From contig JAERTG010000050.1 of the NCBI GenBank assembly GCA_016845065.1, positions 129,948-193,947 of the forward strand: a stretch of DNA of 64,000 bases, written 5' to 3'. This DNA comes from Fidelibacterota bacterium (GTDB lineage: Bacteria; Fidelibacterota; UBA8477; JABMPR01). The translations under genes were made by a program, and so were the position numbers. Within the stretch, counting starts at the first letter, position 1. Each line of letters begins with the position of its first letter. Shown piece after piece: positions 1 to 64,000 of this stretch. The notes under the pieces were generated by a model. It saw only the letters and a list, made by a program, of their open reading frames with translations. It ran no database searches and had not been told where the DNA came from.

Positions 1-708
1 AAGGGTCTGGCCTTCGTGAAAATAGATCAGTCCTCATTTAACGCGGGAGTGAGCAAATTTTTCCCTGAAGCATTACAGGCTGAAGTAATAAATGATCTAA
101 ATCTGGGTCACAATGATATCCTGTTTTTTGTATCTGATACTGAGGCAAAAACACTCCAGGCTCTGGGTGCCCTCCGCATTGAGTTAGCGAAGCGCGAAAA
201 CCTGATCCCGTCTGGAGTTATAAAACCACTTTTTGTCCTGGATTTCCCATTGTTGGATTGGGATGAAGATAGCAAGCGCTATATCGCCATGCATCATCCT
301 TTTACTTCTCCTAATCCAGAGGATCTCGAGTTAATGAATACGGCTCCCGGTGAAGTGAGGGCTCAGGCCTACGATTTGGTCATCAATGGTTATGAAGTAG
401 CTGGAGGCTCCATCAGGATTCATACGCGCGATATGCAAAGCCGGATGTTTGAACTCATTGGGATGGATGAAGAGGAAGCCCAGGCCAGATTTGGATTTCT
501 CCTAAAGGCCTTCAAATACGGTGCGCCGCCACATGGTGGAATTGCATTTGGATTTGATCGCCTGATCATGCTATTAGCTGGAACAGAGAATATCCGCGAC
601 GTAATCGCCTTTCCTAAGACAACCTCAGCATCCTCATTGATGGATGAAGCTCCCTCAAATGTAGATGCCCAGCAACTCAAGGAGCTTCATATCAATTTAG
701 TTGAGTGA
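1..708 (+). CDS. aspS: Aspartyl-tRNA synthetase, C-terminal part (5' end lies outside the window)
   Basis: The frame is open from nt 1. The class II aaRS motif-3 region reads GGSIRIHTRDMQ...GAPPHGGIAFGFDRLIMLLAGTENIRDVIAFPKT, typical of the AspRS C-terminus. Confidence 0.9.
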   Translation, partial: KGLAFVKIDQSSFNAGVSKFFPEALQAEVINDLNLGHNDILFFVSDTEAKTLQALGALRIELAKRENLIPSGVIKPLFVLDFPLLDWDEDSKRYIAMHHPFTSPNPEDLELMNTAPGEVRAQAYDLVINGYEVAGGSIRIHTRDMQSRMFELIGMDEEEAQARFGFLLKAFKYGAPPHGGIAFGFDRLIMLLAGTENIRDVIAFPKTTSASSLMDEAPSNVDAQQLKELHINLVE

Positions 709-850
709 TTCTAGGCTCAGAGTTATCATGAATCGTCTTATAAGAATGCTTGATTTTATCTAACATATCAGGTTGGTCTTGAATAGATTCATCAACAAGC
801 TGGAAATATTTACAACATTTTTAACTATTTGATGTTCAGGGGATAAATCC

Positions 851-3778
851 ATGAGACGACAATCCATATCGATCGTTCTACTATTTTCAATATTTGCCAT
901 GCCGCTTCTGGGAGAATACTGGCAGCAATATGTTGAGTATGATATGGATGTATATCTGGATTCAGGTCAAAAGACCCTTACCGCTGTCTCTCATCTCACC
1001 TATGTTAATCATTCCCCTGATACGCTTGATCGGATTCTCATGCATCTATATCCAAACGCTTTCAATGAGGGGACCATCGCAGATGAAGTGTGGGGAGAAT
1101 ACGGTCAATCATTCAATGAGGAGAAGGACTGGACAGGTATTCAAATTCAGAAGTTAGTAAGCGATTCACTTGATCTCGCCTTCCATATTCGGGATGATAC
1201 TATCCTTGATATTGCCCTTAACGAGGAACTTGGACCGGGCGATACACTCCTTTTTAGCATGGATTGGCTATTTATGGTACATCCCCTAATCGGTCGCGGT
1301 GGCTGGGAAGGAGAGCAGTTTGACTTCACTCAATGGTATCCAAAATTCGTTGTCTATGATGAGAATGGCTGGCACGATGATCCATTTGGAGATTGGGGTG
1401 AGTTCTATGGTGAATTTGGAAAGTACACCGTAAAGATTGACCTCCCTGAGGCTCAAATTGTGGCTGCAACGGGTGTTGTAATCGATGGTGATCCTGGCTG
1501 GAATTCTGTGCGGGTTGATACATCCCAACTATGGCAGGAATGGGTGGAAAAATTTAGCGAAGATCGCGAGGCTTATCTGGATGACTTGGACAGCACAAGC
1601 AGACGTCAAGTAAGTTTTCAGGCTGAGAATGTTCATGATTTTGCCTGGATTTGTTCGCCAGATTTTGTTTATGAGCACGGTCAGTGGAATGGGATTGATG
1701 TGCATGCCGTCTTTACGACAGAAGTTGGTGAATCGTGGACCAAAGATATGGTCAGATGGGGCGAAAGATCTTTGGAATGGTTATCAGGGAAATTCGGAAT
1801 GTTCACATGGCCACAGATGACCATGGCAAAATCCCTGGGAACGGGTGGAATGGAATACCCCATGATTATACTTGATTACACCGATAGTGAAGGATTAGCT
1901 GTTCATGAAGTCGGTCACAATTGGTTCTACGGTATTTTCGGAAATGACGAACTAGATGATCCCTGGCTTGACGAGGGCTTTACTACATTTCAGACTCGTT
2001 GGTATCTGGAACACTATTATCCTGAAAATGGATATGAACTTTCACGCGAATACATCACACAATTTGAATCTGATCATTTGCATCGAGAGATGTATGAAGA
2101 AGCTGAGCTGAAACCCGCGATTAGGTATATCCTATCGACTGCCAACGAACCCATGGCTACTTCCAGCGTGGATTATGCCTACTACGGATCCTACAGCAGT
2201 AATTCTTATGACAAGGGCTCAATTATGCTGGCCATGCTGAAGAATTATCTGGGAGAAGAACGATTCCTAGCCGGTATGCGACTCTATTTCTCGCGTTGGG
2301 CTCTAAAGCATGTGAATGAAGATCGATTTGTTAATGCCATGGAAGATGGTTGTGGGGAAGAATTGGATTGGTTTTTCGATCAATGGCTACGCACCACGAA
2401 CTATGTTGACTATGAACTGGTTGATTGGTCAGTGGAAGCACTTGATCAGGATCATTTCACAACAATAGTAAATGTCGATAATAAGGGCGGCATGTTTGTA
2501 CCTATCACAGTAACCGTTTTTAGCCAGGAGGGTGAGACCGTATCCGCTCCACTAGAGAATTTTCGGCATCGTACTTCAGGCACAATCGTGGTCGAATCTG
2601 ATTTTCGTCCGGTTAGGGTGTATCTCGATGCAGAGAATACTTTTTATGACCACGATCGGCGCAACAATGATAGTAAAAGAAAACGGGCTTTTCGCTATGA
2701 TTACAAGGGCTGGGATGCTTACCCCGGAGACAGGAATCTTTATCTCTGGAAACCGATTTTTGGATATAGTGATATGGCAGGACCAGGTGTAGGGATAAAT
2801 CTGAAAAAAGTATATAGAAATACAGGTAATTTTACGCAGTTCGGTCTGGACTATAATATTGAATCCGGTAACCCAGATGTCTCAATAAGTTTCAATGAAC
2901 TTCAAGTTGGTCTGCCCTTCAAGGGTACATGGTCTGGTAGTGCAAAAATTTGGCGTTCAATGGTTTTTGGCTCTCTGGCATATGAAATGAATTGGGCAAA
3001 AAAATACTGGAGAAATCCACTTCATTACCTTACAATAAAAATTGAAACCACAGATGCTAAACACGCCGACGTTTTCCCAGAAGATCAAATTGCCGTGACG
3101 AGCCTGGGTCTTCGATATGAATTACAGGATGAATTATTTTCCGGTGATTTTGGTTTTAGCAGTACATTTCAAACTTCTCCTGCGCAACTGGGAAGCTATG
3201 GCTTTGATTTTTCACAATTATTCCTCATGGGTAATTGGTCAAAATCCTTTGCCCATTTCCGTTTGAATAATCGCACAAACATGCTGGCTAATTCAAGTGC
3301 TACACCCGATCTGGTCAAAAGTAGAGTTGCCTCTCAGGATATAAGATCCAGCTATTTGGATAGAATTGCATCAAGTCTGCACGGGATTAAAGATGCTGAG
3401 ATGGTTGGTTCTCATTACTTTTTGCGAGGTGGTGGACGAATGCGCGGGTATGTTGACTCTCTGGATCAGCCGAAGAATTATATATGGTCAAACAATCTGG
3501 ATCTAACTTTTAACTCCATACCGTATATGCCTGAATCCATTGACTATGGGATGTTTTTTGATGTCGGTCAAATATCTAATGATGCTCAGAATTGGACTGG
3601 TGTAGGTGATCTGGGTGTTGGTTTCGATTACAAACCATCCTGGGATCGCACGAATTGGATTTCGACATTGTTTCGTCCCTTTCGCATGAAGTTTGAGCTG
3701 AGTATTTTAAGGTATGAAAATTCTGAATGGGTCAATGCGATAGATTCAAAACAATGGCTATTTACTATCTCTAATTAA
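851..3778 (+). CDS. Secreted M1-family zinc metallopeptidase (HEXXH-X18-E) fused to a C-terminal Omp85/BamA-like beta-barrel domain
   Basis: Signal peptide MRRQSISIVLLFSIFAMPLLG. Gluzincin motif HEVGHNWFYGIFGNDELDDPWLDEGFTTF. The C-terminal ~350 aa have an amphipathic beta-strand pattern, an Omp85 loop-6-like motif (GGGRMRGY), and a terminal ...PFRMKFELSI...KQWLFTISN pattern resembling D15 surface antigen barrels. Confidence 0.7.
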   Translation: MRRQSISIVLLFSIFAMPLLGEYWQQYVEYDMDVYLDSGQKTLTAVSHLTYVNHSPDTLDRILMHLYPNAFNEGTIADEVWGEYGQSFNEEKDWTGIQIQKLVSDSLDLAFHIRDDTILDIALNEELGPGDTLLFSMDWLFMVHPLIGRGGWEGEQFDFTQWYPKFVVYDENGWHDDPFGDWGEFYGEFGKYTVKIDLPEAQIVAATGVVIDGDPGWNSVRVDTSQLWQEWVEKFSEDREAYLDDLDSTSRRQVSFQAENVHDFAWICSPDFVYEHGQWNGIDVHAVFTTEVGESWTKDMVRWGERSLEWLSGKFGMFTWPQMTMAKSLGTGGMEYPMIILDYTDSEGLAVHEVGHNWFYGIFGNDELDDPWLDEGFTTFQTRWYLEHYYPENGYELSREYITQFESDHLHREMYEEAELKPAIRYILSTANEPMATSSVDYAYYGSYSSNSYDKGSIMLAMLKNYLGEERFLAGMRLYFSRWALKHVNEDRFVNAMEDGCGEELDWFFDQWLRTTNYVDYELVDWSVEALDQDHFTTIVNVDNKGGMFVPITVTVFSQEGETVSAPLENFRHRTSGTIVVESDFRPVRVYLDAENTFYDHDRRNNDSKRKRAFRYDYKGWDAYPGDRNLYLWKPIFGYSDMAGPGVGINLKKVYRNTGNFTQFGLDYNIESGNPDVSISFNELQVGLPFKGTWSGSAKIWRSMVFGSLAYEMNWAKKYWRNPLHYLTIKIETTDAKHADVFPEDQIAVTSLGLRYELQDELFSGDFGFSSTFQTSPAQLGSYGFDFSQLFLMGNWSKSFAHFRLNNRTNMLANSSATPDLVKSRVASQDIRSSYLDRIASSLHGIKDAEMVGSHYFLRGGGRMRGYVDSLDQPKNYIWSNNLDLTFNSIPYMPESIDYGMFFDVGQISNDAQNWTGVGDLGVGFDYKPSWDRTNWISTLFRPFRMKFELSILRYENSEWVNAIDSKQWLFTISN

Positions 3779-3797
3779 TGCTTGAATGGGATCATAA

Positions 3798-6047
3798 ATG
3801 ATAAAAAAAATGACATCTCTGTTTCTCCTCCTCCTGTCATTCCAGATGGGAATAGCACAGACAACCTATGATAAAATTAGAGTCTGGTCTGATAATACTG
3901 ATGAGATCATATCTGATTTATTGATTTTGGGAATAGACCCTGAAGGATTTGATGTCCGTAGAGAAGTTTATGTTGAGGCGATTGTAAGTCAGCACGAAAA
4001 GCTCGGGGTCGAAAGTCTGGGGTATGCAACAGAAGATTTAATTCTTGATCTGAGTTCTTATTACGCTTCTCGGTTGAGTCAAGGTGCGGTCAGAGAACTG
4101 GGGTATGGTAGCATGGGCGGCTATTTGACTTATGATGAGATTGTCTCAAGCATTGATTCGCTGCATGCGGAATACCCGGAAATCGTTTCTGACAAACTCA
4201 GTATTGGGCTTAGCTATGAAGGACGCAATATCTGGGCTTTTAAGATATCTGATGCTCAGGGCTTGCCTGATGGTGATCCACAGGTTCTATACAATTCCCT
4301 CACTCATGCTCGTGAACCAGCTGCCATGATGACCTTGATGCATTTCGCCTGGTCTCTTGCAGAAGGCTACAACCAGGATCCAAGTATGACATATTTAGTG
4401 AATGAGCGAGAGATTTGGTTTGTGCCAGTTATCAATCCAGATGGGTATGTCTATAATGAAATCAACGATCCAAATGGTGGTGGCATGCACCGCAAAAACC
4501 GACATCCAGGATGCACCAGTCTACCTGGTGTTGATCTGAATAGAAATTGGGGTTTCCAGTGGGGTTATGACGATGAAGGCTCTACTCCTGATCCCTGCGG
4601 AAACACATATCGCGGGAGCGAACCTTTCTCTGAACCCGAAACGCAGGCTATGCGAGATTTTGTACTTGCCCACGATTTTCAAACCATATTCAACTATCAT
4701 AGTTACGGCAATTTGTTGATTAAACCCTTTGGCTATAACGAAGCTATTGAATTGCCCACTCCAGACAATGAGATATACAGCCAAATGGGTCCAGATCTTG
4801 TGAAAGAGAATGACTATCTGTATGGGACTGGCACTGAAACAGTTGGCTATACGGTAAATGGGGATGCCGTTGATTATATGTATGGTGAACTAGGCATTAT
4901 CAATTTTACACCAGAAGTAGGCGCTGGTTCAGACGGTGCATTTTGGCCTCCTACTGAGCTCATTTTTGAAATGGCTGAAGACAATATTGATATGAATATT
5001 CATCTAGCTGGCTGTGCAGGAAGCTGGATAGAGGTACAACGCTTCGATTTTAATTCTGATGGTCCATTGGAGTCTGGAGACATTGTTGGCTGTGAACTAC
5101 GCGTTATGAATAAGGGTTTGGGGTCGGAGAATTCAGATGCCGCTCTGTATTTATATTCACCTGACAGTAGTATCACGCCATCCCACAGTTCCCTGGATGT
5201 CTCAGGACTGTCATCACAGGTATCGCATGATTTTGGAAGTGAAGGCTTAAGCTTTGAAATTCACTCGAGAACTGGCGAATTGGCTCAGCTTGTTTTGAGC
5301 ATAGAAATGTCTGGATATGAAATACAAGTGGATACACTCGAATGGATAGTTGGCATTCCTGACACCATATTTTTTGATGATTTTACCGACGGAACTCAAA
5401 TGTGGAGTTCTGAAACCTGGGGAGTCGAAATAGGAGCTGACGGTGAACAGTATATGACTGATTCTCCTTCTGGTGATTACGACCCAAGTACCATTTCAAC
5501 AACGATACTCGAAGTCCCCCTTGATATTCGTGGCTATAGCAATCCTATGCTAAGATTTGATGCCAGTTGGGATATTGAATTCAACTGGGATTTTTGTCAG
5601 GTTCTTGGATCGAATGACGGTGGCGCAAGCTGGGTGGCACTGAGTGGTCAGCATACTGATATTGGAAATGGGAGTTCCGTTCAACCCCTTGGAGAACCAG
5701 GATACCATGGCAGCCAAGCATGGATTGCTGAGGAGGTTTCTCTTGCAGTATTCAGCGAATCGCCATCTTTCTTGCTGGCTTTTGAATTGATAAGTGATAC
5801 CTACTATGAAGGTGATGGATTTAAAGTTGACAATGTTGCCGTGGTGGGCTGGGATGCTAGCCTAACCCTGGGTGATGTAACTCAGGACGGGCAAGTAAAT
5901 GTGTCAGATGCAGTCTTTCTATTGGAGTCAATAATCTCTGATCTGGAACTTGATGCGGATCTTAGGGAACAAGCGGATACCAATCAGGACAACATGATCG
6001 ATATCAGGGACCTGATTATTCTTATTGAGTGGATTCTTGAAGGTTAG
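3798..6047 (+). CDS. Secreted M14-family zinc carboxypeptidase with a MAM-like domain and a C-terminal type I dockerin-like domain
   Basis: Signal peptide present. M14 motifs: HAREPAA (HxxE), NRNW, HSYG, and a PEVG glutamate. The C-terminus has two Ca-binding dockerin repeats (GDVTQDGQVNVSDAVFLL and ADTNQDNMIDIRDLIILI). Confidence 0.8.
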   Translation: MIKKMTSLFLLLLSFQMGIAQTTYDKIRVWSDNTDEIISDLLILGIDPEGFDVRREVYVEAIVSQHEKLGVESLGYATEDLILDLSSYYASRLSQGAVRELGYGSMGGYLTYDEIVSSIDSLHAEYPEIVSDKLSIGLSYEGRNIWAFKISDAQGLPDGDPQVLYNSLTHAREPAAMMTLMHFAWSLAEGYNQDPSMTYLVNEREIWFVPVINPDGYVYNEINDPNGGGMHRKNRHPGCTSLPGVDLNRNWGFQWGYDDEGSTPDPCGNTYRGSEPFSEPETQAMRDFVLAHDFQTIFNYHSYGNLLIKPFGYNEAIELPTPDNEIYSQMGPDLVKENDYLYGTGTETVGYTVNGDAVDYMYGELGIINFTPEVGAGSDGAFWPPTELIFEMAEDNIDMNIHLAGCAGSWIEVQRFDFNSDGPLESGDIVGCELRVMNKGLGSENSDAALYLYSPDSSITPSHSSLDVSGLSSQVSHDFGSEGLSFEIHSRTGELAQLVLSIEMSGYEIQVDTLEWIVGIPDTIFFDDFTDGTQMWSSETWGVEIGADGEQYMTDSPSGDYDPSTISTTILEVPLDIRGYSNPMLRFDASWDIEFNWDFCQVLGSNDGGASWVALSGQHTDIGNGSSVQPLGEPGYHGSQAWIAEEVSLAVFSESPSFLLAFELISDTYYEGDGFKVDNVAVVGWDASLTLGDVTQDGQVNVSDAVFLLESIISDLELDADLREQADTNQDNMIDIRDLIILIEWILEG

Positions 6048-6139
6048 CTGCAGCACCAGCTGGTTCTGCCTCTTTTATCGTACGAAAATACAGAAACAAA
6101 TTTGATTTTGGCTTAAACAGCATTTGTAATAGTTGAGTC

Positions 6140-7054
6140 ATGCAGGCTATATTTGGCCGATTTTCAGGAGGGGGGGTTAACTCGAATGGGGAAGGCTCTG
6201 ACGCTTTGCGACATTTTGTTTTATTTTCCGCAATTCTAATCTCTTGTACTTCAACGGATATACCTGTCACACCCGATGCACCAGATCCAATACAAATCAA
6301 TATTGAAAGTGCAGATAGCCTCTGGTCGCTGAGGGCAGATATGGCAAGTGCCCAGGCAGCACTTACAATTTTTCAAAAGCTTGCAGAATCAGATTCATCA
6401 TCTATTGAGCTATGGGCTAAACTTTCCAGGGCTTATTACTTTTGTGGCCAATATTTGACCACCTCTCCACAGGTTCGTGATAGCCTGCTCTTAAAGGGTT
6501 ACGAAGCCAGTCAGTCAGTTCTCAAACAAAATAGCGAATATCGAAATCTGCTGTTCTCAACCGGGGATGAAAGCATGGCGGTTCGTGGACTTGACGAAAA
6601 TTCTCTCAATGCCCTGTATTGGGGTATGGCTAATTATGGACAATGGTTGGCCACTAAAAGCAATTTGATTCGCATGGGACAACGTGAGCTTATTTGGACA
6701 ACTCTGGAGCATATAAACGATTTGGACTCCACCTTTTACTATGGAGCATATTACAGGTATAAAGGTGCCCTGTTAGGGCGTGATCCCAAAACTGAAAATG
6801 ATACAACGGGTATCCGGGAGGCTTTTGATGAGGCTATAAGGGTTTCACCTGATTATCTAGGCAATTATACGCTGATGGCTCAACACTACTGTCCTCTGGC
6901 CCAGGATAAAAATCTGTTTTATAGCCTTTTAACAAAGGTAGTAACGACAACACTGAATCCAGACCTCCCATATTATCCTGAAAATGTCTATGAGAAAGCG
7001 CTGGCTGAAAGATTAATGATCAAAGCAGAAAAGGAAAACTGGTTTAATCTATGA
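6140..7054 (+). CDS. Hypothetical lipoprotein (helical, TPR-like?). The true start may be an internal TTG near 6204.
   Basis: Long ORF. Signal/lipobox-like segment LRHFVLFSAILISCTS. No recognisable catalytic motif. Confidence 0.5.
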   Translation: MQAIFGRFSGGGVNSNGEGSDALRHFVLFSAILISCTSTDIPVTPDAPDPIQINIESADSLWSLRADMASAQAALTIFQKLAESDSSSIELWAKLSRAYYFCGQYLTTSPQVRDSLLLKGYEASQSVLKQNSEYRNLLFSTGDESMAVRGLDENSLNALYWGMANYGQWLATKSNLIRMGQRELIWTTLEHINDLDSTFYYGAYYRYKGALLGRDPKTENDTTGIREAFDEAIRVSPDYLGNYTLMAQHYCPLAQDKNLFYSLLTKVVTTTLNPDLPYYPENVYEKALAERLMIKAEKENWFNL

Positions 7055-7227
7055 AATCATTTCGTGGGGAACGACAAAGTAAAAACGCCTCAGTTCAAGT
7101 CATTTTGACGGTGCTGGTGCTTTTGACATTTATGGTGCTGGTAAATTTTGTACCAACAGATGTCAAGGGAGGTAACTCCCAATCACAGAAGACCAGCTGG
7201 GAATCTTCTGTAGTAAAATTACCATAA
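7051..7227 (+). CDS. Small (58 aa) single-pass membrane protein, translationally coupled to the upstream gene by an ATGA overlap
   Basis: ATG at 7051 overlaps the TGA stop of the upstream ORF. One hydrophobic helix (VQVILTVLVLLTFMVLVNFV). It is below the ORF-track size cutoff. Confidence 0.3.
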   Translation: MKSFRGERQSKNASVQVILTVLVLLTFMVLVNFVPTDVKGGNSQSQKTSWESSVVKLP

Positions 7228-7243
7228 TTTTAGTTAGGTTAAA

Positions 7244-8158
7244 TTAAAACTGAAAAGGAGGCTGCTCCATTTTTGAGAGGGCTTCCCGAAGTTTATCCTC
7301 GTCCAGAGTGAAGACTTTTTCATTCAGCACACGTCGTGCAATCGATACATATTCATCTGATTTGAAATACTGCCTCAGTTGAGCCTGAATGGGTATTATT
7401 TGGCGTCGCGGTTCCCAAATCTGTGGTTTTCCCGTTTCAAGATGAATAATGCTCTCAGTGGCACTTGCCCAGGCGATCACCGCTAGACGATACTTTTTCC
7501 ACAAATCTTGGGCAACTTGCTGGACATGAGCCTGTACATATGGACTTAAAAAGACAAATCGCCTGCTGAAGATCAGACCAGTGTGGAAGTATTCAGGGAC
7601 ATTGATTATGCCATCAACTTGAAGATGGCGACCCATGAGCGTAAACAAAGCCAACAATTGATCTCCAAGACCGAGACCTGGATAGTTCTGTCCGGGAAGA
7701 GGACGTCTTCGATGTGAAAAATCAGCCTTGGGATTCTGAAGGAGGAGCCACTCAACCATCAAAACTTTTAACTGTTTGTTGTACTCATTTTCATCATCAA
7801 TATCGTTAGGAACCAGATGCTGGTATTTTGCCACAAAATCCATGACGATATGATCTTTGTCTCTATGACGCCCATTATAGATGGTTAATCGATGACGGTA
7901 GGGGTCACGCGTGTCGACTGCAACTGCCAGGTGTCTCAGGCCAAGATGACGAGCCTGACGATCCAGACCAAAGCGTTCCATGATAAATTTGATACCATCT
8001 TCGGAATATTTCCCAAGAAAGAGAGAGCTGGAATTCGAGCTTGATCTGTCAGTAAAAAAATTATCCCAACTCAGATCTTCTTGAGAAAAATTGCTGGTCA
8101 AATCCAGAGGAGATATTCGCCTCGCGATTTTTTTATATTTACGATCAAACTTGTTCAT
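7244..8158 (-). CDS. Hypothetical protein, last gene of the MMPL cluster (possible GNAT-like fold, weak)
   Basis: 304-aa ORF sitting 17 nt downstream of the outer-membrane barrel gene. The GLGLGDQLL segment resembles an acyl-CoA-binding motif. No confident family assignment. Confidence 0.45.
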   Translation of the reverse strand: MNKFDRKYKKIARRISPLDLTSNFSQEDLSWDNFFTDRSSSNSSSLFLGKYSEDGIKFIMERFGLDRQARHLGLRHLAVAVDTRDPYRHRLTIYNGRHRDKDHIVMDFVAKYQHLVPNDIDDENEYNKQLKVLMVEWLLLQNPKADFSHRRRPLPGQNYPGLGLGDQLLALFTLMGRHLQVDGIINVPEYFHTGLIFSRRFVFLSPYVQAHVQQVAQDLWKKYRLAVIAWASATESIIHLETGKPQIWEPRRQIIPIQAQLRQYFKSDEYVSIARRVLNEKVFTLDEDKLREALSKMEQPPFQF

Positions 8159-8174
8159 CTAGATGGATAATATC

Positions 8175-9536
8175 CTAAAAACTATAGCTGAGACCAAGGT
8201 TTAGGTTTGAGAAATCTTCAAGTTGCTTGAAACTATTGTCCTGTTCATCTCCTCCCAGGAAATATGCAAGTGTGGCATCAAGACTGAGCCCTTCCAAAAT
8301 TGAGTAGGTTGAGCCAATATTGACCATGTATCCAGTTTCCTCCAGATTAATCATGAACATCCCATTTAGATCGAGAGCGTTGTCTAATAATGTGACCATG
8401 GAAGATAAAACGACTACTTGATCAGCAATCATCGCAAAGGGTGTTCCCATCCCAGCGGAGAATTCAGGAATACCAAGCATAGATAACTGTGCTCGGAGTG
8501 GATCAAGAGAAGGATCAGGATTGGTCTGTGCCATCACCTCAAGTGTTTGTAGATTTCCATCCTTCTCCATTGAAGATTCAACTTTCTGGGTGCTGTTAGT
8601 GATGAGTTGACCCATGAGTTGGACTGTATTTGCAAAGGTATACTCCACTTGAACCACAGATTGCAAATATTCTGCATCATAAACGAATTTCGACATCATA
8701 TAATCAATATCTGGGGTTTTTGTACGGAAATAGGCAAATTCTCCTCTTAGAGTCCAGTTACCGGGGAAGAGAACTGCGTCCATACCTATCGCATCTGTTT
8801 TCCTGTAGGTGAGATGGCTGGTAAATTCAGGAGTGCTTCCCAACATGGGTGGTAATGACTCGATTTCCAAGCCAGCCGGTGAGAAGGAGCGATCGTTCCC
8901 CTTAAAATACGAAGCAGATAGATCTCCGATTCCCATAGCATATTGAACGCGACCCCCAATTTCAACCTCATTCTCAGGCTCAAAATATTGAGCACCCTCT
9001 GGGACAGGAAGAATAATAGGGAAATCTGGCTCATTAAGGGGAAAGCGGTTTGCAACAAATTCAGGAATAACAACCAGTTCAATTTGAAAATGGCTTAGAT
9101 ATGTATTGACTGCAAAACTCATTGATCCCGATTTTCGATCTGTTCCTGCTAGAAACATGTAGTAATAGTCATATGGGCTCAGGTTATCAGTCGGATTATT
9201 GGCATCAGCAGCCCCCCAAGCGTGAATCATCTTACCAAGTTTCACTTCACCAAAGCTGGGATACCACATGAGATAAGCTTCCCTTAGTTGAAGTACGTCT
9301 GCATCGACTTCAGGTTCTACCCAACGGGTTTCCAAAGCTGTGACTGTCTTTAGTTCAAAATCTCCAAAAGCATAATCCACTGAAATGTTTCCTAGTCGGA
9401 AGGGGAGATCGATGAGTGATGCATCACTAAGTCTCAACATGCCAGAAGGAAAAAAATCACCAGAAAAATTGAATTGGGCTGAGATGGTTAGTGGAACCAG
9501 CAAGAGAAAGATTATTAGAGGTGTTAATTTTTTCAT
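8175..9536 (-). CDS. Outer-membrane beta-barrel protein (DUF1302-like partner of RND/MMPL exporters)
   Basis: Signal peptide MKKLTPLIIFLLLVPLTISAQ. Alternating beta-strand pattern. C-terminal ...LGLSYSF ends in an aromatic residue. Confidence 0.65.
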   Translation of the reverse strand: MKKLTPLIIFLLLVPLTISAQFNFSGDFFPSGMLRLSDASLIDLPFRLGNISVDYAFGDFELKTVTALETRWVEPEVDADVLQLREAYLMWYPSFGEVKLGKMIHAWGAADANNPTDNLSPYDYYYMFLAGTDRKSGSMSFAVNTYLSHFQIELVVIPEFVANRFPLNEPDFPIILPVPEGAQYFEPENEVEIGGRVQYAMGIGDLSASYFKGNDRSFSPAGLEIESLPPMLGSTPEFTSHLTYRKTDAIGMDAVLFPGNWTLRGEFAYFRTKTPDIDYMMSKFVYDAEYLQSVVQVEYTFANTVQLMGQLITNSTQKVESSMEKDGNLQTLEVMAQTNPDPSLDPLRAQLSMLGIPEFSAGMGTPFAMIADQVVVLSSMVTLLDNALDLNGMFMINLEETGYMVNIGSTYSILEGLSLDATLAYFLGGDEQDNSFKQLEDFSNLNLGLSYSF

Positions 9537-9545
9537 GGTCTGAAC

Positions 9546-10310
9546 CTATTTGGGCATCCGTTTTAAATTCTTTTCTTGAAAAAGATCAACCTTTACTCCA
9601 GTATCCACCTCCTGGTCACTAAAGGTGAGCCGAGTATTGGATCCCTTCTGAACATTCTCTACATAGATTTCACTGGGAAGGTCATAGCCCTTGTCCTTAT
9701 GATACTTCATTACGCGTCGTTTTAGTAAATTGTTTCTTGTATCGTAGGCTTCATCCAAGATGGAAACTAAATCAGCCTTACTTACATATGTGATAAACCT
9801 TTTGTATGTACGCGTAACACCTGCCTTTGGTGTACTCTCCAGAATATGGCATTCAATTCCATCCACAACTTTTTCACCTAGAATTTCATAGGTATACTCG
9901 TCCAGCTCTCGTGAAGTCATATCTTCATAGCTCAGATCAGAACCCATAAAGGAGTCAGCCTTTTTCTTGGAGCTGATACGACGAACCTTCTTGAAAGCAG
10001 GTAGCCAGAGACGCATCTCATCATCTTTTTGCTCATGCTCGATTTTTAAAAAAGCAACACCCTTGTCATCTGCAGGGGCAAGAAACCAGATGATCTGCTT
10101 CCGATTGTCATCGGCTGAAATGGAACGGATGGTTGATTCTCTGGTTTTGCCCTGTTTGTTCGTCAGAATCATGGTCATGTTGGACTTCATATCAATTGGT
10201 GCGGATTTGTCTTCCATGGCTTTCGCCAATTCGTATCCGGTTTCGGCAAATATCATCATGGGGAGCATGAGGAGTATTACACTGGTGAAGTTTTGGTTGA
10301 TAGTTTTCAT
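9546..10310 (-). CDS. LolA-like outer-membrane lipoprotein-sorting/carrier protein
   Basis: Signal peptide present. Length ~250 aa. Resembles the LolA-like fold family that is routinely encoded next to MMPL transporters. Confidence 0.6.
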   Translation of the reverse strand: MKTINQNFTSVILLMLPMMIFAETGYELAKAMEDKSAPIDMKSNMTMILTNKQGKTRESTIRSISADDNRKQIIWFLAPADDKGVAFLKIEHEQKDDEMRLWLPAFKKVRRISSKKKADSFMGSDLSYEDMTSRELDEYTYEILGEKVVDGIECHILESTPKAGVTRTYKRFITYVSKADLVSILDEAYDTRNNLLKRRVMKYHKDKGYDLPSEIYVENVQKGSNTRLTFSDQEVDTGVKVDLFQEKNLKRMPK

Positions 10311-10336
10311 TTCAAAATCCTTCTTTTGATTAGGTC

Positions 10337-12637
10337 TTATTCAGGGACCGCAATACCTTCAATACGGGCCAATCGTTTTTTGTTCATTTCAAGTAAGATC
10401 GCGAGAAGTGTCAATGTCGCAGTTGAAGTCGAGACCATGGCGAAGACCATTAATCCACCCATATGGATCATGGGGATAAACATGGAAAATAACAGTGCTC
10501 CGAAAGCCATATTGGATGCAGCATCAAGAATAACGGGGAAACCAACATCTCGCATAGTCTCTCGGCTCAATTTGCCATCAAGACCGTGAGTGTGTAGGTG
10601 ATTTCGGAACTGACTGATATAATGAACTGCAAAATCCACTCCCACCCCAATTATGATTGCTGAGAGTAGGGCTGTAACATGGTTGAGGTCCACACCAAAA
10701 ATACCCATGAGCCCAAAGTTCAGAATAACAGCTGAACTGAGTGGGACTACTGCCAGAAGACCCCACAACCAGTGTTTGAAGAAGTATCCGACAATGAGGG
10801 CGATAATGATGATGGAAGCCAGAATGCTGATGAATGAACTCTGTACGATGAGGGCTACCAGATCACGGAAGACTATGAGCAATCCACTTACGGTAATATT
10901 CAAGTCTTTGTATTCATCCTGCTGGAGAAACTCCTCGATCTCTTTGACCAGCACCACGATCTCAGCGGTGGATATTGAGCGCATCATGGAGGTGGCAAGC
11001 CCCTTTTCATAGTCGTAGTCCACAAGCGAACTGAAGTCATCAGGATCTCCAGACATGGAGTACAGGGTGAACAAGTTATTCACTTTAGCTCGCGTATCAG
11101 GAATGGTTTCAAATGCCGGATCATCATCATTGACCATGCGGTGCATCTGTTTGATCACATCGGCAATTGAAATAGACAGGGTCACTGATTCGTATTCTTC
11201 CATGAACTCCTGAATGCTTTCCATTTTATTCAGAATTTCAGGATCCTTCAGGTCTGCATTGATCAACAACTGCAAATCCATAGTGCCTGTCATCTCGCTA
11301 TCCATGAATTCAAGGCTTTGACGAATGGGATTATCGTGTTTGAACATATCTGTCATGTTTACTTCAATGTTAAGTTTGAAAAAGCCCAATATACCAATCA
11401 CGATCACCACAGCACCGCCCACGAGGACGGCCTTAGGACGCCTGATTACCTGTTCACCAAAAGCAATGACAAATCGCTCAAAGTGGCTGGGATGGGATAC
11501 AGCAGCAGAATCTGGATTCCATTTCTTCAGTACGAGTATCGAGGGTAGAAAAATAGTTGAAAGTATCCAGGCCCACAGGATGCCCATTGAGATGGACACA
11601 CCATATCCAAAAAGTGGTTCCAGAGGAGCAAAGACCAGACAGAGAAACGCTGCCACTGTAGTCAGTGCAGTAAGGAAGATAGGTAGTAGGAGGGAGTTAA
11701 TACTGGCTCCGACGGCTTCCCGAGAATCTTTATTTATGCGCATCTTCCTGAAAAACTTGGTGACAACGTGGACACCATATGAGTTGGCAATTGTTAACAG
11801 AATTATGGGCATTGTGGTATTCAAGACACCGAACATGAACTTGTCGGATCCTGTAAAATGAATCATCCATCCGTTGAAGCCCAGCATAAACACGAGGGAA
11901 AGGACTATGGTTGCCAGAACGCTAAGCACAGAGGGGACATTTCTGAAGCTGAAAAGGAGTATGAGCAACATGCCCATCAAGCCAACCCGCATCAATCCCA
12001 TGACATCATCACGTATGATGGACGGCAGTGCTCCAGTAAGATAGGCCTGGCCTCCCCAGTGTACATCGTAGTCAGCAAGGTACTTGTCAGCAACCTCCTG
12101 CATTTCAGTTACGAGTACATCATTTCCAGCTCCGATAACTGGTCGGATGATCACATTGAAATAGTCACCCTTGGATCCAACATTTCTAGTCTTGATCTTT
12201 GAATTTGAATCCAGATACTCACGCAAATTAGCAATCTCCTGCGCATCAAGATCACGATATTCCTGGAGTGAAGAAACCTCCAGAAAACCATCAATACTTT
12301 CCATTTTATCGGTGGTGGAAATACACATAATCTCATCGACATATTCGATCTGCTCCAGCGAGTAGGCCACATCCCAGAGTGTAGCCAGACTCTTTGCATT
12401 CAATACATCTTCACCACGTTTCCCAAAGCCAAGAAACATGAGATCACTGCTGCCAAACTCATCCTTGAGCTCATTCAGGGTCACCATGGTAGGAATATCC
12501 TGGGGCAGCATCTTCATAAAGTCATCTTCTATCACGAAGTGCCTGAGTCCTGAAGCCATCATCAGAGTGAGTAGAATTGTTATAATTATACTACGTTTGG
12601 GGTGATCTACGGACTGGCTGATGAACCACTGTTTCAT
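10337..12637 (-). CDS. MMPL-family RND superfamily exporter (12 TM, two 6-TM halves with periplasmic domains)
   Basis: 766 aa. Two hydrophobic blocks separated by soluble domains. Start overlaps the tetR stop (ATGA). Confidence 0.8.
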   Translation of the reverse strand: MKQWFISQSVDHPKRSIIITILLTLMMASGLRHFVIEDDFMKMLPQDIPTMVTLNELKDEFGSSDLMFLGFGKRGEDVLNAKSLATLWDVAYSLEQIEYVDEIMCISTTDKMESIDGFLEVSSLQEYRDLDAQEIANLREYLDSNSKIKTRNVGSKGDYFNVIIRPVIGAGNDVLVTEMQEVADKYLADYDVHWGGQAYLTGALPSIIRDDVMGLMRVGLMGMLLILLFSFRNVPSVLSVLATIVLSLVFMLGFNGWMIHFTGSDKFMFGVLNTTMPIILLTIANSYGVHVVTKFFRKMRINKDSREAVGASINSLLLPIFLTALTTVAAFLCLVFAPLEPLFGYGVSISMGILWAWILSTIFLPSILVLKKWNPDSAAVSHPSHFERFVIAFGEQVIRRPKAVLVGGAVVIVIGILGFFKLNIEVNMTDMFKHDNPIRQSLEFMDSEMTGTMDLQLLINADLKDPEILNKMESIQEFMEEYESVTLSISIADVIKQMHRMVNDDDPAFETIPDTRAKVNNLFTLYSMSGDPDDFSSLVDYDYEKGLATSMMRSISTAEIVVLVKEIEEFLQQDEYKDLNITVSGLLIVFRDLVALIVQSSFISILASIIIIALIVGYFFKHWLWGLLAVVPLSSAVILNFGLMGIFGVDLNHVTALLSAIIIGVGVDFAVHYISQFRNHLHTHGLDGKLSRETMRDVGFPVILDAASNMAFGALLFSMFIPMIHMGGLMVFAMVSTSTATLTLLAILLEMNKKRLARIEGIAVPE

Positions 12638-13254
12638 GAAAGCTCCTCTAGGATTTGAATCCCCTCTTCCGTCAACATACCTCTCAGGAATATCTCCCGA
12701 AAAGATTGAAATGCCTGTGTGGGATTTAAATTATTTTGAATAAAAAATTCTGGTTGAAAGGTTGAGTTTATGATGTGCATAAACATGGTTGCTGTTAAAT
12801 CGATATCTAATTCCTGCCGGATAAGGCTCTGTTTCTGACCCAACTTGAAGATCGTCAGAAAGTCATCCCTTCTGTTTAGGCGGAATTCCTCCATGCGCTT
12901 CCAAATTTGTGGGTAGCGAATTTTTATATCGCCAAGCCGTCGTATGGAAACTTTGGAAGCCGTGCTTGATAGCAATGTGAGGATTCGATTTAATTGATGA
13001 ATAGCGGTGGGCTCTTTTTCCATGGTCCTCTTGAAATGCCACACGACCTGACCAGACGCGAATTCGAACATCTTTTCGAGAAGTCGCTCTTTGGAAGGGA
13101 AAAATTTATAGATTGTCTTTTTACTCATCCCCAGGTCCTGAGCAAGGTTCTCTACTGTAAACGAGCGAACACCATCACGATGGAGAAGTTCGAAACCACG
13201 CTCAAGAATGAGGTCCTCGGGTTGATTGCTCGATGGAAACGTTTTTCGTGTCAT
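12634..13254 (-). CDS. TetR/AcrR family transcriptional regulator
   Basis: N-terminal HTH segment LILERGFELLHRDGVRSFTVENLAQDLGMSKKTIYKFF. Likely start is MTRKTF at 13254; the ORF track runs to 13290. Confidence 0.8.
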   Translation of the reverse strand: MTRKTFPSSNQPEDLILERGFELLHRDGVRSFTVENLAQDLGMSKKTIYKFFPSKERLLEKMFEFASGQVVWHFKRTMEKEPTAIHQLNRILTLLSSTASKVSIRRLGDIKIRYPQIWKRMEEFRLNRRDDFLTIFKLGQKQSLIRQELDIDLTATMFMHIINSTFQPEFFIQNNLNPTQAFQSFREIFLRGMLTEEGIQILEELS

Positions 13255-13307
13255 ACGTTTCCAATCTATACAGAAATACAATCCATGCAAGACAGATTTT
13301 GATCAAA

Positions 13308-15581
13308 TTACCTGTTAAAAATGAATTTTGGTCGTGTAAGAATGAGCACCAGAGGTAACAGCGTCAAGGCAGCAATTAAGCACATGAAAATGGAGACCGA
13401 GATGAGCCATCCAAAGAAATAGATGGGAATGAAGGTGGAAAGCATGCAAACAGCAAAACCCATCATCACAGAGAATCCATTAATGATGATGCCCTGGCCT
13501 GTGGTGCTTAATGTTTTTACGATGGCCTCCTCATCAGTGAGACCCTTACGGATTTCAGTTCTAAATCGGAACAAAAAGTGAATAGTATAATCAATACCTA
13601 TACCTATCATGATTGAACTAAGCATTGAAGTCGCCGTGTTCAAATATATACCCAGGTACCCCATCAGGCCAAAAACACCTGCAATAGCAAATGCCAGAGG
13701 CATAGCGCTAATTAATGCAGCTGATAAAGATCTGAAAACAAGACCCGTTACCAGTGCAGCAAAGATTACTGACAATACAAGACTGCGAATTTGACCCTTT
13801 ACCATCATAGGCATCAAATTCCCAAGAAGTACAGCATACCCCTCACTTTTGGGCTTGTTATCTACGTGGATATTTTCATTGAGGAATTGATTTAACTCCT
13901 CCTGAAGATCCACCATATAATACACATCCATGGTATTAAGTCTTACCACGATTTGGGCGGTCCGATAATCATAGTCCACATAAGAATCCAGATAGCCATC
14001 GCTGGATTCCCATGAGTATAACAACAAGTATTGGGAAACCAGCTGACGTGATTCAGGTATGGTGTAATAAGCTGGATCCCCACCGTTCATCGACTGGTTC
14101 ATGAGCTTTAGGAAATCTGTTATGGCCAACGTATACCCAACTCCCTCGCGATCCTCAAGAAACTGTTGTATTTGATCAACCTGGTATAATACATCAGGAG
14201 ATTTTATGTCTCCCTCCACTACAACAGACATGGTCGTACTGCCCCCAAAGTGATCTTCGATGATATTGTTGATCACCCTTACATTGGACTCAGGGCTATA
14301 GTAATTGAGGGGGTTGCTATCTAATTCAACTTTGGGAATGCCGATTGCTGCAATGATCATAATCAAAGCAAATGCAGCAAATATGATATTGCGGTGGTGG
14401 AAAACGACGCTTCCAATCCTTACCAAAATCCGTGAAAGCAACCTGTTGGCAGTATTTTTATTCTGTCTTTCAGAACTAGGTTTTTTAGTCAGGACCAATA
14501 CTGCCGGGATGAATGTTATTGATATTCCGAAGGCCAGAACTACACCAAAGGCTGTCAAAATACCCACTTCTCTTGAGGCGGGCAAAATGTGAGAGAGCAA
14601 AGATAAAAATCCAATCACCGTGGTAAGACCAGCCAAAAAGAGGGGTCTCATCATGTGCTCGATGACATTGGTGACAACTTCCTTATTATCTGCATCATCT
14701 GGCAAATCTGCACAATCTTCAAAATAGCGCGTAATGATGTGAATACCATATGCACTGGCGACAGCGATCAGCATGATGGGCATGATACTGGTAATGACAG
14801 ACAACATAAGCCCAAACCATGCCATGAGACCCAAAGTCCCCAGAATCGACAATAAAACAACCAGGAGGGGCAGAGCCACCCCACGACGGGAGCGGAAACT
14901 AAAATAAAGTAGAAGTGCAATCAGCACCATACCGGAAGGAATAAATGTGCGTGTGTCATGAGCAATATCTTCTGATATTTGGGATCTGATGACTGGCATG
15001 CCACCCAACCTTAAATCATGGCTCGCTTCTTGATAGGGCTGAAGCACACGTTTCAGGGTATCAACTACTGCAACCTCATCAACATCTGGATCAGAGTAAA
15101 TGATGATAGCAGTATATTTGCCATCGGCGGACACAAGTAGCCGTCCTAATATTGGATCTGCCAGTGCAGTGCCAGACAATGAATCACTCTCTGCTTGATT
15201 CCGAGGCAATTCCTGAATGAAGCTTTCCACTGTCATTGATTCATCATCACTTGTGATGGATTCATAATTGGTCAAACTGATAATATGATCAATTTCAGTC
15301 AGGGCTTCCAGATCATAGGTCAGATTGTCAATCATCTCAAGACTCTCACTAGCGAAAACATCCTCAGCATGATAGCTGATCAGGATGACATCCAAGCCAC
15401 CAAATTCTTCTTCAAGTTCTTCCATTCGAATGACATCCGGGTCATCAGCTGGGATTAGCGCTTGTAGATCGGGATTAATATGAATCCTATATATGGGGAG
15501 GGCTAAAAGTGTAATTACCAGGATATTTATGAAGATAATGACCTTCGGATGCTGCGTGATTATCCTGGTGAAATTTTTCAT
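13308..15581 (-). CDS. MMPL-family RND superfamily exporter (second copy)
   Basis: ~757 aa with the same two-lobed TM architecture. ATG at 15581; the track's TTG is at 15590. Confidence 0.8.
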   Translation of the reverse strand: MKNFTRIITQHPKVIIFINILVITLLALPIYRIHINPDLQALIPADDPDVIRMEELEEEFGGLDVILISYHAEDVFASESLEMIDNLTYDLEALTEIDHIISLTNYESITSDDESMTVESFIQELPRNQAESDSLSGTALADPILGRLLVSADGKYTAIIIYSDPDVDEVAVVDTLKRVLQPYQEASHDLRLGGMPVIRSQISEDIAHDTRTFIPSGMVLIALLLYFSFRSRRGVALPLLVVLLSILGTLGLMAWFGLMLSVITSIMPIMLIAVASAYGIHIITRYFEDCADLPDDADNKEVVTNVIEHMMRPLFLAGLTTVIGFLSLLSHILPASREVGILTAFGVVLAFGISITFIPAVLVLTKKPSSERQNKNTANRLLSRILVRIGSVVFHHRNIIFAAFALIMIIAAIGIPKVELDSNPLNYYSPESNVRVINNIIEDHFGGSTTMSVVVEGDIKSPDVLYQVDQIQQFLEDREGVGYTLAITDFLKLMNQSMNGGDPAYYTIPESRQLVSQYLLLYSWESSDGYLDSYVDYDYRTAQIVVRLNTMDVYYMVDLQEELNQFLNENIHVDNKPKSEGYAVLLGNLMPMMVKGQIRSLVLSVIFAALVTGLVFRSLSAALISAMPLAFAIAGVFGLMGYLGIYLNTATSMLSSIMIGIGIDYTIHFLFRFRTEIRKGLTDEEAIVKTLSTTGQGIIINGFSVMMGFAVCMLSTFIPIYFFGWLISVSIFMCLIAALTLLPLVLILTRPKFIFNR

Positions 15582-15729
15582 GGCCAGCAATGTATTGTGA
15601 CGCCCAGTCTGATGAAAGAAAAAGGAATATTTCAGCTTTTTTGAAGAAAATATTTTATGGGTTTAAAAAATGCTATGCACGCCTTATTTGAAGGATATAT
15701 TAAGCGTAACTAAGAAGTGAGACACGCTA

Positions 15730-16563
15730 ATGAATGAAAAGCTACTTCCTGCCCTCAAGTCATTCGGATTTACATCCAACGAAGCAAAAACATATCTCAG
15801 TCTTTTGAAGAATAATCCAGCCACTGGATATGAGATTAGTGGTAAGTCGGGTATTCCCAGATCGGCGATATATGAGATACTCAAACGATTGGAAAGTACA
15901 GGGATGGTGAGTTGTGTGGATTCAAACCCCACGCGGTACATCCCGCTGCCTCCAGATCATCTCTTTGACGTTTTGGAGAACAACTTCACTACCAATCTGG
16001 ATACGCTAAAAGATTCATTAAAAAATGTGAATACTGACCTTGAAGTTGGTGATCTGTGGAATATTCGTGGATATGACAGTATGCTCGATCGCGCAAGACA
16101 CATGATCAAAAATGCTGAAAAATCTGTCTATTTATCTTTATGGCTCACAGAATACAATAAGCTCCACACTGATCTTATCGCCGCAGAGAAACGTGGTGTT
16201 AATATTGTCATTTTTTCCTTCTGTGAAATTCCCGTAGATGTAGGGACCGTATTCGCCTACAACCTGGATAGTCGACGTCTTGAAGATGTGTGGAGCAGCA
16301 AAATTTTATTGGTAGTTGACCATGATTCTGCCCTGTTGGGTGGCGTGGAAATGCTACCAACTAATAAGGTCGCTTGGACCAGGAACTCAGCCATTGTTGC
16401 CATCGCGCTGAATTATATCATTCTGGATCTTACCCTATTCGGACAGCGTTACGAACTTGATATGAACCCAGTAATTACTGACATGCTCCACGGTGAGATC
16501 CACAACTTAGATGACCTGTTAAGTGAAGATCACGAAGCAATTATCCACCTTAAAACGAATTGA
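15730..16563 (+). CDS. TrmB-family sugar-responsive transcriptional regulator
   Basis: N-terminal winged HTH LKSFGFTSNEAKTYLSLLKNNPATGYEISGKSGIPRSAIYEILKRLESTGMV, followed by a C-terminal TrmB-like domain. Confidence 0.8.
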   Translation: MNEKLLPALKSFGFTSNEAKTYLSLLKNNPATGYEISGKSGIPRSAIYEILKRLESTGMVSCVDSNPTRYIPLPPDHLFDVLENNFTTNLDTLKDSLKNVNTDLEVGDLWNIRGYDSMLDRARHMIKNAEKSVYLSLWLTEYNKLHTDLIAAEKRGVNIVIFSFCEIPVDVGTVFAYNLDSRRLEDVWSSKILLVVDHDSALLGGVEMLPTNKVAWTRNSAIVAIALNYIILDLTLFGQRYELDMNPVITDMLHGEIHNLDDLLSEDHEAIIHLKTN

Positions 16564-16619
16564 TCAAATGAAATTATACATAACCTTTAACAATCGGTCC
16601 CCTTTGAACAGGGACCGAA

Positions 16620-17651
16620 ATGGAGGCACGTTCTATGAGTAAGATTAGAATCGGGCTGATGGGATTTGGTGAGATCGGTAGAGATGTCTATCGCTTGAGC
16701 TTAAACCAGCCTGAAATGGAAGTTGTAGCAATTAGTGATATCGGTCGCTCCGATATTCTTCACTACTTGCTAAAAAACGATGGGAGAGATCCAGTTGATG
16801 CACAATTAGAGGGTAATTACCTTGTTGTTGGGGATCAGAAGGCTCGTGTCATCCATGGTGTCGCTCCGAAAGATGTTCCATGGGATGCTTTCGATGTTGA
16901 TATAGTAATTGACTCGACCCACAAATACCGCACACGTGAAAGCATGCAAGCTCATCTGGATTCAGGTGCCAAACGTGTAATTCTTGGATCACTGCCACAG
17001 GATGACATTGATCGGGTGATTGTAATGGGTGTCAACGATGAAACAATTAAGGTGAGCGATAAACTTGTATCTGCCGCATCAGCCACGACAAATGCCCTGG
17101 CTTTAATGCTGGATACTCTGGATAAGGCCTTTGGTATTGAATCTGCCATGATGACCACCATCCACGCATACACCAGCGATCAACCCCTGCGCGATACTGC
17201 CGCATCAGATTTTAGACGTAGCCGTTCCGCCGCAGAAAATATTATTCCTAATGTCAACATCAGCCCCTACTGGATGGAACATATCTTACCTCGCTTCAAA
17301 GGTAAGATTGAAGGTTCAGCCCTTAATGTTCCTGTCCCAATGGGATCACTTCTTGATCTGACATGTGTCTTGACCAAAGGTGAGACCACTGCTGAAGAAG
17401 TAAATGCTGCCATGCGAAAGGCTGCTGAATCATTGGCTGGATACATAGAAGTCACTGAAGATCCCATCGTATCCAGTGATGTCATTGGAAATGCTCACTC
17501 CCTGCTGTTTGACACGAAGGGAACCATGAAATCCAGCAAAAGAATGGTGAAGACTTTGAGTTGGTATGATAACAGTCTTGGCCAGGCCGGACGTCTAGTA
17601 GATCTAGCTCTTGCTTATGGTAAGCTTGGGGTAGAAGGAGGTGCTGCATGA
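16620..17651 (+). CDS. GAPDH-fold paralog lacking the catalytic cysteine (probable NAD-binding pseudoenzyme)
   Basis: Rossmann motif GFGEIGR. The canonical SNASCTTNCLAP reads SAASATTNALAL, so Cys149 and Cys153 are both Ala. The S-loop TTGAAKAV and the anion-site Arg are also replaced. Overlaps gap by ATGA. Confidence 0.8.
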   Translation: MEARSMSKIRIGLMGFGEIGRDVYRLSLNQPEMEVVAISDIGRSDILHYLLKNDGRDPVDAQLEGNYLVVGDQKARVIHGVAPKDVPWDAFDVDIVIDSTHKYRTRESMQAHLDSGAKRVILGSLPQDDIDRVIVMGVNDETIKVSDKLVSAASATTNALALMLDTLDKAFGIESAMMTTIHAYTSDQPLRDTAASDFRRSRSAAENIIPNVNISPYWMEHILPRFKGKIEGSALNVPVPMGSLLDLTCVLTKGETTAEEVNAAMRKAAESLAGYIEVTEDPIVSSDVIGNAHSLLFDTKGTMKSSKRMVKTLSWYDNSLGQAGRLVDLALAYGKLGVEGGAA

Positions 17652-18649
17652 GAGTAGCAATCAATGGATTCGGTCGTATCGGTCGTTCCGTATTTCGCAT
17701 TTTAGATAAACGTGATGACATAAATGTTGTCGCAATAAACGACTTGTTTGAGCGGGAAGCCCTGGCTTATCTGCTTAAATATGATACGGTTATGGGTGGG
17801 TTTGGCGATGCATCAGTCCACTTGAAAGAGGATGTTCTCCACACCGCCAATGATACTGTAAAGATGATCAGCGAACGTAATCCTGCAGACCTACCCTGGA
17901 AAGAATTGGATATCGATGTTGTAATCGAGGCTACTGGTGTCTTCAGAACCAAAGAATCCCTAACACCACATTTAACTGCCGGTGCAAAACGTGTCATCCT
18001 GACTGTCCCTTCAAAGGATGAAGTGGATTACACAGTAGTATTGGGTGTAAATGAGGATGGACTGAAACCAGAGCATAGAATTGTATCAAATGCCAGTTGT
18101 ACAACAAACTGTTTGGCCCCGATGGCTAAAGTTCTTAATGATGCTTTTGGTATCGTTGAGGGTGTGATGACTACAACACATGCCTACACCAATGATCAGC
18201 GTCTTGCTGATGTTCCTCACTCAGACTGGCGTCGTAGCCGTGCAGCTGCTGAAAACATTATTCCAACAACCACTGGTGCTGCCCGTGCAGTAGGAAAAGT
18301 ACTTCCTGAACTGAAGGGTAAGTTGGATGGTATTGCAGCTCGAGTGCCTGTAGCTGATGGTTCAGTTGTTGATCTCATTGTTGAATTGAACCGAAACGTG
18401 ACTGTTGAGGATATCAATGCAGCAGTTCGTGAAGCTACTAAGACTGATCGTCTGAAGGATGTTCTTGAATATAACGAAAACCACCTGGTCTCTTCTGATA
18501 TTATCGGAAATCCGTACTCCTCTATATATGATGCATCATATACACGGGTGGTGGGAAATCGAATTGTCAAAACACTGAACTGGTACGACAATGAGTGGGG
18601 TTACTCAAACCGCGTTGTTGACCTGATTAACTTGTTTAAGGGTATGTAG
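17648..18649 (+). CDS. gap: Glyceraldehyde-3-phosphate dehydrogenase, type I (canonical)
   Basis: INGFGRIGR, SNASCTTNCLAP, and WYDNEWGYS are all present. Confidence 0.95.
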   Translation: MRVAINGFGRIGRSVFRILDKRDDINVVAINDLFEREALAYLLKYDTVMGGFGDASVHLKEDVLHTANDTVKMISERNPADLPWKELDIDVVIEATGVFRTKESLTPHLTAGAKRVILTVPSKDEVDYTVVLGVNEDGLKPEHRIVSNASCTTNCLAPMAKVLNDAFGIVEGVMTTTHAYTNDQRLADVPHSDWRRSRAAAENIIPTTTGAARAVGKVLPELKGKLDGIAARVPVADGSVVDLIVELNRNVTVEDINAAVREATKTDRLKDVLEYNENHLVSSDIIGNPYSSIYDASYTRVVGNRIVKTLNWYDNEWGYSNRVVDLINLFKGM

Positions 18650-18672
18650 TTAATATCCATTTATGATAATTA

Positions 18673-18706
18673 GAGCCGGTCGCTTCTCCGACCGGCTCTC
18701 TTGTCT
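18673..18706 (+). terminator. Rho-independent terminator after gap
   Basis: GC-rich hairpin gagccggtcg-cttctc-cgaccggctc followed by a T-rich tail. Confidence 0.6.
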
Positions 18707-18752
18707 AAAAAAAAGCAATATTTCAAACTGTTTTAGCTGGGAAATGTAAAGA

Positions 18753-20822
18753 ATGAAACAAGTCCAATTTATTTTTGGAATTCATAACCACCAACCTGTG
18801 GGAAATTTTGATGATGTATTCCATGATGCCTGTGACCGTTCCTACCTGCCCTTTTTACAAGTGCTGGAGAAGTTCCCGGATATAAGCATGGCCTTCCACT
18901 TTAGTGGATCTCTAATCGAATGGCTTGAAGTACATCGTCCAGATGTTTTGACTATCTTTAAAAAACTGGTCGATCGAGGTAACATCGAAGTGCTTGGAGG
19001 AGGTTTTTACGAACCTATCCTGGCTATGATTCCCGAGGCAGATCAGGTAGGTCAAATCAAAAAAATGAACGACTGGTCTCTGCAGCGTATGAATTATGAG
19101 ATTAAAGGGAACTGGCTTACTGAACGCGTTTGGGAACCGCACCTGGCGAAAAGTTTAAGCAAGGCCGAAATTGAGTATATGGTAGTAGATGACTACCACT
19201 TCCTGACAACGGGCGCAGACCCAGAAAACTTGAATGGGTATTTTTATACAGAGCAAGAGGGGAGGGTTCTCAGCGTTTTCCCTATTAGCCAAAAAATGCG
19301 TTATGCCATGCCTTTTGAAGACCCGCAAGTTGCCATTGATATTTTAAGAGGTTATGCCACGGAAGATGGTGACAGCCTTGTTGTCATGGCTGATGATGGG
19401 GAGAAATTTGGTATTTGGCCTGGAACCTGGGAAACCGTTTACAACCAAAAATGGCTGGAAAGATTTTTTACACTGGTAAGTAAAAATTCTGATTGGCTAT
19501 CAACCACCACATTTAAACAATATCATTCAAACCACAGCCCTCGTGATCTGGTTTACATTCCAACATCCTCTTATTTCGAGATGTCCCAATGGACCCTACC
19601 TACTGAATTGGGTCGCCAGATGGATCAATTTGTTCATGACCTCGAAAACCAAGGCCGTGGCGATGAAACTCGACCCTTTATCAAGGGTGGTATGTGGCGC
19701 AATTTTTTTACTAAATACCCCGAGTCAAACTGGATGCAGAAACGTGTACAGTTCTTATCTCTTAATTTGGATCAACTGGAGAGCAAAGGGGGTACCCCTA
19801 CTCAACTGAGAGATGATCTTTATCGAGCTCAGTGCAACTGTGCATACTGGCATGGTGTGTTTGGTGGCCTATATCTTCCACACCTTCGTCACGCCATATA
19901 TGAACATCTACTCAAAGCCGAAGAAAAATTCCTGTTATCAGGCGGAAGTCTGCCCGGTTTGGCTGATCTTGATAGCGATGGGGTCGATGAATACCGTCTG
20001 CGTTCTGACAATGTCCAACTTTTTATCTCCGCTGACAAAGGGCATATCAAGGAAATCGATTGGCTGCCAGCCCATTTTAATGTGACCAACTATCTTCAGC
20101 GTTATTCTGAGCATTATCATGAAAAACTGGCTTTAGCCAACAATGACCAAAACACCAACGGTTCGATACATGATATCGTATTAACCAAGGAAGAAGGTCT
20201 TGAGAAAAAATTATTTGTAGATTATTATAGACGTCACGGGCTTATCGACCACGTTTTTGACCACAATCAAAGCCAGGAGATGCATTATCAGGGAAAGCTG
20301 GATGACAAATTGTCCCTCCAATCCAGTCAGGTCCAACAGGATGAAGCTGGAGTGCACATTTTAAGTGGCTATCAAGCTGAAGAGTCCCAACTTCAAATAG
20401 AAAAAAAAGTAGAGCTCCATCATAACGATTTAATAGTTAAAATTAATATTTCAAATGCTGGTGAGACCACCCTCAACCAGCTCTATGGAGTTGAAATGAA
20501 TTTCGGACTCCTTGGTGGAGATAGCCCAGATCGCTATTACCAGGTGAACAAAGTAAAAGTTGGCCCCCTGAATAGTCATGGTCAGCACGGGGATGTCGAA
20601 AGTGTCTCACTCGTGAATGAGTGGGATAATTTCAGAATAAATCTGGATTTTGGAACAGAGTGTCAGTTATGGCGCTCTCCAATTGAAACTATCTCAATGT
20701 CAGAAGCTGGATTTGAGCGTGTCTACCAGGCATCAGCTCTTTTGCCACACTGGAAATTGGATTTGAAACCAGGAGCGTCTCTTGAACTGGAGCTTCTCCT
20801 GAGCATAAATAATTTTAAATAA
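18753..20822 (+). CDS. GH57-family glycoside hydrolase (4-alpha-glucanotransferase / alpha-amylase type)
   Basis: N-terminal GH57 signature FIFGIHNHQPVGNF...HFSGSLIEWLE. Length 689 aa. Confidence 0.85.
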   Translation: MKQVQFIFGIHNHQPVGNFDDVFHDACDRSYLPFLQVLEKFPDISMAFHFSGSLIEWLEVHRPDVLTIFKKLVDRGNIEVLGGGFYEPILAMIPEADQVGQIKKMNDWSLQRMNYEIKGNWLTERVWEPHLAKSLSKAEIEYMVVDDYHFLTTGADPENLNGYFYTEQEGRVLSVFPISQKMRYAMPFEDPQVAIDILRGYATEDGDSLVVMADDGEKFGIWPGTWETVYNQKWLERFFTLVSKNSDWLSTTTFKQYHSNHSPRDLVYIPTSSYFEMSQWTLPTELGRQMDQFVHDLENQGRGDETRPFIKGGMWRNFFTKYPESNWMQKRVQFLSLNLDQLESKGGTPTQLRDDLYRAQCNCAYWHGVFGGLYLPHLRHAIYEHLLKAEEKFLLSGGSLPGLADLDSDGVDEYRLRSDNVQLFISADKGHIKEIDWLPAHFNVTNYLQRYSEHYHEKLALANNDQNTNGSIHDIVLTKEEGLEKKLFVDYYRRHGLIDHVFDHNQSQEMHYQGKLDDKLSLQSSQVQQDEAGVHILSGYQAEESQLQIEKKVELHHNDLIVKINISNAGETTLNQLYGVEMNFGLLGGDSPDRYYQVNKVKVGPLNSHGQHGDVESVSLVNEWDNFRINLDFGTECQLWRSPIETISMSEAGFERVYQASALLPHWKLDLKPGASLELELLLSINNFK

Positions 20823-20835
20823 ACACGAGGAATAA

Positions 20836-22482
20836 ATGTCAAATACTCAAGCCACTGTAGCTTATTTCAGTGCAGAAATCGGGATTTCTCCAAGTCTGCA
20901 CACGTATAGTGGGGGACTTGGAATTTTAGCTGGCGACCACATTAAGGCAGCCGCAGATTTAGATGTAAATATGGTTGCAGTAACACTGATGTATAAAGAG
21001 GGCTATTTCAAGCAGAGAATGGATGAAGAAGGTAATCAAACGGAGATTTATCCTCGATTCGAGCCAGATCCGCTACTTGAAAAACTTGATGGGACCATTA
21101 CGTTGCCACTTAGGGGTCGGGAAGTCCATGTCCAGGTGTGGAAATATACGTTTGAAGGAATAAACGGGACGCCAATTGACATCCTTTTACTGGATACGGA
21201 TGTTGCGCAAAATGAAGCAGATGATAGGAAAATTACACTAAGACTATACTCTGGAGGAAAAGATCATCGAATTCTTCAAGAGGCTGTTTTGGGTTTTGCC
21301 GGTATTCGAGCCCTGCGCAATCTTGGGTACAAGGATTTTTCAACTTACCATATGAATGAAGGTCATTGTTCCTTCCTCACTCTGGAACTACTTAAAGAGT
21401 TCAAGGGGAATGAAGAAGAAGTGAGGAAGCGTTGTCACTTTACCACGCATACGCCTGTTCCTGCAGGACATGACCATTTTGCTGCAGATCGTGTTAAACG
21501 TTTGATTGGCGACCTCTTACCACCAAATCTGAAGCTTCCATCCATGGTGCTAAATAGCCGAGTCCACATGACTGAATTGGGTCTTTATTTTAGCCGCAGT
21601 GCAAATGGCGTGTCCGAACTCCATGGTGAGGTTGCACGTGACCAGTTTCCAAAATTTGAGATTGGCCATGTGACCAATGGTGTTTTTCATCGATTCTGGG
21701 TAGGTAAGATCTTCCGAGAAGTATTTGACAGAAATCTTCCTGGATGGCGTGAAGATCCGACCCGTCTACTGGATATAGATACGGTTCCGGATGAGGAAAT
21801 CTTATTCGCCCGTCGGGGCCAAAAGAAATTTTTGCTGGATTATGCCAATTCTCAAACCCAGAGAGCACTTGCAAACAAAACCTTAACCGTTGGGTTTGCC
21901 AGAAGAGCCGCAGAATACAAACGTGCCCGCTTAATCTTTCATGACAAAGAAAGGTTGATTCGTCTTGCGAAAGGGAACAAGATTCAATTTGTCTTTGCCG
22001 GCAAAGCACATCCCCGCGATGATCATGGAAAAGAGATTCTAAAGGAGATCGTTCTTCAAGCAAAAGAACTACTTGGTGATGTAAAAATTGTATTCCTTGA
22101 AAATTACAATATGTGGTTAGGCAATCTGATCACAGCAGGTGTAGATGTTTGGCTGAATACACCTCTCCGACCTAACGAAGCTTCTGGTACTTCCGGAATG
22201 AAGGCCACTCTCAATGGTGTACCCAATTTATCCATTCTTGATGGTTGGTGGGCGGAAGCCTGCGAGGATGGTGTGAATGGGTGGGCTGTCGGTGATGCTG
22301 ATCATGCAAATGATGCCGCTGATGCTGATCATCTCTATAGATTATTAGAAGAGCAGGTTATTCCAACTTATTATAATGATCAGGATAATTGGCTGAAGAT
22401 CATTCGTGAATCCATTAAAACCGGTGTTCAATTTACGGGTACACGGATGGTACAGGATTATCTGAAAGACTATTATAGATAA
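20836..22482 (+). CDS. glgP: Alpha-glucan (glycogen/maltodextrin) phosphorylase, short GT35-like form
   Basis: The N-terminal GGLGILAGDH and the PLP-lysine motif NEASGTSGMK are both present. Confidence 0.85.
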   Translation: MSNTQATVAYFSAEIGISPSLHTYSGGLGILAGDHIKAAADLDVNMVAVTLMYKEGYFKQRMDEEGNQTEIYPRFEPDPLLEKLDGTITLPLRGREVHVQVWKYTFEGINGTPIDILLLDTDVAQNEADDRKITLRLYSGGKDHRILQEAVLGFAGIRALRNLGYKDFSTYHMNEGHCSFLTLELLKEFKGNEEEVRKRCHFTTHTPVPAGHDHFAADRVKRLIGDLLPPNLKLPSMVLNSRVHMTELGLYFSRSANGVSELHGEVARDQFPKFEIGHVTNGVFHRFWVGKIFREVFDRNLPGWREDPTRLLDIDTVPDEEILFARRGQKKFLLDYANSQTQRALANKTLTVGFARRAAEYKRARLIFHDKERLIRLAKGNKIQFVFAGKAHPRDDHGKEILKEIVLQAKELLGDVKIVFLENYNMWLGNLITAGVDVWLNTPLRPNEASGTSGMKATLNGVPNLSILDGWWAEACEDGVNGWAVGDADHANDAADADHLYRLLEEQVIPTYYNDQDNWLKIIRESIKTGVQFTGTRMVQDYLKDYYR

Positions 22483-22500
22483 GCACTAGGCGATATTTAC

Positions 22501-22536
22501 AAAAAAGCCCCGGTGATTTCGTCGGGGCTTTTTTAT
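22501..22536. terminator. Bidirectional rho-independent terminator between convergent glgP and the Spy-like gene
   Basis: The sequence is aaaaaagccccggtgatttcgtcggggctttttta: a hairpin flanked by an A-tract and a T-tract. Confidence 0.65.
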
Positions 22537-22554
22537 CCGAATTGTTTTAGCAGG

Positions 22555-22992
22555 CTAATGCCTTTTGCTCATTTTCTCAAACTTCTTTGCCAATTCATCC
22601 CGCTGTGAATCGTCTAGACTTGCATGGAAATCAGCATAATCTGAGACCATGGTTTTGCGAAAAGCGCTAAACTCATTTTCAATCTCATCAAATTGCATGT
22701 TTAGTGCATCCACATCCATTCGAGCTGTTCTGAGATTCTCATTCAATGAGGTACGCAACCCAGCGTGATTCGCTTGCATACCCTCCTTGAAGAATGCAGC
22801 ATTTTCCAGGACAACTTGAAGTTTTCCTTGCTGCATCTCATTCAGATCGAGTTTCTTGGTAATCCGCTTCATCATTTTGGTTTGATCCATGTTGTGTGGA
22901 CCTCGATGAACTCCACAGGCTGCTATTCCGAGGATGAGGGCAACTACGAGAATACCCATTCCTATTCTTTTATTCAGATTTACTCTTTTCAT
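22555..22992 (-). CDS. Periplasmic Spy/CpxP/ZraP-family (LTXXQ-type) stress protein
   Basis: Signal peptide MKRVNLNKRIGMGILVVALILGIAAC. A helical domain carrying LNEMQQGKL and LDDSQRDEL repeats. Start moved to the internal M so it does not overlap the upstream gene. Confidence 0.6.
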   Translation of the reverse strand: MKRVNLNKRIGMGILVVALILGIAACGVHRGPHNMDQTKMMKRITKKLDLNEMQQGKLQVVLENAAFFKEGMQANHAGLRTSLNENLRTARMDVDALNMQFDEIENEFSAFRKTMVSDYADFHASLDDSQRDELAKKFEKMSKRH

Positions 22993-22996
22993 ATCC

Positions 22997-23329
22997 TTAA
23001 TCCTTTTCTTCTTTAGCAGATTCTGCAGGTGTTTCATCTTCAGCACGAACTTCTTGATGATGCTTCAATTCAATTTTTTCCTTCAAGTGAGATTTCCAGG
23101 GACGATGACTGTGGGATTTATTATGACGATTCCCACCATGACCGCTGGAAAACAAAATCTTAGAAAGAATAATGAGCCCCAGAGCTTGCCAATATGTTAT
23201 TACTGGACCACTAAACAGCGTGGGAATTAACCAATTCCAGAGTAACATAGTAATTGCTGGGAAGAGGGTGATGGCGGCAATCACAAAAAATGCTATGCCA
23301 ATAAATTTACCTTTTGATGGTTTACACAT
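22997..23329 (-). CDS. Small 2-TM membrane protein with a His-rich segment; candidate anti-sigma factor or metal sensor
   Basis: Sits immediately downstream of the ECF sigma gene with a 23-nt gap. Two hydrophobic helices, then HGGNRHNKSHSHRPWKSH and an acidic tail. Confidence 0.5.
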   Translation of the reverse strand: MCKPSKGKFIGIAFFVIAAITLFPAITMLLWNWLIPTLFSGPVITYWQALGLIILSKILFSSGHGGNRHNKSHSHRPWKSHLKEKIELKHHQEVRAEDETPAESAKEEKD

Positions 23330-23352
23330 GATTTACTCCTTTCAAATTATAC

Positions 23353-23949
23353 CTATAGATCATTTAACTTTTTCCGCAAAGCCAGCACAGCGTATCGTTT
23401 TCTGGAGAGTAAAGTGTTTTGTGAGTCCCCAGTGAGATTGGCAATTTCCTTAAAGCTCAAGCCCTCAATTTCATGCCATATAAATACTTCCCGCTGCAGT
23501 TCGGGTAGGTCTTCAATAGCAGCTTCCAATTGCTCCTGGAGTTGAGATTGTTCGAAGAGTGAATCGGTATGCAGCTCTGGATCGTGAAGTAGGTTTTCAA
23601 GAAACTGACCCTCTTCAACATCATCAGATTGAACGGCATGGTGACTTCCCTCAATGGTTCGGGCACGCTTGCGATAAAAATCGTTCACCTTGTTTCTGGC
23701 AGTTTGATATAGCCAGGCAGAGGCTGCTTCCAACGAGCGTAAATCATCAAAGGCCCCTGTGAACTGATGAAAGACATCCTGGACAATATCCTCAGCATCT
23801 TCATACTGGGGCACCATTCCGGAAACCGACCCAAGCAACCATTCCTGTGCATCAAGAATGATCGAGCTCATCCGTAGTGTTTTCTGGGATGGGGGAGTTA
23901 CGGCTTTCTGTGATTCTTTGCTTTGCATGTCACCTATATAGACGTTCAA
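23353..23949 (-). CDS. ECF-type RNA polymerase sigma factor (sigma-70 family, regions 2 and 4)
   Basis: Region 2 reads DAEDIVQDVFHQF...AWLYQTARNKVNDFYRKR. Region 4 reads LPELQREVFIWHEIEGLSFKEIANLTG. The true start may be an internal M. Confidence 0.85.
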   Translation of the reverse strand: MNVYIGDMQSKESQKAVTPPSQKTLRMSSIILDAQEWLLGSVSGMVPQYEDAEDIVQDVFHQFTGAFDDLRSLEAASAWLYQTARNKVNDFYRKRARTIEGSHHAVQSDDVEEGQFLENLLHDPELHTDSLFEQSQLQEQLEAAIEDLPELQREVFIWHEIEGLSFKEIANLTGDSQNTLLSRKRYAVLALRKKLNDL

Positions 23950-24082
23950 TCATGAGAAATATTGTATACTATTTTGGAAATGGTCAAAATATCGCAGGAG
24001 CCAGGAAGCGCTTCATGCAAACACACCTATAAGCACCAGAATTCAACCTGGTGTTATATAAAGCTATGTATTTATAATTACT

Positions 24083-26539
24083 TTAAAATTCCAGAGTAAT
24101 TCCGCCCACTGGAAAGGTTTTGAATTGAAGTGCGATATCTTTGCTACCATCTTCATTATAGACATAATCCCAAGGATTATCTCGGTTGAACACATTCATG
24201 ATATCCCAGAAGGCAACCAGGTTCAATTTCTCGAAGTAAAAACGCTGGAGCAGCATGATGTCGAAACGATAGTATTCGCCCATACGGTGGGTATTCCAAT
24301 CTTCAGAACTATTGGTATACCATTTTCTATAATTATGATTATAAGTTTTAGGCGTATAGGGTTTACCACCTGCATAACGTAATCGAAAGCTAATCTCATA
24401 TTCATCGGCAGGTGCCAGAGGAAACCAGGAGGTAGCTGAGGCAAATTTTGTTTGCTTGTACCTGTTGTACCAATCGTAATCCATATATCTAATCTTATAG
24501 CCACCCACCAGACTTACCACATCACGGTAGTCATAGTCCCATGGATAGTAAACTGTTTCAGCTTTTCGAGGATCGATTCCCTCTGACACTGAATGACTAT
24601 AACTGAAAGTACTGTACCAATTGTTTGAATACTTCTTCTGAATAAAGAATTCAATGCCTTCAGACCGACCCGCTCCCACATTTCGGAAGTCTCCCAGGCT
24701 ATCGGATCCATTGCGGTCTACCAGAAATTCTTGCATGGGCATATCTTTGAATTCCTTTTGATAATATTCAAGAGTTATACGAGTATCCTCAAAGGGCAGG
24801 TATTCTAATCCAAGGGCAATTTGATCTGCATGATAGAAATCCAGAGCCTTAGTATCTTCACCCCCGAATATGAGCATGGCATTGAAGGGTGCCTGGAAGT
24901 AACGACCAGCTGCCAGGTTTGCTTTGAGATGATGGGTAAATTGATAATTGAGGTTTAGTCGTGGAGACAAATTTGACTTTTCAATATAGGCATTGTGTTC
25001 CAGGCGTGCACCCAGGGTGAGCTCTAGTCTCGCCGTTGGATTGTATTTGAGCTGCCCATAGATGCCGAGGCTATTATAGGTTTGCTTGTATGTTGTATCT
25101 TTGCCAGAAAAAGTTGCGAGAGTGTCATATGGTCCGACGATAATGGTGCTATCCCCAAAGTAATTCGCATAGAAATCATCTCTAGTAATTGGTAGGATGG
25201 GAGATAAAGAATCAGCAGCATACCCATAATATATGAGCTCATCACCAAAGGAAATCAAGTCCCAGGTGTTGGGGGCTATTTTAAGCTTAAGACCCAAACT
25301 CCCTTCAATGTTCTTATTGAACTTGTGGACGATATCAGCTTTCGTGATGGTTTCCTGCTCGATAGTAAGACCCTCGTAGAAGGTGTCATGACTTTCCACC
25401 TCTGTTGATCGAAAGGCATCGATCTTGATAGTGACATAGTTTTGACCAATGGAAGCCAGGATGTAACCTTTGCGGGAATAGAGATTTTTATATGTCAAAC
25501 CCAGTGTGTGTTGCTGACTGCTGTAATCGACATTTTCTGCTCCACGGTTCTGTGGGCTGTCTTCACCAACAATATTAATCGCATCAATTCCGCCAAGATA
25601 ATTAAGACTCAATTTCTCTTTGGGGCTCAGATCATAGACAAGTTTGCTCTGGAATGTCCAATAGGTGGGAATTGCCTGCAGTCCACTCTGCTGGATGACA
25701 AAATCCAGGAAGGACCGTTTGATGGAAAATAAATATGAACTTTTGTTGGACATAGGTCCTTCAAAGCTGGCTCCAAAACCAGCCATATCGAAGCTCACCT
25801 TTGACTCGTGACTTTCCCGGTTGCCCTCCCGCACTGTAACATCCATTACTGATGAAAGTTTATCACCGTAACGGGCAGGGAAGGAGCCTGCAAAGAAATC
25901 GATTCTTTCAATGAAATCTGTATTCACCATTGTGACAGGTCCACCGCCAGCTCCCTGCTGAGGGTAGTGGACTGGGTATGGAACGTCCAGATGATCCATG
26001 ACAAAGAGATTTTCACCTGGTGCGCCACCTCGCACGATAATTTCATTGGTTTGATCAGCCCCGGAGACAACTGAGGGAAGGGATTGCATCATACTGAGGA
26101 TATCATGGGCACCTACCGGATCGGACCGGATCTCTTCAAAATCCACACTCCTGACACTGGTAGCTGCATCCTTGACTTTTTCGAAGTAACCAGCAGTGAC
26201 AACAATGTCTGAACCAGTGAGCACTGTTGGCTCCAGGGCTACATTTACTACCCCGGGGCGGTTGGCTAGCGAGTGCACGTTAGCCCGTGCCTGAGATTTA
26301 TATCCGATCATATGAACACGTATGGAATAACTGCCAACAGGAACATTTCGGATCTCAAAACGGCCATTTCCATCCGTGGCTGCACCCAAATTGGTATCAT
26401 CCAGCATCACATTTGCTCCAGGGAGGGGATGTTTGGTATCTCTGTCAGTGATAGTTCCAGTTAATATACCTGTAGGTGCATTTGCAAATAGGGTGATGGT
26501 ACTCAGCACGACGATGATTGTGAGAAGGATAAGCTTCAT
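24083..26539 (-). CDS. TonB-dependent outer-membrane receptor with N-terminal carboxypeptidase-regulatory-like (CarbopepD_reg) domain
   Basis: Signal peptide. The N-domain GTITDRDTKHPLPGANVMLDDTNLGAATDGNGRFEI. A plug domain and a long barrel. The C-terminus ends ...GITLEF. Confidence 0.85.
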   Translation of the reverse strand: MKLILLTIIVVLSTITLFANAPTGILTGTITDRDTKHPLPGANVMLDDTNLGAATDGNGRFEIRNVPVGSYSIRVHMIGYKSQARANVHSLANRPGVVNVALEPTVLTGSDIVVTAGYFEKVKDAATSVRSVDFEEIRSDPVGAHDILSMMQSLPSVVSGADQTNEIIVRGGAPGENLFVMDHLDVPYPVHYPQQGAGGGPVTMVNTDFIERIDFFAGSFPARYGDKLSSVMDVTVREGNRESHESKVSFDMAGFGASFEGPMSNKSSYLFSIKRSFLDFVIQQSGLQAIPTYWTFQSKLVYDLSPKEKLSLNYLGGIDAINIVGEDSPQNRGAENVDYSSQQHTLGLTYKNLYSRKGYILASIGQNYVTIKIDAFRSTEVESHDTFYEGLTIEQETITKADIVHKFNKNIEGSLGLKLKIAPNTWDLISFGDELIYYGYAADSLSPILPITRDDFYANYFGDSTIIVGPYDTLATFSGKDTTYKQTYNSLGIYGQLKYNPTARLELTLGARLEHNAYIEKSNLSPRLNLNYQFTHHLKANLAAGRYFQAPFNAMLIFGGEDTKALDFYHADQIALGLEYLPFEDTRITLEYYQKEFKDMPMQEFLVDRNGSDSLGDFRNVGAGRSEGIEFFIQKKYSNNWYSTFSYSHSVSEGIDPRKAETVYYPWDYDYRDVVSLVGGYKIRYMDYDWYNRYKQTKFASATSWFPLAPADEYEISFRLRYAGGKPYTPKTYNHNYRKWYTNSSEDWNTHRMGEYYRFDIMLLQRFYFEKLNLVAFWDIMNVFNRDNPWDYVYNEDGSKDIALQFKTFPVGGITLEF

Positions 26540-26947
26540 TTTGATTCTGTTCCTTTTGTGGGGTCATGTTTTCTAAACAATCTACATTTTTTCTGAAAGC
26601 AGTCTTTCTTACTGCTCAGTTCAATTAATCTTATGTTACGCGGGTTAATTAATGTCAAACTGTATACCACAATCAAATATTAGTACTGACAATAGAGTGT
26701 GTATTCAATTCTTGAGTAAAGACTATATTAATATGATATATATTTATCTCATGTTTACACACAAATCAAACTGAGAAGCCGTCTGAGAATTGATCTTTGT
26801 TGAGAGAAGCCACTACTGAATTGCCATTTCTGAACCACATCAAACAGCAAAGTTATTCATATTCTATTGAATAGAGGTAAACGTATTGATAATTCTTCTT
26901 GCTTCATAGTTTCATGATGAACAGGTTACGGGATAGGAGCTTCGCAC

Positions 26948-27802
26948 ATGTTTCAAAATGATCTGCTTCAAGGAAAGACGATTTTTATTACAGGAGGTGG
27001 CACTGGGCTGGGTCGTTCTATGGGTGAACGCTTTTTGGAATTGGGTGCAAAACTTGTCATCGCCAGCCGAAAGATTGACACCCTGGAAAAGAGTGCTGCG
27101 GAAATGGTTGAGGCAACCGGTGGAGAAGTATTACCGATTGCTCTGGATGTCCGTGACTACAAAGCAGTAGAAGGAGCTCTGGAGAAAACTCTCCAGCATT
27201 TTGGCTCAGTAGAAATCCTATTAAACAATGCTGCTGGAAATTTTGTGAGTCCCACAGAAGCCTTGAGTCACAAGGCCTTCGATGTCATCACCGATATTGT
27301 TTTAAAGGGGTCCTATAATACGACCCTGGCTTTTGGTAAACACTGGATCAATTCCAGACAATCTGCACGCGTGTTGAATATTGTAACTACCTATGCTACC
27401 ACAGGATCAGGATATGTTGTCCCATCATCAATCGCTAAGGCAGGTGTTCAAACTTTGACCAGAAGTTTGGCGGTAGAATGGGCTAGATATGGAATAACCA
27501 TGAACGCCATCGCCCCTGGACCATTCCCGACTGATGGTGCCTGGGATCGGCTCCTCCCACCTGGGTTGGAAGCAAAGTTTGTGGATAGAATTCCTTTGAA
27601 ACGAGTCGGTGAGCATATTGAATTAGCCAACCTGGCTAGCTTTCTGGTCTCTGATCAATCACAATATATAAATGGTGAAGTAATTACAATTGATGGTGGG
27701 GAATGGCTAAAAGGAGCAGGTGAATTCAACTTTCTTGATGTACTTTCTCCAGCTGAATGGAAGGCCATGGAATTGCAGGTTAGAGAAGCGAATAAGAAGT
27801 AA
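26948..27802 (+). CDS. SDR-family 2,4-dienoyl-CoA reductase (DECR-like)
   Basis: TGGGTGLGR glycine motif. Similar along its length to eukaryotic/bacterial DECR: LNNAAGNF, SKAGV, and a C-terminal NGEVITIDGGEWL. Confidence 0.8.
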   Translation: MFQNDLLQGKTIFITGGGTGLGRSMGERFLELGAKLVIASRKIDTLEKSAAEMVEATGGEVLPIALDVRDYKAVEGALEKTLQHFGSVEILLNNAAGNFVSPTEALSHKAFDVITDIVLKGSYNTTLAFGKHWINSRQSARVLNIVTTYATTGSGYVVPSSIAKAGVQTLTRSLAVEWARYGITMNAIAPGPFPTDGAWDRLLPPGLEAKFVDRIPLKRVGEHIELANLASFLVSDQSQYINGEVITIDGGEWLKGAGEFNFLDVLSPAEWKAMELQVREANKK

Positions 27803-27810
27803 GTAGGTAT

Positions 27811-28317
27811 GTGGAGGGATTTATGAATTCAATATTAAAAATTGTTGTCATCCTGTCGATGATTGTATTGGTCATTGGGTGTGCTGTAACCTATCACCCC
27901 TCAAATGGCAGCGGTGGTTTTAGTGAAAAACGCTTAAATGAAAATACATTTGAAGTCACCTTTGAAGGCAACCAGCACAACAGCCTTGACGAGGTTCGAA
28001 CCTATCTGACTTTTCGCTGTGCCGAGCTAACTCTTGAACAAGGTTTGACCCACTTTCTTATTGTTGAAGATGCCAGTTACGAAGCCATCGGTGATAAAGA
28101 ATTTGCAGATGGTGATCTGACCATTGAAACCCGAACATCCATGTCAGGAGGAGTGAATACGACGGTGAAGAGCAATTTTGGGGCTGAGGCAATGGCAGGA
28201 GAGCCCATTGGTAAATTCATCATCATGATGCGGGTGGGACCGGATCCAGTACATACTACAGCCAGCATGGACGCAAAACATTTTATCGAGGCTAACTCCC
28301 ATCTAATCAAGCGGTAG
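27811..28317 (+). CDS. Hypothetical lipoprotein
   Basis: Signal and lipobox MNSILKIVVILSMIVLVIGCAV. No recognisable domain. Confidence 0.5.
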   Translation: MEGFMNSILKIVVILSMIVLVIGCAVTYHPSNGSGGFSEKRLNENTFEVTFEGNQHNSLDEVRTYLTFRCAELTLEQGLTHFLIVEDASYEAIGDKEFADGDLTIETRTSMSGGVNTTVKSNFGAEAMAGEPIGKFIIMMRVGPDPVHTTASMDAKHFIEANSHLIKR

Positions 28318-28319
28318 TC

Positions 28320-29954
28320 TCAGACCTCAGGAGTGTCCACCCAAACTGGTGAGGAAACGTAAATACCTGGCCATCTCGATCCATCACTACTTATCTCCAT
28401 GCGCAGGTAGGATTTGCCTTTGACTGTGAAATTTTGTGTAATCTCAAACTTCTTAGATATCTCAGATTCATAAAGGAGAAGCGATTCTTTCTGGCTTTCA
28501 AGGTTTCCAGCATATAGGGTAACATCCAAAGACAATCCGAACTCCTCAGTACAAAGACCCTCACATGACAGTTTGAGAATGTCGCCTTTCCTGGCTTCCA
28601 AAGTATCGCCAATCCCGTAATCAGATCCGTCAAAGGAGATTTTTAGATCTCCTATTGGACCTGTTGACAGGGCGGTGCGTCGTGCCTTCATGGCAGCTAC
28701 AATTTCAGCCGTTGCAGTGCCATCACTTCTGACAAGAGTCCTGGATTGAGCAAATATTTGGTCCTCATGGATACCCAATGACAACATGGGTAGTCTGACA
28801 TGCCAGTTTCTGTTTAGGTTGCCATGACCATCGCTTCCACCATATACACCTAATTTGTGATCCTTGAGTAGGGCATCAATCCACAGTTGCCTTGAAGTAT
28901 GGAAGGCTGCATAAGCAGGAGTGCCACAAAGAATTTGTACACCGTCAAGCTCTGGGTTAAGGTGATCCTCGGCTCCCCAGAATCCCCGTTTGAGGAGTAC
29001 CCGCTGAAACCAGGGGAACTTATAAGCAGTGTGGGCACCAACAGATACTGTCCCAGGAGATCGTTGAGCCAATACATCATCGATGCTTAATTGGGATTTA
29101 ATTTTGGGCCAGTCCTCACCACTATCACCGCTCCCCGGGAAATAGACGGGATCATTAAAATGCAGGAAGTGTACCGTTGATCCTCCAGCGTTGGCCACGC
29201 TTATCTCTTCACCTGGGATGATCGTAAGATCGCTCTCCTCATTTAGTGCTATGATATGCTTACGACTTTGGTTCCATTTCGCAAGCTCTGGATCATTTTC
29301 CAAATAATCGTGTGGGTGATCGTCCAGATCATAGGAATGATCGGTAGCTGTTATAAAATCCAATCCCAACAATTGAGCAGCTTTGCGGGTCTGTTCCAAA
29401 GAGGCACCAAATTCAATCTGATCGTTTGTCAGTGAGCTATGAAGATGTGTATCACCGGTTTGCCAACCTGCCAACTTTGGTAGATTTTCTTCGGTGATAG
29501 TGACTCTGAGTGGTGTTTTGCTGATACCGTGATAATTGTCAACCTGCATCCTGCGCTGTTTCCCAGAAATGGAGTAATTCAATGTGGGAATAATATCAAT
29601 TTCTCCAAATGGAAGCATGACCGGATCAAAGGAGAATTCAAAATCGATCTGCCTGTGGCTAAGGTCTTGATTTAATGTCCAGTTCTGTGTGTGGAGTGTT
29701 TGGTTATTTTTAAGTATCTCAATCTCAACAGATCCCAGTTTGACGGGGTAGAGATGCGCGTCCTTCACGACGAGAAAAATGCTTAATTTTTGTCCAGGCT
29801 CTAAACGCCAGGGGGTATCAAAGATTAGCTCAGGTTCTCGCTTGAAATATCGACTGAAGGGAATTCGGAATCGGAAGTGTGTTTCAGCATATAAACCGAT
29901 GAGGGGCACCATATCCAGCAATTTGCCAGAGATGGTATTGAAAGTGTTCTCCAT
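28320..29954 (-). CDS. PHP-domain-like (CehA/McbA-type) metallohydrolase, hypothetical
   Basis: His/Asp metal-ligand pattern GDTHLHS...ITATDHSYD...VHFLHF. 544 aa. Confidence 0.45.
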   Translation of the reverse strand: MENTFNTISGKLLDMVPLIGLYAETHFRFRIPFSRYFKREPELIFDTPWRLEPGQKLSIFLVVKDAHLYPVKLGSVEIEILKNNQTLHTQNWTLNQDLSHRQIDFEFSFDPVMLPFGEIDIIPTLNYSISGKQRRMQVDNYHGISKTPLRVTITEENLPKLAGWQTGDTHLHSSLTNDQIEFGASLEQTRKAAQLLGLDFITATDHSYDLDDHPHDYLENDPELAKWNQSRKHIIALNEESDLTIIPGEEISVANAGGSTVHFLHFNDPVYFPGSGDSGEDWPKIKSQLSIDDVLAQRSPGTVSVGAHTAYKFPWFQRVLLKRGFWGAEDHLNPELDGVQILCGTPAYAAFHTSRQLWIDALLKDHKLGVYGGSDGHGNLNRNWHVRLPMLSLGIHEDQIFAQSRTLVRSDGTATAEIVAAMKARRTALSTGPIGDLKISFDGSDYGIGDTLEARKGDILKLSCEGLCTEEFGLSLDVTLYAGNLESQKESLLLYESEISKKFEITQNFTVKGKSYLRMEISSDGSRWPGIYVSSPVWVDTPEV

Positions 29955-30173
29955 TTAGTGTTAATAGGAATCATATTGCAGGAAGGCAAGTGAAAAGGCT
30001 GAAACAATGTCCATAAGGTGTGTCCAAAACCAGTGAGAATCTCGGGAGTGATTAGCGTACAAATTCAATGGGAGATACAGATGCGTCAGGGAATACTTGC
30101 GGATAAAAAGTTTGCCATGATTTCAGCCCCCGGTTAACTTCGCGCCACTTAAGAAGGAGTCTGGTAAGTAATT

Positions 30174-30737
30174 ATGGGTAGTACATCCGATATAAAAAAC
30201 AATTTGGTGATGGAGTTTAATGGCAATCTTTGGAAAGTTGTTGAATTTCTTCACGTTAAACCTGGCAAAGGAAATGCTTTTGTCAGAACAAAATTAAAAA
30301 AAATTCCAGGCGGTCAGGTCATAGAACAGACCTTTCGATCGGGTGAAAAAATAGATGATGTCAAATTGTTCGCCAATGAAATGACCTATCTGTACTCTGA
30401 TGAATCTCATTACCATATTATGGACAATGAAACCTATGAGCAAATAGCTATTGATGCTGAGCTCATGGAATCTGTTAAAGATTATCTCAAAGAAAACGAT
30501 TTCATTAAAGTCTTGTTTAGAGATTCAACACCCGTGGATGTCGAAGTAGCACCCCATGTGATACTGGAGATCAAAGAAACAGATCCAGGTTTACGTGGAG
30601 ATACAGCCACAGGTGGTTCAAAACCTGCTTTTCTAGAAACCGGTCTAAAAGTAACGGTTCCGCTCTTTCTAAATATCGGGGACAAAGTCAAGGTTGACAC
30701 TCGTACGGGGGAATATCTGGAACGCGTGAGGGCTTAG
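30174..30737 (+). CDS. efp: Translation elongation factor P
   Basis: Full-length match to EF-P, including [14 protein letters not shown]. Confidence 0.95.
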
Positions 30738-30750
30738 GAGAAATTATATT

Positions 30751-31200
30751 TTGAATACTAAAGACATAGAACAGCTCATCGAGTTACTGGAAAAATCTTC
30801 CATATCAGAGATTGAAGTCGGCAAGTGGGGAAAGAAAATTCGAGTCTCCAGACAAGGTGGACACGTAGTTGTACAAAACTCAGACATGGTTTCAGATGCT
30901 ACGCCTACAACTCCTGCAGCCCCTGCTCCCTCCGAGACTACAGAAGATGAGAGCTCACTCCAGGGTGTTGCCATTAAATCACCTATGGTCGGAACCTTCT
31001 ATCGCTCTCCATCACCTGAGGTTGATGCCTTTGTCAAAGTTGGAGATCACGTAAAAAAGGGTGATACGCTCTGTATTATTGAAGCCATGAAAATTATGAA
31101 TGAGGTCGAGGCAGAAGTATCTGGTGTCATTCTCGATATCCAGATTGAAAATGCCCAACCCGTTGAGTATGGTCAGACCCTCTTTCTCATAGAACCTTGA
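30751..31200 (+). CDS. accB: Acetyl-CoA carboxylase biotin carboxyl carrier protein
   Basis: Biotinyl-lysine motif EAMKIMNEV. Pro/Ala-rich linker. TTG start. Confidence 0.9.
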
Positions 31201-31209
31201 TAAACAATT

Positions 31210-32568
31210 ATGTATAACAAAATACTCATTGCCAATCGTGGTGAAATCGCTCTACGCGTGATTCGTGCCTGTCGTGAAATGGGTATCAAGAGTGTTGCGA
31301 TTTATTCGGAGGCAGATGAACTTTCGCTTCACACAAAATTTGCAGATGAAGCCGTTTGCATTGGTCCCGGACCCTCTAATCTTAGTTATTTAAACACCCA
31401 GGCAATTCTTACTGCAGCAGAAGTTACCAATGCTGATGCCATTCATCCAGGATATGGTTTTCTTGCTGAAAGTGCCGATTTTGCTAATATGTGTAAAAAG
31501 CACAATATTGATTTTATTGGCCCAGACGGCGATATGATTGATGCCATGGGTGATAAGGCTTCAGCCAAAGAGACCATGAAATCTGCTGGTGTTCCAGTAA
31601 TTCCTGGTAGCCAGGGAATTCTAAAATCTGCCGGTGCAGCCAGAGAAATGGCTGATGAAATGGGATATCCGGTAATTCTTAAAGCAACAGCCGGTGGTGG
31701 TGGTCGTGGAATGCGGGTAGTCTACAGATCTGAAGACGTAGCGAAATTTTATGGGATGGCCCAAGCTGAATCTGGTACTGCATTTGGCAACGATGGGCTG
31801 TATCTGGAAAAATACATTGAGAATCCTCGCCACATTGAGGTCCAACTATTGGGCGACACACATGGAAATGTTTTTTCCCTCGGCGAGCGTGAATGCTCCA
31901 TCCAGAGACGGCATCAAAAATTACTGGAGGAATCTCCTTCACCTGTCGTATCGGAGGAATTGAGGCATGAAATGGGTGAAGCTGCCGTAGCTGGCGCAAA
32001 ACGGGTAAACTATGTTGGTGCCGGAACCATTGAATTCTTACTTGATAAGCATGGAAAATTTTATTTCATGGAAATGAATACTCGAATTCAAGTTGAACAC
32101 ACCGTTTCAGAAGAAGTGACTGGTATCGATATCGTCAAAGAACAAATCTCCTGCCATGCTGGTGGAAAACTGCCTGGATGGATCGCTGGTATGAAGTTGC
32201 GTGGACATTCTATTGAATGTCGTATCAATGCAGAAGATCCAGCAATGAATTTTCGTCCATCGCCGCTGCTCATCCAAAGTGTACATTTCCCCGGAGGGCG
32301 TGGGATCAGAATAGATAGTCATATTTATAGTGGGTATCAAATTCCACCAAACTATGACTCAATGTTGGCGAAATTGATCGCTACAGGTCAAGACAGAGGA
32401 GAAGCTATAGATCGTATGGTGGGTGCCCTAAAGGAATTTATTATTGAGGGTCCTAAAACAACGATTCCCTTCCACATTCAGTTACTTGAAAATGAACAGA
32501 TCCGAAAGGGGAATTTCGATACACATTTTCTAGAGTCTTTCAAATATGATCCAAGTCGTGAGCAATGA
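31210..32568 (+). CDS. accC: Acetyl-CoA carboxylase biotin carboxylase subunit
   Basis: ATP-grasp biotin carboxylase with [11 protein letters not shown] near the N-terminus. Confidence 0.95.
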
Positions 32569-32699
32569 CCCTGGACCAAGACATTATCTAGAACTTATTG
32601 TCCCGTTTTGAACCGTAGGTTCGGCGGGATTTTTGCTGTTTAGGTGGAAGCTGTAATTTTTGGAAGTTATAAAGAATTGATTTGATTGAGGAGAGAAAG

Positions 32700-33077
32700 A
32701 TGAACGTGCCAGTTGAATTAAAATATACCAGCGACCATGAATGGATTCGTGTGGAAGGTGATTCTGCAACAATTGGTATCACTGACTATGCCCAGGGCGA
32801 ACTTGGTGATGTAGTTTTTGTTGAATTGCCAGATGTAGATGATGAATTTGAAAAGGGTGATGTTGCTGCGACGATTGAAGCTGTAAAAACGGTTGCTGAC
32901 GTATTTCTACCACTGGGTGGGAGTATCGAAGCCGTGAACGAACAACTCGATGATGCATCTGAATTAATCAATCAGGATGCGTATGGAGAAGGATGGATCC
33001 TAAAAATAAAAATGATTGATGCATCTGAATTAGATAGTTGTATGACAGCTGAGGAATATATCGCCAGTATTTCTTGA
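32700..33077 (+). CDS. gcvH: Glycine cleavage system H protein
   Basis: Lipoyl-lysine motif EAVKTV. ATG at 32700 is preceded by a GAGGAGAG RBS; the track starts at 32682. Confidence 0.9.
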   Translation: MNVPVELKYTSDHEWIRVEGDSATIGITDYAQGELGDVVFVELPDVDDEFEKGDVAATIEAVKTVADVFLPLGGSIEAVNEQLDDASELINQDAYGEGWILKIKMIDASELDSCMTAEEYIASIS

Positions 33078-33087
33078 TAGGACGATT

Positions 33088-34431
33088 ATGCACCAATACA
33101 TACCCAACACTGAAGACGAACAACTGAAGATGCTCAATGAGGTGGGAATTGCCTCATTTGAAGAACTCCTGGATAGTATCCCCAAGGACTTACGCTTTGA
33201 AGGTGATCTTCCTTTACCTCCAGCGAAATCTGAAATCGAGCACAAGCAGGACGTGCTGAGCATCCTTTCGGGGGACGCCAGCACAGCTTCTCATGTCTCA
33301 TTCTTGGGAGGGGGAAGCTACGATCACTTTATTCCCCATATCGTAGATGTATTGATTAGTCGCTCGGAGTTTTATACAGCCTATACACCATATCAGGCTG
33401 AAGTGTCTCAAGGCACTCTCCAGGCCATGTATGAATATCAATCAATGATTTGCGAACTTACCGGTATGGATTTGGCTAATTCGTCCATGTATGATGGTGC
33501 TAGTGCTATGGCAGAGGCATGTTTGTTAGCAGCTCGTCATACGCGACGCAAAAAAATACTAATCTCCAGAAGTGTAAATCCCATCTATGTTGACGTAGCT
33601 ATTACATATGCCCATTATCAAGGATTAGAATTTGATTTCATTAATTTGGACGAAGGTGTTACCTCACTTAATTCATTGTGTGGTCAACTCAATGCTGATA
33701 TAGCCGGGGTTGTGATTCAGAACCCCAATTTCTATGGTGGCCTTGAAGATTTGGCAGGCATCAAGGAAAGTATTGAAGATAAGAAGATTCAGCTAATTGC
33801 CGTGGTTAACCCCATCAGTCTGAACCTGCTGGAAGCTCCTGGTAAACTCGGAGTGGATATCGCTATTGGAGAGGGACAGTCCCTTGGAAATCATCTTAGC
33901 TTTGGTGGTCCTTATCTTGGTTTTATGGCGGTCAAGGAACCCCTTATTCGGAAAGTCCCAGGTCGAATCGCTGGTGAAAGTGTCGACGTACATGGTAACC
34001 GGGCATTTGTCATGGTACTTCGTACTAGAGAACAGGATATTCGTCGAGAAAAAGCCACCTCAAATATTTGTACTAATCAAGGACTGAACGCATTGGCTGC
34101 CTGTATTTACATGTCCACTCTGGGCAAGAATGGTATGAGGAAGGTCGCCGAACTAAGTGTGCAAAAAGCCCACTATCTGGCTGAAGCAATCAATGATCTC
34201 CCAGGTTTTTCGCTCAGGACCGAACTTTTTTTCAATGAATTCGTCATTGAAGTCCCTGGGGAAGCCAAAACTCTTGTTTCAAAGGCATCTGGAGCAGGAT
34301 TTTTTCCAGGAATTGCCTTGAGTCAATTTGAGAAGGATTCTGATAACCAGCTGCTTGTCGCTGTGACAGAAAAACGTAGCAAGAGCGAGATGGATAATCT
34401 GGTATCATTTCTGAAAGGGTATTCAGTTTGA
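33088..34431 (+). CDS. gcvPA: Glycine dehydrogenase (aminomethyl-transferring) subunit 1
   Basis: N-terminal MHQYIPNTEDEQLKML and the PLP-fold core. gcvPB is absent from this window. Confidence 0.9.
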   Translation: MHQYIPNTEDEQLKMLNEVGIASFEELLDSIPKDLRFEGDLPLPPAKSEIEHKQDVLSILSGDASTASHVSFLGGGSYDHFIPHIVDVLISRSEFYTAYTPYQAEVSQGTLQAMYEYQSMICELTGMDLANSSMYDGASAMAEACLLAARHTRRKKILISRSVNPIYVDVAITYAHYQGLEFDFINLDEGVTSLNSLCGQLNADIAGVVIQNPNFYGGLEDLAGIKESIEDKKIQLIAVVNPISLNLLEAPGKLGVDIAIGEGQSLGNHLSFGGPYLGFMAVKEPLIRKVPGRIAGESVDVHGNRAFVMVLRTREQDIRREKATSNICTNQGLNALAACIYMSTLGKNGMRKVAELSVQKAHYLAEAINDLPGFSLRTELFFNEFVIEVPGEAKTLVSKASGAGFFPGIALSQFEKDSDNQLLVAVTEKRSKSEMDNLVSFLKGYSV

Positions 34432-35171
34432 GTGTCTATGAACAAATGCTGGCAACCAAGTCTTCCAAAGGTGCTGGTTATCTGGTTCTGGTTGATCCCG
34501 ACCGCTGGGATTTGGATGAAGTTGAAGTATTCATAAATAAAATTAATAATTCTGGAGCTGATGGGATCATGGTGGGCAGTTCACTCATTCTTGGTGAAGG
34601 TGCCCAACGAAAAGTGAAACGGATTCAGGAAATTGCTACCTTACCAGTCATTCTTTTCCCTGGAAACGTAAACCAGTTGACACCTCATGTTGATGCCGTG
34701 TTCTATCTCTCAGTTATTAGCGGGCGCAATCCCCAATTTCTTATCGGTGATCAAGTTCAAGCCGCACCTGTAGTGAGAGAGCTCGGGATTGAACCAATGG
34801 CTACAGCCTACATGCTTATCGAAAGCGGTCGAGTCACCACGGCTGAGTTTGTCAGTGGTTCTAAGCCAATCCCCAGGGATAAGGATGAAATCGCTGTTGC
34901 ACACGCCCTGGCAGCTGACTATCTCGGTTTCAAGTTCATCTATCTTGAAGCAGGGAGCGGTGCCCAATATTCAGTTACACCTCAGATGGTAAAAGCCGTC
35001 ACTTCCTATACAGATGTCCCGGTTATCGTTGGTGGAGGTATCCATAGTCCAGATGTAGCCGCAACCCTTGTTCAAGCTGGTGCCTCATTTGTGGTGACAG
35101 GTAATGTTCTTGAAGATCCAGAGAACTCACATCTAATGGAAGCTTTTTCCAAAGCTATCCATAATAGCTAG
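34428..35171 (+). CDS. GGGPS/PcrB-family (hepta/geranylgeranyl)glyceryl-phosphate synthase, archaeal-type ether-lipid prenyltransferase homolog
   Basis: (beta/alpha)8-barrel family motifs LVDPDR, FIYLEAGSGA, and VIVGGGIHSPD...VVTGNVLED. The start is TTG at 34428 or ATG at 34446, coupled to the gcvPA stop. Confidence 0.8.
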   Translation: MSVYEQMLATKSSKGAGYLVLVDPDRWDLDEVEVFINKINNSGADGIMVGSSLILGEGAQRKVKRIQEIATLPVILFPGNVNQLTPHVDAVFYLSVISGRNPQFLIGDQVQAAPVVRELGIEPMATAYMLIESGRVTTAEFVSGSKPIPRDKDEIAVAHALAADYLGFKFIYLEAGSGAQYSVTPQMVKAVTSYTDVPVIVGGGIHSPDVAATLVQAGASFVVTGNVLEDPENSHLMEAFSKAIHNS

Positions 35172-35379
35172 TCCCTTCAGAATATTTCTTTTTACTGATT
35201 ACCGAGAGAAATTCTAAGTTCTTATTTTTACCAGGAAATCATTAAGTCATCCCGAGTGTCGCAATTAGCGTAATCGAAGTGTCAAGAATCGTGTGTTTTT
35301 GGACAATAGTTTGTGACCACTCGACTCTCCTCGAGGAGACGAGGTGAGGATTTAAGTAATACCTGGACTATATTCGCCC

Positions 35380-36285
35380 ATGGCTCGCTCTGAACAATAT
35401 CTTCAGGATTTCCTAAACTATCTCCGTATTGAACGCAATCTGGCCAAGAATACCCAGGACGCCTATCTGGATGATCTGGCAAATTTCTGGGAGTTTTTAA
35501 GCTCACTGAAAATTAGTTCACCTGAGAACGTGGACCATAAAACTCTCACTGAGTATGCACGTGTGTTGAAAAAGCGAAAAATGGCTGAAACTAGTGTAGC
35601 TCGCCACTTCTCCTCTCTGAGAGCCTACTACAAGTTTTTAGTCATGGAGGGCCACCTCTCTGATGACCCGACACAATTTTTAGATTCCCCAAAACTTCCA
35701 GCAAGTTTACCAAAAATTCTGAATTTTGAAGATATTATACTCCTATTGGAAAGCATTGACACGAAGACGGCCTTGGGATTGAGGGACAGAGCCATGTTTG
35801 AGCTCATGTATGCTGCAGGTATGAGAGTTTCTGAAGTATGTAATTTGACCATGGAACAGATCCTAATAGATGATGACCTCATTCTCATTCGTGGAAAGGG
35901 GAATAAGGAAAGAATTGTTCCCCTTGGCGAAGAAGCCAAAAACTGGCTAATTGAATACATAGAACATGGTCGACCATCTCTTGAAAAAGGGTACTTTAAT
36001 GAAGGTATTCTCTTCCTGAACAATAAGGGTAAACAACTGCAGCGGAAAGGAATCTGGTTTATCCTTAAGAAACTGGCTGAAAAGGCAGATCTACATAAAC
36101 CAGTAAGTCCACACACTTTCCGACATTCTTTTGCCACACATTTGCTGGAAGGGGGAGCGGATCTCCGAATTGTACAGGAAATGCTAGGCCATGTAGATAT
36201 TTCTACAACCCAGATTTATACTCATCTTGATAGCACTTATCTCAAAGAAGTCCACAGCAGTTTCCACCCTCGAGCACGTCGCTAA
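35380..36285 (+). CDS. xerD: Tyrosine site-specific recombinase XerD/XerC
   Basis: N-terminal SAM-like domain and the catalytic box HTFRHSFATHLLEGGADLRIVQEMLGHVDISTTQIYTHL. Confidence 0.85.
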   Translation: MARSEQYLQDFLNYLRIERNLAKNTQDAYLDDLANFWEFLSSLKISSPENVDHKTLTEYARVLKKRKMAETSVARHFSSLRAYYKFLVMEGHLSDDPTQFLDSPKLPASLPKILNFEDIILLLESIDTKTALGLRDRAMFELMYAAGMRVSEVCNLTMEQILIDDDLILIRGKGNKERIVPLGEEAKNWLIEYIEHGRPSLEKGYFNEGILFLNNKGKQLQRKGIWFILKKLAEKADLHKPVSPHTFRHSFATHLLEGGADLRIVQEMLGHVDISTTQIYTHLDSTYLKEVHSSFHPRARR

Positions 36286-36368
36286 TATGCAAAACAATCA
36301 GTCTCCCTGATAAGTCGCATCAATTCTAATCCATTGGTAGCTGTCATTTTCTCGTTTATTTTGATTCT

Positions 36369-37601
36369 ATGATCTTGAAAAATACATTCTATACGGATTG
36401 GGATTGTGAATCGATGGGGGAACGTCACCTCCCTGAGAATGAATATCGCAATGCCTTTGAAATTGACCGCGACCGGATCATTCATTCCACAGCGTTTCGA
36501 CGTCTGCAGGGGAAAACGCAGGTCTACGTGACAGGACAATCTGACCAATATCGTACCCGGCTGACACATTCCATTGAGGTTGCCCAAATTGGTAGATCAA
36601 TTGTAAACTATCTAAATAGAAGTTCGGAGCTATTGACAGCAGATTATCAGATTGATTCTGCCCTCGTGGAAGCTGCTTGTCTAGCTCATGATCTGGGCAA
36701 CCCACCCATTGGTCATAAGGGAGAATCCCGCTTAAATGAACTCATGGATGAATGGGGTGGTTTTGAGGGCAATGCTCAATCATTACGCATTCTAACAGAT
36801 ATTGTCAGGGGTGATCGCCGATATTACTCAAATGCAGGTATGCAAGCCACCCGTGCTTGTCTGGATAGTATACTGAAGTATAAAATTGTTGGTAAGCAAT
36901 ACACGGAAAATGGTGCGAAGTTTCTATACCCTGATCAGCAGGATATTATATCCTGGGTACACCAAGACCCTGCACTCGACGATTTAGTGCAAAGCGGAAC
37001 CCAGGTTCGCCCCATTGAGTGTGCAATTATGGATCTTTCTGATGACATTGCCTACACTACCTCTGATTTGTTTGATGGTGTAAAACAGAGCTTGTTAACA
37101 ACTGAACAAGTGGAGCGATTCTGGCTTGATCAGTATCCTCAAGCGAGCCAAAAAATCAGAGCTGATGTGGATCAAGTATTGAGAAATCAGTTCCCCATGT
37201 CACGCTTTATTGCAGGACTCATTGGGAGATGGATTTATTCAATTTCCCTCATTTCCATAGAAGCTCCCTATCTTGATGTTCCTCGATACAAGTATGGGTT
37301 GGAGATGGCAGAAGAGTCTCATTCAGATCTCATGGCTCTGAGATCCTTAAATTATAACTTGATTTATAATTCAGACTATGTGAAAATTCCAGAATCAAAA
37401 GGTGTAGAGATTCTGGAAGAACTGTTTCTGTATTTCCGAGATGTAATATTTAAGAAACGAGATATACTCGAACCCTTGCCTTTGCCGGCAGGGATATCAG
37501 ACGATTTTGATGAGAATCAGAAAATGCGCATGGTTTGTGATTTTGTAGCGGGAATGACGGACAATCATGCAATTCGGCTCCATTCCTGTCTTATAGCTTG
37601 A
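36369..37601 (+). CDS. dgt: dGTPase-family deoxynucleoside triphosphate triphosphohydrolase (HD domain)
   Basis: HD domain residues THSIEVAQIGRSI...AHDLGNPPIGH. Confidence 0.85.
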   Translation: MILKNTFYTDWDCESMGERHLPENEYRNAFEIDRDRIIHSTAFRRLQGKTQVYVTGQSDQYRTRLTHSIEVAQIGRSIVNYLNRSSELLTADYQIDSALVEAACLAHDLGNPPIGHKGESRLNELMDEWGGFEGNAQSLRILTDIVRGDRRYYSNAGMQATRACLDSILKYKIVGKQYTENGAKFLYPDQQDIISWVHQDPALDDLVQSGTQVRPIECAIMDLSDDIAYTTSDLFDGVKQSLLTTEQVERFWLDQYPQASQKIRADVDQVLRNQFPMSRFIAGLIGRWIYSISLISIEAPYLDVPRYKYGLEMAEESHSDLMALRSLNYNLIYNSDYVKIPESKGVEILEELFLYFRDVIFKKRDILEPLPLPAGISDDFDENQKMRMVCDFVAGMTDNHAIRLHSCLIA

Positions 37602-38184
37602 GTTCCTTGTAAAAAATATCAACCTTTGCCAACAGCTCAATCAGACTGCCATCATTGTTAATGACATGGTCAGCCCTGCGAATCTTCTCTTCGATGGGCA
37701 TTTGAAGGGCATCACGTCGATCAAAATCAACCTTGGAAATGCTACTTCGTCGTTCAACCCGACCTTCTCTAAACATGCGTTTTGCTACCACGACTAACAC
37801 ACCATCGGTGATGCTATCCGCATGGGCTTCAAATAGCAGTGGAGCATCAACAACAAATAGTGACTTCCCTTGAGATCGCGCCATCTCGATGCGATCCAGG
37901 GTAATTCGGCGGACTTCAGGGTGAATGAGATGATTCAGAAAAAGTTGATCTTCCCTGGTGTTAAAAGCTCTTTCGGCTAATATCTGTTTTTGAAGATTTC
38001 CCGCTTCATCAAGGATATCTGTACCAAATCGCTGAGCCAGACTGGCTAATATTTCAGGATCGTTTCTGAGAATTTCTTTTGCGAGTGGGTCGGAGTGAGA
38101 TACGACGGCTCCATGGTGGGCAAGGCGGTCACTAACCGTACTCTTACCCGAACCGATATTTCCCGTAACCCCGAGGATATACAT
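37591..38184 (-). CDS. coaE: Dephospho-CoA kinase
   Basis: P-loop ILGVTGNIGSGKST and the CoaE fold. Confidence 0.9.
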   Translation of the reverse strand: MYILGVTGNIGSGKSTVSDRLAHHGAVVSHSDPLAKEILRNDPEILASLAQRFGTDILDEAGNLQKQILAERAFNTREDQLFLNHLIHPEVRRITLDRIEMARSQGKSLFVVDAPLLFEAHADSITDGVLVVVAKRMFREGRVERRSSISKVDFDRRDALQMPIEEKIRRADHVINNDGSLIELLAKVDIFYKELKL

Positions 38185-38186
38185 AT

Positions 38187-38828
38187 CTACTTCAATACGG
38201 CGAGGATACGTTGGTAAATATCCTGCATATCTCCTGTACCATCAATATGCCGTACGACTCCCTGAGGATGGTAATGATCAATGAGAGGTTTTGTCTGTTT
38301 CTTATAAACCTCCAGCCTGTTGACTACAGTTTCCTCAGTATCATCGGAGCGATGAATGAGGGGACTGCCATCATGGTCGCAGATTCCCTCCACAGCAGGA
38401 GGATTAAACACCATGTTATAAATATGACCACACTCAGAGCAAGACCTTCTGGCTGTCAGGCGGCGCACCAATTCAGAGTCAGGCACCTCCAGCACAAGGA
38501 CGTGATCCAGAGCCAGCCCACGATCACTCAAAAGTTGATCAAGCCCTTTGGCCTGGGGGCAGGTCCTGGGAAATCCATCCAGGATGTAGCCAGGTTCGAG
38601 TTCAGGCTTTTCAAATTCATCCGCCACCATGCTGAGAATGACATCATCTGGTACAAGGTTTCCTCCATCCATAAAACGCTGGGCGGTCTTACCTAATGGC
38701 GTGTTTCGCTGTCGGTTGTCTCGAAGCAGATCACCAGTAGAGAGCTGAATGATATGAAAATCTTTGACAATTAGTTTTGCCTGGGTTCCTTTGCCAGCTC
38801 CGGGAGGTCCTATAATAATGATGCGCAT
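38187..38828 (-). CDS. adk: Adenylate kinase (zinc-lid type)
   Basis: GPPGAGKGTQA, and the lid Cys/Cys/Cys/Asp pattern CSECGHIYN...CDHDG. Confidence 0.95.
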   Translation of the reverse strand: MRIIIIGPPGAGKGTQAKLIVKDFHIIQLSTGDLLRDNRQRNTPLGKTAQRFMDGGNLVPDDVILSMVADEFEKPELEPGYILDGFPRTCPQAKGLDQLLSDRGLALDHVLVLEVPDSELVRRLTARRSCSECGHIYNMVFNPPAVEGICDHDGSPLIHRSDDTEETVVNRLEVYKKQTKPLIDHYHPQGVVRHIDGTGDMQDIYQRILAVLK

Positions 38829-38901
38829 GTTAGTGTTTTCTCCGTTTATATAAGATCTAACAAATTTTATGCCTGAAACGCTTCATCTGTGAAAGATTCT
38901 C

Positions 38902-40119
38902 CTAAATCATTATGCCTGCGACAGTGGCAGTTAACCACGACGCTAAAGCTCCACCAATCATAGCCTTAAAGGCAACCTTGGATAGATCACCTCGTCGCTC
39001 AGGAGCCAACGCCCCGATTCCGCCAATCTGGATTCCGATTGAGGAAAAATTGGCAAACCCACAGAGGGCATAGGAACTAATGATCATGGACTTCTCATCA
39101 ATTTGTCCCATTACATCTTGTAGGTGGCTGTATGCAATAAGCTCAGTAAGTACAATCTTTTCTCCCATGAGTTGACCTACGAGAGTTACATCAGCCCAGG
39201 GGACGCCCATGAGGAACGCCAACGGGGAGAAAACCCATCCTAACATCTGCTGAATACTAAGACCGATCATGCCCAGTGCAAAATTTGCTGCTGCAACCAG
39301 GGCGACAATGGCTATGAGCATAGCCCCAACGTTTGCAGCCAGACGCATCCCATCAGAGGTTCCATTCGCAATGGACTCCATGACATTGCCCTGGGGCTTC
39401 TCAATATCCACCATTTTGTCTCCAGCAGTAGGGGAGTCCTCAACCTCTGGATAGATGATTTTAGCCAGAACTAAGGCAGCGGGAGCACTCATCACTGATG
39501 CTGCCATGAGATGTCCTGCAATATTGGGGATATCAGTGAGCCACTTGGCATAGATGGCCAGAACTCCACCAGCCATGGTTGCAAAACCACCTGTCATCAC
39601 AGCCATGAATTCACTTTTGGTCATAGTTTTTATAAAGGGACGAATCAAGAGTGGCGCTTCGGTTTGGCCGACAAATATGTTTCCTGAGGCGGAGAGTGTT
39701 TCAGAACCACTGGTGCCCATGGTTCTCTGCATCCCCTTTGCGATATATTTCACAACGACTTGCATGATTCCAAAGTGATAGAGGATTGCCATGAAGGCAG
39801 AAAAGAAAATAATTGTCGGGAGAATCTGGAAGGCAAAAAAGAATCCCAAACTATTCTCTTGCCCTGGACTTATCGCCAAGGCCCCAAAGAGGAACTCCGC
39901 TCCAGCATCAGAAAATGACAATAGTTTATTGATAGCTCCATCCAGAAACATGAAAACCGGTTTACCTACAGGTGTTGCCAGGATAAATATCGCGAAGGCG
40001 AGCTGGAGACCCAGCCCCCAGAAAACAACGTGATAATTAATAGCCTTACGATTGTTTGACATGAGAAAAGCAATTCCTAGAATTGCAGCAATGCCCAAAA
40101 ATCCAATTAGTCTATGCAT
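38902..40119 (-). CDS. nupC: NupC/CNT-family concentrative nucleoside transporter
   Basis: Multi-TM protein with NupC N- and C-terminal signature regions. Confidence 0.85.
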   Translation of the reverse strand: MHRLIGFLGIAAILGIAFLMSNNRKAINYHVVFWGLGLQLAFAIFILATPVGKPVFMFLDGAINKLLSFSDAGAEFLFGALAISPGQENSLGFFFAFQILPTIIFFSAFMAILYHFGIMQVVVKYIAKGMQRTMGTSGSETLSASGNIFVGQTEAPLLIRPFIKTMTKSEFMAVMTGGFATMAGGVLAIYAKWLTDIPNIAGHLMAASVMSAPAALVLAKIIYPEVEDSPTAGDKMVDIEKPQGNVMESIANGTSDGMRLAANVGAMLIAIVALVAAANFALGMIGLSIQQMLGWVFSPLAFLMGVPWADVTLVGQLMGEKIVLTELIAYSHLQDVMGQIDEKSMIISSYALCGFANFSSIGIQIGGIGALAPERRGDLSKVAFKAMIGGALASWLTATVAGIMI

Positions 40120-40122
40120 GGT

Positions 40123-40686
40123 CTATTCCTTTGGTTCTTCATAACAGTTTCGACATCTCGCTTCATAGGACTCGGCCTCACCAACCAAAATCTGATCCCC
40201 TGTGTTATTCAAGCGCTGAGTGAATCCAGCTGGATTACCACAGATAACGCAAATCGCCAAATTTTTGGTCACATATTCTGCGTCGATGATGAGATCAGGC
40301 ATGGGACCAAATGATTTTGCCATATAGTCCTTTTCAAGACCTGCCACGATGACACGTTTTTTTTGTTTGGCCAGAATCCGACATACTTCCACAATTTCAT
40401 CATCAAAGAATTGCGCCTCATCGATACCCACAACTTGAACATGTTTTGCCAGTGGCAATATATCTTTAGCAACTTTCACCTTAGTAGATTCGAGCTGTTG
40501 CTGGCTGTGAGAAACAATATGATCCTCGCTAAACCGATTGTCTATATCAGGCTTAAAGATGGCAACATGCTGTCGAGCGATCTGAGCTCGTCGAAGTCTC
40601 CTGATGAGTTCTTCAGTTTTACCACTGAACATGGATCCAGTAATCACTTCAATCCAACCACTGTGATGGGGCGCTAAATGCTCCAT
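40123..40686 (-). CDS. tdk: Thymidine kinase
   Basis: P-loop GSMFSGKTEEL and the C-terminal zinc ribbon CVICGNPAG...CRNCY. Confidence 0.9.
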   Translation of the reverse strand: MEHLAPHHSGWIEVITGSMFSGKTEELIRRLRRAQIARQHVAIFKPDIDNRFSEDHIVSHSQQQLESTKVKVAKDILPLAKHVQVVGIDEAQFFDDEIVEVCRILAKQKKRVIVAGLEKDYMAKSFGPMPDLIIDAEYVTKNLAICVICGNPAGFTQRLNNTGDQILVGEAESYEARCRNCYEEPKE

Positions 40687-40726
40687 AACCTAATCATCTC
40701 CTGAGTTTTTAATTTGAATCTGGTTC

Positions 40727-41113
40727 CTAAGAACCGAGATCCTGTTGACCGAAGGCCTGGGGCAATAATTGTGAAGAGCTTGTTTCAGTGCAGACTCCTG
40801 TTTCACTAACCAGTGTGATTGGTATTTCCCCACATAATTCCCATATAACCTGGCGACAGGCACCACAGGGGCTAACCCCATTTTCAGTAGCCACCACGAG
40901 ATGGGTGAAATTATTTTCACCAGCAGCAATAGCGGAAAACAAGGCAGTGCGCTCAGCACAAATCGTCAAGCTATAGCTGGCATTTTCAATATTACATCCC
41001 TGATATATTTCCCCATTGGCGGTTTCTAGAGCCGCACCAACGTGAAAATTGGAGTAGGGAGCATAGGCTTTTTTACGAGCGTCCAGGGCGACATCTTTAA
41101 GTTTGCTTTGCAT
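40727..41113 (-). CDS. cdd: Cytidine deaminase
   Basis: CAERTA and PCGACRQ zinc motifs. Start set at the internal ATG (41113), which overlaps the rhomboid stop by 1 nt. The ORF-track N-terminal extension was rejected. Confidence 0.85.
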   Translation of the reverse strand: MQSKLKDVALDARKKAYAPYSNFHVGAALETANGEIYQGCNIENASYSLTICAERTALFSAIAAGENNFTHLVVATENGVSPCGACRQVIWELCGEIPITLVSETGVCTETSSSQLLPQAFGQQDLGS

Positions 41114-41751
41114 TATGAATTCCCGCTTAGTCGATATTTGTGGTATATGCTGTAAAATACCAGTCCAAGAATAAATCCACCGATGTGCGCAATATAAGCG
41201 GTTGTGCCTTGAGGTGTCAGTATTTCGAATAAAAATTGTGTAGCGATCCAGATGCCAATGAACCACGCTGCCCTGATTTTTAAAAAGAGTACAAAAAAAG
41301 TCCAGGTTAAGATTTTAGCACTGGGGTATCGCAATGCGTAACTGGCTAAAACCCCGGAAATAGATCCAGATGCTCCAATGAGCAATCCGGGTCCATCAGC
41401 ACCAAAGTAGGGATCAAAATAAACCTCAAACAAGGCTGCACCTGCCCCACATCCTAGATAAAAGAGCAAGAAAAATTTTCGACCCAGGGACCCTTCCATA
41501 TTGTCACCAAAAATGTAAAGGAAGAGCATATTGAAAATCAGGTGACTCCAACTCCCGTGTAGAAACTGGTGTGTTATAAGACTAGGGAAAGCCTGAATTG
41601 GGTTGCTGCGAAACAAATCCTCTGAGAAAACGAACAAGTCAAAATTGTAAAAATAGGTGAGGAGATACAGGGCAAAGTTTGCAATAATAAGACCATAAGT
41701 GGTGTAGGGTTTACGTAGAGCAGGATTAGTATCTGAAATTGGAATAAACAT
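41113..41751 (-). CDS. Rhomboid-family intramembrane serine protease
   Basis: 6-TM protein with catalytic GASGSISG and HIGG. Confidence 0.8.
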   Translation of the reverse strand: MFIPISDTNPALRKPYTTYGLIIANFALYLLTYFYNFDLFVFSEDLFRSNPIQAFPSLITHQFLHGSWSHLIFNMLFLYIFGDNMEGSLGRKFFLLFYLGCGAGAALFEVYFDPYFGADGPGLLIGASGSISGVLASYALRYPSAKILTWTFFVLFLKIRAAWFIGIWIATQFLFEILTPQGTTAYIAHIGGFILGLVFYSIYHKYRLSGNS

Positions 41752-41752
41752 A

Positions 41753-43891
41753 TCACGAGGTCACTGAGAAAGTGTGTTTGAACTCTCTCACATTCCCAGA
41801 TTCATCACTGATCGAAACTTCAAAGATGTGTTGGCCCCGTCCAAGTCTGCTGGGCACATGGAATGAAAGTTCATGCCTAAGTGGATTATAGTCTGGAAAA
41901 AATAGTGATCCATCCAGTGTCGCTCTAATCCCTGTTCTTGGATATGTGATCACTCCTGTGTTGTCCCTGACATTAAAGACCAACCGTGTGCCACGTCGCA
42001 CTTTGGAGTAAGAATTTTGTGGGGTAATAATTGGTGCTTGATTGTCCTCGAACAGAAAGAAAGTCCCACCTTCACTAATCTCAAGCTCAAACTGCTTCGT
42101 GGAATCAGCAGAAATTTGACGTTGCCAGGTTTTCTTTTTACCTGGTGAAAATATAGCCAACTTCGGATTTTGTCCGGCGTTCTTAAAATATACTTTGCCA
42201 CTAAAATTACTTTGTGGAGTATTCAATACCCGCACAGAAAGCCCTGTCACGGGTTGGCTACCCATTACTCCCATGGCAGTATCAATTCTTACATATAGAT
42301 CAGCTTTACCGGAATTTGCCACGGTTAACTCAGCATTAATCAAATCGAGATTGAATCGATTAGCTTCTCCTTCCGATATAGGCTGCATTGGGTTCAGCTC
42401 AAGAGAAGTGAGCCGTTTTTGGCCACTAAGTAAATCAATGTTCTGGGCTAAAGCAGCATGACTCAACGGAATGATATCAGACTCTACAGAATTGGGGCTA
42501 GTTTGAACCAATTCACCACAAAATTCGATTTGATTTCCCGCCAGGGTATAAGCCAGTGGAAAGATAAGAGGTTCTCCACTTTCAATTATAATCACATACC
42601 CCTCGCCCTTTTTCCTCCAGCTATGGGTCAGATCCCAGATACCTTGATTCTGCGGGGGGATGATCCATTTTATTTTACCACCAGCCGATCCCAGAGCCCG
42701 TACTCCGGAACTAAAATTAGTATTCCCCAGGACCCATGTAGTGGAGTTCAGCCTGTAGAGTGTTTCCGCTACGGGAATATAGGTGTTGTTTCCAGTGAAG
42801 AATTGAATGTTTTCATAACCACTGTCAGGGAAATGACGTGTGATGACATATTTCTCACCCTCAACTTTGAGATCCCACCTTGCTGGTAAAGTCTCATGGA
42901 ATATGAGACTTTTACTTACCTTATTTCCAACTATATCAGTTACATCGACCTGGAGATGGGAGAGACCGGCCGGAGAAATCTCTCCATCAAGGAGATCAGG
43001 AACAAATGGGGATGCTTCACTTAAATGTTTGTTAAACAAGGACATAAAGCGCCACCCTCGTCTACCCTTCAGACCTGGATATACCTTATCAACATCATCG
43101 GTAAGCCGCATTGCTACTCGGTCAAATTCTCTGGCGAAGAACAGCGAGTCGTTTACCAGAAGCTTTGCACTATAGATATTGTATTTATTGTAGGTACCGT
43201 TGGCCCGATCATGGGTGTTGATGGCGACTCTAAAAGAACCTGTTACTGATACTGGTTTAATCTCAGAGCGCATATCGAAAATCACAGGGAAACGACTCCC
43301 ATTTATTTGACAACCCATGTCAACCGGAATAAGCAAAATCTCATCAAGGATGGGTGCAATCACATCTTTTATATCTGGATAAAATATTTGGGGATTAAGT
43401 ACCTGCCCAGTAGTATCCCTTATTTCAAAATGCAAATGCGGGTGTTCAGTTCCTGATGTTCCACTATATCCAATTATTGCTCCAGCTTTCACCGGATGCT
43501 CATCTGGATCGAATTTGAGGCGCATAGAGTATCTGTCTCGCGCCAATTGTTCGGAACGGATTTGGGATTCAATGACTGGACTGAATTGTTCGAGGTGTCC
43601 ATAGACAGCTACATTTCCGTCATTTAACCTCAGCCACACACCTTTGCCATAGCCATTATACCCAATCGCAATGCGCTCGATGTATCCATCCCCAGTGGCC
43701 AGACAGGGTACTTCCATTTCTCCCCAGGTTTTGATATCAACACCCGCATGCAGGTGCCCCGACCGATACTCTGAAAAGGTAGCAGACAAACTTTGGGAAG
43801 CCCTAATGGGCCAACGATAGCTTTGACCTGATAGGATTGAACCCATGACTAAAGTGATTAGGACGATTCGAAACATGGTGCATAAATTCAT
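41753..43891 (-). CDS. M23-family (LytM-like) metallopeptidase with a large C-terminal extension
   Basis: Signal peptide present. M23 motifs HAGVD and HLHFEIR near the N-terminus. 712 aa. Confidence 0.8.
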   Translation of the reverse strand: MNLCTMFRIVLITLVMGSILSGQSYRWPIRASQSLSATFSEYRSGHLHAGVDIKTWGEMEVPCLATGDGYIERIAIGYNGYGKGVWLRLNDGNVAVYGHLEQFSPVIESQIRSEQLARDRYSMRLKFDPDEHPVKAGAIIGYSGTSGTEHPHLHFEIRDTTGQVLNPQIFYPDIKDVIAPILDEILLIPVDMGCQINGSRFPVIFDMRSEIKPVSVTGSFRVAINTHDRANGTYNKYNIYSAKLLVNDSLFFAREFDRVAMRLTDDVDKVYPGLKGRRGWRFMSLFNKHLSEASPFVPDLLDGEISPAGLSHLQVDVTDIVGNKVSKSLIFHETLPARWDLKVEGEKYVITRHFPDSGYENIQFFTGNNTYIPVAETLYRLNSTTWVLGNTNFSSGVRALGSAGGKIKWIIPPQNQGIWDLTHSWRKKGEGYVIIIESGEPLIFPLAYTLAGNQIEFCGELVQTSPNSVESDIIPLSHAALAQNIDLLSGQKRLTSLELNPMQPISEGEANRFNLDLINAELTVANSGKADLYVRIDTAMGVMGSQPVTGLSVRVLNTPQSNFSGKVYFKNAGQNPKLAIFSPGKKKTWQRQISADSTKQFELEISEGGTFFLFEDNQAPIITPQNSYSKVRRGTRLVFNVRDNTGVITYPRTGIRATLDGSLFFPDYNPLRHELSFHVPSRLGRGQHIFEVSISDESGNVREFKHTFSVTS

Positions 43892-43987
43892 TTTTCCTCA
43901 ACACGAAGCAATGATTTTCAGGGTCAAATTGGAATTAATAAATAGGTCATTGATTCTGGAGGATATATCAGTTAAATAACTGACCTT

Positions 43988-44476
43988 ATGAGACTATTAA
44001 AATCAAAGCCGGAACCAGCCGAAATCCCCTACAGTTTTCAGGATAGATTTCAGAATATTCAACGAATTGCAATTATTTATCCCCAGGATGTGACCTGGCT
44101 TAGAATAGCTCGATATGCGCTCCAACGCATGTATAATCTACCTGAGCAATTCAGTTACATGTTATTGGTTCCTGATGCCAGCAAGGAGCAATCGCTTAAC
44201 ATACAGCATCAATACTTCGATATGAGATATGATCCAAGGTCTGAGGAGAGGATGAGCATTCAGAATAGTATCGTAGGATTTAACCCTGATATCTTACTTC
44301 AATTGGAACCGAAACCTGGTGATCGTCTAATCAGTTTAATCAAACAGGTGGATGTCTCTTTGAAAATTGGCTTTGGCGATGAGAAGTCAGACCTAAATGT
44401 AATCTACTCTCAGAGTGAGAGTGGCTTCTACGAAAAAAATATTTTAAATCTGATTGCTCTGCTGGAGAAGAAGTAG
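43988..44476 (+). CDS. Hypothetical protein
   Basis: ORF only, 162 aa. No recognisable motif. Confidence 0.4.
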   Translation: MRLLKSKPEPAEIPYSFQDRFQNIQRIAIIYPQDVTWLRIARYALQRMYNLPEQFSYMLLVPDASKEQSLNIQHQYFDMRYDPRSEERMSIQNSIVGFNPDILLQLEPKPGDRLISLIKQVDVSLKIGFGDEKSDLNVIYSQSESGFYEKNILNLIALLEKK

Positions 44477-44493
44477 AGGGTGATTTAGCGCAC

Positions 44494-44889
44494 TTACTGG
44501 TTGTGGTTGCGCTGATTTTGAGTCTCTTTACATGAGACATGGTACTTAGCGATTGGAGCTGCCATTAAACGACCTTCTTCAATTAACTCCCCACAGATGA
44601 TACATACCCCATAGGTTTGTTCTTCGACACGGTCGAGGGCCTCATCGACATCACTTAAGTATTTAGCTTGGCGATGGGCGAACAAACTGGTCTTTTCTCT
44701 TTCCGCCATATCAGTCCCTACGTCAGCCATATGATAGGTAGCAGAGGACAATTCACCAGCTCCTTCAGTAATCGTTTTGTTGAGTTCACTTTTCTGATAA
44801 TCAAGATCCTCAGCGATACGATTACGCTCATCCAGAAGTAGTTGTTTAAACTTCTTAAGTGTGGTTTTGTTGTACTTTTTTGCTGCCAT
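44494..44889 (-). CDS. DksA/TraR-family C4 zinc-finger transcriptional regulator
   Basis: Coiled-coil N-terminal half and the C4 finger CIICGELIEEGRL...C. Confidence 0.7.
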   Translation of the reverse strand: MAAKKYNKTTLKKFKQLLLDERNRIAEDLDYQKSELNKTITEGAGELSSATYHMADVGTDMAEREKTSLFAHRQAKYLSDVDEALDRVEEQTYGVCIICGELIEEGRLMAAPIAKYHVSCKETQNQRNHNQ

Positions 44890-45056
44890 TATTACCCTTC
44901 AAGTATTGCTTCGATTGTTGCAATATATCGTCTAAGTATGATTTTCCTAGCAAATTTAGCTCATTTAAAAACCTCTTGGCACCCCCTATGTGTCCGACTA
45001 CATTTGCGCGCTTTTATGAACGGTCATTTAATCATATTATAAAGGGTGAGGGTATA

Positions 45057-45398
45057 ATGGAAGATATTGTATGCCCGAATTGTGGCGAGGAATTATCAGA
45101 AGAGAAATTAGCTAAATCTCTCATCTGTCCGCACTGTGCAACAAATCTAAAAAATAAAAAATACATGGATTTCTTGGAATTCCTTATGGTGTCAGAAATT
45201 GTCCAGGATATCGATTTTTTTGATGAATCGGTATATGGTGATGAATACCTGAGATTTGAAGAGTCCGGTTTTGATGATCAGGATTTACCTGATACTCAGG
45301 CTGCTGAGATTGATTGGGATAAGGATCCTGATCATACTGAGGAAGAGTGGGGTGAAGACAATCCCAATCTTTCCAGAAACAAGCCCTGGCAGTCATAG
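45057..45398 (+). CDS. Small zinc-ribbon protein with an acidic C-terminal tail
   Basis: CPNCG...CPHC zinc ribbon. ATG at 45057 sits after a GGTGAGGGT RBS. The longer track ORF from 44859 was rejected. Confidence 0.5.
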   Translation: MEDIVCPNCGEELSEEKLAKSLICPHCATNLKNKKYMDFLEFLMVSEIVQDIDFFDESVYGDEYLRFEESGFDDQDLPDTQAAEIDWDKDPDHTEEEWGEDNPNLSRNKPWQS

Positions 45399-45428
45399 TC
45401 AGAGCCTCATACTGGAGAGGATCTTTTA

Positions 45429-45746
45429 ATGGAATCTAAGAGTAAACCAGCCCAACAGATTCAAATTCAAGTGAATGAAAAAGTAGCTGATGGTGAATAT
45501 GCGAACTTGGCTATAATCACCCATTCCGCTGCCGAATTTGTTATGGATTTTGTACGGGTCATGCCAGGTTCCCCCAAGGCTAATGTTCAGTCACGTATCA
45601 TTATGACACCTAGTCATACCAAAGCGTTACTTCGAGCCCTGGAGCAGAACATAACCAAGTACGAATCTGAACATGGTGAGATTAGAATGCCTGATCCCAT
45701 GGCATTTCCTGGTATGCCTCCCAAAACTGGGAACATGCCGAACTAG
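45429..45746 (+). CDS. DUF3467-family protein
   Basis: The segment GEYANLAIITHSAAEFVMDFVRVMPG matches the DUF3467 core. Confidence 0.6.
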   Translation: MESKSKPAQQIQIQVNEKVADGEYANLAIITHSAAEFVMDFVRVMPGSPKANVQSRIIMTPSHTKALLRALEQNITKYESEHGEIRMPDPMAFPGMPPKTGNMPN

Positions 45747-45770
45747 TACTAAACTAGCGATGTTTTTTTA

Positions 45771-45797
45771 AAGGGTCCATCTGGACCCTTTTTTTAT
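45771..45797. terminator. Bidirectional rho-independent terminator between DUF3467 (+) and copA (-)
   Basis: Hairpin aagggtcca-tc-tggaccctt flanked by A-tracts and T-tracts. Confidence 0.65.
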
Positions 45798-45799
45798 AT

Positions 45800-48022
45800 C
45801 TACTTAAAATACTTTTTGCTTCGCAATAGCAAGGTATTGGTTACCACAGATACTGATGAGAAAGCCATTGCCATTCCAGCGAACATTGGGTTCAGAAGTG
45901 TTCCAGTGAAGGGATATAGAAGTCCCATCGCAATTGGGATCCCCGCGAGATTGTAGATGAAAGCCCAAAACAAGTTCTGGTGGATTTTAGAAATCGTGGC
46001 CTGGGCGATCCGGTGTCCAAAAACTAGATTATTCAATGAGTTATTCATAAATATGATATCTGCTGCATTCACAGCAATATCGGTTCCACCACCAAATGAT
46101 AGGCCAATATCAGCTGCAACAAGTGCTGGCGCATCGTTAATACCGTCGCCTAGCATACCTACAATCTTCCCTTCAGCCCTTAAAGCCTTTATGTGGTCAT
46201 GCTTATCAGAAGGTAGTACTTCTGACCTATAGTTTTGGATTCCAATTTGATGGGCAACCTGACAGGCAGCTTCTTCCTTATCCCCAGTCAAGAGGTAAGT
46301 CTGGATACCTTTTTCTGCGAGGGATTGGATAACTGCTGAGCTTTCCGACTTAATGGTATCAGAAAAAGCCACCAACCCTATTGGAGTGTCTTCTGCAAAG
46401 ACAGCTGAAACAATATATCCCCTGGTATAATACGCTTCTACAGTGTCTGAATAACTCTGTGGAAGCTTATCGGAGGTGTCAATTTTTCGAACACGATACA
46501 GAGTTTTATTGTTGTATCCTTCAAGGCCTCGGGCTGCTTCCTCTTTCACATCTGACATCTGCAACATTTGGATGGATTGGCTTGTTCCGTAGTCAATGAG
46601 AGTTTTCGCCAGTGGATGCTGGCTATGCTGCTCAAGCCCCATAGCAATTGCCAGATAGTGTAAATCTTCCTGTGGATAATGATCCACCAGTCGAGGCTTT
46701 GATTCTGTAATAGTCCCTGTCTTATCGAATACCATCATATCTACTTTACTTAACAATTGAAACGCGTCAGCTGATTTGATGAGGATGCCACCTCTTGCAG
46801 CAATACCACTTCCAACTACCAGAGCTGTAGGTGTTGCTAATCCCAGAGCACAGGGACAGGCAATGATCAATACAGAAATCATTACATTTATTGCGAATGT
46901 TAATCCATATCCCAGCATAAACCAGGTGATGCCACTAAGGACTGCAAGTCCAAGAACAACTGGGACAAATACGGAGGCAATTTTATCTACCAATTTTTGA
47001 ATTTTGGGTTTACCCATTTGAGCTTTTTCCACAAGATCTATGATCTGCCCAAACATGGAATAACGACCCACTTTCTCAGCCCGAATAATTAGTCCAGCCT
47101 GAAGGTTCAAACTAGCGCCTATCACCTGGCCACCCCTGAGTTTTTCAACTGGAAGTGATTCACCGCTGATTGCTGATTCATCCACAGAACTAGCTCCCTC
47201 TATGACCATTCCATCAACGGGAATTTTTGAATGGGGGTTTACTCGAATTTCATCTCCGTTTTTAACCTCATTAAGAGGAACCGTTATCCAATTCCCATCC
47301 TTTTTTACTTCAGCCTCAGTAGGCATATGTTCCATGAGTCCTGTAAGAGCTTCAGTGGATTTCCCTCTAGCCATAGCTTCCAACCATTTACCAAAGGTAA
47401 TAAAAAGTAGAATAGTTCCAGCTGCTTCGAAATAGAGTGTTTGAAATCCAATCAGACCCCAGCCCAACTGTATGTTTAGTGCGGAAACAAGTGAATAGAT
47501 ATAGGCTGAGCCTGTTCCAAGGGCGACCAGTGAATCCATATTGGGTACAAGCATGAGCAAATGCTTTATCCCTCGGTGGTAATAACCAAATCCGCTGATC
47601 ACGAGGATGGTAGCCAAAGCCAATTGGACCAGGATATTCCATTGAACTGGAAGCAATGGGTTCTCCAACATCATTTCCAGCATAGCATAGATAAGTAAGG
47701 GGATTCCAAAAACTGCTTGAATCAATAGTAAACGCTTCCAGGTAGCAATGGTACGTTGTTGCCGATGAACGAGGGAGGATGAACCCTGTGGTTCCAGTTT
47801 ATAGCCTATTTTCGAAACTGCTTTAGTCAACCTATTTATGGGAATTGATTCATCCGAAGTCACAATAGCTGATTCTGTAGCCAAATTAACCGATACTTCC
47901 TTGACACCAGGCAAGCCTTTTATGGCTGATTCAACAGAGGTGACACAGGCAGCACAGCTCATGCCTTCAACATCAAACTGATAATTATGTGATGGGGGGA
48001 TATCTGTATCTTTTTCGGGCAT
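45800..48022 (-). CDS. copA: Copper-translocating P1B-type ATPase with N-terminal HMA domain
   Basis: GMSCAACVTSVE (HMA domain), CPC (ACPCALGLATP), DKTGTIT, and GDGINDAP. Confidence 0.95.
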   Translation of the reverse strand: MPEKDTDIPPSHNYQFDVEGMSCAACVTSVESAIKGLPGVKEVSVNLATESAIVTSDESIPINRLTKAVSKIGYKLEPQGSSSLVHRQQRTIATWKRLLLIQAVFGIPLLIYAMLEMMLENPLLPVQWNILVQLALATILVISGFGYYHRGIKHLLMLVPNMDSLVALGTGSAYIYSLVSALNIQLGWGLIGFQTLYFEAAGTILLFITFGKWLEAMARGKSTEALTGLMEHMPTEAEVKKDGNWITVPLNEVKNGDEIRVNPHSKIPVDGMVIEGASSVDESAISGESLPVEKLRGGQVIGASLNLQAGLIIRAEKVGRYSMFGQIIDLVEKAQMGKPKIQKLVDKIASVFVPVVLGLAVLSGITWFMLGYGLTFAINVMISVLIIACPCALGLATPTALVVGSGIAARGGILIKSADAFQLLSKVDMMVFDKTGTITESKPRLVDHYPQEDLHYLAIAMGLEQHSQHPLAKTLIDYGTSQSIQMLQMSDVKEEAARGLEGYNNKTLYRVRKIDTSDKLPQSYSDTVEAYYTRGYIVSAVFAEDTPIGLVAFSDTIKSESSAVIQSLAEKGIQTYLLTGDKEEAACQVAHQIGIQNYRSEVLPSDKHDHIKALRAEGKIVGMLGDGINDAPALVAADIGLSFGGGTDIAVNAADIIFMNNSLNNLVFGHRIAQATISKIHQNLFWAFIYNLAGIPIAMGLLYPFTGTLLNPMFAGMAMAFSSVSVVTNTLLLRSKKYFK

Positions 48023-48150
48023 TGGCGCTCTCTTTTTTTGTTTACTTCAGCATTGAACATGTTTAACTAAGTCAGGTTCTAAACGAAATAATCAGCTTTA
48101 CCACAATATGTCAATATAAAATAACTTTTAGTCTATCTGGAGGGGAAACC

Positions 48151-48351
48151 ATGTGGCAATCAAAAAAAGTCATTGTTATTGGATCTGGTTTTGCGGGTCA
48201 GACTGCCGCGCTCTACCTGGGTGATTCACTTTGGGATGGATCTGCAGCTGTGATAATCGCTCACCCCATTGTGCCTGATTGGAAGAAATACCCAGTGAGT
48301 GGGAGGGATATGTTTGTCTCAAACATGGAGATGGGACTGTCCGGTGCATGA
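48151..48351 (+). pseudogene. Probable N-terminal remnant of a FAD/NAD(P)-binding oxidoreductase (SQR/Ndh-like)
   Basis: 66-aa ORF. It begins with a dinucleotide-binding Rossmann motif KKVIVIGSGFAGQTAALYL and then stops. It is followed by ~285 bp with no ORF. Confidence 0.35.
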
Positions 48352-48637
48352 ATGAAGCGCATGATTCATACAACTTTCAACCACAAATTACGCGGTCGCA
48401 TGGGTTGGTCGCTAATTCCTGAATAGGAGCACCTCATGGAAATCACCAAAACTCAGCGTTTTCTTATGAACTGCAAAGCCTTTCAACTTTATCGCTTTGT
48501 TGTATTGAACCTGAAAATACTCAAAGGTGTAAGTCAGGCGAAACGTTCTTAAGCGATCATCACTGCACAGCAAATCTATCTCAATAATTATATTGCATTA
48601 TATTTGTGATAATTATTATCATGTAATTACTTGATGA

Positions 48638-49666
48638 ATGACCTTTGATGAGTTATATCTGAAGATGAAGAATTTAATGAAAACATTGTTAAGTGGGATG
48701 TCGCTCCTGATAATCCTGGGAAGCTGTAGCGATATGGGTGAACCAGAGATTCTGTTACCACAGATGGAAGTAGAAACAACCCTAATTGATTTCTCTACTG
48801 TAACCATTGGATCTCCCCAAACGAGACAGATTCTGATTGTTAATACTGGTGAAGGTGAGCTTAAGGGTGACTTGAGTCTGGTTCAGGACAGTTCTGTATA
48901 TGCACTTCAGCCCAACGGCGCATTTACTCTATCCAATGATGACACTCTGGTAGCTGAATTATCTTTTACTCCTTCTGCTGAATTTACATATACTGCTCAA
49001 ATTATAATCAGCAGTGACGACCTGGGAAATCCTGAACATGTAGTTGATCTTAACGGCGTGGGCACAGCCTTACCCGTACCAGCACTGACCGTTTCAAGCA
49101 CCAGCTTGAATTTTGGAACCATACTGACTGATAGTAGTAGCCAACAGCAAATCACTCTTAGTAGTACAGGAAATGATACCTTGTTGATTTCATCAATTGC
49201 TTTTGACCTGTCTGCTTATCGTGTTGATGTGGGCACACCACTCGAACTGATTCCTGGTGCTTCGCAAACTCTGACTATCACCTTTCATTCTGATGAAGCA
49301 GGAACCTTTAATGGGAACCTTTCTATTGTATCAAATAGCCCATCCACACCGGATGTTGTCTCACTCTCAGGCGTGACGGAAGCAGCTGTGAGTTATGCAG
49401 CAGCGATCCAGCCAGTTTGGGACGCCAGTTGTGGTGGGTGCCATGGTTCAAATGGTGGATTAAATTTAACATCGTATAATAATCTCATGTTGGGAACCTC
49501 TTCCAACGGACCTGCTGTGATTCCTTTTGATGGTGCAAATAGTTTGATCATCAGACGAATTGATGGGACAACTGGTGGACTTATGCCACAGGGCGGTCCT
49601 TCTCTCTCAGCAAGTACCATTGCTACAATTGAAACGTGGATCAACCAGGGAGCGCTAAACAATTGA
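48638..49666 (+). CDS. Lipoprotein with Ig-like (HYDIN/ASH-type) repeats and a C-terminal PSCyt1-type mono-heme cytochrome c domain
   Basis: Likely start MKTLLSGMSLLIILGSCSD at 48677. Heme-binding CGGCHG, followed by the pattern ...GGLNL...GPAVIPFDGANSLI...GGLMPQGGPSLS...IETWINQGA typical of the Planctomycete cytochrome C domain. Confidence 0.6.
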   Translation: MTFDELYLKMKNLMKTLLSGMSLLIILGSCSDMGEPEILLPQMEVETTLIDFSTVTIGSPQTRQILIVNTGEGELKGDLSLVQDSSVYALQPNGAFTLSNDDTLVAELSFTPSAEFTYTAQIIISSDDLGNPEHVVDLNGVGTALPVPALTVSSTSLNFGTILTDSSSQQQITLSSTGNDTLLISSIAFDLSAYRVDVGTPLELIPGASQTLTITFHSDEAGTFNGNLSIVSNSPSTPDVVSLSGVTEAAVSYAAAIQPVWDASCGGCHGSNGGLNLTSYNNLMLGTSSNGPAVIPFDGANSLIIRRIDGTTGGLMPQGGPSLSASTIATIETWINQGALNN

Positions 49667-50754
49667 AATTACTTATTCGAATTACTCTCATTAGTCTAAC
49701 TACTGCTAGTCTTTTCGCACTTCCCAGGTTTGCCATGATGGAGGAAGTCAGTTGTGGAACCTGTCATTCCTACCAGGGTGGTGGTGGCAACAGGACTGCG
49801 TATGGAGAAGAATATGCCCGAGAAAGTCTAATCATGCGAGATTTCTCACTGCCCTGGGAGAATGAGGACAATGATTTCCCCGTTTATTTTGGTGCAGATA
49901 CAAGATATCAAATGATTGCTCAGGCAGATGAAGACCTGAGGCAGTTTCCCATGCAGTTTTCACTCTATGGTGGGGTTGAACTGGGTAGTCTCATCGCGCA
50001 TGCTGAAGTTTCCAGGATATCTGAGGAAATTAGAGTAGCGGGTGGTCTCAGGTATGAGGAGTTGCCACTTGAGAGTTGGGTTGGTCTGGCCAAGGCAATG
50101 CCGGTCTTGGGATGGAGGATAGATGATCATAGCATTTTTACCCGCGGTGGCAACCTGACACTCCAGGGCCTTTCCCGTGAGGGCATGCCGTATACTCCAT
50201 TTATGGAATCACCTGAAATGGTTCAGTTTGGAACTTCCTTCATCTATGGATTTGATCTAACGTTCATGGCAGGTACTCCATTTATTGATCCGACCAGGAC
50301 ACTCGATGCCAAGCTCTTTAAGGCTGCGAAAATGAATTACCAACTATCTGGAGATCTTTTTTCAGCCCAGATAGGTCTGGCATATTTTGACGAGAATGAT
50401 CTGATAAGCGGATCCGTTGCCAGCTGGGGTTTGTCTAGTCATGGATTTGTCTGGTTGGGTGAGTGGTCTCAAATGAATGGATGGATACAACCTGAAATCA
50501 CCAACTTAGCCACGATGCATCAATTGAGTTACCGCTTATTTCAGGGTTTGGATCTGGTTGGGCGCTATGAATTTTTTGATCCTGACGTTGATCTTACCAC
50601 TGGTGCCATCCAGCGAACCAGTCTGGGTGTAGAGTTTTTTCCTCTTCGAAGTGTAGAGATGAAATTGAGTTATCGGACCAGCACGCTAGATTTACCTGAT
50701 AGCAGTCCTGATTCCGAATCACAGATATTGAGTCAGATTCACTTCTATCTCTAG
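49636..50754 (+). CDS. Putative outer-membrane beta-barrel protein with an N-terminal CXXCH heme motif
   Basis: Probable TTG start at 49663 (in frame), giving the signal peptide KLLIRITLISLTTASLFA. CGTCHS lies just after the signal. Amphipathic beta-strands run to the C-terminus (...LSQIHFYL). Confidence 0.5.
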   Translation: MDQPGSAKQLKLLIRITLISLTTASLFALPRFAMMEEVSCGTCHSYQGGGGNRTAYGEEYARESLIMRDFSLPWENEDNDFPVYFGADTRYQMIAQADEDLRQFPMQFSLYGGVELGSLIAHAEVSRISEEIRVAGGLRYEELPLESWVGLAKAMPVLGWRIDDHSIFTRGGNLTLQGLSREGMPYTPFMESPEMVQFGTSFIYGFDLTFMAGTPFIDPTRTLDAKLFKAAKMNYQLSGDLFSAQIGLAYFDENDLISGSVASWGLSSHGFVWLGEWSQMNGWIQPEITNLATMHQLSYRLFQGLDLVGRYEFFDPDVDLTTGAIQRTSLGVEFFPLRSVEMKLSYRTSTLDLPDSSPDSESQILSQIHFYL

Positions 50755-50800
50755 CTACAATCTGGTCCGCCAACTTCTCTATCAGGCTGGTGTAAGTATT

Positions 50801-51856
50801 CTATTTCTGCAGGGAAATGCGTGGTTCAGCGCTTGAATTGCTGATTTCGCCAATAATTGTAGCCTCACTAACATCATTGGCATGAAGATCTTCAATGAAG
50901 GCTTCGGCATGGGTCGCTGGGATACTTACCAGTAGACCGCCAGAAGTCTGGGGATCAACTACCAATAATTCTTCCAATCTGTTGACATTCACTCCAACCG
51001 ACAACCGAGGTTTGTAGAAGGCGTGATTGTTTTTTAACCCACCTGGCACCACTTTTTGTTCAGCGTAATCATAGGTTCCTGGGAGGACAGGAAGTTGGTC
51101 TATAAATATTTTTGCATCCATAAAGCTGGAATCCAACATTTCCAGCAAGTGACCAACCAAACCATAGCCTGTCACATCGGTCATGGCATTTACATTGTAT
51201 TTCGCCACCACATCGGCTGCATACTTATTCAATTTGATCATGCTTGCAATCATGGAGTCCAGCTGATCGGGAGCGATTATCTTGCGTTTCAACGCTGTGG
51301 CAACAATCCCAGTACCCAGAGGCTTGGTGAGAACCAGTACATCTCCAGGTTGAGCTCCACCATTCGAAATAATTTTGTCAGGGTGGACTACTCCTGTGAC
51401 AGAGAGTCCATATTTTAACTCATCATCCTTTATTGAATGCCCCCCTGCAAGTACCGCACCTGATTCGTTGATCTTACTCAGACCTCCACGCAGAATATCT
51501 CGCAGCACGGAATTGTCCATATCATCCACAGGGAAACCAACGATGTTCAATGCAGTAATGGGTTTAGCACCCATGGCATAGAGATCACTAAATGCATTAG
51601 CTGCAGTGATTTGTCCAAATGTGAATGGATCATCCACAATAGGTGTAAAGAAGTCTAAAGATTGGACAACAGCAATGTCCTCACTCACCTTGAAAGCAGA
51701 GCTGTCATCGCGATGGTCAATCCCTACGAGCAGGTCGGGATGTGATGGAATATCAATCCCGCAAAGTATGTCGTCCAGGTCCCCTGGACCGATTTTACCT
51801 GCTCAGCCAGCGGCCTTGACTTTTGCGGTTAGATTTATTTCTAAGCTTCTTGTCAT
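50801..51856 (-). CDS. selD: Selenophosphate synthetase (selenide, water dikinase), selenocysteine-containing form with in-frame TGA at 51803..51805
   Basis: The ORF track starts at 51688. Manual translation upstream gives MTRSLEINLTAKVKAAG-U-AGKIGPGDLDDIL..., which aligns with the E. coli SHGAGCGCKISP region and places TGA (Sec) at Cys17. The rest matches SelD along its length. Confidence 0.85.
51773..51789 (-). promoter_or_regulatory. SECIS-like hairpin, 13 nt 3' of the selD UGA
   Basis: Perfect inverted repeat GUCCAGG-GGA-CCUGGAC on the mRNA. The plus strand reads gtccaggtcccctggac. Confidence 0.55.
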
Positions 51857-51957
51857 CTACAGAAAATAAGCAGAGCAATTCAGCAGCCAATGCCAAAAGC
51901 TAGCTGATTTGATTGTTTTAGTATTGAATTCCCAGGACACTTATCCTAAGATCACAG

Positions 51958-53793
51958 ATGCATAAAATTGTAAAGATCCTCTTAACCGTCATGGTCTCAT
52001 TCCTTTTGCTCATTCAGTGTACTCCTACCTCTGATCCGGTGAAGGCTGATATCATGTACTTTTTGCTGATTGATCGTTTTGTAGATGGCGACCCCAAGAA
52101 TAATTGGGGAACTAATCCTCGAAGCTACCAACCTTATGATGGAAGTAATCCAGAAGCTTTGAAGGCTTATCAAGGTGGGGATCTCCTTGGTGTAACAAAT
52201 TCTTTGGATAGCCTTAAGACTTTGGGGATCAGTATGATCTGGATATCCCCATTTATAGACAATTCAAATACAGACTATGTAGGTTGGTGGCCCTATCATG
52301 GCTATCATCCGATTGATTTCTATAAAGTGGATGAACACTTTGGGACTCTGGAGGATTTGAAAAATTTAGTAGATGAAGCTCATTTAAGAGACATGAAAAT
52401 CATATTTGATATGCCTTTTAACCAAACAGCAGCTGATCACCCATGGATTGATGATGAGAGCAAAAAGAACTGGTTCCATGCAGATGAGCAGGGTAAACCA
52501 TTTGCCATAACAGATTGGCAAAACCAGGATCAAATAGAGCGTGGTGAGTTACATGGCCTACCCGATCTTGCCCAGGAAAATGTGGATGTGAGCAATTATT
52601 TATTTGAGGTGTCGAAATACTGGATCGAAGAGACTGGATGTGATGGTTTCCGTTTGGATGCTGTCAAACATGCACCTATAAGTTTCTGGAAAAACTACAC
52701 AAAACAGATTCGAGAGCTGGCAGGTAAGGACTTTTTACTTTTTGGTGAGGTTTTCTGGGGTGAAGCCTGGAGAATTGAACCCTATGATAATATTGGTTTT
52801 GACTATCTCTTCGATATTCCAGGTTATTACGCCATCCGCAATACTTTCAATAAAGGAGCTGGTCTGGGAGACTTCTCAAGATTTTATGAGATAAATTCTG
52901 CAAAACTACCAAATACTAGTTTTGCTACACTCATAGATAATCATGATGTTGCCCGATTTAATGTAGATCTAGAAGATAAGGCCTGGGAAAAGCAACTACT
53001 GGCATTGGGTTGGCTAATGACAGCGCCAGGATTGCCGGTTATTTACTCCGGAACTGAGATAGGGATGAAGGGCTACTCCGTGGACGAGGTGAGTAGTGAA
53101 TCTCAAGACTATTTAAATCGTTTGCCGTACCCACAATCATTTTCAAATGAACAGATACTTCGTAGAAAAGAGTTTATTAAACTTACAAACCTTCGTAGCA
53201 ATCATGGTGCGCTGAGTCATGGTGAATTTAGGGAACTGTACAAGGATTGGTCAATATATGCCTATATAAGAACCCAGGGGGAGGAGAACATTTTGACCTG
53301 CTTGAATAATGCAAGCACCCAGGAATTTATCTCGATTCCCATTCCTCAAGGTATGGCTGTCTCTCAGACGCATAAAATATATGGAGAAGGAGTCATTCGT
53401 CATGAGGAGGCTGAGTTACTGCTCCGACTCCCACCAAATGCTATGTCAGTTTGGGCATTTGAGGGCGAAATAAGTAGCGATTTGCCTACATGGGTTGGAT
53501 TTACAGATAGACTTTCGTCTGATTATCAGGTGAAAGAATTGTACTATATAGATAGGGATGAAAGTGTTAATCAGCTCCAGGTTGCTGGAGATTTCAGCAA
53601 CTGGACAGCAGGTGATTATTCAACTAGCAGGATAGGTGATAGCCTGTTGATTGAGGTTCCCTTAAAACCGGGAAGGTATCATTATAAATTAATCCTTAAC
53701 GGAGATACATGGATTGCTGATCCACATGCCGCAGAATCCACAACGGATCCCTATGGTGGAACCAATAGCATAATGGTGGTTTCTTCACCCTGA
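51958..53793 (+). CDS. GH13-family alpha-amylase lipoprotein with C-terminal CBM48/E-set-like glycogen-binding domain
   Basis: Lipobox LLIQCTP. GH13 regions DRFVDGD, GFRLDAVKH, FGEVFWGE, and IDNHDVARF. The C-terminal ~90 aa form a beta-sandwich reading ...VAGDFSNWT...GRYHYKLILNGDTWIADP. Confidence 0.85.
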   Translation: MHKIVKILLTVMVSFLLLIQCTPTSDPVKADIMYFLLIDRFVDGDPKNNWGTNPRSYQPYDGSNPEALKAYQGGDLLGVTNSLDSLKTLGISMIWISPFIDNSNTDYVGWWPYHGYHPIDFYKVDEHFGTLEDLKNLVDEAHLRDMKIIFDMPFNQTAADHPWIDDESKKNWFHADEQGKPFAITDWQNQDQIERGELHGLPDLAQENVDVSNYLFEVSKYWIEETGCDGFRLDAVKHAPISFWKNYTKQIRELAGKDFLLFGEVFWGEAWRIEPYDNIGFDYLFDIPGYYAIRNTFNKGAGLGDFSRFYEINSAKLPNTSFATLIDNHDVARFNVDLEDKAWEKQLLALGWLMTAPGLPVIYSGTEIGMKGYSVDEVSSESQDYLNRLPYPQSFSNEQILRRKEFIKLTNLRSNHGALSHGEFRELYKDWSIYAYIRTQGEENILTCLNNASTQEFISIPIPQGMAVSQTHKIYGEGVIRHEEAELLLRLPPNAMSVWAFEGEISSDLPTWVGFTDRLSSDYQVKELYYIDRDESVNQLQVAGDFSNWTAGDYSTSRIGDSLLIEVPLKPGRYHYKLILNGDTWIADPHAAESTTDPYGGTNSIMVVSSP

Positions 53794-54039
53794 TTTTACA
53801 AACCCCTCAAATGTTGACTGATGAATTATTAATTGATCAATCAATTCTCTTCGGACCCAATTTTGTTGTGCGTATAAAGTGTTGTCCAAACACTGCCTTA
53901 CTCTCCTTGGGTTTTCTCAAAATTGTTGATAAGGTGTATGGAAATATTGTTGACAAGGGTAGGGGGGAACCATAAATTGAAGAAACGTAACTCAGGAAAG
54001 GGTTACTAAAATTAAAAGCATGGGGTTAAGTTGTTTCTG

Positions 54040-56943
54040 ATGACTAGATTTTTTCGCATTTTACTCCGTCTAATTACAGTAGCGTATCTTGTGAGTTCCT
54101 TTTCGATTGCTGGTACAACTGGTAAAATCTCTGGTACAGTAAGAGATGCAGAAAGTCTCGAAGGCCTCATTGGATGTAATGTTATCGTTGACAAAACACG
54201 GTTTGGAGCCTCTGTGGACCTTGATGGGAGTTTTTATATTATTGGCCTCGAACCTGGAGAGTATTCACTCACTGCTACCATGATTGGATATCAACAAGTT
54301 CGCCTATCTGAAGTACAGGTGCGTGCTGATCTAACAACCAATGTGGAGTTTGAACTACCATCAACTATTCTGATGTCAAGCGAAGTGGTTGAAGTTGTCG
54401 CGAAACGTGAAACTATCGTAAAGGATTTAACTGCCACCTCGGCTATCGTGTCATCTGAACAGATCGCCTCAATGCCAGTGACTGATATGGGGGATATCAT
54501 TAACCTCCAAGCTGGAATGGTTGATGGTCACATGCGGGGGGGACGCTCAGGTGAGGTTGCATATTGGATCGATGGCATCCCTGTTACTGATGTTTATGAT
54601 GGTGGTCAAATGTTTGAAGTATCCAAGGACTTAATCCAGGAGCTTCAGGTTATCTCAGGTGCTTTTAACGCTGAATATGGTCAGGCAATGTCAGGTATTG
54701 TCAATGTAACGACTAAAACCGGATACAAGGACTGGGGGGGTAATCTATCAGTCTACACAGGAGACTATCTGAGCCGTCATAATGAACTCTATATGGGTAT
54801 TGATGAGTTCAATCCCATTACCATCAAGAATCTCGACCTCTCCCTTCATGGCCCCATTATAAAAGACAAATTAGATATTAGCATTTCTCTCAGGGATGTT
54901 TATTGGCAAGGATGGCTCAATGGCCGGCACCAATTTAATCCTTGGGCTGTTCCGGTTATTGGATTCGATGGTTTAACCTCTCTGGGAGTCGATGCCCAAC
55001 TGGATTCACTCGTGACGAGTGTTTTTACAGAAATACCTGATCAGGGACCCATGAGTGATGATGAATACGCTGCTCTGAAAGACAGTCTCTTTGCGGATGG
55101 ATATGCAAAAGTTCATGGAAATCATTTGGATTCCATGGGTGATGGTGAATACAAACCCATGCAATGGAATCATCGTCAATTTTATCATGGACGTGTAAAC
55201 TGGTATCTATCCCCAGGATTAAGGTTGTCCTTTCAAGGCTCCTATACTGATGTTACCTATCAGGATTATGAGCGATCCTATCGATTAAATCCTTATGGCG
55301 ATTTGACCCGACAGACTCAAAGCTATAATTACCTTGCAAAATTGATGCACAGTTTGAACACGAACAGCTATTATTCTATTGGTCTTTCGAGGGCTACTAA
55401 AACATACTTCCATTATAACGCTGATGATTATGTTGTGTATGATGAAATGGGAGCCCCCATGCATTCGTACGCTTTTCCAACTTCCGGTACAAACAATGGG
55501 CGATTTAATAGAGTGAGTCTCACAGACCTCATCAAGATCGATTATGTGAATCAACTGACTTCTCATCACCAAATGAAAGCTGGAATTGAATACCGTCAAC
55601 ACTTGCTAACGCTTCAGGACAGTACCTTGCAGCCTCCTTCTGATAAAACCACTCTCAATCCAGTCTTTGATGATCCTCGCATTGCCGATCCTCGTATCCT
55701 TGATATTTCCACCATTTATAACAGTCAGTACGAACACCAACCCATTGAATTCTCAGCATACATTCAGGATAAAATCGAACTCAAGGAACTCATCATTAAT
55801 ATCGGTGTGCGTATGGATTACTTCAAACCAGATGGTCATGTCTTAGCTGATCCATCTGATCCTAGCATTTACGAACCACTTCGATTGAATAACATCTACC
55901 ATGATACTGATAGCGATGGTGTTTATGGTAATGAAAGTGATGCGCTTAAAACTGTGGCTGAGCGAAGTGAATATTGGTATGTGGCAGCCGAAGATAAAGT
56001 GCAGATTAGTCCAAGATTCGGAGCAAGTTTCCCAGTGACTGATAAGGGTGTGATTCATGTTTCCTATGGCCATTTCCTGCAGATTCCTCGGTTTGAACAT
56101 CTCTATCGCAACCCTGATTTTGATCTGGACAGTGGAACTGGGAACATTGGTGTCATAGGAAATGCAGACTTAAAGCCTGAAAAAACAATTTCAGGAGAAA
56201 TCGGAGTTACACAGGAAATTATGGACGGTGTGAGTCTTGATTTGACTGGCTACTTTAGAGATATCCGTAATTTGATTGGGACGAACTCTGAACAGATTGA
56301 AATTTTTGGTGGATCAGCCTTTTACAGCAAAATTGAAAACAGTGATTTTGCATATGTGAAGGGCATGGTGCTGGCATTGAACTATTACAATTCGAACGGA
56401 ATATCTGGCAACATTGATTACACCTTCCAGGTAGCTGAAGGAACTGCGTCTGATGCGGAAGAGGCCAGAAATTCCGTAACAGGTGGAGCTGAGCCAGGCA
56501 TCTATATTCGAGCTCTTAATTGGGATCAAAGGCACACTGTGAATCTGTCAGTAAACTATAATGCAGCATTTTGGGGTGTAAGTACCATCGGAGCCATGGG
56601 CAGCGGTCTACCCTATACACCGAATCTAGCTGCTGAAAATACACTTCTGACAAATAGCGCAACCAAGCCAATCACTCTTAATCTCGATTTGAACATTTAC
56701 TACAAATTCAAAGTGTTCAACAAAGAAAGTCAAGTATTCTTGAGAGTTCAAAATGTCCTGGATCATTTGAATCAATCGGGTGTCTATGATAAGACAGGAG
56801 TGGCAGATTTTACTCCAGATGAGCAACAAGTTAGAAACCTCAATGTAGATGAGTCCGTGAATACTGTTGAAGAGTGGTTCCGCAACGAAACTTTCTACTC
56901 TGAACCGCGACGCATTGAATTGGGATTGGGGCTTAATTTCTGA
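54040..56943 (+). CDS. TonB-dependent outer-membrane receptor (SusC-like, CarbopepD_reg N-domain)
   Basis: Signal peptide. The N-domain GKISGTVRDAESLEGLIGCNVIVDKTRFGASVDLDGSFYI. Plug and barrel. Ends ...LGLGLNF. Its stop overlaps the next gene's ATG (TGATG). Confidence 0.85.
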   Translation: MTRFFRILLRLITVAYLVSSFSIAGTTGKISGTVRDAESLEGLIGCNVIVDKTRFGASVDLDGSFYIIGLEPGEYSLTATMIGYQQVRLSEVQVRADLTTNVEFELPSTILMSSEVVEVVAKRETIVKDLTATSAIVSSEQIASMPVTDMGDIINLQAGMVDGHMRGGRSGEVAYWIDGIPVTDVYDGGQMFEVSKDLIQELQVISGAFNAEYGQAMSGIVNVTTKTGYKDWGGNLSVYTGDYLSRHNELYMGIDEFNPITIKNLDLSLHGPIIKDKLDISISLRDVYWQGWLNGRHQFNPWAVPVIGFDGLTSLGVDAQLDSLVTSVFTEIPDQGPMSDDEYAALKDSLFADGYAKVHGNHLDSMGDGEYKPMQWNHRQFYHGRVNWYLSPGLRLSFQGSYTDVTYQDYERSYRLNPYGDLTRQTQSYNYLAKLMHSLNTNSYYSIGLSRATKTYFHYNADDYVVYDEMGAPMHSYAFPTSGTNNGRFNRVSLTDLIKIDYVNQLTSHHQMKAGIEYRQHLLTLQDSTLQPPSDKTTLNPVFDDPRIADPRILDISTIYNSQYEHQPIEFSAYIQDKIELKELIINIGVRMDYFKPDGHVLADPSDPSIYEPLRLNNIYHDTDSDGVYGNESDALKTVAERSEYWYVAAEDKVQISPRFGASFPVTDKGVIHVSYGHFLQIPRFEHLYRNPDFDLDSGTGNIGVIGNADLKPEKTISGEIGVTQEIMDGVSLDLTGYFRDIRNLIGTNSEQIEIFGGSAFYSKIENSDFAYVKGMVLALNYYNSNGISGNIDYTFQVAEGTASDAEEARNSVTGGAEPGIYIRALNWDQRHTVNLSVNYNAAFWGVSTIGAMGSGLPYTPNLAAENTLLTNSATKPITLNLDLNIYYKFKVFNKESQVFLRVQNVLDHLNQSGVYDKTGVADFTPDEQQVRNLNVDESVNTVEEWFRNETFYSEPRRIELGLGLNF

Positions 56944-59900
56944 TGAATACCAAGCTGAATATTTACACGATCAAAATAATTTTCATTATACTTTTTATTA
57001 CCCCGGGACTAATTGCCGAAAGTGGAAGAGCCCACCGAAAGAACGCAGTCCATAAGGGAAACCTTGTTAAGACTGTCTTTGGAAACTGGGGCGTAGTTGG
57101 ACAACCATCTGGAAAGGGACCTCGAGGTGCCTGGATACACGATAATAATGGATATGTAGGGGATGTAAGTCCGTTGGTTGGAGCGCAAATCACGACTCAT
57201 GATACTTCTGGAAATGAGAGAACATTTCATACCGTCGTAGTATCTCCTGTCAGTCGACCTTCGAACGGTGGACATGAGATAAGCCCTTCTGGTAAACAGT
57301 GGGGTTTTGAACCTGTGTCTGGTTACGCCAATCCTGATCAATCTTCCATCGCCATGAGTACAAATCCTCAGAGCTGGCCTTCAATCTGGCCAGATGAGCC
57401 TACTTGGGCAGGAACCTGGAATGGGTATTTTGGGCAAATTTCCAACGCCTCTGAGGAAAGTTATTATGTCATGGATGATGCCAATGACGAAGAATTTAAC
57501 TTTGCAGAAAATAATAATTACCGTGTGGCTTTTAAACCCGATAGTACAGATACAGAACGCAATGGTCTAGGATTGGAAGTCAAAGTAAGAGGCATGCAGT
57601 GGGGGCAATTTCTTGCCCAGGATGTAATTTTCTGGCTATATGAAGTAACCAATACAAGCACCACTGATTATGATCAGATCGTTTTTGGAATGCTTGTGGG
57701 AACCTATGTTGGTGTTACCGGTACGGATGATACTCCCAATGAATATGATGATGATTGGTCATTCTTTGATGTGGAGCGGGATTTGACGTTTACTGGTGAT
57801 TTTGACAATAATGTTTCCCGCAACTCGAATTGGGTTGGCAACGAAGTAGGCATGGTGGGATATGCTTTCTTGGAAAGTCCAGGAAATCCTTTTGATGGCA
57901 TCGATAATGATCGAGATGCAGCTGAATATGGTGACGCTGATTTCTTTGAAGAGGAAGATTTTCAAAACCGCGTGTTAAATCTTGGTGATGAGCTCATTCT
58001 CATTGATGATCAATTTAATCGCTCCTCACATTTTCTCTCCGCCGGGCCAGACACGTTAACTAGTAGGGGTTTGGTTCTGGTGGTCTCACCTGGTGATACC
58101 TTGCTTCCAGAGGGTAATGAAGTTTTAGCGCCCCATGCTGTCAATAGCAGTGATTTAGTTGTGAATGGCAATGCTGTTGATGGTCTTGATAATGATTTTG
58201 ACGGTTTGATTGACGAGAATTATTATCTCCACTACCGTCAGGTAAGGAAGGACCAGGAGGGCAATATTCTCTTTGATATTCTCAATCCTACAGCCTTTGT
58301 GAACTACGTGACAGGCATGGGATCTTTGAATCCCATGATTGATGAAAAACGTGATGATCTTGAAGACAATGATGGAGATTGGATCGCGGAATTTGATGAT
58401 GTTGGTTCTGATGGAGTTCCTGGAACGGATGATTTAGATGGAACTGAGGGAAATGGTTGGCCTGATGTAGGAGAACCCAATTTTGATCACACAGACCCCG
58501 ATGAATCAGACCAGATCGGTCTATCAGCATTTAATTACTTCGCACCTGCCGGTGATATCGAGATGCATAACGACGAAGGTCTCTGGGATATGATGGAACC
58601 GGGCTATTTTGATGTACCTGCATCTATACAGAACGGAAGACCCGTAGCTGGTGAAGATGGTGATTTTGTCTATAGCTCTGGATATTTCCCCCTCCAGGCT
58701 GGACAAACTGAAAGATTCTCCATCGGGCTGCTCTACGGTGAAGATCAGGCGGATTTACTGAAAAATTTGGCCACAGTTAAAAATATTTACGATAGTGATT
58801 ATCGCTTCCCAACAGCCCCACTGAAACCTACCGTATCTGCAGTAGCAGGAGATGGTTCCGTCACATTGTACTGGGATAGAAGAGCGGAAGAATCCATTGA
58901 TCCTGTATTGAAAATCAAGGATTTTGAGGGATATAAAATTTATCGAGCAACAGATCCTAACTTTAATGATATTCGAAATATCACCAACAGCCTAGGTGTA
59001 GTGGAAGGCTATGAATTTCTGGATCAGTTTGACCTGATCAATGAGTACTCCGGTCCTTTCTACCCAAGTGAAGATTTATTTACTCAGAGTGATGGTTATA
59101 CATTTTATCTGGGAGACAATTCAGGTCTGCAACATAGTTTTACAGATAACGACGTCCTCAACGGCAGAACATATTATTATGCAGTTGTTGCTTATGATCG
59201 TGGAGATGGAGATTCGGATATATTTCCATCAGAGAACACGAAATTTGTAGCGATTTCACCATCAGGTGAGGTGACTTTAGACCAGAATACTGTAATGATT
59301 GTGCCAGGTCCTACTCCACCAGGATACACTTCATCAATGGGCATAATTCCAATCGATCACGTTTCACCTGTGGGGACTGGTAATGTTCAGGTGAATGTGA
59401 TAGATCCTGATGCCCTCAAAGATCATGTCTATATCCTCAGCTTTAAAGATATGGCCACAGATGGCGTGGATAATGACGGGGATTGGAACGCTGCTACTGA
59501 CGATGTGGGAACGGATGGTGTTGCTGGAACAAATGATGTAGATGGCAGTGAGGGGGATGGTCTGCCTCAAGACGGTGAGCCCAATTTCGAATTTAGTGAC
59601 GCTGAGGAGCTCAACAGACTCACTACTTCTTATTCAGTTTTAGATTCCACCGGTTTTAATGTGGCATTTGAACCTCTGGATACCCTGTATGTTCAACTTG
59701 GTGTAAAAAATATTGTGGAATCTAGTGTACAATTGGTAGATGAGAGCGGAAACACCGTGCCCTCTGCAGAATTTGATCTGAGAAGCGAAAGCGGGGCAAT
59801 ACGAGCTTCATCAACAGGAAGTCTTCCATATGATAGTTATACATTATCTGGTCAATACTATCCAGTTTTTGAAAGCCCTTACGTATACGACTCACCATTT

Positions 59901-60815
59901 GTGAGTGAGGCATTTGACAGTGATATTTTTGATGGTCTAGAACTCTATTTCGAGAATGATTGGGATGTTGAGCTCATTGATTCTCTTACAGGTTGGAACA
60001 CCCTTGATAAATATGATTTCATTTTTGGAACCACGATTATCAATCTTGGTGGGGGTGTGTCTTTATATCCCATCAGATATCCGTCAAACTATCAAATAAC
60101 TTTCACAACTGATCCTGAATATATCGCCAATGATTCTACCTTTATGGTTGATTTCTTTGGAGGTGCACAAAATGAGAATCTGGCTGTCAATTTCCAGCTT
60201 GAAAACGTAACAGGAGGGTATAGCCCACAAATCCTGTTTGATGATCAGGATAGCAATGGGAAACTCACCAGCGGTGATGTCATATTGATTTTTGATCAAG
60301 ATATTAATGGCAATTATTTTTACACCTGGAACATTGTTTTTAGAGATTCGCCTACATACCCCGACTTGGATACAGTTTTTACGTTTACGGAAGCTGATAC
60401 AATATTTGTAAATACTACCCAACCTTTCCGTGATGGGGATGTGTTCGTATTTAGTCCTGAGATTCCCCGGATTGAAACTACCACAATAAAGGAATCTCTC
60501 GATGACATCAAGGTCTTCCCCAATCCCTACATAGCAGCTAATATTTTTGAGCACCCCCTATCTCCAGGCATTACAAGTGGAAGAGGGGAGAGACGAGTCA
60601 CCTTTACCCATATCCCTTATGATGCTTCAATTCACATTTATACTGCCCGTGGGGATCACGTGAAAACCCTGGTGAACGATAGTTCCATCGAAAACTCCAT
60701 GGTGAATTGGAATCTCAAAACAAAAGAGAATCTGGAGATTGCCTACGGTATCTATTTTTATGTCGTGGATACAGAATTTGGACGTAAAACTGGCAAACTG
60801 GCGATTGTGAAGTAG
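56943..60815 (+). CDS. Large secreted surface protein (1290 aa) with internal Ca-binding-like repeats and a T9SS C-terminal sorting domain
   Basis: Signal peptide. Two ~40-aa repeats reading DNDGDW...DDVG[ST]DGV.GT.D.DG[ST]EG.G.P..GEPNF. The C-terminal ~80 aa follow the T9SS CTD pattern (KVFPNPY...IYFYVVDTEFGRKTGKLAIVK). Confidence 0.7.
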   Translation: MNTKLNIYTIKIIFIILFITPGLIAESGRAHRKNAVHKGNLVKTVFGNWGVVGQPSGKGPRGAWIHDNNGYVGDVSPLVGAQITTHDTSGNERTFHTVVVSPVSRPSNGGHEISPSGKQWGFEPVSGYANPDQSSIAMSTNPQSWPSIWPDEPTWAGTWNGYFGQISNASEESYYVMDDANDEEFNFAENNNYRVAFKPDSTDTERNGLGLEVKVRGMQWGQFLAQDVIFWLYEVTNTSTTDYDQIVFGMLVGTYVGVTGTDDTPNEYDDDWSFFDVERDLTFTGDFDNNVSRNSNWVGNEVGMVGYAFLESPGNPFDGIDNDRDAAEYGDADFFEEEDFQNRVLNLGDELILIDDQFNRSSHFLSAGPDTLTSRGLVLVVSPGDTLLPEGNEVLAPHAVNSSDLVVNGNAVDGLDNDFDGLIDENYYLHYRQVRKDQEGNILFDILNPTAFVNYVTGMGSLNPMIDEKRDDLEDNDGDWIAEFDDVGSDGVPGTDDLDGTEGNGWPDVGEPNFDHTDPDESDQIGLSAFNYFAPAGDIEMHNDEGLWDMMEPGYFDVPASIQNGRPVAGEDGDFVYSSGYFPLQAGQTERFSIGLLYGEDQADLLKNLATVKNIYDSDYRFPTAPLKPTVSAVAGDGSVTLYWDRRAEESIDPVLKIKDFEGYKIYRATDPNFNDIRNITNSLGVVEGYEFLDQFDLINEYSGPFYPSEDLFTQSDGYTFYLGDNSGLQHSFTDNDVLNGRTYYYAVVAYDRGDGDSDIFPSENTKFVAISPSGEVTLDQNTVMIVPGPTPPGYTSSMGIIPIDHVSPVGTGNVQVNVIDPDALKDHVYILSFKDMATDGVDNDGDWNAATDDVGTDGVAGTNDVDGSEGDGLPQDGEPNFEFSDAEELNRLTTSYSVLDSTGFNVAFEPLDTLYVQLGVKNIVESSVQLVDESGNTVPSAEFDLRSESGAIRASSTGSLPYDSYTLSGQYYPVFESPYVYDSPFVSEAFDSDIFDGLELYFENDWDVELIDSLTGWNTLDKYDFIFGTTIINLGGGVSLYPIRYPSNYQITFTTDPEYIANDSTFMVDFFGGAQNENLAVNFQLENVTGGYSPQILFDDQDSNGKLTSGDVILIFDQDINGNYFYTWNIVFRDSPTYPDLDTVFTFTEADTIFVNTTQPFRDGDVFVFSPEIPRIETTTIKESLDDIKVFPNPYIAANIFEHPLSPGITSGRGERRVTFTHIPYDASIHIYTARGDHVKTLVNDSSIENSMVNWNLKTKENLEIAYGIYFYVVDTEFGRKTGKLAIVK

Positions 60816-60828
60816 GGTGGTGAAGCAG

Positions 60829-61827
60829 ATGAAATCAAAAATTATCGTACTTTTTGTACTACCTCTACTCATTTTTGGACAGGCAAAAGTTGGAACAAGC
60901 GCTGCACCTTTTCTGGGCATCGATGTTGGTGCTGTAGGTATCGCTATGGGGGGTAGTCAGGTTGCTCGAGCCCAGGACGCTTCAACCATCTATTGGAATC
61001 CAGGTGCTGCAGCTCAACTCCAGGGCAATCATCTACAATTCACCAGCAGCAATTGGTTTGTCGGTTCAAAATTTCAATATGCTGCTGGTATAATCAAAAT
61101 CTCTTCATCAGATGCCATTGGTCTGAGCTTTACTGTACTGGACTATGGTGAGGAGGAAATCACCGATGTATACAACCAGGAGGGTACGGGTCAATACTGG
61201 CAAGCAAGTGATTTATCCATTAGCTTGAATTACTCACGTATGCTCACTGATCGATTCTCAATCGGTGGAACAGGTAAATATATCCAACAGAAAATATGGC
61301 ATGAAACTGCATCATCCATGGCATTGGATGTGGGTATCCTCTTCCGTACCCAGTTGTCCGGTCTCCAGATTGGTATGAGTATATCTAATTTTGGTGCGAA
61401 TATGATCCTGGATGGAGCAGATCTGTTAACCCGAATCGACATTGACCCAGAGAATACGGGGAATAATGAAACACTGGTTGCTAAATTAAAGGTAGATGAC
61501 TGGCCCTTGCCTTTATTTTTTCGTCTTGGAGTAGCGTACGAGTATTCATTGGGTTCTACTACATCCATCACCTTTCTAACTGATGCTCTGGTTCCTTCTG
61601 ACAATGTGGAAGTTATAAATACTGGAGTTGAGGTTGGTGTACTTGATAAATTTTTTATCAGAACTGGTCTGAAAAATATCGGAAATGATGACAGTCTGAT
61701 TAATTACTCAGCTGGGGCTGGTTTGAAGCTTCCCGTCAATAGAAATATGGTGAGCTTTGATTACAGTATGCAGGAGTATGAATATTTTGGGTTAATCCAT
61801 ACTTATGGTGTGGAATTTACATTTTAA
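60829..61827 (+). CDS. PorV/PorQ-family T9SS-associated outer-membrane beta-barrel protein
   Basis: ATG at 60829. Signal peptide. N-terminal signature GTSAAPFLGIDVGAVGIAMGGSQVA. The barrel ends ...YGVEFTF. Confidence 0.6.
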   Translation: MKSKIIVLFVLPLLIFGQAKVGTSAAPFLGIDVGAVGIAMGGSQVARAQDASTIYWNPGAAAQLQGNHLQFTSSNWFVGSKFQYAAGIIKISSSDAIGLSFTVLDYGEEEITDVYNQEGTGQYWQASDLSISLNYSRMLTDRFSIGGTGKYIQQKIWHETASSMALDVGILFRTQLSGLQIGMSISNFGANMILDGADLLTRIDIDPENTGNNETLVAKLKVDDWPLPLFFRLGVAYEYSLGSTTSITFLTDALVPSDNVEVINTGVEVGVLDKFFIRTGLKNIGNDDSLINYSAGAGLKLPVNRNMVSFDYSMQEYEYFGLIHTYGVEFTF

Positions 61828-61856
61828 CAAGCAATAACAAACCAGAGGAGGTTTAA

Positions 61857-63869
61857 ATGCGCTTTATAGCTACACTAACCCTTTCACTGATGATGATAGT
61901 TTCTCTTTCAGCTGATGTGAATGTAACCTTCCGTGCAAATACAGCATTTGTACCGGATACCCTTAACGCAATGAGCTCCGTTCAAATGCGCGGTGCTCTA
62001 CCAACCCTGACATGGGACAACACATCCCCTGTTATCTTCACCAACGTGGGTGGAGATTACTGGGAAGCTACCATGACTGTTCCAGATGCAACGGTTGGAG
62101 AATACAAATTCTTTACTAATTCGCTTCCAGGTCCCATTGACGCTGCTTGGGGTGGCTGGGAAGGTGATCCAAACAGGACCTTAGATCTTTCAGGTTTCTC
62201 AGGATCTGATACCACACTGCCCTTGCAGTATGTGAATGGTTATGAAAATGGTGCCTCACAATTCGATCCACCTTATGAAACCAATGACTCAACCATTGTT
62301 GTACACATTCGTGTAAATATGCAGGGTTGGGAAGATTTCAATGATGAAACCATGTGGGTAGGTGCCCGCGGAGGATTCGGTGACCTGGATTGGGGCTCAA
62401 CCATGTGGCTCACCCAGGAATCACCTCATGTAAATGGTGGTAGCCAACAGTACAATGCGGATAACTTCTATTCTGCTAATGTCCGCGTTCCGCTGGCTGA
62501 TGCAACGGGTAGCAATGGTTTCAAGTTTGTGGTCCACGCTGCCGGTTCTGAACCAACACAGGACTGGGGTGATATGCTTTACAACCCTAATGGAGACATC
62601 CCTGCTAGCTATTCTGGTGCGGATACCACCCTCTATTGGAGCTGGTTCGCTGGTCTTGAACCTGCTGGTTTTACAGGTACAGATACTACCCCTCTGACCT
62701 TCAAGGCTGATTTTTCAACAACAATTGCTGAAAATGGATACGCAATCGGTGACTCTGTCATCGTGCGTTATGGCTATTTTGGGTCTGCTGGTGAAGTAAG
62801 CGAAGCTGGACTTACAAAAGAAGGTTTATTTGGCAATGAATATTCCGTTAGAATTCCTGAAGTAACTGTGAATTTTGGTGAGAAACTATATTACCAGTAT
62901 TATAAACTGGATGAAAGCCTAGCTGAATATCGGGAGATCTACTTCAATTTTGACTACGCAGGTGATACACCTTCAGAGGCGGAGCGTCGTGAAGTCATTG
63001 TCACTGCAGCTGATACCACGATCATGGATGTGGTCGTTAGTACCGTAGATTCACGCCGTCAGCCACTCTTCCGCAACACCAACGCTGTTGGTCAGCATGT
63101 AACCGTGTCTTACACCGTCGATATGCGTCCAGCTTACTGGCACGTTGACGCGGGTGTAACTTTAGAAGATATACAGGGAAATCTTGATATCTCTAGAGCC
63201 GGACAAATTGACAGCCTGGGCGTGTTTATGAATGGTCCAGCCACTGGTGGTTGGTCTGGTTGGGGTTTGGATCTTGCTTCACTTGAAGAAAAACAACTCT
63301 TTGATGACGGAACTCATGGTGATGTCACAGCCGATGATGATGTCTATACCCTTCAGTTTGAATACGCACCAGATAGCTCCAACAATGTTATCGGACAGGA
63401 ATTCAAGTTCGGTATTGGTGGTGGCGACAATGAAAGCAATTACGGTCTGAATCACGTTGAGAATATCAATGATGCCAATGATACGTATACAATTGCTTCT
63501 GCTTGGGGTAGTATTAACCCGAATTTTTATTCACTATGGGACTTTGACAACATGATTGGTCTGGTCGGTGTGGATGAATTTGTTGCTCCTAATGCCCTTA
63601 GTCTGTCACAGAACTACCCCAACCCATTCAACCCAACAACAAACATCAGCTATATCTTGCCACAAGCTGGCCATGTTGAATTGGTAATTTATAATGCTCT
63701 TGGTCAGGAAGTACGGACCTTGAAAGCTGGATACAGCAATGCTGGAAGCTATTCTGTTAATTGGAATGGTCTTGATCATGCTGGTAACAGCGTTGCCAGT
63801 GGTCTGTATATTTATACTTTGACCACCGGTGATCAAAGCATTAGCAAGAAAATGCTCATGCTGAAATAA
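61857..63869 (+). CDS. Secreted multi-module carbohydrate-binding protein (CBM20/25-like starch-binding modules) with T9SS C-terminal sorting domain
   Basis: Signal peptide. Repeated beta-sandwich modules with W...GxW...EYKF-type motifs. Canonical T9SS type-A CTD LSQNYPNPFNPTT...YSVNWNG...ASGLYIYTL. Confidence 0.7.
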   Translation: MRFIATLTLSLMMIVSLSADVNVTFRANTAFVPDTLNAMSSVQMRGALPTLTWDNTSPVIFTNVGGDYWEATMTVPDATVGEYKFFTNSLPGPIDAAWGGWEGDPNRTLDLSGFSGSDTTLPLQYVNGYENGASQFDPPYETNDSTIVVHIRVNMQGWEDFNDETMWVGARGGFGDLDWGSTMWLTQESPHVNGGSQQYNADNFYSANVRVPLADATGSNGFKFVVHAAGSEPTQDWGDMLYNPNGDIPASYSGADTTLYWSWFAGLEPAGFTGTDTTPLTFKADFSTTIAENGYAIGDSVIVRYGYFGSAGEVSEAGLTKEGLFGNEYSVRIPEVTVNFGEKLYYQYYKLDESLAEYREIYFNFDYAGDTPSEAERREVIVTAADTTIMDVVVSTVDSRRQPLFRNTNAVGQHVTVSYTVDMRPAYWHVDAGVTLEDIQGNLDISRAGQIDSLGVFMNGPATGGWSGWGLDLASLEEKQLFDDGTHGDVTADDDVYTLQFEYAPDSSNNVIGQEFKFGIGGGDNESNYGLNHVENINDANDTYTIASAWGSINPNFYSLWDFDNMIGLVGVDEFVAPNALSLSQNYPNPFNPTTNISYILPQAGHVELVIYNALGQEVRTLKAGYSNAGSYSVNWNGLDHAGNSVASGLYIYTLTTGDQSISKKMLMLK

Positions 63870-63900
63870 TCGCAATGCGATTGCTTTAATCTTATTACAG

Positions 63901-63926
63901 GGTGGAGAATTTCTTCTCCACCCTGT
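63901..63926 (+). terminator. Rho-independent terminator
   Basis: Hairpin gggtggagaa-tttc-ttctccaccc followed by tgtttta. Confidence 0.65.
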
Positions 63927-64000
63927 TTTATTAAAAGGGGAGTTAATCAGTTCATCATGGTTTTATCGAGAAAACTGACCCAGAACAAACTGAAATTCTT

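Follow-up and report, generated by a model that had tools for sequence, protein, structure and literature searches.

What kind of envelope redox system, if any, is encoded by two neighboring genes that lie between the copper ATPase gene copA and selD, and that each specify a single CXXCH motif? The locus sits in a 64,000-nucleotide stretch of DNA from a Fidelibacterota bacterium (hereafter the window), and an earlier note, made from the letters alone, had read it as a porin-cytochrome-like envelope redox module, with coupled genes for an Ig-repeat haem lipoprotein carrying a PSCyt1 domain (gene 1) and for a haem-bearing outer-membrane barrel (gene 2). Pfam and NCBIfam matches, AlphaFold2 models and ortholog alignments agree with this anatomy and bear out the general reading, and the analyses presented here place the gene pair more closely: it is a distant relative, so far undescribed, of the iron-oxidizing proteins Cyc2 and FoxE. 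The premise that two adjacent CXXCH motifs would hardly arise by chance also holds, in that the 50 non-overlapping ORFs of the window (20,120 aa) contain two such motifs in total, one in each of these adjacent genes, against a composition-based expectation of 0.012 for the same ORFs. The flanking genes proved to be as named, a Cu+ P-type ATPase (TIGR01511; Table 1) on one side and, 47 nt downstream of the pair and on the opposite strand, selD with its in-frame TGA on the other.

Most aligned orthologs of gene 1 begin at the position of its MKNL. For gene 2 the likeliest start is a TTG that overlaps the TGA stop of gene 1 by 4 nt (AATTGAAA), an arrangement found likewise in an orthologous locus (L002), and on the strength of this overlap the two genes are predicted to be translationally coupled and carried on one mRNA. 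A scan of the locus for σ70 promoters and terminators returned counts no higher than those in shuffled sequence.

Table 1. Features of the locus, with positions in the window
Feature	Position	Strand	Details
copA (Cu+ P1B-type ATPase)	45800..48022	-	TIGR01511 549.6 bits vs. cut-off 397; HMA, E1-E2 ATPase, CPC motif
Predicted Fur box, TGATAATTATTATCA	48607..48621	.	Perfect 7-1-7 palindrome, 44 nt before the gene 1 start codon
Gene 1	48665-49666	+	333 aa; alternative upstream ATG at 48638; lipoprotein monohaem cytochrome c
Lipobox Cys21 of gene 1	48725-48727	+	LIILGS-C21 (LGSC); mature N-terminus CSDMGEPE
Two Ig-like domains of gene 1	about 48746-49033 and 49079-49375	+	ASH/HYDIN/Cep192_D4; choice-of-anchor D (Pfam, NCBIfam)
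C-terminal class-I cytochrome c domain of gene 1	49400..49648	+	PSCyt1/FoxE-like; PF07635 and FoxE profile match
CGGCH of gene 1	49430-49444	+	C256/C259/H260
Met-Pro distal-ligand candidate of gene 1	49583-49588	+	M307-P308
Gene 2	49663..50754	+	363 aa; ORF opens at 49636; fused monohaem cytochrome-porin
Signal peptide of gene 2	49663-49719	+	Hydrophobic segment ending in A-x-P
Putative haem-binding segment of gene 2	49717..49806	+	A19-L-P-R-F-A-x6-C31GTCH35-SYQGGGGNR44-TAYG
CGTCH of gene 2	49753-49767	+	Residues 31-35; sole CXXCH in the protein
16-strand β-barrel of gene 2	49882..50748	+	Residues 74-362; conserved end Q-x-H-x-[YW]-[LF]; AlphaFold2
Strand 5-6 long loop of gene 2	50095..50214	+	Residues 145-184; general-porin loop L3 position; pLDDT 83-93
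D154-D155-H156 of gene 2	50122-50130	+	Invariant columns

The gene 2 product opens with a hydrophobic stretch (MKLLIRITLISLTTASLFA, followed by LPRFA) that ends in A-x-P, is kept in the orthologs and is predicted to act as a signal peptide; residues 2-10 are modeled as a helix. Within the ensuing haem-binding segment P21, C31, C34, H35, G40 and R44 vary little or not at all, with the two cysteines and the histidine of the CXXCH motif unchanged in all 23 orthologs (45-85% identity) and in 65 diverse family members. The remainder folds as the barrel anticipated earlier: both AlphaFold2 models have 16 strands (pLDDT 89.1 and pTM 0.86 for the better one), and Foldseek matches the model to the 16-strand porins Omp32, OmpF, OmpU and PorB with E values of 3e-10 to 1e-8. 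Gene 2 shares with these general porins its fold (TM about 0.5-0.6) and a long loop at the L3 position, whereas sequence identity is a mere 8-15% and the haem-binding N-terminal extension is absent from the porins. It is this loop, between strands 5 and 6, that holds the most conserved motif of the family, P-x-x-G-W-R-x-D-D-H-x-x-F-x-R-G-G-N; the loop may bind cations, form a constriction or supply a second haem ligand. Searches of Pfam and NCBIfam with gene 2 gave no family matches, and a PDB sequence search with its profile returned nothing meaningful.

Although the earlier note had known of no characterized system of this composition, one exists in the Cyc2/Cyc1 arrangement, where a fused monohaem cytochrome-porin is encoded beside a periplasmic cytochrome (Keffer 2021, PMC8406198); the cytochrome domain of gene 1, in turn, is FoxE-like. 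Cyc2 proteins, among them Acidithiobacillus ferrooxidans Cyc2, Mariprofundus Cyc2PV-1 and Leptospirillum Cyt572, are Fe(II) oxidases built from a signal peptide, a single N-terminal CXXCH and a fused 16-strand porin (Keffer 2021, PMC8406198). Reference Cyc2-type proteins of 444-508 aa, which we fetched from plasmids and the protein database, carry A[LV]P[AS]FARQTGxxCxxCHxxFPEL. Gene 2 presents A19-L-P-R-F-A24, six residues and then Cys31, a spacing also seen in the Cyc2-type proteins (ALPAFARQTGLACVACH); the Pro-to-Cys distance is identical and a Gly occupies the matching position. Profile comparison by hhalign of Cyc2-type proteins against the family alignment (A3) yields a probability of 96.5-96.6% (E 5.5e-10 to 8e-10) confined to the haem segment, and 95% once signal peptides are stripped, while Cyc2-type proteins score 13-28 bits with the family HMM, at the N-terminus only. 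Homology to Cyc2 is therein demonstrable over about 30 residues only, and the same comparison restricted to the barrels of the family and of Cyc2-type proteins gave no signal (probability 0.5-1.4%), on which ground full-length membership of gene 2 in Cyc2 was rejected. Neither Pfam nor NCBIfam has a model for canonical Cyc2 either.

Further differences lie in the motifs themselves. Where Cyc2 has R[Q/K][T/Y], gene 2 and its orthologs have M/L-M-E (MME here) and the wider family is variable (e.g. LQE, ART, ARY); in place of the Cyc2 PXL at +4 after CXXCH, gene 2 reads CH-SYQGGGGNR, with PXL found in none of 125 near-full-length family representatives and (G)GGxR in 113 of them. The family also has conserved motifs of its own, unlike those of Cyc2 (FPMQ, GWRxDDHxxFxRGGN and QxHxWF). 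The usual Cyc2 pipeline demands PXFAR[Q/K][T/Y] and at least 365 residues, most confirmed members having at least 400 (PMC8406198); gene 2, with 363 aa, falls below this filter as well as below the Cyc2-type proteins recovered here, and its family has a median length of 378 aa, with 28 of the 125 representatives shorter than 365 aa. Because the similarity to Cyc2 covers the haem segment only and both R[Q/K][T/Y] and PXL are absent, gene 2 is best described, at the level of sequence, as a separate, uncurated family sharing Cyc2 architecture and haem-segment ancestry. That it represents a fused cytochrome-porin of the Cyc2 type, with a cytochrome as its cognate partner, we nonetheless consider highly probable. 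Cyc2 and gene 2 both have a c-type cytochrome gene as a neighbor, and canonical Cyc2-type genes on plasmids also precede genes for c-type cytochromes; the partners themselves differ, however, with Cyc1 being a dihaem c4 cytochrome and that of gene 2 a lipoprotein with a FoxE-like domain.

The gene 1 product is predicted to be a bacterial lipoprotein from its signal peptide ending in a lipobox, the Cys of which is nearly invariant in orthologs and present in almost all partner homologs. The adjoining C[ST]D[MLF]G motif is a hallmark of these proteins: among all ORFs of the fetched loci, 54 of its 55 occurrences fall in cytochrome-partner homologs. Two Ig-like domains follow (Pfam PF22544, 63.2 bits, and PF15780, 56.4 bits; NCBIfam NF012200, 92.2 bits), and the C-terminal domain matches PSCyt1 (PF07635) with 29.7 bits, above the gathering cut-off of 22, in keeping with the earlier assignment, with both the CXXCH and a distal Met in place. 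Across 22 gene 1 orthologs C256, C259, H260, M307 and P308 are invariant, so that conservation of the CXXCH motif, which the earlier note had proposed to check, is found for both partners.

A profile of this domain aligns with FoxE (PDB 5mab) at an E value of 2.1e-15, covering both FoxE haem domains. FoxE, a periplasmic dihaem Fe(II) oxidoreductase of Rhodobacter ferrooxidans SW2, is counted among the canonical Fe(II)-oxidation proteins (PMC10654088) and shares with the gene 1 domain and its homologs the pattern CxxCH...GL(N/S)LT.Y...M.G...(V)IPGD..S......RMP......I..WI..GA. The two differ in that gene 1 encodes a lipoprotein with one haem domain behind two N-terminal Ig-like domains, while FoxE has two haem domains in tandem, and in that FoxE is accompanied by foxY and foxZ, gene 1 by the cytochrome-porin and copA. 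Given the single cytochrome domain and a context other than foxEYZ, an identification of gene 1 as FoxE proper was rejected.

The pairing extends well beyond this locus. The gene 2 family comprises 728 representative clusters at 50% identity (E≤1e-3), and a genome scan with a 22-sequence alignment as query located relatives in 125 stretches of a species-representative genome collection, Marinimicrobia/SAR406 and Fidelibacterota being the groups in which the family is concentrated. The porin gene is directly preceded, in at least 66 of 80 species loci, by a homolog of the gene 1 cytochrome domain, mostly at distances of -30 to +100 nt, and 59 sister operons feature an extra dihaem cytochrome directly downstream of the porin. 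In one high-GC relative the genes run from PSCyt1 protein through cupredoxin and cytochrome-porin to dihaem cytochrome c, an order that parallels the cyc2-cyc1-...-rus logic of Acidithiobacillus (PMC10654088). These observations weigh against an alternative reading, that gene 2 is an ordinary diffusion porin beside an unrelated surface lipoprotein and that the CXXCH motifs serve non-haem roles (disulfide, metal-binding) or are coincidental. The general porins returned by Foldseek and the failure of any curated family to recognize gene 2 would be in its favor, but we regard it as very improbable in view of the chance expectation given above, the invariance of Cys-x-x-Cys-His across the diverse family members, a gene 1 domain that scores above the gathering threshold of a Pfam cytochrome family and retains the distal Met, and the joint occurrence of both families in most species loci.

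A Cyc2-like conduit is also to be distinguished from the larger extracellular electron transfer complexes. MtrCAB, MtoAB/PioAB and the Geobacter Pcc systems carry electrons across the outer membrane by way of a haem-holding barrel, as is proposed for the gene pair, and like it they have a cytochrome partner, lipoprotein or periplasmic, from the same operon. An Mtr/Pcc-type complex, or else a selenium or metalloid redox system tied to selD, could be proposed from the presence of barrel, cytochromes and nearby selD. Mtr, Mto, Pio and Pcc, however, wrap a larger haem-free porin around a separate multihaem cytochrome, the MtrB-type sheath having 26 strands and MtrA/MtoA being decahaem proteins (Keffer 2021, PMC8406198), and the Pcc cytochromes carrying 8 to 12 haems (PMC4245776). 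Here, the barrel has 16 strands, the haem would be held in the barrel protein itself and each partner has one CXXCH. The link to selD fares no better: in addition to its opposite orientation, selD is parted from the pair in orthologous loci by unrelated genes for proteins of 1319 aa and 1996 aa, or does not occur at this position, and the adjacency is absent in the sister operons. Strand and haem counts thus contradict the Mtr/Pcc-type version of the earlier reading and synteny its selenium version, and together we assign these alternatives a negligible likelihood.

The proposal of a copper role fared differently, with the adjacency of copA preserved in one operon subtype and absent from the sister operons. 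copA is the divergent neighbor in 13 of 14 orthologous loci and in two more (L007 and L047), making 15 species loci in all, including a clade with just 28% porin identity, in which copZ joins copA and the remaining flanking genes are not the same. In a copper module, Cu(I) pumped into the periplasm by CopA would be oxidized to the less toxic Cu(II) or exit through the pore, as a haem-based analog of CueO or PcoAB. The PcoAB logic is that of a periplasmic oxidase plus an outer-membrane barrel (He 2017, PMC5566968), encoded, as the gene pair is, beside copper-export genes; PcoAB and CueO nevertheless rest on multicopper oxidases and have no sequence relationship to the pair. copA is absent from the 59 sister operons, whose porins keep the D-D-H and R-G-G-N loop residues as well as the haem segment, so the substrate site is not specific to the copA-linked subtype. 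Since gene order is conserved clade-wide, encompassing DksA-like, DUF3467 and peptidase M23 genes too, copA adjacency alone is weak evidence. Moreover, no cop-type operator was recognized in the intergenic region, and the ortholog alignment (A2) reveals no Cu(I) motifs rich in Met, Cys or His that are conserved within the gene 1 Ig domains; its invariant columns are mostly Gly, Pro, Leu and Phe. The adjacency is limited to one operon subtype and any functional link to the pair is putative; we consider a dedicated copper module rather improbable. An SQR-like flavoprotein gene between copA and gene 1, evaluated as a possible third component, was set aside: it is intact in two loci, decayed here and absent elsewhere.

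In light of the kinship to Cyc2 and FoxE, we moderately favor as the most likely function a minimal trans-outer-membrane electron conduit that oxidizes a dissolved metal, probably Fe(II); taken by itself, Fe(II) as the substrate is plausible yet tentative. Gene 2 would be exported via its signal peptide, acquire haem c at C31-x-x-C34-H35 and fold for the rest as a 16-strand porin, whereas gene 1 would be lipidated at Cys21 and present a His/Met-ligated haem c in its FoxE-like domain on two Ig-like spacers. A small reduced metal ion, most probably Fe2+, would enter the pore, perhaps guided by the L3-position loop with its invariant D-D-H, and reach the porin-bound haem; there it would be oxidized, with the electron passing through presumed protein-protein contact to the lipoprotein cytochrome and on to periplasmic or inner-membrane carriers. 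The purpose could be energy, detoxification or iron acquisition. Neither ccm nor ccs genes were found within the 64-kb window, nor were a W-rich motif of the CcsA/CcmF type or terminal oxidases.

Electron flow might also run in the opposite direction. The predicted Fur box ahead of gene 1 is the sole exact match in the window, with no matches in 100 shuffles, and conforms to the 7-1-7 consensus that Baichoo and Helmann are said to have described in 2002. The box counts for the favored conduit too, but a Fur-repressed gene is switched on under iron scarcity, and such repression fits iron acquisition better than energy gain from Fe(II). One can envisage a conduit, expressed under iron limitation via Fur, that delivers electrons outward to extracellular Fe(III) or another oxidant, with Fe2+ entering through the pore, or else a haem ferroxidase serving oxidase-dependent Fe2+ uptake. 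A single haem is chemically reversible, choice-of-anchor-D Ig domains, which gene 1 has, are a typical feature of surface proteins, and the family-specific acidic CSDMGEPE may be a surface-export or docking signal. The element is moreover positionally conserved in orthologs as a TGAyAAAwATrGTCATGT block, with 1-5 mismatches to the Fur box; it is nevertheless perfect in this genome only and degraded in most orthologs (3-5 mismatches), and a scan upstream of the 59 sister operons revealed no Fur-box enrichment over background, so that iron regulation is not generalizable to the family. No ferrous or ferric transporter gene adjoins, and the nearest characterized relatives, Cyc2 and FoxE, are both oxidases. 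Overall, we deem an outward or iron-acquiring conduit unlikely, albeit less so than the copper module.

If the favored metal-oxidizing conduit is real, it would offer biochemists a very small conduit of two proteins and two haems to study, and the hypothesis is accessible to heterologous expression, an approach that has already served for Cyc2. More broadly, a haem-based outer-membrane metal-redox module, consisting of the fused cytochrome-porin, the FoxE-like lipoprotein cytochrome and, in the majority of species, a further dihaem cytochrome, could conceivably be a widespread and unrecognized trait of Marinimicrobia (SAR406) and Fidelibacterota, a generalization that we advance with considerable doubt. 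Were it true, dissolved iron would be oxidized (or reduced) at the surface of one of the most abundant lineages found in the dark ocean, in redoxclines and in oxygen-minimum zones, and the subtype in the window would be a Fur-controlled, copA-linked specialization. Cyc2 is the main genetic marker for iron-oxidizing bacteria in metagenomes, and because the gene 2 family fails both the motif and the length filters for Cyc2, marker-based surveys are probably blind to it. In the literature we searched, neither Cyc2 in combination with Marinimicrobia, Marinisomatota or SAR406 nor copA in combination with Cyc2 turned up an earlier description. To our knowledge, Marinimicrobia are not recognized as iron oxidizers. 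Electrons may pass between dissolved metals and the cells of this abundant ocean lineage, and if the module does move them in this way, it would add a major uncounted player to marine iron (or copper) redox cycling. Marinimicrobia/SAR406 and Fidelibacterota abound in oxygen-minimum zones, redoxclines and the deep sea, settings with gradients of Fe(II), Mn(II) and Cu(I). The record titles of the closest relatives, which we count in favor of the proposed conduit, include SI036/SI053, which we take to stand for Saanich Inlet, as well as Tobar13m and BS150m. The last of these is the name that a Black Sea MAG paper gives to its 150 m redoxcline sample, and the titles suggest an origin in stratified waters.

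Two genes lie side by side on the forward strand between copA and selD: one encodes a lipoprotein with two Ig-like domains and a cytochrome domain (gene 1), the other a fused cytochrome-porin (gene 2). We placed the start of gene 1 at the ATG at 48665 because the MKNL position opens most aligned orthologues; gene 2 starts at a TTG within AATTGAAA that overlaps the TGA stop of gene 1 by 4 nt, an arrangement found again in an orthologue locus (L002) and one that bears out the coupling proposed in the earlier note. In 50 ORFs of the window that do not overlap (20,120 aa in all), CXXCH occurs only twice, once in each of these genes, against 0.012 occurrences expected from residue composition, and both motifs are invariant across orthologues of 43-85% identity. 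The paired motifs, singled out in that note as very unlikely by chance, are thus real, far above chance and conserved in both proteins. The window has a GC content of ~43%, copies of both proteins, exact or near-exact, are present in MAGs named Candidatus Marinimicrobia/Neomarinimicrobiota, and its source is an uncultured Marinimicrobia (SAR406/Marinisomatota) genome.

Features of the gene pair and its surroundings, in window positions
Feature	Position	Strand	Remark
copA	45800-48022	-	divergent neighbour of the pair
SQR-like flavoprotein remnant	48151-48426	+	between copA and gene 1
38-aa companion ORF	48436-48552	+	intact, after the flavoprotein remnant
putative Fur box, 7-1-7 palindrome TGATAATTATTATCA	48607-48621		perfect match, 44 nt before gene 1 start
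gene 1	48665-49666	+	ATG start at 48665
gene 1 mature N-terminus	48725-48748 (residues 21-28)	+	C-[ST]-D-[MLF]-G motif; partners in L013-L092 (relative loci)
CGGCH (gene 1)	49430-49444	+	sole gene 1 CXXCH
gene 2	49663-50754	+	TTG start at 49663
CGTCH (gene 2)	49753-49767	+	sole gene 2 CXXCH
selD	50801-51856	-	opposite flank of the pair

Gene 2 matches no model in Pfam or NCBIfam; its orthologues share a signal peptide, the pattern A-x-P-R-F-A-x6-C-x-x-C-H-x-x-x-G-G-G-x-R and a C-terminal Q-x-H-x-[YW]-[LF]. AlphaFold2 predicts a 16-strand barrel from 23 sequences (pLDDT 67) and 16 strands again from 65 diverse ones (pLDDT 89.1, pTM 0.86), with the haem segment (residues 21-60) at pLDDT 78-91 in the latter model, and Foldseek matches it to the 16-strand general porins Omp32, OmpF, OmpU and PorB (E 3e-10 to 1e-8), in agreement with the barrel first suspected from strand periodicity. 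The longest non-strand stretch, residues 145-184, runs between strands 5 and 6, the position occupied in general porins by constriction loop L3, and holds the family's most conserved motif, PxxGWRxDDHxxFxRGGN. Invariant in the 65 diverse members are C31, C34, H35, G40, R44, G77, M97, G150 and H360, with H156 nearly so; the sixth haem ligand may be M97, H156 or H360, and a cation may bind at the D-D-H cluster.

The earlier note knew of no characterised system of this composition, but gene 2 has exactly the published architecture of Cyc2, an outer-membrane Fe(II) oxidase in which a signal peptide and a lone N-terminal CXXCH precede a fused porin of 16 strands (PMC8406198). Keffer et al. delimit Cyc2 by AXPXFAR[Q/K][T/Y] before the haem site, PXL 4 residues after it, a length of at least 365 residues and a predicted porin (PMC8406198). 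Because the curated family libraries Pfam and NCBIfam hold no Cyc2 model, Cyc2-type proteins were recovered by motif search, with an N-terminal motif, taken as a lead only, serving as the tblastn query. It matched plasmids of Ralstonia, Caballeronia, Paraburkholderia, Ideonella, Methylocystis, Acidiphilium/Acidithiobacillus and Polymorphobacter at up to 74% identity (E 1e-11); the recovered ORFs, 444-508 aa long, carry A[LV]P[AS]FARQTGxxCxxCHxxFPEL and are followed by a c-type cytochrome gene in most plasmid records examined, and the Caballeronia protein as a database query drew 5,564 relatives. Compared by hhalign with the gene 2 family alignment (A3), the Cyc2-type proteins reach a Prob of 96.5-96.6% over the full length (E 5.5e-10 to 8e-10), 95% with signal peptides removed and 0.5-1.4% over the barrel only, and their Pro-to-Cys spacing is that of the gene 2 family. 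Membership of Cyc2 as defined was nevertheless rejected: gene 2 lacks both R[Q/K][T/Y] and PXL, it is 363 residues long against the required 365 or more, and the barrel comparison gives the low Prob just cited. PXL at +4 is found in 0 of 125 near-full-length family representatives, 113 of which have GG..R instead. Since spacing and haem segment match while motifs and length do not, gene 2 appears from these alignments to be built on the Cyc2 plan, its haem segment sharing a probable common ancestry with that of Cyc2-type proteins; its own family is separate from Cyc2 and uncurated.

The signal peptide of gene 1 terminates LIILGS-C21, marking a lipoprotein, and the protein contains two Ig-like domains (PF22544, 63.2 bits; PF15780, 56.4 bits; choice-of-anchor D, NF012200, 92.2 bits) and a C-terminal cytochrome c domain that scores 29.7 bits with PSCyt1 in an HMM search, against a Pfam gathering threshold of 22, so that the Ig-repeat lipoprotein with a PSCyt1-like domain described beforehand stands in full. 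In aligned orthologues C256, C259 and H260 never vary, and neither does Met-Pro 307-308, which lies where the distal Met ligand usually sits. For a profile of the cytochrome domain built on 25 homologues (alignment A5), the top match among solved structures is FoxE of Rhodobacter ferrooxidans SW2 (5mab; E 2.1e-15, spanning both FoxE haem domains), followed by the cytochrome at the C-terminus of hydrazine synthase alpha. A published list of canonical proteins for Fe(II) oxidation includes FoxE (PMC10654088).

Searching 1.84 billion cluster representatives with a profile of the gene 2 family gives 728 proteins at E<=1e-3, of which 264 reach E<=1e-10; the 125 near-full-length hits have a median length of 378 aa, 121 of them carrying CXXCH within the first 90 residues and 115 exactly one. 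A scan of one genome per species yielded 125 relatives with DH[TS]x[FY][TI]RGGN, from which 80 species loci were kept, nearly all from Marinimicrobia/Neomarinimicrobiota, Fidelibacterota or MAGs without a phylum in the record title, and a few from Ignavibacteria, Chlorobiaceae or Bacteroidota; the wider family extends to high-GC lineages. ORFs were called in all loci and searched with the window's proteins. In at least 66 of these 80 loci the porin gene is directly preceded, on its own strand, by a homologue of the gene 1 cytochrome domain, here termed the partner, mostly with a gap of -30 to +100 nt and commonly with a 4-nt overlap; in several other loci the contig breaks off or the partner comes after the porin gene (L088, L010). 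We regard the two families as obligately paired. Partners are 128-350 aa long and nearly all lipoproteins. Among all ORFs of the fetched loci, 54 of 55 occurrences of C-[ST]-D-[MLF]-G after the lipidated Cys fall in cytochrome partners, and the window's four other lipobox-like ORFs have none; the motif may act in sorting, or as the peptide through which the partner docks onto the porin. In some partners (L049, L051, L054, L060, L072-L074, L076 and L080; also L010 and L011) CXXCH gives way, at the same alignment position, to the unusual haem-attachment motifs CX3CH (CGNNCH, CANNCH) or CX4CH (CATSGCH, CALSGCH, CAVSDCH, CVNQGCH).

The pair occurs in two operon arrangements. Type A, comprising the window, 14 orthologue loci and L007/L047, has the order divergent copA, Ig-Ig-cytochrome lipoprotein, cytochrome-porin; copA is adjacent in 13 of the 14 orthologue loci, and also in a clade whose porin is 28% identical, with other outer flanks and copZ added. 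This synteny is the one basis for assigning the pair to copper handling, a reading weakened by type B, which retains the same pore-loop and haem residues yet has copA in none of its 59 loci (among L027-L092, e.g. L046 7552-9363), each from another species. Here a short cytochrome lipoprotein and the cytochrome-porin are followed, within ~10 nt of the porin gene, by a CytoC_RC-like dihaem cytochrome of ~115 aa (scoring 74.7 bits with NF033196, cut-off 70; motifs CxFCH and CWxCH), a conserved operon with four haems on three cytochrome proteins, the porin counted; further downstream, 30 loci have an Omp85/POTRA gene and 14 one for a DUF2231 membrane protein. A high-GC locus (L101 695-5236) encodes a PSCyt1 protein, a cupredoxin (PF00127), the cytochrome-porin, a CarboxypepD_reg protein and a dihaem cytochrome c, a gene order that parallels the Cyc2/rusticyanin/Cyc1 set of Acidithiobacillus. 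We conclude from these cytochrome-rich contexts that periplasmic electron carriers form a short chain to which the cytochrome-porin belongs.

In the mechanism we propose, a single haem c would be bound at the mouth of the pore or inside it, a dissolved reduced cation would reach this haem, perhaps guided by the D-D-H loop, and the electron would hop to the His/Met haem of the lipoprotein and onward to the respiratory chain. Fe2+ is the favoured substrate, because the two closest relatives of characterised function, Cyc2 and FoxE, both oxidise Fe(II), because the titles of the closest MAGs (SI036/SI053, which we take to denote Saanich Inlet; BS150m, read as Black Sea and backed by a Black Sea MAG paper; Tobar13m) suggest stratified, redoxcline-type waters, and because an iron-type putative operator precedes the operon. 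This putative Fur box follows the 7-1-7 consensus reportedly set out by Baichoo and Helmann in 2002 and is the sole exact match in the window, with 0 in 100 shuffles. Orthologues have a ~32-bp block at the same position, rTGAyAAAwATrGTCATGTnAnTnCTTGAtGA, which departs from the Fur box by 1-5 mismatches; upstream of type B operons the box is not enriched. If functional, it points to iron acquisition or homeostasis over energy gain.

The gene 2 family thus comprises fused cytochrome-porins with a signature of their own and a constant FoxE-like lipoprotein partner. No curated model covers it, our literature search found no link of Cyc2-like proteins to Marinimicrobia, Marinisomatota or SAR406, and with so distinct a signature it is probably missed by the Cyc2 marker pipelines now in use. 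Its interest, which owes nothing to copA or selD, is that the module occurs so widely in an ocean phylum that is abundant yet uncultured, and that the hypothesis is testable by existing methods.

Among the neighbours, the flavoprotein remnant retains only residues 1-25 and 411-479 of a 479-aa protein that is intact in relative loci (L001 5299-6738; L023), with an in-frame deletion at an LGD(A/S)/MGDS microhomology and a TGG-to-TGA change at 48349-48351; having decayed in the window, the gene is dispensable for the pair. The 38-aa ORF is 82% identical to its L001 counterpart, which suggests that this small protein is kept independently. The selD gene has an in-frame TGA at 51803-51805, at the active-site position (KAAG-U-AGKIGPGDL), and the organism therefore uses selenocysteine; the functional tie of selD to the pair, raised from their proximity, does not hold, as unrelated large genes separate them in orthologues. 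As for canonical Cyc2-type genes, they are found on plasmids and megaplasmids (L093-L100: Caballeronia, Ralstonia, Methylocystis, Ideonella, Acidiphilium, A. ferrooxidans and others), their usual annotation being 'cytochrome C' or 'hypothetical protein'; the Caballeronia gene has a HiPIP gene upstream of it, and the Acidiphilium and A. ferrooxidans plasmid copies are identical over the extracted 455-residue frames.

Follow-up and report, generated by a model that had tools for sequence, protein, structure and literature searches.

A predicted selenocysteine codon in selD of an uncultured marine Neomarinimicrobiota bacterium and the truncated annotation of its selenophosphate synthetase

Selenocysteine-containing forms of SelD whose SECIS element lies within the coding region have been known for many years and are among the most abundant selenoproteins of marine metagenomes. 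Of the prokaryotic SelD genes, 19% encode selenocysteine (Sec), always at the same position and with a bacterial SECIS element (bSECIS) in the coding sequence (Mariotti et al., 2015; PMC4561486). Together with FdhA, SelD is the most widespread of the bacterial selenoproteins (Zhang et al., 2006; PMC1794560). The consensus model of the bSECIS comprises an apical loop of 3-9 nt with a G in the first two loop positions, an upper stem of 4-16 bp, a distance of 16-37 nt between the UGA and the loop, and a minimum free energy (MFE) of -7.5 kcal/mol or below (PMC13188914 Fig. 2, a 2026 review).

The selD gene described here occupies positions 50801..51856 on the minus strand of a 64-kb window, that is, the whole stretch of 64,000 nucleotides that was analysed, from an uncultured marine member of the Neomarinimicrobiota (Marinimicrobia/SAR406). 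It is an ordinary member of the well-known Sec-type SelD family and possesses every defining feature that was tested. Like the Sec-type bacterial SelDs represented by the Aquifex aeolicus enzyme (2yye/2zod) and covered by the Mariotti 2015 and Zhang 2006 surveys, it belongs to TIGR00476, carries its UGA within a G-U-A-x-K motif and has a bSECIS stem-loop inside the CDS directly after the UGA. Nothing of substance sets it apart from these genes: it is a copy from a metagenome-assembled genome (MAG) of an uncultured lineage, it stands alone instead of in a sel operon, and it is truncated in public databases. Because Sec-type SelD is already widespread, the gene represents a routine annotation correction and calls for no new mechanism.

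On the minus strand, the sequence that begins with the ATG at 51854..51856 translates as MTRSLEINLTAKVKAAG, followed by a TGA at 51805..51803 and then by AGKIGPGDLDDIL and the rest of the protein. The frame runs from this ATG to 50801 over 352 codons, namely 351 codons and a TAG stop, and the TGA at codon 18 (51803..51805) is its sole interruption. Directly 5' of the ATG lies an in-frame TAG (51857..51859). In the mechanical ORF list, SelD is represented by a 295-aa frame on the minus strand (50801..51688) that starts with the GTG at 51686..51688. This GTG is codon 57 and specifies a valine in the real protein, and ORF and gene callers take it as the start. The preliminary description of this DNA had already pointed out that the ORF track begins SelD at 51688 and loses the N-terminal loop, which agrees with the frame found here.

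The identity of the protein is well defined. For the protein searches the TGA was read as Cys, and the resulting 351-aa product matched the NCBIfam SelD equivalog TIGR00476 with 376.4 bits (cut-off 125) over residues 9-315. It also matched NF002098 of NCBIfam with 341.5 bits (cut-off 299), with residues 6-345 corresponding to profile positions 5-342 of 347. The Pfam families AIRS (PF00586) and AIRS_C (PF02769) were found at residues 50-157 (81 bits) and 169-341 (75.9 bits), respectively. Alignment with the SelD of E. coli (3u0o) extended over residues 7-338 with E = 1.6e-69, and alignment with that of A. aeolicus (2yye/2zod) over residues 8-329 with E = 7.7e-67. Both alignments run through the TGA and give the same pairing, in which U18 falls on E. 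coli Cys17 and K21 on Lys20, so that the full-length comparison upholds the earlier proposal that the TGA corresponds to catalytic Cys17 in the E. coli protein. The catalytic Lys20 of the E. coli enzyme is thus equivalent to Lys21 here (AAA, 51794..51796, minus strand). The two proteins share the same fold and catalytic loop. In contrast to the UGA of the present gene, however, E. coli encodes Cys17 with TGC, and its Cys19 is replaced here by Gly20. Together these matches support the assignment of 50801..51856 to a SelD-family selenophosphate synthetase, for which ATP-dependent synthesis of selenophosphate is the predicted activity.

The conservation of the TGA was examined in relatives collected by a scan of one genome per species, which yielded 25 loci. 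Neomarinimicrobiota MAGs account for 14 of them, at 72-87% identity, and the remainder, at 41-49% identity, belong to Zixiibacteriota, Ignavibacteriaceae, Dehalococcoidales, Thermodesulfobacteriota and others. A TGA is present at the homologous codon in all 25 loci, which are independent assemblies, and the flanking peptide is conserved on both sides. Neither an error of sequencing nor a nonsense mutation private to this genome can therefore explain it, and the possibility that other strains might carry TGC or TGT at 51803..51805, which had been named as a reason to abandon the Sec reading, is contradicted. The ATG is likewise kept in 14 of 14 Marinimicrobia relatives, and both sequence conservation and codon-position bias begin exactly there. 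Among the 15 Marinimicrobia sequences, variable sites are spread evenly over the three codon positions in the 90 nt that precede the ATG (28/27/29), which has a non-coding look, whereas they fall mainly on third positions in codons 1-17 (4/3/14) and in codons 19-56 (12/5/30), the pattern of a coding sequence. Since third-position changes dominate on both sides of the TGA and not upstream of the ATG, purifying selection acts on this frame from the ATG through the TGA.

These observations bear on the possibility that the real start is the GTG at 51688, with the upstream 168 nt untranslated and a protein of 295 aa, or that the gene is a pseudogene owing to a nonsense mutation or to faulty sequencing. 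The output of gene callers agrees with such a start, given the 295-aa length of the deposited protein and the many relatives of 257-325 aa. The TGA in 25 of 25 assemblies and the codon-position pattern nevertheless refute a start at codon 57, a pseudogene and a sequencing error alike. Moreover, the profile and PDB alignments continue through the TGA as far as residues 7-9, and a protein beginning at codon 57 would be missing Sec18 and Lys21 as well as the conserved Asp50/Asp51. The probability left to this reading is negligible, and translation from the ATG through the TGA is preferred.

On the opposite strand, an ORF of 87 aa (51606..51869, plus strand) overlaps the N-terminus of selD. In each of the 14 Marinimicrobia relatives it is interrupted by one to four stops, and for this reason it is regarded as spurious, as had been suggested before. 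Further upstream, a GCTTATTTTC-like motif is found at 51861..51870 on the minus strand, about 5-15 nt 5' of the ATG. Most of the Marinimicrobia relatives (L001-L014) share it, although upstream sequence otherwise varies without constraint, and it could serve in translation initiation or as a promoter element. A scan for promoters and terminators returned nothing above shuffled sequences, and a 'terminator' that it proposed on the plus strand was rejected as the SECIS hairpin read backwards.

A UGA within a conserved frame could also result from a reassigned genetic code, in which UGA would stand for Trp or Gly and position 18 would be an ordinary amino acid. Two public SelD calls from Marinimicrobia (P0042 and P0053) do have a W at codon 18, but they come from contigs of only 1.2-1.4 kb. 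In the 64-kb window, TGA is the stop of 11 of 32 long ORFs, and these ordinary stops indicate the standard code; no other long gene there needs TGA readthrough. In addition, position 18 is the catalytic Cys/Sec position of the SelD family. The use of stop codons in the window thus refutes a genome with code 4 or code 25, and a reassigned UGA has next to no probability compared with a Sec codon. A six-frame readthrough scan of the 64-kb window revealed no further convincing gene interrupted by TGA. One candidate, at 22555..23196, was discarded since both of its TGAs precede a plausible start, in a stretch that shows no coding signal.

The RNA that follows the UGA has the form of a bSECIS. An upper stem-loop on the minus strand at 51773..51789 consists of a 7-bp stem, GUCCAGG/CCUGGAC, and the apical loop GGA (51780..51782). 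The hairpin starts exactly 13 nt past the UGA, is part of the MFE fold and has a dG of -10.0 kcal/mol. It is contained in an extended SECIS-like element of 42 nt (51761..51802, minus strand), which begins with the first base after the UGA and adds a lower stem formed by 51796..51802 with 51761..51768. The earlier account of a perfect 7-bp stem with a 3-nt loop, placed 13 nt after the UGA as in bacterial SECIS elements, is reproduced at 51789..51773. In terms of the consensus model, the loop is GGA (3 nt), the stem has 7 bp, 20 nt separate the UGA from the loop, and the MFE is -16.6 kcal/mol. A check of the kind recommended at the outset, made on the mRNA after the UGA, showed that all 26 UGA-type sequences, the window and the 25 loci, fall within all four constraints. 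The Cys-type selD of E. coli served as a control and differs in this respect, as it has no qualifying hairpin after the corresponding codon and an MFE of -5.7 kcal/mol.

The element resembles the experimentally defined SECIS elements of E. coli fdhF and fdnG in that its stem-loop starts immediately behind the UGA, spans about 40 nt and bears, at a fixed distance from that codon, a small apical loop that contains G, and in that it fits the consensus bSECIS model (PMC13188914). In contrast, its primary sequence is unrelated to theirs, its loop is the 3-nt GGA, and it is a putative SelB-binding element. A bulged base, another point of comparison with fdhF and fdnG, appears in only one alternative fold of the selD hairpin region.

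The stem might instead be a by-product of the codons for G-P-G-D-L, in which case it would have no function at the RNA level and the UGA would be decoded through some other, unrecognised element. Among 5,000 synonymous recodings of the same peptide, some 7-bp stem arose in about 10%. The GPGDL peptide therefore predisposes the RNA to form a hairpin, and a hairpin in a single sequence is by itself merely suggestive. The near-invariance of the hairpin within the close Marinimicrobia group would also agree with a codon by-product. The recodings reached an MFE of only -8.8 +/- 2.6 kcal/mol, however, compared with the -16.6 kcal/mol of the window element, and just 0.8% of them folded as stably. Further evidence comes from covariation in an ungapped alignment of the window sequence and the 25 loci. 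Standard pairs occupy 95% of the cells of the 7-bp stem, and four of its seven pairs have changed on both sides. In 500 column shuffles neither the pairing nor the covariation score of the real alignment was reached, and pairing fell to 11-48% when the 3' arm was displaced by 1-3 columns. Because the hairpin hardly varies among the close Marinimicrobia, this signal derives from the distant lineages, that is, from comparisons between phyla. The stem is GGCCAAA/UUUGGCC in Zixiibacteriota and Ignavibacteriaceae, where it encodes a different peptide, GPKFLA, and CUCCAGG/CCUGGAG in Thermodesulfobacteriota. Retention of the stem with other nucleotides and other peptides, with compensatory pairs, its stability and its absence from the Cys-type selD of E. 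coli lead to the rejection of a pure codon by-product, an explanation that is highly improbable. The lower stem of the extended element is paired in only 66.5% of the cells across the alignment and is weakly supported beyond the close Marinimicrobia group.

Taken with the TGA in 25 of 25 loci and the coding conservation on both sides of it, the covarying hairpin supports the original proposal that the TGA at 51803..51805 codes for selenocysteine. On the strength of these sequence comparisons, UGA-18 very probably encodes Sec by the SelB/SECIS mechanism. The actual insertion of Sec and the binding of SelB are what we infer from them.

Translation of the Neomarinimicrobiota selD would start at the ATG at 51856. 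At the UGA of codon 18, the bSECIS hairpin 13 nt downstream would recruit SelB-GTP and Sec-tRNA(Sec), and selenocysteine would be inserted in place of termination. Sec18 and Lys21, which lie in the glycine-rich N-terminal loop, would then form the selenium-handling catalytic site, and the remainder of SelD would adopt the AIR-synthase-like ATP-binding fold. Selenophosphate, the product of SelD, is expected to feed SelA and possibly other selenium pathways. Because it feeds SelA, SelD would need its own product for its synthesis.

In the window, selD is a solitary gene. An unannotated ORF of 372 aa converges on it and a gene of the GH13 alpha-amylase family is divergent from it, and the NCBIfam annotation of 47 ORFs in the window comprises housekeeping, transport, glycan and type IX secretion genes. 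The convergent ORF (49636..50754, plus strand) is matched by nothing in Pfam or NCBIfam, and its N-terminal part contains CGTCH, a CxxCH motif like that of haem c proteins. It overlaps the end of 48638..49666, which encodes a choice-of-anchor D / Ig-like protein with a PSCyt1 cytochrome-like segment. Elsewhere on the plus strand, 16620..17651 and 17648..18649 are tandem paralogues of type I glyceraldehyde-3-phosphate dehydrogenase that overlap by 4 nt. The second scores 441.6 bits, above the GAPDH-I cut-off of 367.2, and the first, at 297.3 bits, scores below it and may be a diverged paralogue. Upstream of the pair is a TrmB-like sugar regulator and downstream are genes for GH57 and alpha-glucan phosphorylase. 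The product of 34428..35168 (plus) belongs to the geranylgeranylglyceryl/heptaprenylglyceryl phosphate synthase family (NF003198, 278.8 bits, cut-off 247) and is a bacterial homologue of an archaeal ether-lipid enzyme. A dGTP triphosphohydrolase is encoded at 36369..37601 (plus; TIGR01353, 304.9 bits), and an anti-phage dGTPase model also matched it below the cut-off (309 versus 400). Finally, a 1290-aa ORF at 56943..60815 (plus) matches no Pfam or NCBIfam family. Its neighbours are a TonB-dependent-receptor-like gene (54031..56943) on one side and, on the other, a PorV-family gene (60817..61827) followed by a gene for a protein with a T9SS sorting domain (61857..63869), and the ORF could belong to a surface or secretion locus.

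The 47 annotated ORFs of the 64-kb window include no selA, selB, selU or yqeB/yqeC. Neither ARAGORN nor an Rfam scan at gathering thresholds found tRNA-Sec, or any tRNA at all, in the window, and no Rfam family was detected there. Similarly, the flanks of the 14 Marinimicrobia loci contain no tRNA-Sec, selA or selB. When E. coli SelA and SelB were compared by tblastn with the window and the 25 loci, the only match was in a Dehalococcoidales locus (L016), which possesses a compact sel cluster at 2842-6187. There, a tRNA-Sec with the anticodon TCA (2842..2937) lies directly upstream of the UGA-type selD, which is followed by selA (about 4143..5378) and then by the start of selB (5450..6187). The recovery of this cluster indicates that the methods detect Sec machinery where it is present. 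For the genome that carries the selD at 50801..51856, we infer that selA, selB and selC are located elsewhere. The Dehalococcoidales cluster around a UGA-type selD speaks for this indirectly, as do two SAR406 single-cell genomes placed among the Sec-utilising organisms (Peng et al., 2016; PMC5029168 Table S2).

The same negative results are compatible with a different outcome of decoding, in which a SECIS/SelB-type mechanism reads the UGA but inserts Cys or another residue. This could happen by means of a tRNA-Sec-like tRNA charged with Cys or by near-cognate readthrough after the loss of selA. There are reports of such tRNA-Sec-like tRNAs in nature that place Cys at UGA codons, and the lack of Sec machinery in the 64-kb window and the Marinimicrobia loci would be expected. 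This outcome would also be consistent with three SAR406 single-cell genomes (JGI 0000059-D20, JGI 0000059-E23 and SCGC AAA003-E22) assigned to the 'orphan SelD' class, no selenium gene besides selD having been found in them (Peng et al., 2016; PMC5029168 Table 1). In contrast, the same study places two other SAR406 single-cell genomes among the Sec users and credits them with 1 and 5 known selenoproteins (Peng et al., 2016; PMC5029168 Table S2). Furthermore, the UGA and the SECIS are preserved in just the form seen where a full sel cluster is present, for example in the lineage of the Dehalococcoidales locus. A change from TGA to TGC would give Cys without any machinery, so the retention of the UGA in 25 loci argues for Sec. 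Single-cell assemblies are typically incomplete, and incompleteness is therefore the simplest explanation of the 'orphan SelD' label in SAR406. If the orphan genomes carry the UGA-type selD of all 15 Marinimicrobia sequences, the label is probably an artefact of incomplete assembly. Insertion of Cys or another residue is thus very unlikely, and Sec remains the preferred reading of codon 18.

We give equally little credence to the idea, which the 'orphan SelD' label of the three SAR406 genomes might prompt, that the Neomarinimicrobiota have a UGA/SECIS-type selD without canonical selA, selB and selC and decode the UGA in a non-canonical way. If this were true, the UGA might be decoded, for example, by a Cys-charged tRNA-Sec-like tRNA or by a divergent factor. 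SelD itself would then act in some other selenium pathway, as yet unknown.

The reading of UGA-18 as Sec has its main consequence for annotation. It had been anticipated that a standard gene caller would produce a selD truncated at its 5' end, and this is what the databases contain. The deposited protein for the exact sequence (P0001, NCBI, on a contig of 193,962 bp) is the 295-aa truncation, and nearly all close SelD homologues in a collection of 5.8 billion proteins are 257-325 aa long. Two 295-aa forms, P0004 and P0121, occur on 170 and 104 contigs, respectively, and the second is named 'selenide,water dikinase' at JGI. The few public Marinimicrobia SelD calls of 350 aa (P0042 and P0053) read AAGWAGK, with Trp at the Sec UGA, and apparently result from a gene caller that applied code 4 to the short contigs.

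The value of the finding lies in this correction, because selD proteins on hundreds of marine contigs are recorded without the catalytic N-terminus or with Trp in place of Sec. As a result, metabolic reconstructions of Marinimicrobia underestimate their dependence on selenium. The presence of a UGA-type selD alone indicates that a lineage decodes selenocysteine, and in this way the gene marks the Neomarinimicrobiota as Sec users.

Follow-up and report, generated by a model that had tools for sequence, protein, structure and literature searches.

Evidence for a SusD-less alpha-glucan utilisation locus with T9SS-type surface proteins in Marinimicrobia, and for a conserved gene triad of TonB-dependent receptor, giant protein and PorV-like barrel

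Which proteins might take the place of SusD in a glycan uptake locus that has none? The question is raised by five genes, all on the + strand, in a 64-kb window (the whole stretch of 64,000 nucleotides that was analysed). The five ORFs were recovered at the positions given in the sequence-only reading, and a single base, 56943, is common to the stop of the TonB-dependent receptor (TBDR) gene and the ATG of the giant gene that follows it, which is the overlap that had been reported. No SusD_RagB or SusD-like Pfam family matched any scanned ORF of the window, so the absence of SusD stands, and none occurs in the precomputed Pfam annotation of the related loci L001, L003-L008 and L091.

The first gene (51958..53793, + strand) encodes a 611-aa GH13 alpha-glucan hydrolase. 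Its catalytic domain (residues ~36-384) matches Pfam Alpha-amylase (PF00128, 5.9e-56, 191 bits), and the translation contains GFRLDAVKH, GEVFW and NHDVARF, the Asp/Glu/Asp regions that place it in GH13. An amylase C-domain (422-493) and a CBM48-type tail (~536-609) follow. A CBM48-like tail had been proposed before, and PF16561 (AMPK1_CBM, CBM48-type) agrees, giving 29.7 bits (cut-off 26.8) for the C-terminal 107 aa scanned separately and 25.5 bits for the whole protein. The top NCBIfam match is cyclomaltodextrinase, far under the equivalog cut-off, and with all NCBIfam equivalogs far below cut-off the scan assigns neither subfamily nor specificity. The signal peptide has a possible lipobox (LLIQ-C here, LFSC in an 83%-identical relative), and the earlier description of the enzyme as a lipoprotein is plausible. 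Because no T9SS C-terminal domain (CTD) was found on it, the enzyme is probably periplasmic or at the inner face of the outer membrane, where it may perform a SusA-like step.

The fifth gene (61857..63869, + strand) encodes a 670-aa putative surface starch-binding protein. It has a visible signal peptide and, at its extreme C-terminus, a CTD (587-670) that scores 45.5 bits against a cut-off of 23 for TIGR04183 and 30.4 against 27 for PF18962, which identifies it as T9SS type-A cargo and agrees with the sorting predicted earlier. Ahead of the CTD are four beta-sandwich modules, M1 (19-128), M2 (140-268), M3 (272-398) and M4 (408-565). M1 and M2 are probably of CBM20 fold and are related to each other at 98.3%, M3 is possibly related to them, and no family was assigned to M4. 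In the protein itself Pfam CBM_20 (PF00686) is sub-threshold (13.6 bits vs 23.3); it matches 20 of 33 full-length homologues, the best at 2.3e-13. The family profile matches CBM20 PDB chains weakly, and STBD1 CBM20 is a structural match to the AF2 model (probability 1.0, TM 0.76). Of the CBM20/25-like modules that had been suggested, CBM20 is probable for at least two, and CBM25 is unsupported. Many CTD proteins are encoded in SAR406/Marinimicrobia genomes.

Orthologous loci with the gene order kept were found in five independent lineages, Marinimicrobia, KSB1, Gemmatimonadota, Calditrichota and Ignavibacteria. These add LacI, a GH13 with a CTD (GH13-CTD), GH77 or GDE, and SSF or ABC sugar transporters, and the CBM20-CTD protein recurs in them. 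The window end cuts the locus; in relatives of at least 83% identity, the genes that come next are those of an esterase, an ABC importer and two GH13 enzymes, of which one is a GH13-CTD. Counting the orthologous loci for LacI, GH13-CTD, transporters and GH77/GDE, the CAZyme, binder, regulator and transporter genes are co-localised and co-directional. The synteny seen across several phyla and the agreement with the predicted CBM and CTD modules support the idea of a SusD-less, T9SS-coupled alpha-glucan utilisation locus, and the five genes are best described as the outer-membrane half of a Marinimicrobia locus for alpha-glucan (starch, glycogen, maltodextrin). TrmB, GH57 and a phosphorylase-like gene do lie elsewhere in the window (15730-22482), as had been noted for TrmB, GH57 and glgP. 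A regulatory link of TrmB to the locus is unsupported, since TrmB is 36 kb off and related loci have an adjacent LacI.

By analogy with Sus, the T9SS-type surface proteins would functionally replace SusD/E/F. The reading we favour, and regard as fairly probable, is that the giant protein is exported by the T9SS, is tethered by a cognate PorV-like barrel, and acts with the TBDR as a SusD/E/F analogue in alpha-glucan uptake.

The TBDR (54031..56943, + strand; 967-970 aa, with the likely start at ATG 54040) has a CarboxypepD_reg domain, a Plug and a 22-strand-type barrel (PF00593 / PF25183). It had been called SusC-like. This holds for the domain layout and not for family membership, because no SusC/RagA (TIGR04056-type) model is among the 11 NCBIfam families that match it at E<=0.01. 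Its closest PDB sequences are YncD, PqqU and Cir, not SusC.

The gene for the giant is tightly linked to a TBDR gene on one side and a PorV-like barrel gene on the other, and the members of this triad are often translationally coupled. Linkage was counted among testable related loci as a neighbour within 150 nt of the giant gene. A TBDR gene lies directly upstream at this distance in 62/69 loci (median gap 13 nt), a PorV-like gene directly downstream in 57/66 (median gap 14 nt), and both are present in 48 of 58. In the window itself the spacing from the giant to the PorV-like gene is 1 nt, or 13 nt if the first ATG (60829) is used. Carriers include Marinimicrobia, Calditrichota, Ignavibacteria, KSB1, Gemmatimonadota and Rhodothermales, among others, and synteny kept across phyla indicates that the arrangement is not due to chance. 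Literature searches found no description of the triad.

The enzymes beside the triad differ from locus to locus and include GH66, GH144/GH94/GH3, GH10/GH127/CBM9, and amidase or M23 peptidoglycan hydrolases; Amidase_2 and Laminin_G_3 are also among the neighbours. Among 86 non-redundant loci, genes for inner-membrane sugar transporters were counted in 8-12 loci for each family, and 18 loci have a LacI-type regulator. Further type-A CTD proteins are common and vary in number and position. A SurA-like PPIase is present in 18 loci, and some loci have no recognisable CAZyme, so that the cassette is not strictly glycan-specific.

The SurA-like PPIase next to the triad would also fit an export or assembly device, in which the giant is secreted or inserted by an Oar-like TBDR and a FadL-like barrel, with no dependence on glycan import. 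The TBDR layout, CarboxypepD_reg with PF25183 and not SusC, is that of the Oar-type TBDRs, one of which is implicated in protein export: Myxococcus Oar is required for secretion of PopC. The genomic context of the TBDR in this locus instead argues for glycan import. In many loci, genes for extracellular hydrolases stand together with those for glycosidases of the periplasm or cytoplasm and for sugar transporters of the inner membrane, so that an outer-membrane import step is needed, and no candidate importer in the outer membrane other than the TBDR was identified among the 86 loci. The T9SS-type CTD moreover suggests export of the giant by the T9SS, and the device is very unlikely.

The giant (56943..60815, + strand) has 1290 aa and belongs to an uncurated family that makes up about 1,500 clusters at 50% identity. 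Behind a Sec signal peptide (residues 1-25) comes a conserved beta-rich core (~30-330 and 450-840) that holds an acidic D-rich repeat (~470-530) and an FN3-like module (~626-765). The core and the CTD are kept between locus flavours, whereas segments 331-450 and 841-1170 vary, and the second of these opens with a further copy of the acidic repeat (~843-900). Searches of Pfam, NCBIfam and PDB sequences gave no match to the protein. Its AF2 model is moderate (pLDDT 74) and gave one Foldseek match at E <= 0.001, a weak one of FN3 type.

A large, highly conserved protein with many invariant acidic residues and no known fold match might be an unrecognised enzyme that acts on the substrate. The invariant residues are, however, mostly D/G/W/P/Y in D-x-D-x-D-type loops and look structural or Ca-binding. 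One conserved core also accompanies loci for alpha-1,4, alpha-1,6, beta-1,2 and beta-1,4 glycans as well as peptidoglycan hydrolases, which makes a single shared chemistry of the giant unlikely, and an enzymatic role can be given hardly any weight.

No carbohydrate-binding module was recognisable in the giant by Pfam, structure match or PDB sequence, and adhesins often have FN3 modules and acidic Ca-binding-like repeats such as it carries. Marinimicrobia also encode many CTD proteins. It is conceivable, therefore, that the TBDR alone imports the glycan and that the giant and the barrel are a co-regulated adhesin or S-layer-like structure, for instance for particle attachment, with no role in substrate hand-over. 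Such an arrangement is improbable given the start/stop overlap with the TBDR gene and the adjacency of the two genes in most loci across phyla. In a neighbour-joining tree the giants cluster by locus flavour across phyla and not by phylum, and a phylogeny that follows the enzyme content of the locus is unexpected of a generic adhesin.

The C-terminal domain of the giant (residues 1185-1290; 60495..60812, + strand) is sub-threshold in Pfam (CHU_C 0.019, Por_Secre_tail 0.36). By hhalign it aligns to a bona fide type-A CTD profile with 96.2% probability (E 2.2e-9) and a 16-aa insertion, E..PL.PGITSGRGER, in which R1214, G1215 and R1217 reach at least 90% conservation over the full set of flavours. 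Of the 76 giants examined, essentially all could be aligned over this domain. Profile comparison thus indicates that it is a divergent homologue of the type-A T9SS CTDs. The claim that the giant is T9SS-sorted is consistent with this profile-profile relation, whereas the domain passes no curated threshold of Pfam or TIGRFAM.

The fourth gene (60817..61827, + strand; 332-336 aa) encodes an outer-membrane beta-barrel with a signal peptide. The assignment to the PorV/PorQ (FadL-like) family is confirmed by NF033709 at 181.3 bits (cut-off 90). The protein is not an equivalog of PorV (NF033710, 69.3 vs 250 required) or of PorQ (NF033711, 93.3 vs 220 required).

PorV acts as a shuttle in Bacteroidota (PMC10202324; PMC12578637), and further type-A CTD proteins are common in triad loci. 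The barrel could accordingly be a locus-dedicated shuttle that takes all CTD cargo (the CBM20 protein, GH13-CTD and the giant) from the translocon to the attachment complex, with the giant processed like ordinary cargo and then LPS-attached or released. This is unlikely, as the barrel gene is linked specifically to the giant gene and not to the other CTD genes. The conserved RG.R insertion is likewise confined to the giant CTD, while the other CTD proteins of triad loci have canonical type-A CTDs, which suggests a private partner.

For the tethered giant, the following sequence of events is proposed. The T9SS would export the CBM20 protein and the GH13-CTD amylase, whose gene lies just past the window in close relatives, and these would bind and cut the polymer at the cell surface. 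The giant would also be exported by the T9SS, by means of its divergent CTD, which would stay uncleaved and be held on the dedicated PorV/PorQ-like barrel, much as PorU is held on PorV and PorZ on PorQ. The barrel-held CTD would tether the giant beside the TBDR, the conserved core would dock on the receptor, and the variable segments would capture oligosaccharide, the job of SusD and SusE/F in Bacteroides. Maltooligosaccharides imported by the TBDR would be trimmed by the CTD-less GH13, and an ABC or SSF transporter would carry the sugars over the inner membrane to the GH57 and phosphorylase enzymes. The idea of a retained CTD as tether, and the precedent of CTDs retained on cognate PorV-like barrels, come from PMC10202324, and BamG-BamH (PMC12578637) shows a FadL-like barrel holding a surface protein.

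A broader proposal, which we put at slightly less than even, is that the triad is an undescribed, phylum-spanning alternative to SusC/SusD. In this proposal a dedicated PorV-family barrel would permanently anchor a novel-fold CTD giant onto a non-SusC TBDR, and the three would make up a complex for nutrient capture that depends on the T9SS. Paralogous cassettes would serve starch, dextran, beta-1,2-glucan, xylan and peptidoglycan in Marinimicrobia, Ignavibacteria, Calditrichota, KSB1, Gemmatimonadota and Rhodothermales. PULDB and most metagenome pipelines predict PULs by the susC/susD tandem, and if the triad does the same job, such prediction overlooks glycan-uptake capacity in lineages that are abundant in the ocean, in sediment and in the subsurface, including SAR406/Marinimicrobia, Ignavibacteria, Calditrichota and KSB1. 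The proposal would further give a function to the large giant family, would widen what PorV-family barrels and T9SS CTDs are known to do, beyond secretion and attachment, to the building of transporter complexes, and would make the triad a simple three-gene marker for substrate-specific uptake loci outside Bacteroidia.

The locus resembles Sus of Bacteroides thetaiotaomicron (SusC/D/E/F/G) and Sus-like PULs in that its genes are co-directional and in what they encode: a TBDR that has a CarboxypepD_reg-type domain at its N-terminus, glycan binders and an amylase at the surface, a GH13 in the periplasm, a regulator, and a transporter of the inner membrane. It also resembles them in the gene for an accessory protein that immediately follows the TBDR and diversifies with substrate. 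The locus differs in having no SusD (a TPR lipoprotein), a TBDR outside the SusC/RagA family, T9SS CTD proteins in place of surface lipoproteins, and two extra obligatory partners, the giant (~1100-1300 aa) and the PorV/PorQ-family barrel. The Flavobacterium johnsoniae chitin utilisation locus, with T9SS-secreted ChiA and TBDR-based uptake, is alike in that T9SS glycan-active proteins cooperate with a TBDR, but it has SusC/SusD pairs, the general PorV, no giant and no dedicated barrel.

Adjacent genes for a CTD surface protein and a cognate barrel are also found in PorU-PorV, PorZ-PorQ and type-B CTD cargo with PorP/SprF-like barrels (SprB/SprF). The pair described here, unlike those, sits in nutrient-uptake loci joined to a TBDR gene, has a barrel that is not an equivalog of PorV or PorQ and a type-A-derived CTD with a unique insertion, and implies no role in cargo processing or gliding. 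The core T9SS genes sprA/sov, porK/L/M/N and porU were not found in the 64-kb window. Outer-membrane barrels that hold large extracellular partners are known from the capped TBDR BtuB-BtuG and from BamG-BamH of Bacteroidota (PMC12578637), the latter with a FadL-like 14-strand barrel as holder; the partners there are lipoproteins with no T9SS signal, and cargo and function are different.

The 237-nt region between the GH13 and TBDR genes (53794..54030, + strand) contains a sigma-70-like match, TTGACA-17-TAAATT, at 53950-53978. An internal promoter may lie in this region, for which the support is weak because such matches are no more numerous there than in shuffled sequence. A terminator-like hairpin (63897..63926, + strand; a consensus match only), with a 13-bp stem, 7 G-C pairs and a T-run, starts 28 nt past the stop of the 670-aa gene, and is likely the 3' end of the TBDR-giant-PorV-CBM20 transcription unit.

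The locus consists of five co-directional genes on the + strand, encoding a GH13 (51958-53793), a TonB-dependent receptor (TBDR, 54031-56943), a giant protein of 1290 aa (56943-60815), a PorV/PorQ-family barrel (60817-61827) and a 670-aa protein (61857-63869). The ORF listing recovered all five exactly as the sequence-only reading had placed them, and that observation is confirmed, including the overlap of the TBDR stop with the ATG of the giant (base 56943 is common to both). The barrel ORF begins 1 nt past the stop of the giant, and a terminator-like hairpin with a 13-bp stem (63897-63926) lies 3' of the last gene. Shuffled sequence yields promoter-like matches at least as often as the locus does, and therefore no promoter is claimed. 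Since G+C is uniform across the region (about 0.41-0.45), a foreign island is not suggested.

The GH13 matches Pfam Alpha-amylase (5.9e-56) and an amylase C-domain, and its translation shows the motifs of the catalytic regions. The CBM48-like tail attributed to it is supported, as the C-terminal 107 aa, scanned alone, exceed the cut-off of the CBM48-type AMPK1_CBM model. The N-terminus has a possible lipobox, whose Cys is kept as LFSC in a close relative. A role as a periplasmic trimming enzyme fits, because the GH13s that occupy this place in other lineages carry ordinary signal peptides and lack a T9SS C-terminal domain (CTD; below, a family name followed by -CTD denotes a protein of that family carrying one).

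The 670-aa protein has a bona fide type-A CTD (TIGR04183, 45.5 bits), in agreement with its proposed sorting by the T9SS. Its AF2 model (pLDDT 83) has four beta-sandwich modules and the CTD, and Foldseek matches it to the STBD1 CBM20 (TM 0.76), E. rectale CBM26, pullulanase and CGTase. The family profile matches CBM20 chains as well as the CBM20-like part of RNF213, 20 of the 33 full-length homologues match Pfam CBM_20, and module 1 is homologous to module 2 (98.3%). Of the CBM20/25-like modules suggested earlier, CBM20 is probable from fold, profile and homologues, and CBM25 found no support in any search.

The same arrangement recurs in other genomes in the order [LacI]-[GH13]-TBDR-giant-PorV-like-CBM20/CTD protein(s), after which come GH13-CTD or GDE, a transporter of the SSF or ABC type and sometimes GH77. 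It is found in Gemmatimonadota (locus L001), KSB1 (L003), two further genomes (L004, L005) and Marinimicrobia relatives with identities of 83% (L006) and at least 90% (L091). In the latter two, the genes upstream match those of the window, and the genes 3' encode an esterase (PF00756), an SBP-permease fusion and a permease, then a 585-aa GH13 and a 1024-aa GH13-CTD. Judging from these two relatives, similar genes would lie beyond the downstream end of the window; the locus of the relatives runs on downstream, and the locus is therefore cut by the window end.

The TrmB, GH57 and phosphorylase-like genes said to lie elsewhere in the window are present at 15730-22482 (+), together with two GAPDH paralogues. 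The GH57 is of the AmyA/4-alpha-glucanotransferase type (689 aa) and the phosphorylase-like protein is short (548 aa). The cluster resembles a module for intracellular alpha-glucan metabolism and glycolysis, and 30 kb separate it from the uptake locus. TrmB was considered as regulator of the locus and rejected: it is 36 kb distant, beside the GAPDH, GH57 and phosphorylase genes, and related loci have an adjacent LacI, which is missing from this window. The approximately 50% identity across phyla also prompted the idea that the TBDR, giant and barrel (the triad) form a housekeeping envelope module unrelated to sugars. This was rejected because alpha-glucan genes are present in all orthologous loci, and other catabolic enzymes accompany the paralogues. 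Support for the alpha-glucan assignment is good, and the earlier interpretation of a T9SS-coupled alpha-glucan locus without SusD is supported; the SusD family is unmatched throughout the ORF scans of the window.

The TBDR has CarboxypepD_reg, Plug and barrel domains, as expected of the SusC-like receptor it had been taken for, but the SusC/RagA model is absent from its NCBIfam matches, and among proteins of solved structure it is closest to YncD, PqqU and Cir. The stretch 22555-26539 (-) encodes a second CarboxypepD_reg-type TBDR of 818 aa and, adjoining it, a Metal_resist-domain protein and an ECF-type sigma factor (23353-23949). This TBDR has no giant or PorV-like partner, and therefore some TBDRs of this type in the genome stand outside triads. 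The barrel passes the PorV/PorQ family model (181 bits vs 90), so its family assignment holds. It misses the PorV, PorQ and PorV2 equivalog cut-offs by far and matches F. johnsoniae PorV weakly; it is neither PorV nor PorQ proper.

The locus is a PUL by function, but falls outside the Sus-like PULs because SusD is absent and the TBDR is not of the SusC family. PULDB predicts PULs outside Bacteroidetes only via susCD tandems. In a full-text literature search, with subscription journals mostly outside its reach, no description of the TBDR-giant-PorV-like cassette was found. Such loci go unmentioned in the Caldithrix genome paper, and the Melioribacter roseus genome paper labels Mros0759-0761, in a starch operon, as 'SusE, SusD, SusC'. 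A SAR406 study reports many Por-CTD proteins, TBDRs and GH13, and notes no such architecture.

The giant begins with a Sec signal peptide. Its homologues number more than 2,000, and for many of these, from Marinimicrobia, KSB1, Gemmatimonadota and other MAGs, identity is approximately 50% along the entire protein; all source names listed are hypothetical. An exhaustive HMMER scan against 1.84 billion representatives places 1,489 clusters in the family at E<=1e-3, or 395 at the stricter E<=1e-30; what most clusters have in common with the giant is limited to residues about 10-840. Comparison with the PDB gives two chance-level matches by sequence and nothing significant by sequence or profile. 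The AF2 model of residues 26-1195 is of moderate confidence (pLDDT 74, pTM 0.65), and its single Foldseek match in the PDB at E <= 0.001 is weak and of FN3 type. An FN3-like module may be placed at about residues 626-765 from the sequence pattern.

An acidic motif (DNDGDW..DDVG.DG..GT.D.DG.EG.G.P..GEPNF), probably Ca-binding, occurs twice in the giant. The first copy (about 470-530) is nearly invariant throughout the family, and the segment of the second (about 843-900) is present in fewer than half of 76 aligned giants (23-41%). Residues 331-450 and 841-1170 are poorly conserved, with many indels. With regard to the proposed T9SS sorting of the giant, Pfam and NCBIfam give no match, and the last 106 residues align to the type-A CTD profile of the 670-aa family (96.2% probability, E 2.2e-9). 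This CTD is alignable in essentially all 76 giants and bears a 16-residue insertion relative to the profile, in which R1214, G1215 and R1217 are at least 90% conserved.

The triad extends beyond alpha-glucan loci. In the locus of a distant paralogue (36% identity), the genes are CBM9-CTD, TBDR, giant, PorV-like, GH10-CTD, GH10 and SSF. Scanning one genome per species with the family alignment gave 80 loci, in Neomarinimicrobiota, Calditrichota, Ignavibacteria (including a Melioribacter roseus MAG), KSB1, Rhodothermales, Balneolaceae, Stahlbacteria, Krumholzibacteriia and unclassified Bacteroidota MAGs. Neighbors were identified by local ORF calling and phmmer and counted as linked within 150 nt of the giant. 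The TBDR is linked upstream in 62 of 69 loci (median gap 13 nt), the PorV-like gene downstream in 57 of 66 (median gap 14 nt), and both in 48 of 58; the gene maps indicate that several misses are ORF-calling artefacts. The order is TBDR, PorV-like, giant in L038, L039 (the M. roseus MAG) and L055. Tandem giant genes or two triads on one contig occur in L027 (5019-11848), L048 and L059 (622-6419).

The enzymes beside the triad vary. Clustering of the neighbors in the 80 sampled loci, with a Pfam scan of one representative per cluster, gave sets with GH13 and CBM20-CTD; GH66-CTD, a six-hairpin GH and a sigma-54 regulator; GH144-CTD with GH94, GH3, CBM9-CTD, an ABC transporter and LacI, which is a classic beta-1,2-glucan set; GH10 or GH127 with CBM9; FG-GAP-CTD with Amidase_2-CTD, or M23-CTD; Laminin_G_3-CTD; Arylsulfotransferase-CTD with penicillin amidase; and DUF3160-CTD. 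The giants have diversified with locus content, clustering by enzyme set across phyla in a neighbor-joining tree. The beta-1,2-glucan clade unites Rhodothermales, Krumholzibacteriia, Ignavibacteria and Calditrichia, and the top alpha-glucan clade unites Marinimicrobia, Gemmatimonadota, KSB1 and Calditrichia. A SurA-like PPIase with two rotamase domains (~450-670 aa) lies at or near the triad in 18 loci with several enzyme sets (L020, L022, L026, L030, L032, L036-L038, L042-L046, L050, L059, L082, L086, L088), and may serve the TBDR, giant or barrel as a dedicated periplasmic chaperone.

We propose that the giant would arrive at the surface via the T9SS and that its unusual CTD would stay on the adjacent PorV/PorQ-family barrel. 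The giant-barrel complex would then sit with the TBDR for SusD/E/F-like capture and hand-over, and the CBM20 protein and GH13-CTD, with canonical type-A CTDs, would take the general pathway. PorU-PorV and PorZ-PorQ, in which CTDs are kept on cognate barrels, are a precedent for this tethering, and cognate PorV-like barrels have been suggested in review to shield CTDs from cleavage (PMC10202324). In the Bacteroidota BAM, a FadL-like barrel holds a surface protein, a further precedent (PMC12578637). Less probable rivals are that the barrel is a dedicated shuttle, that the giant is an unrelated adhesin, that the triad is an Oar-like export device, or that the giant is a hidden enzyme.

Other genes in the window include a 975-aa M1-family peptidase followed by a 749-aa M14 carboxypeptidase (851-6047, +). 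The latter bears an InhA-like MAM domain and a dockerin-type I domain, an unusual combination outside cellulosome producers. Two MMPL/RND-like transporters (766 and 760 aa) are encoded at 9546-15590 (-) in the same direction as a LolA-like protein and a TetR regulator, with two ORFs lacking a family match downstream (7244-9536, -). At 48638-50754 (+), a 372-aa ORF for which the family scan gave no match overlaps the gene for an ASH/DUF1573 Ig-repeat protein that also has a Planctomycete cytochrome C domain; L006 and L091 keep both, together with the P-type ATPase and AIR-synthase-like genes that flank them. An XerC/D-type tyrosine recombinase is encoded at 35380-36285 (+), amid housekeeping genes.
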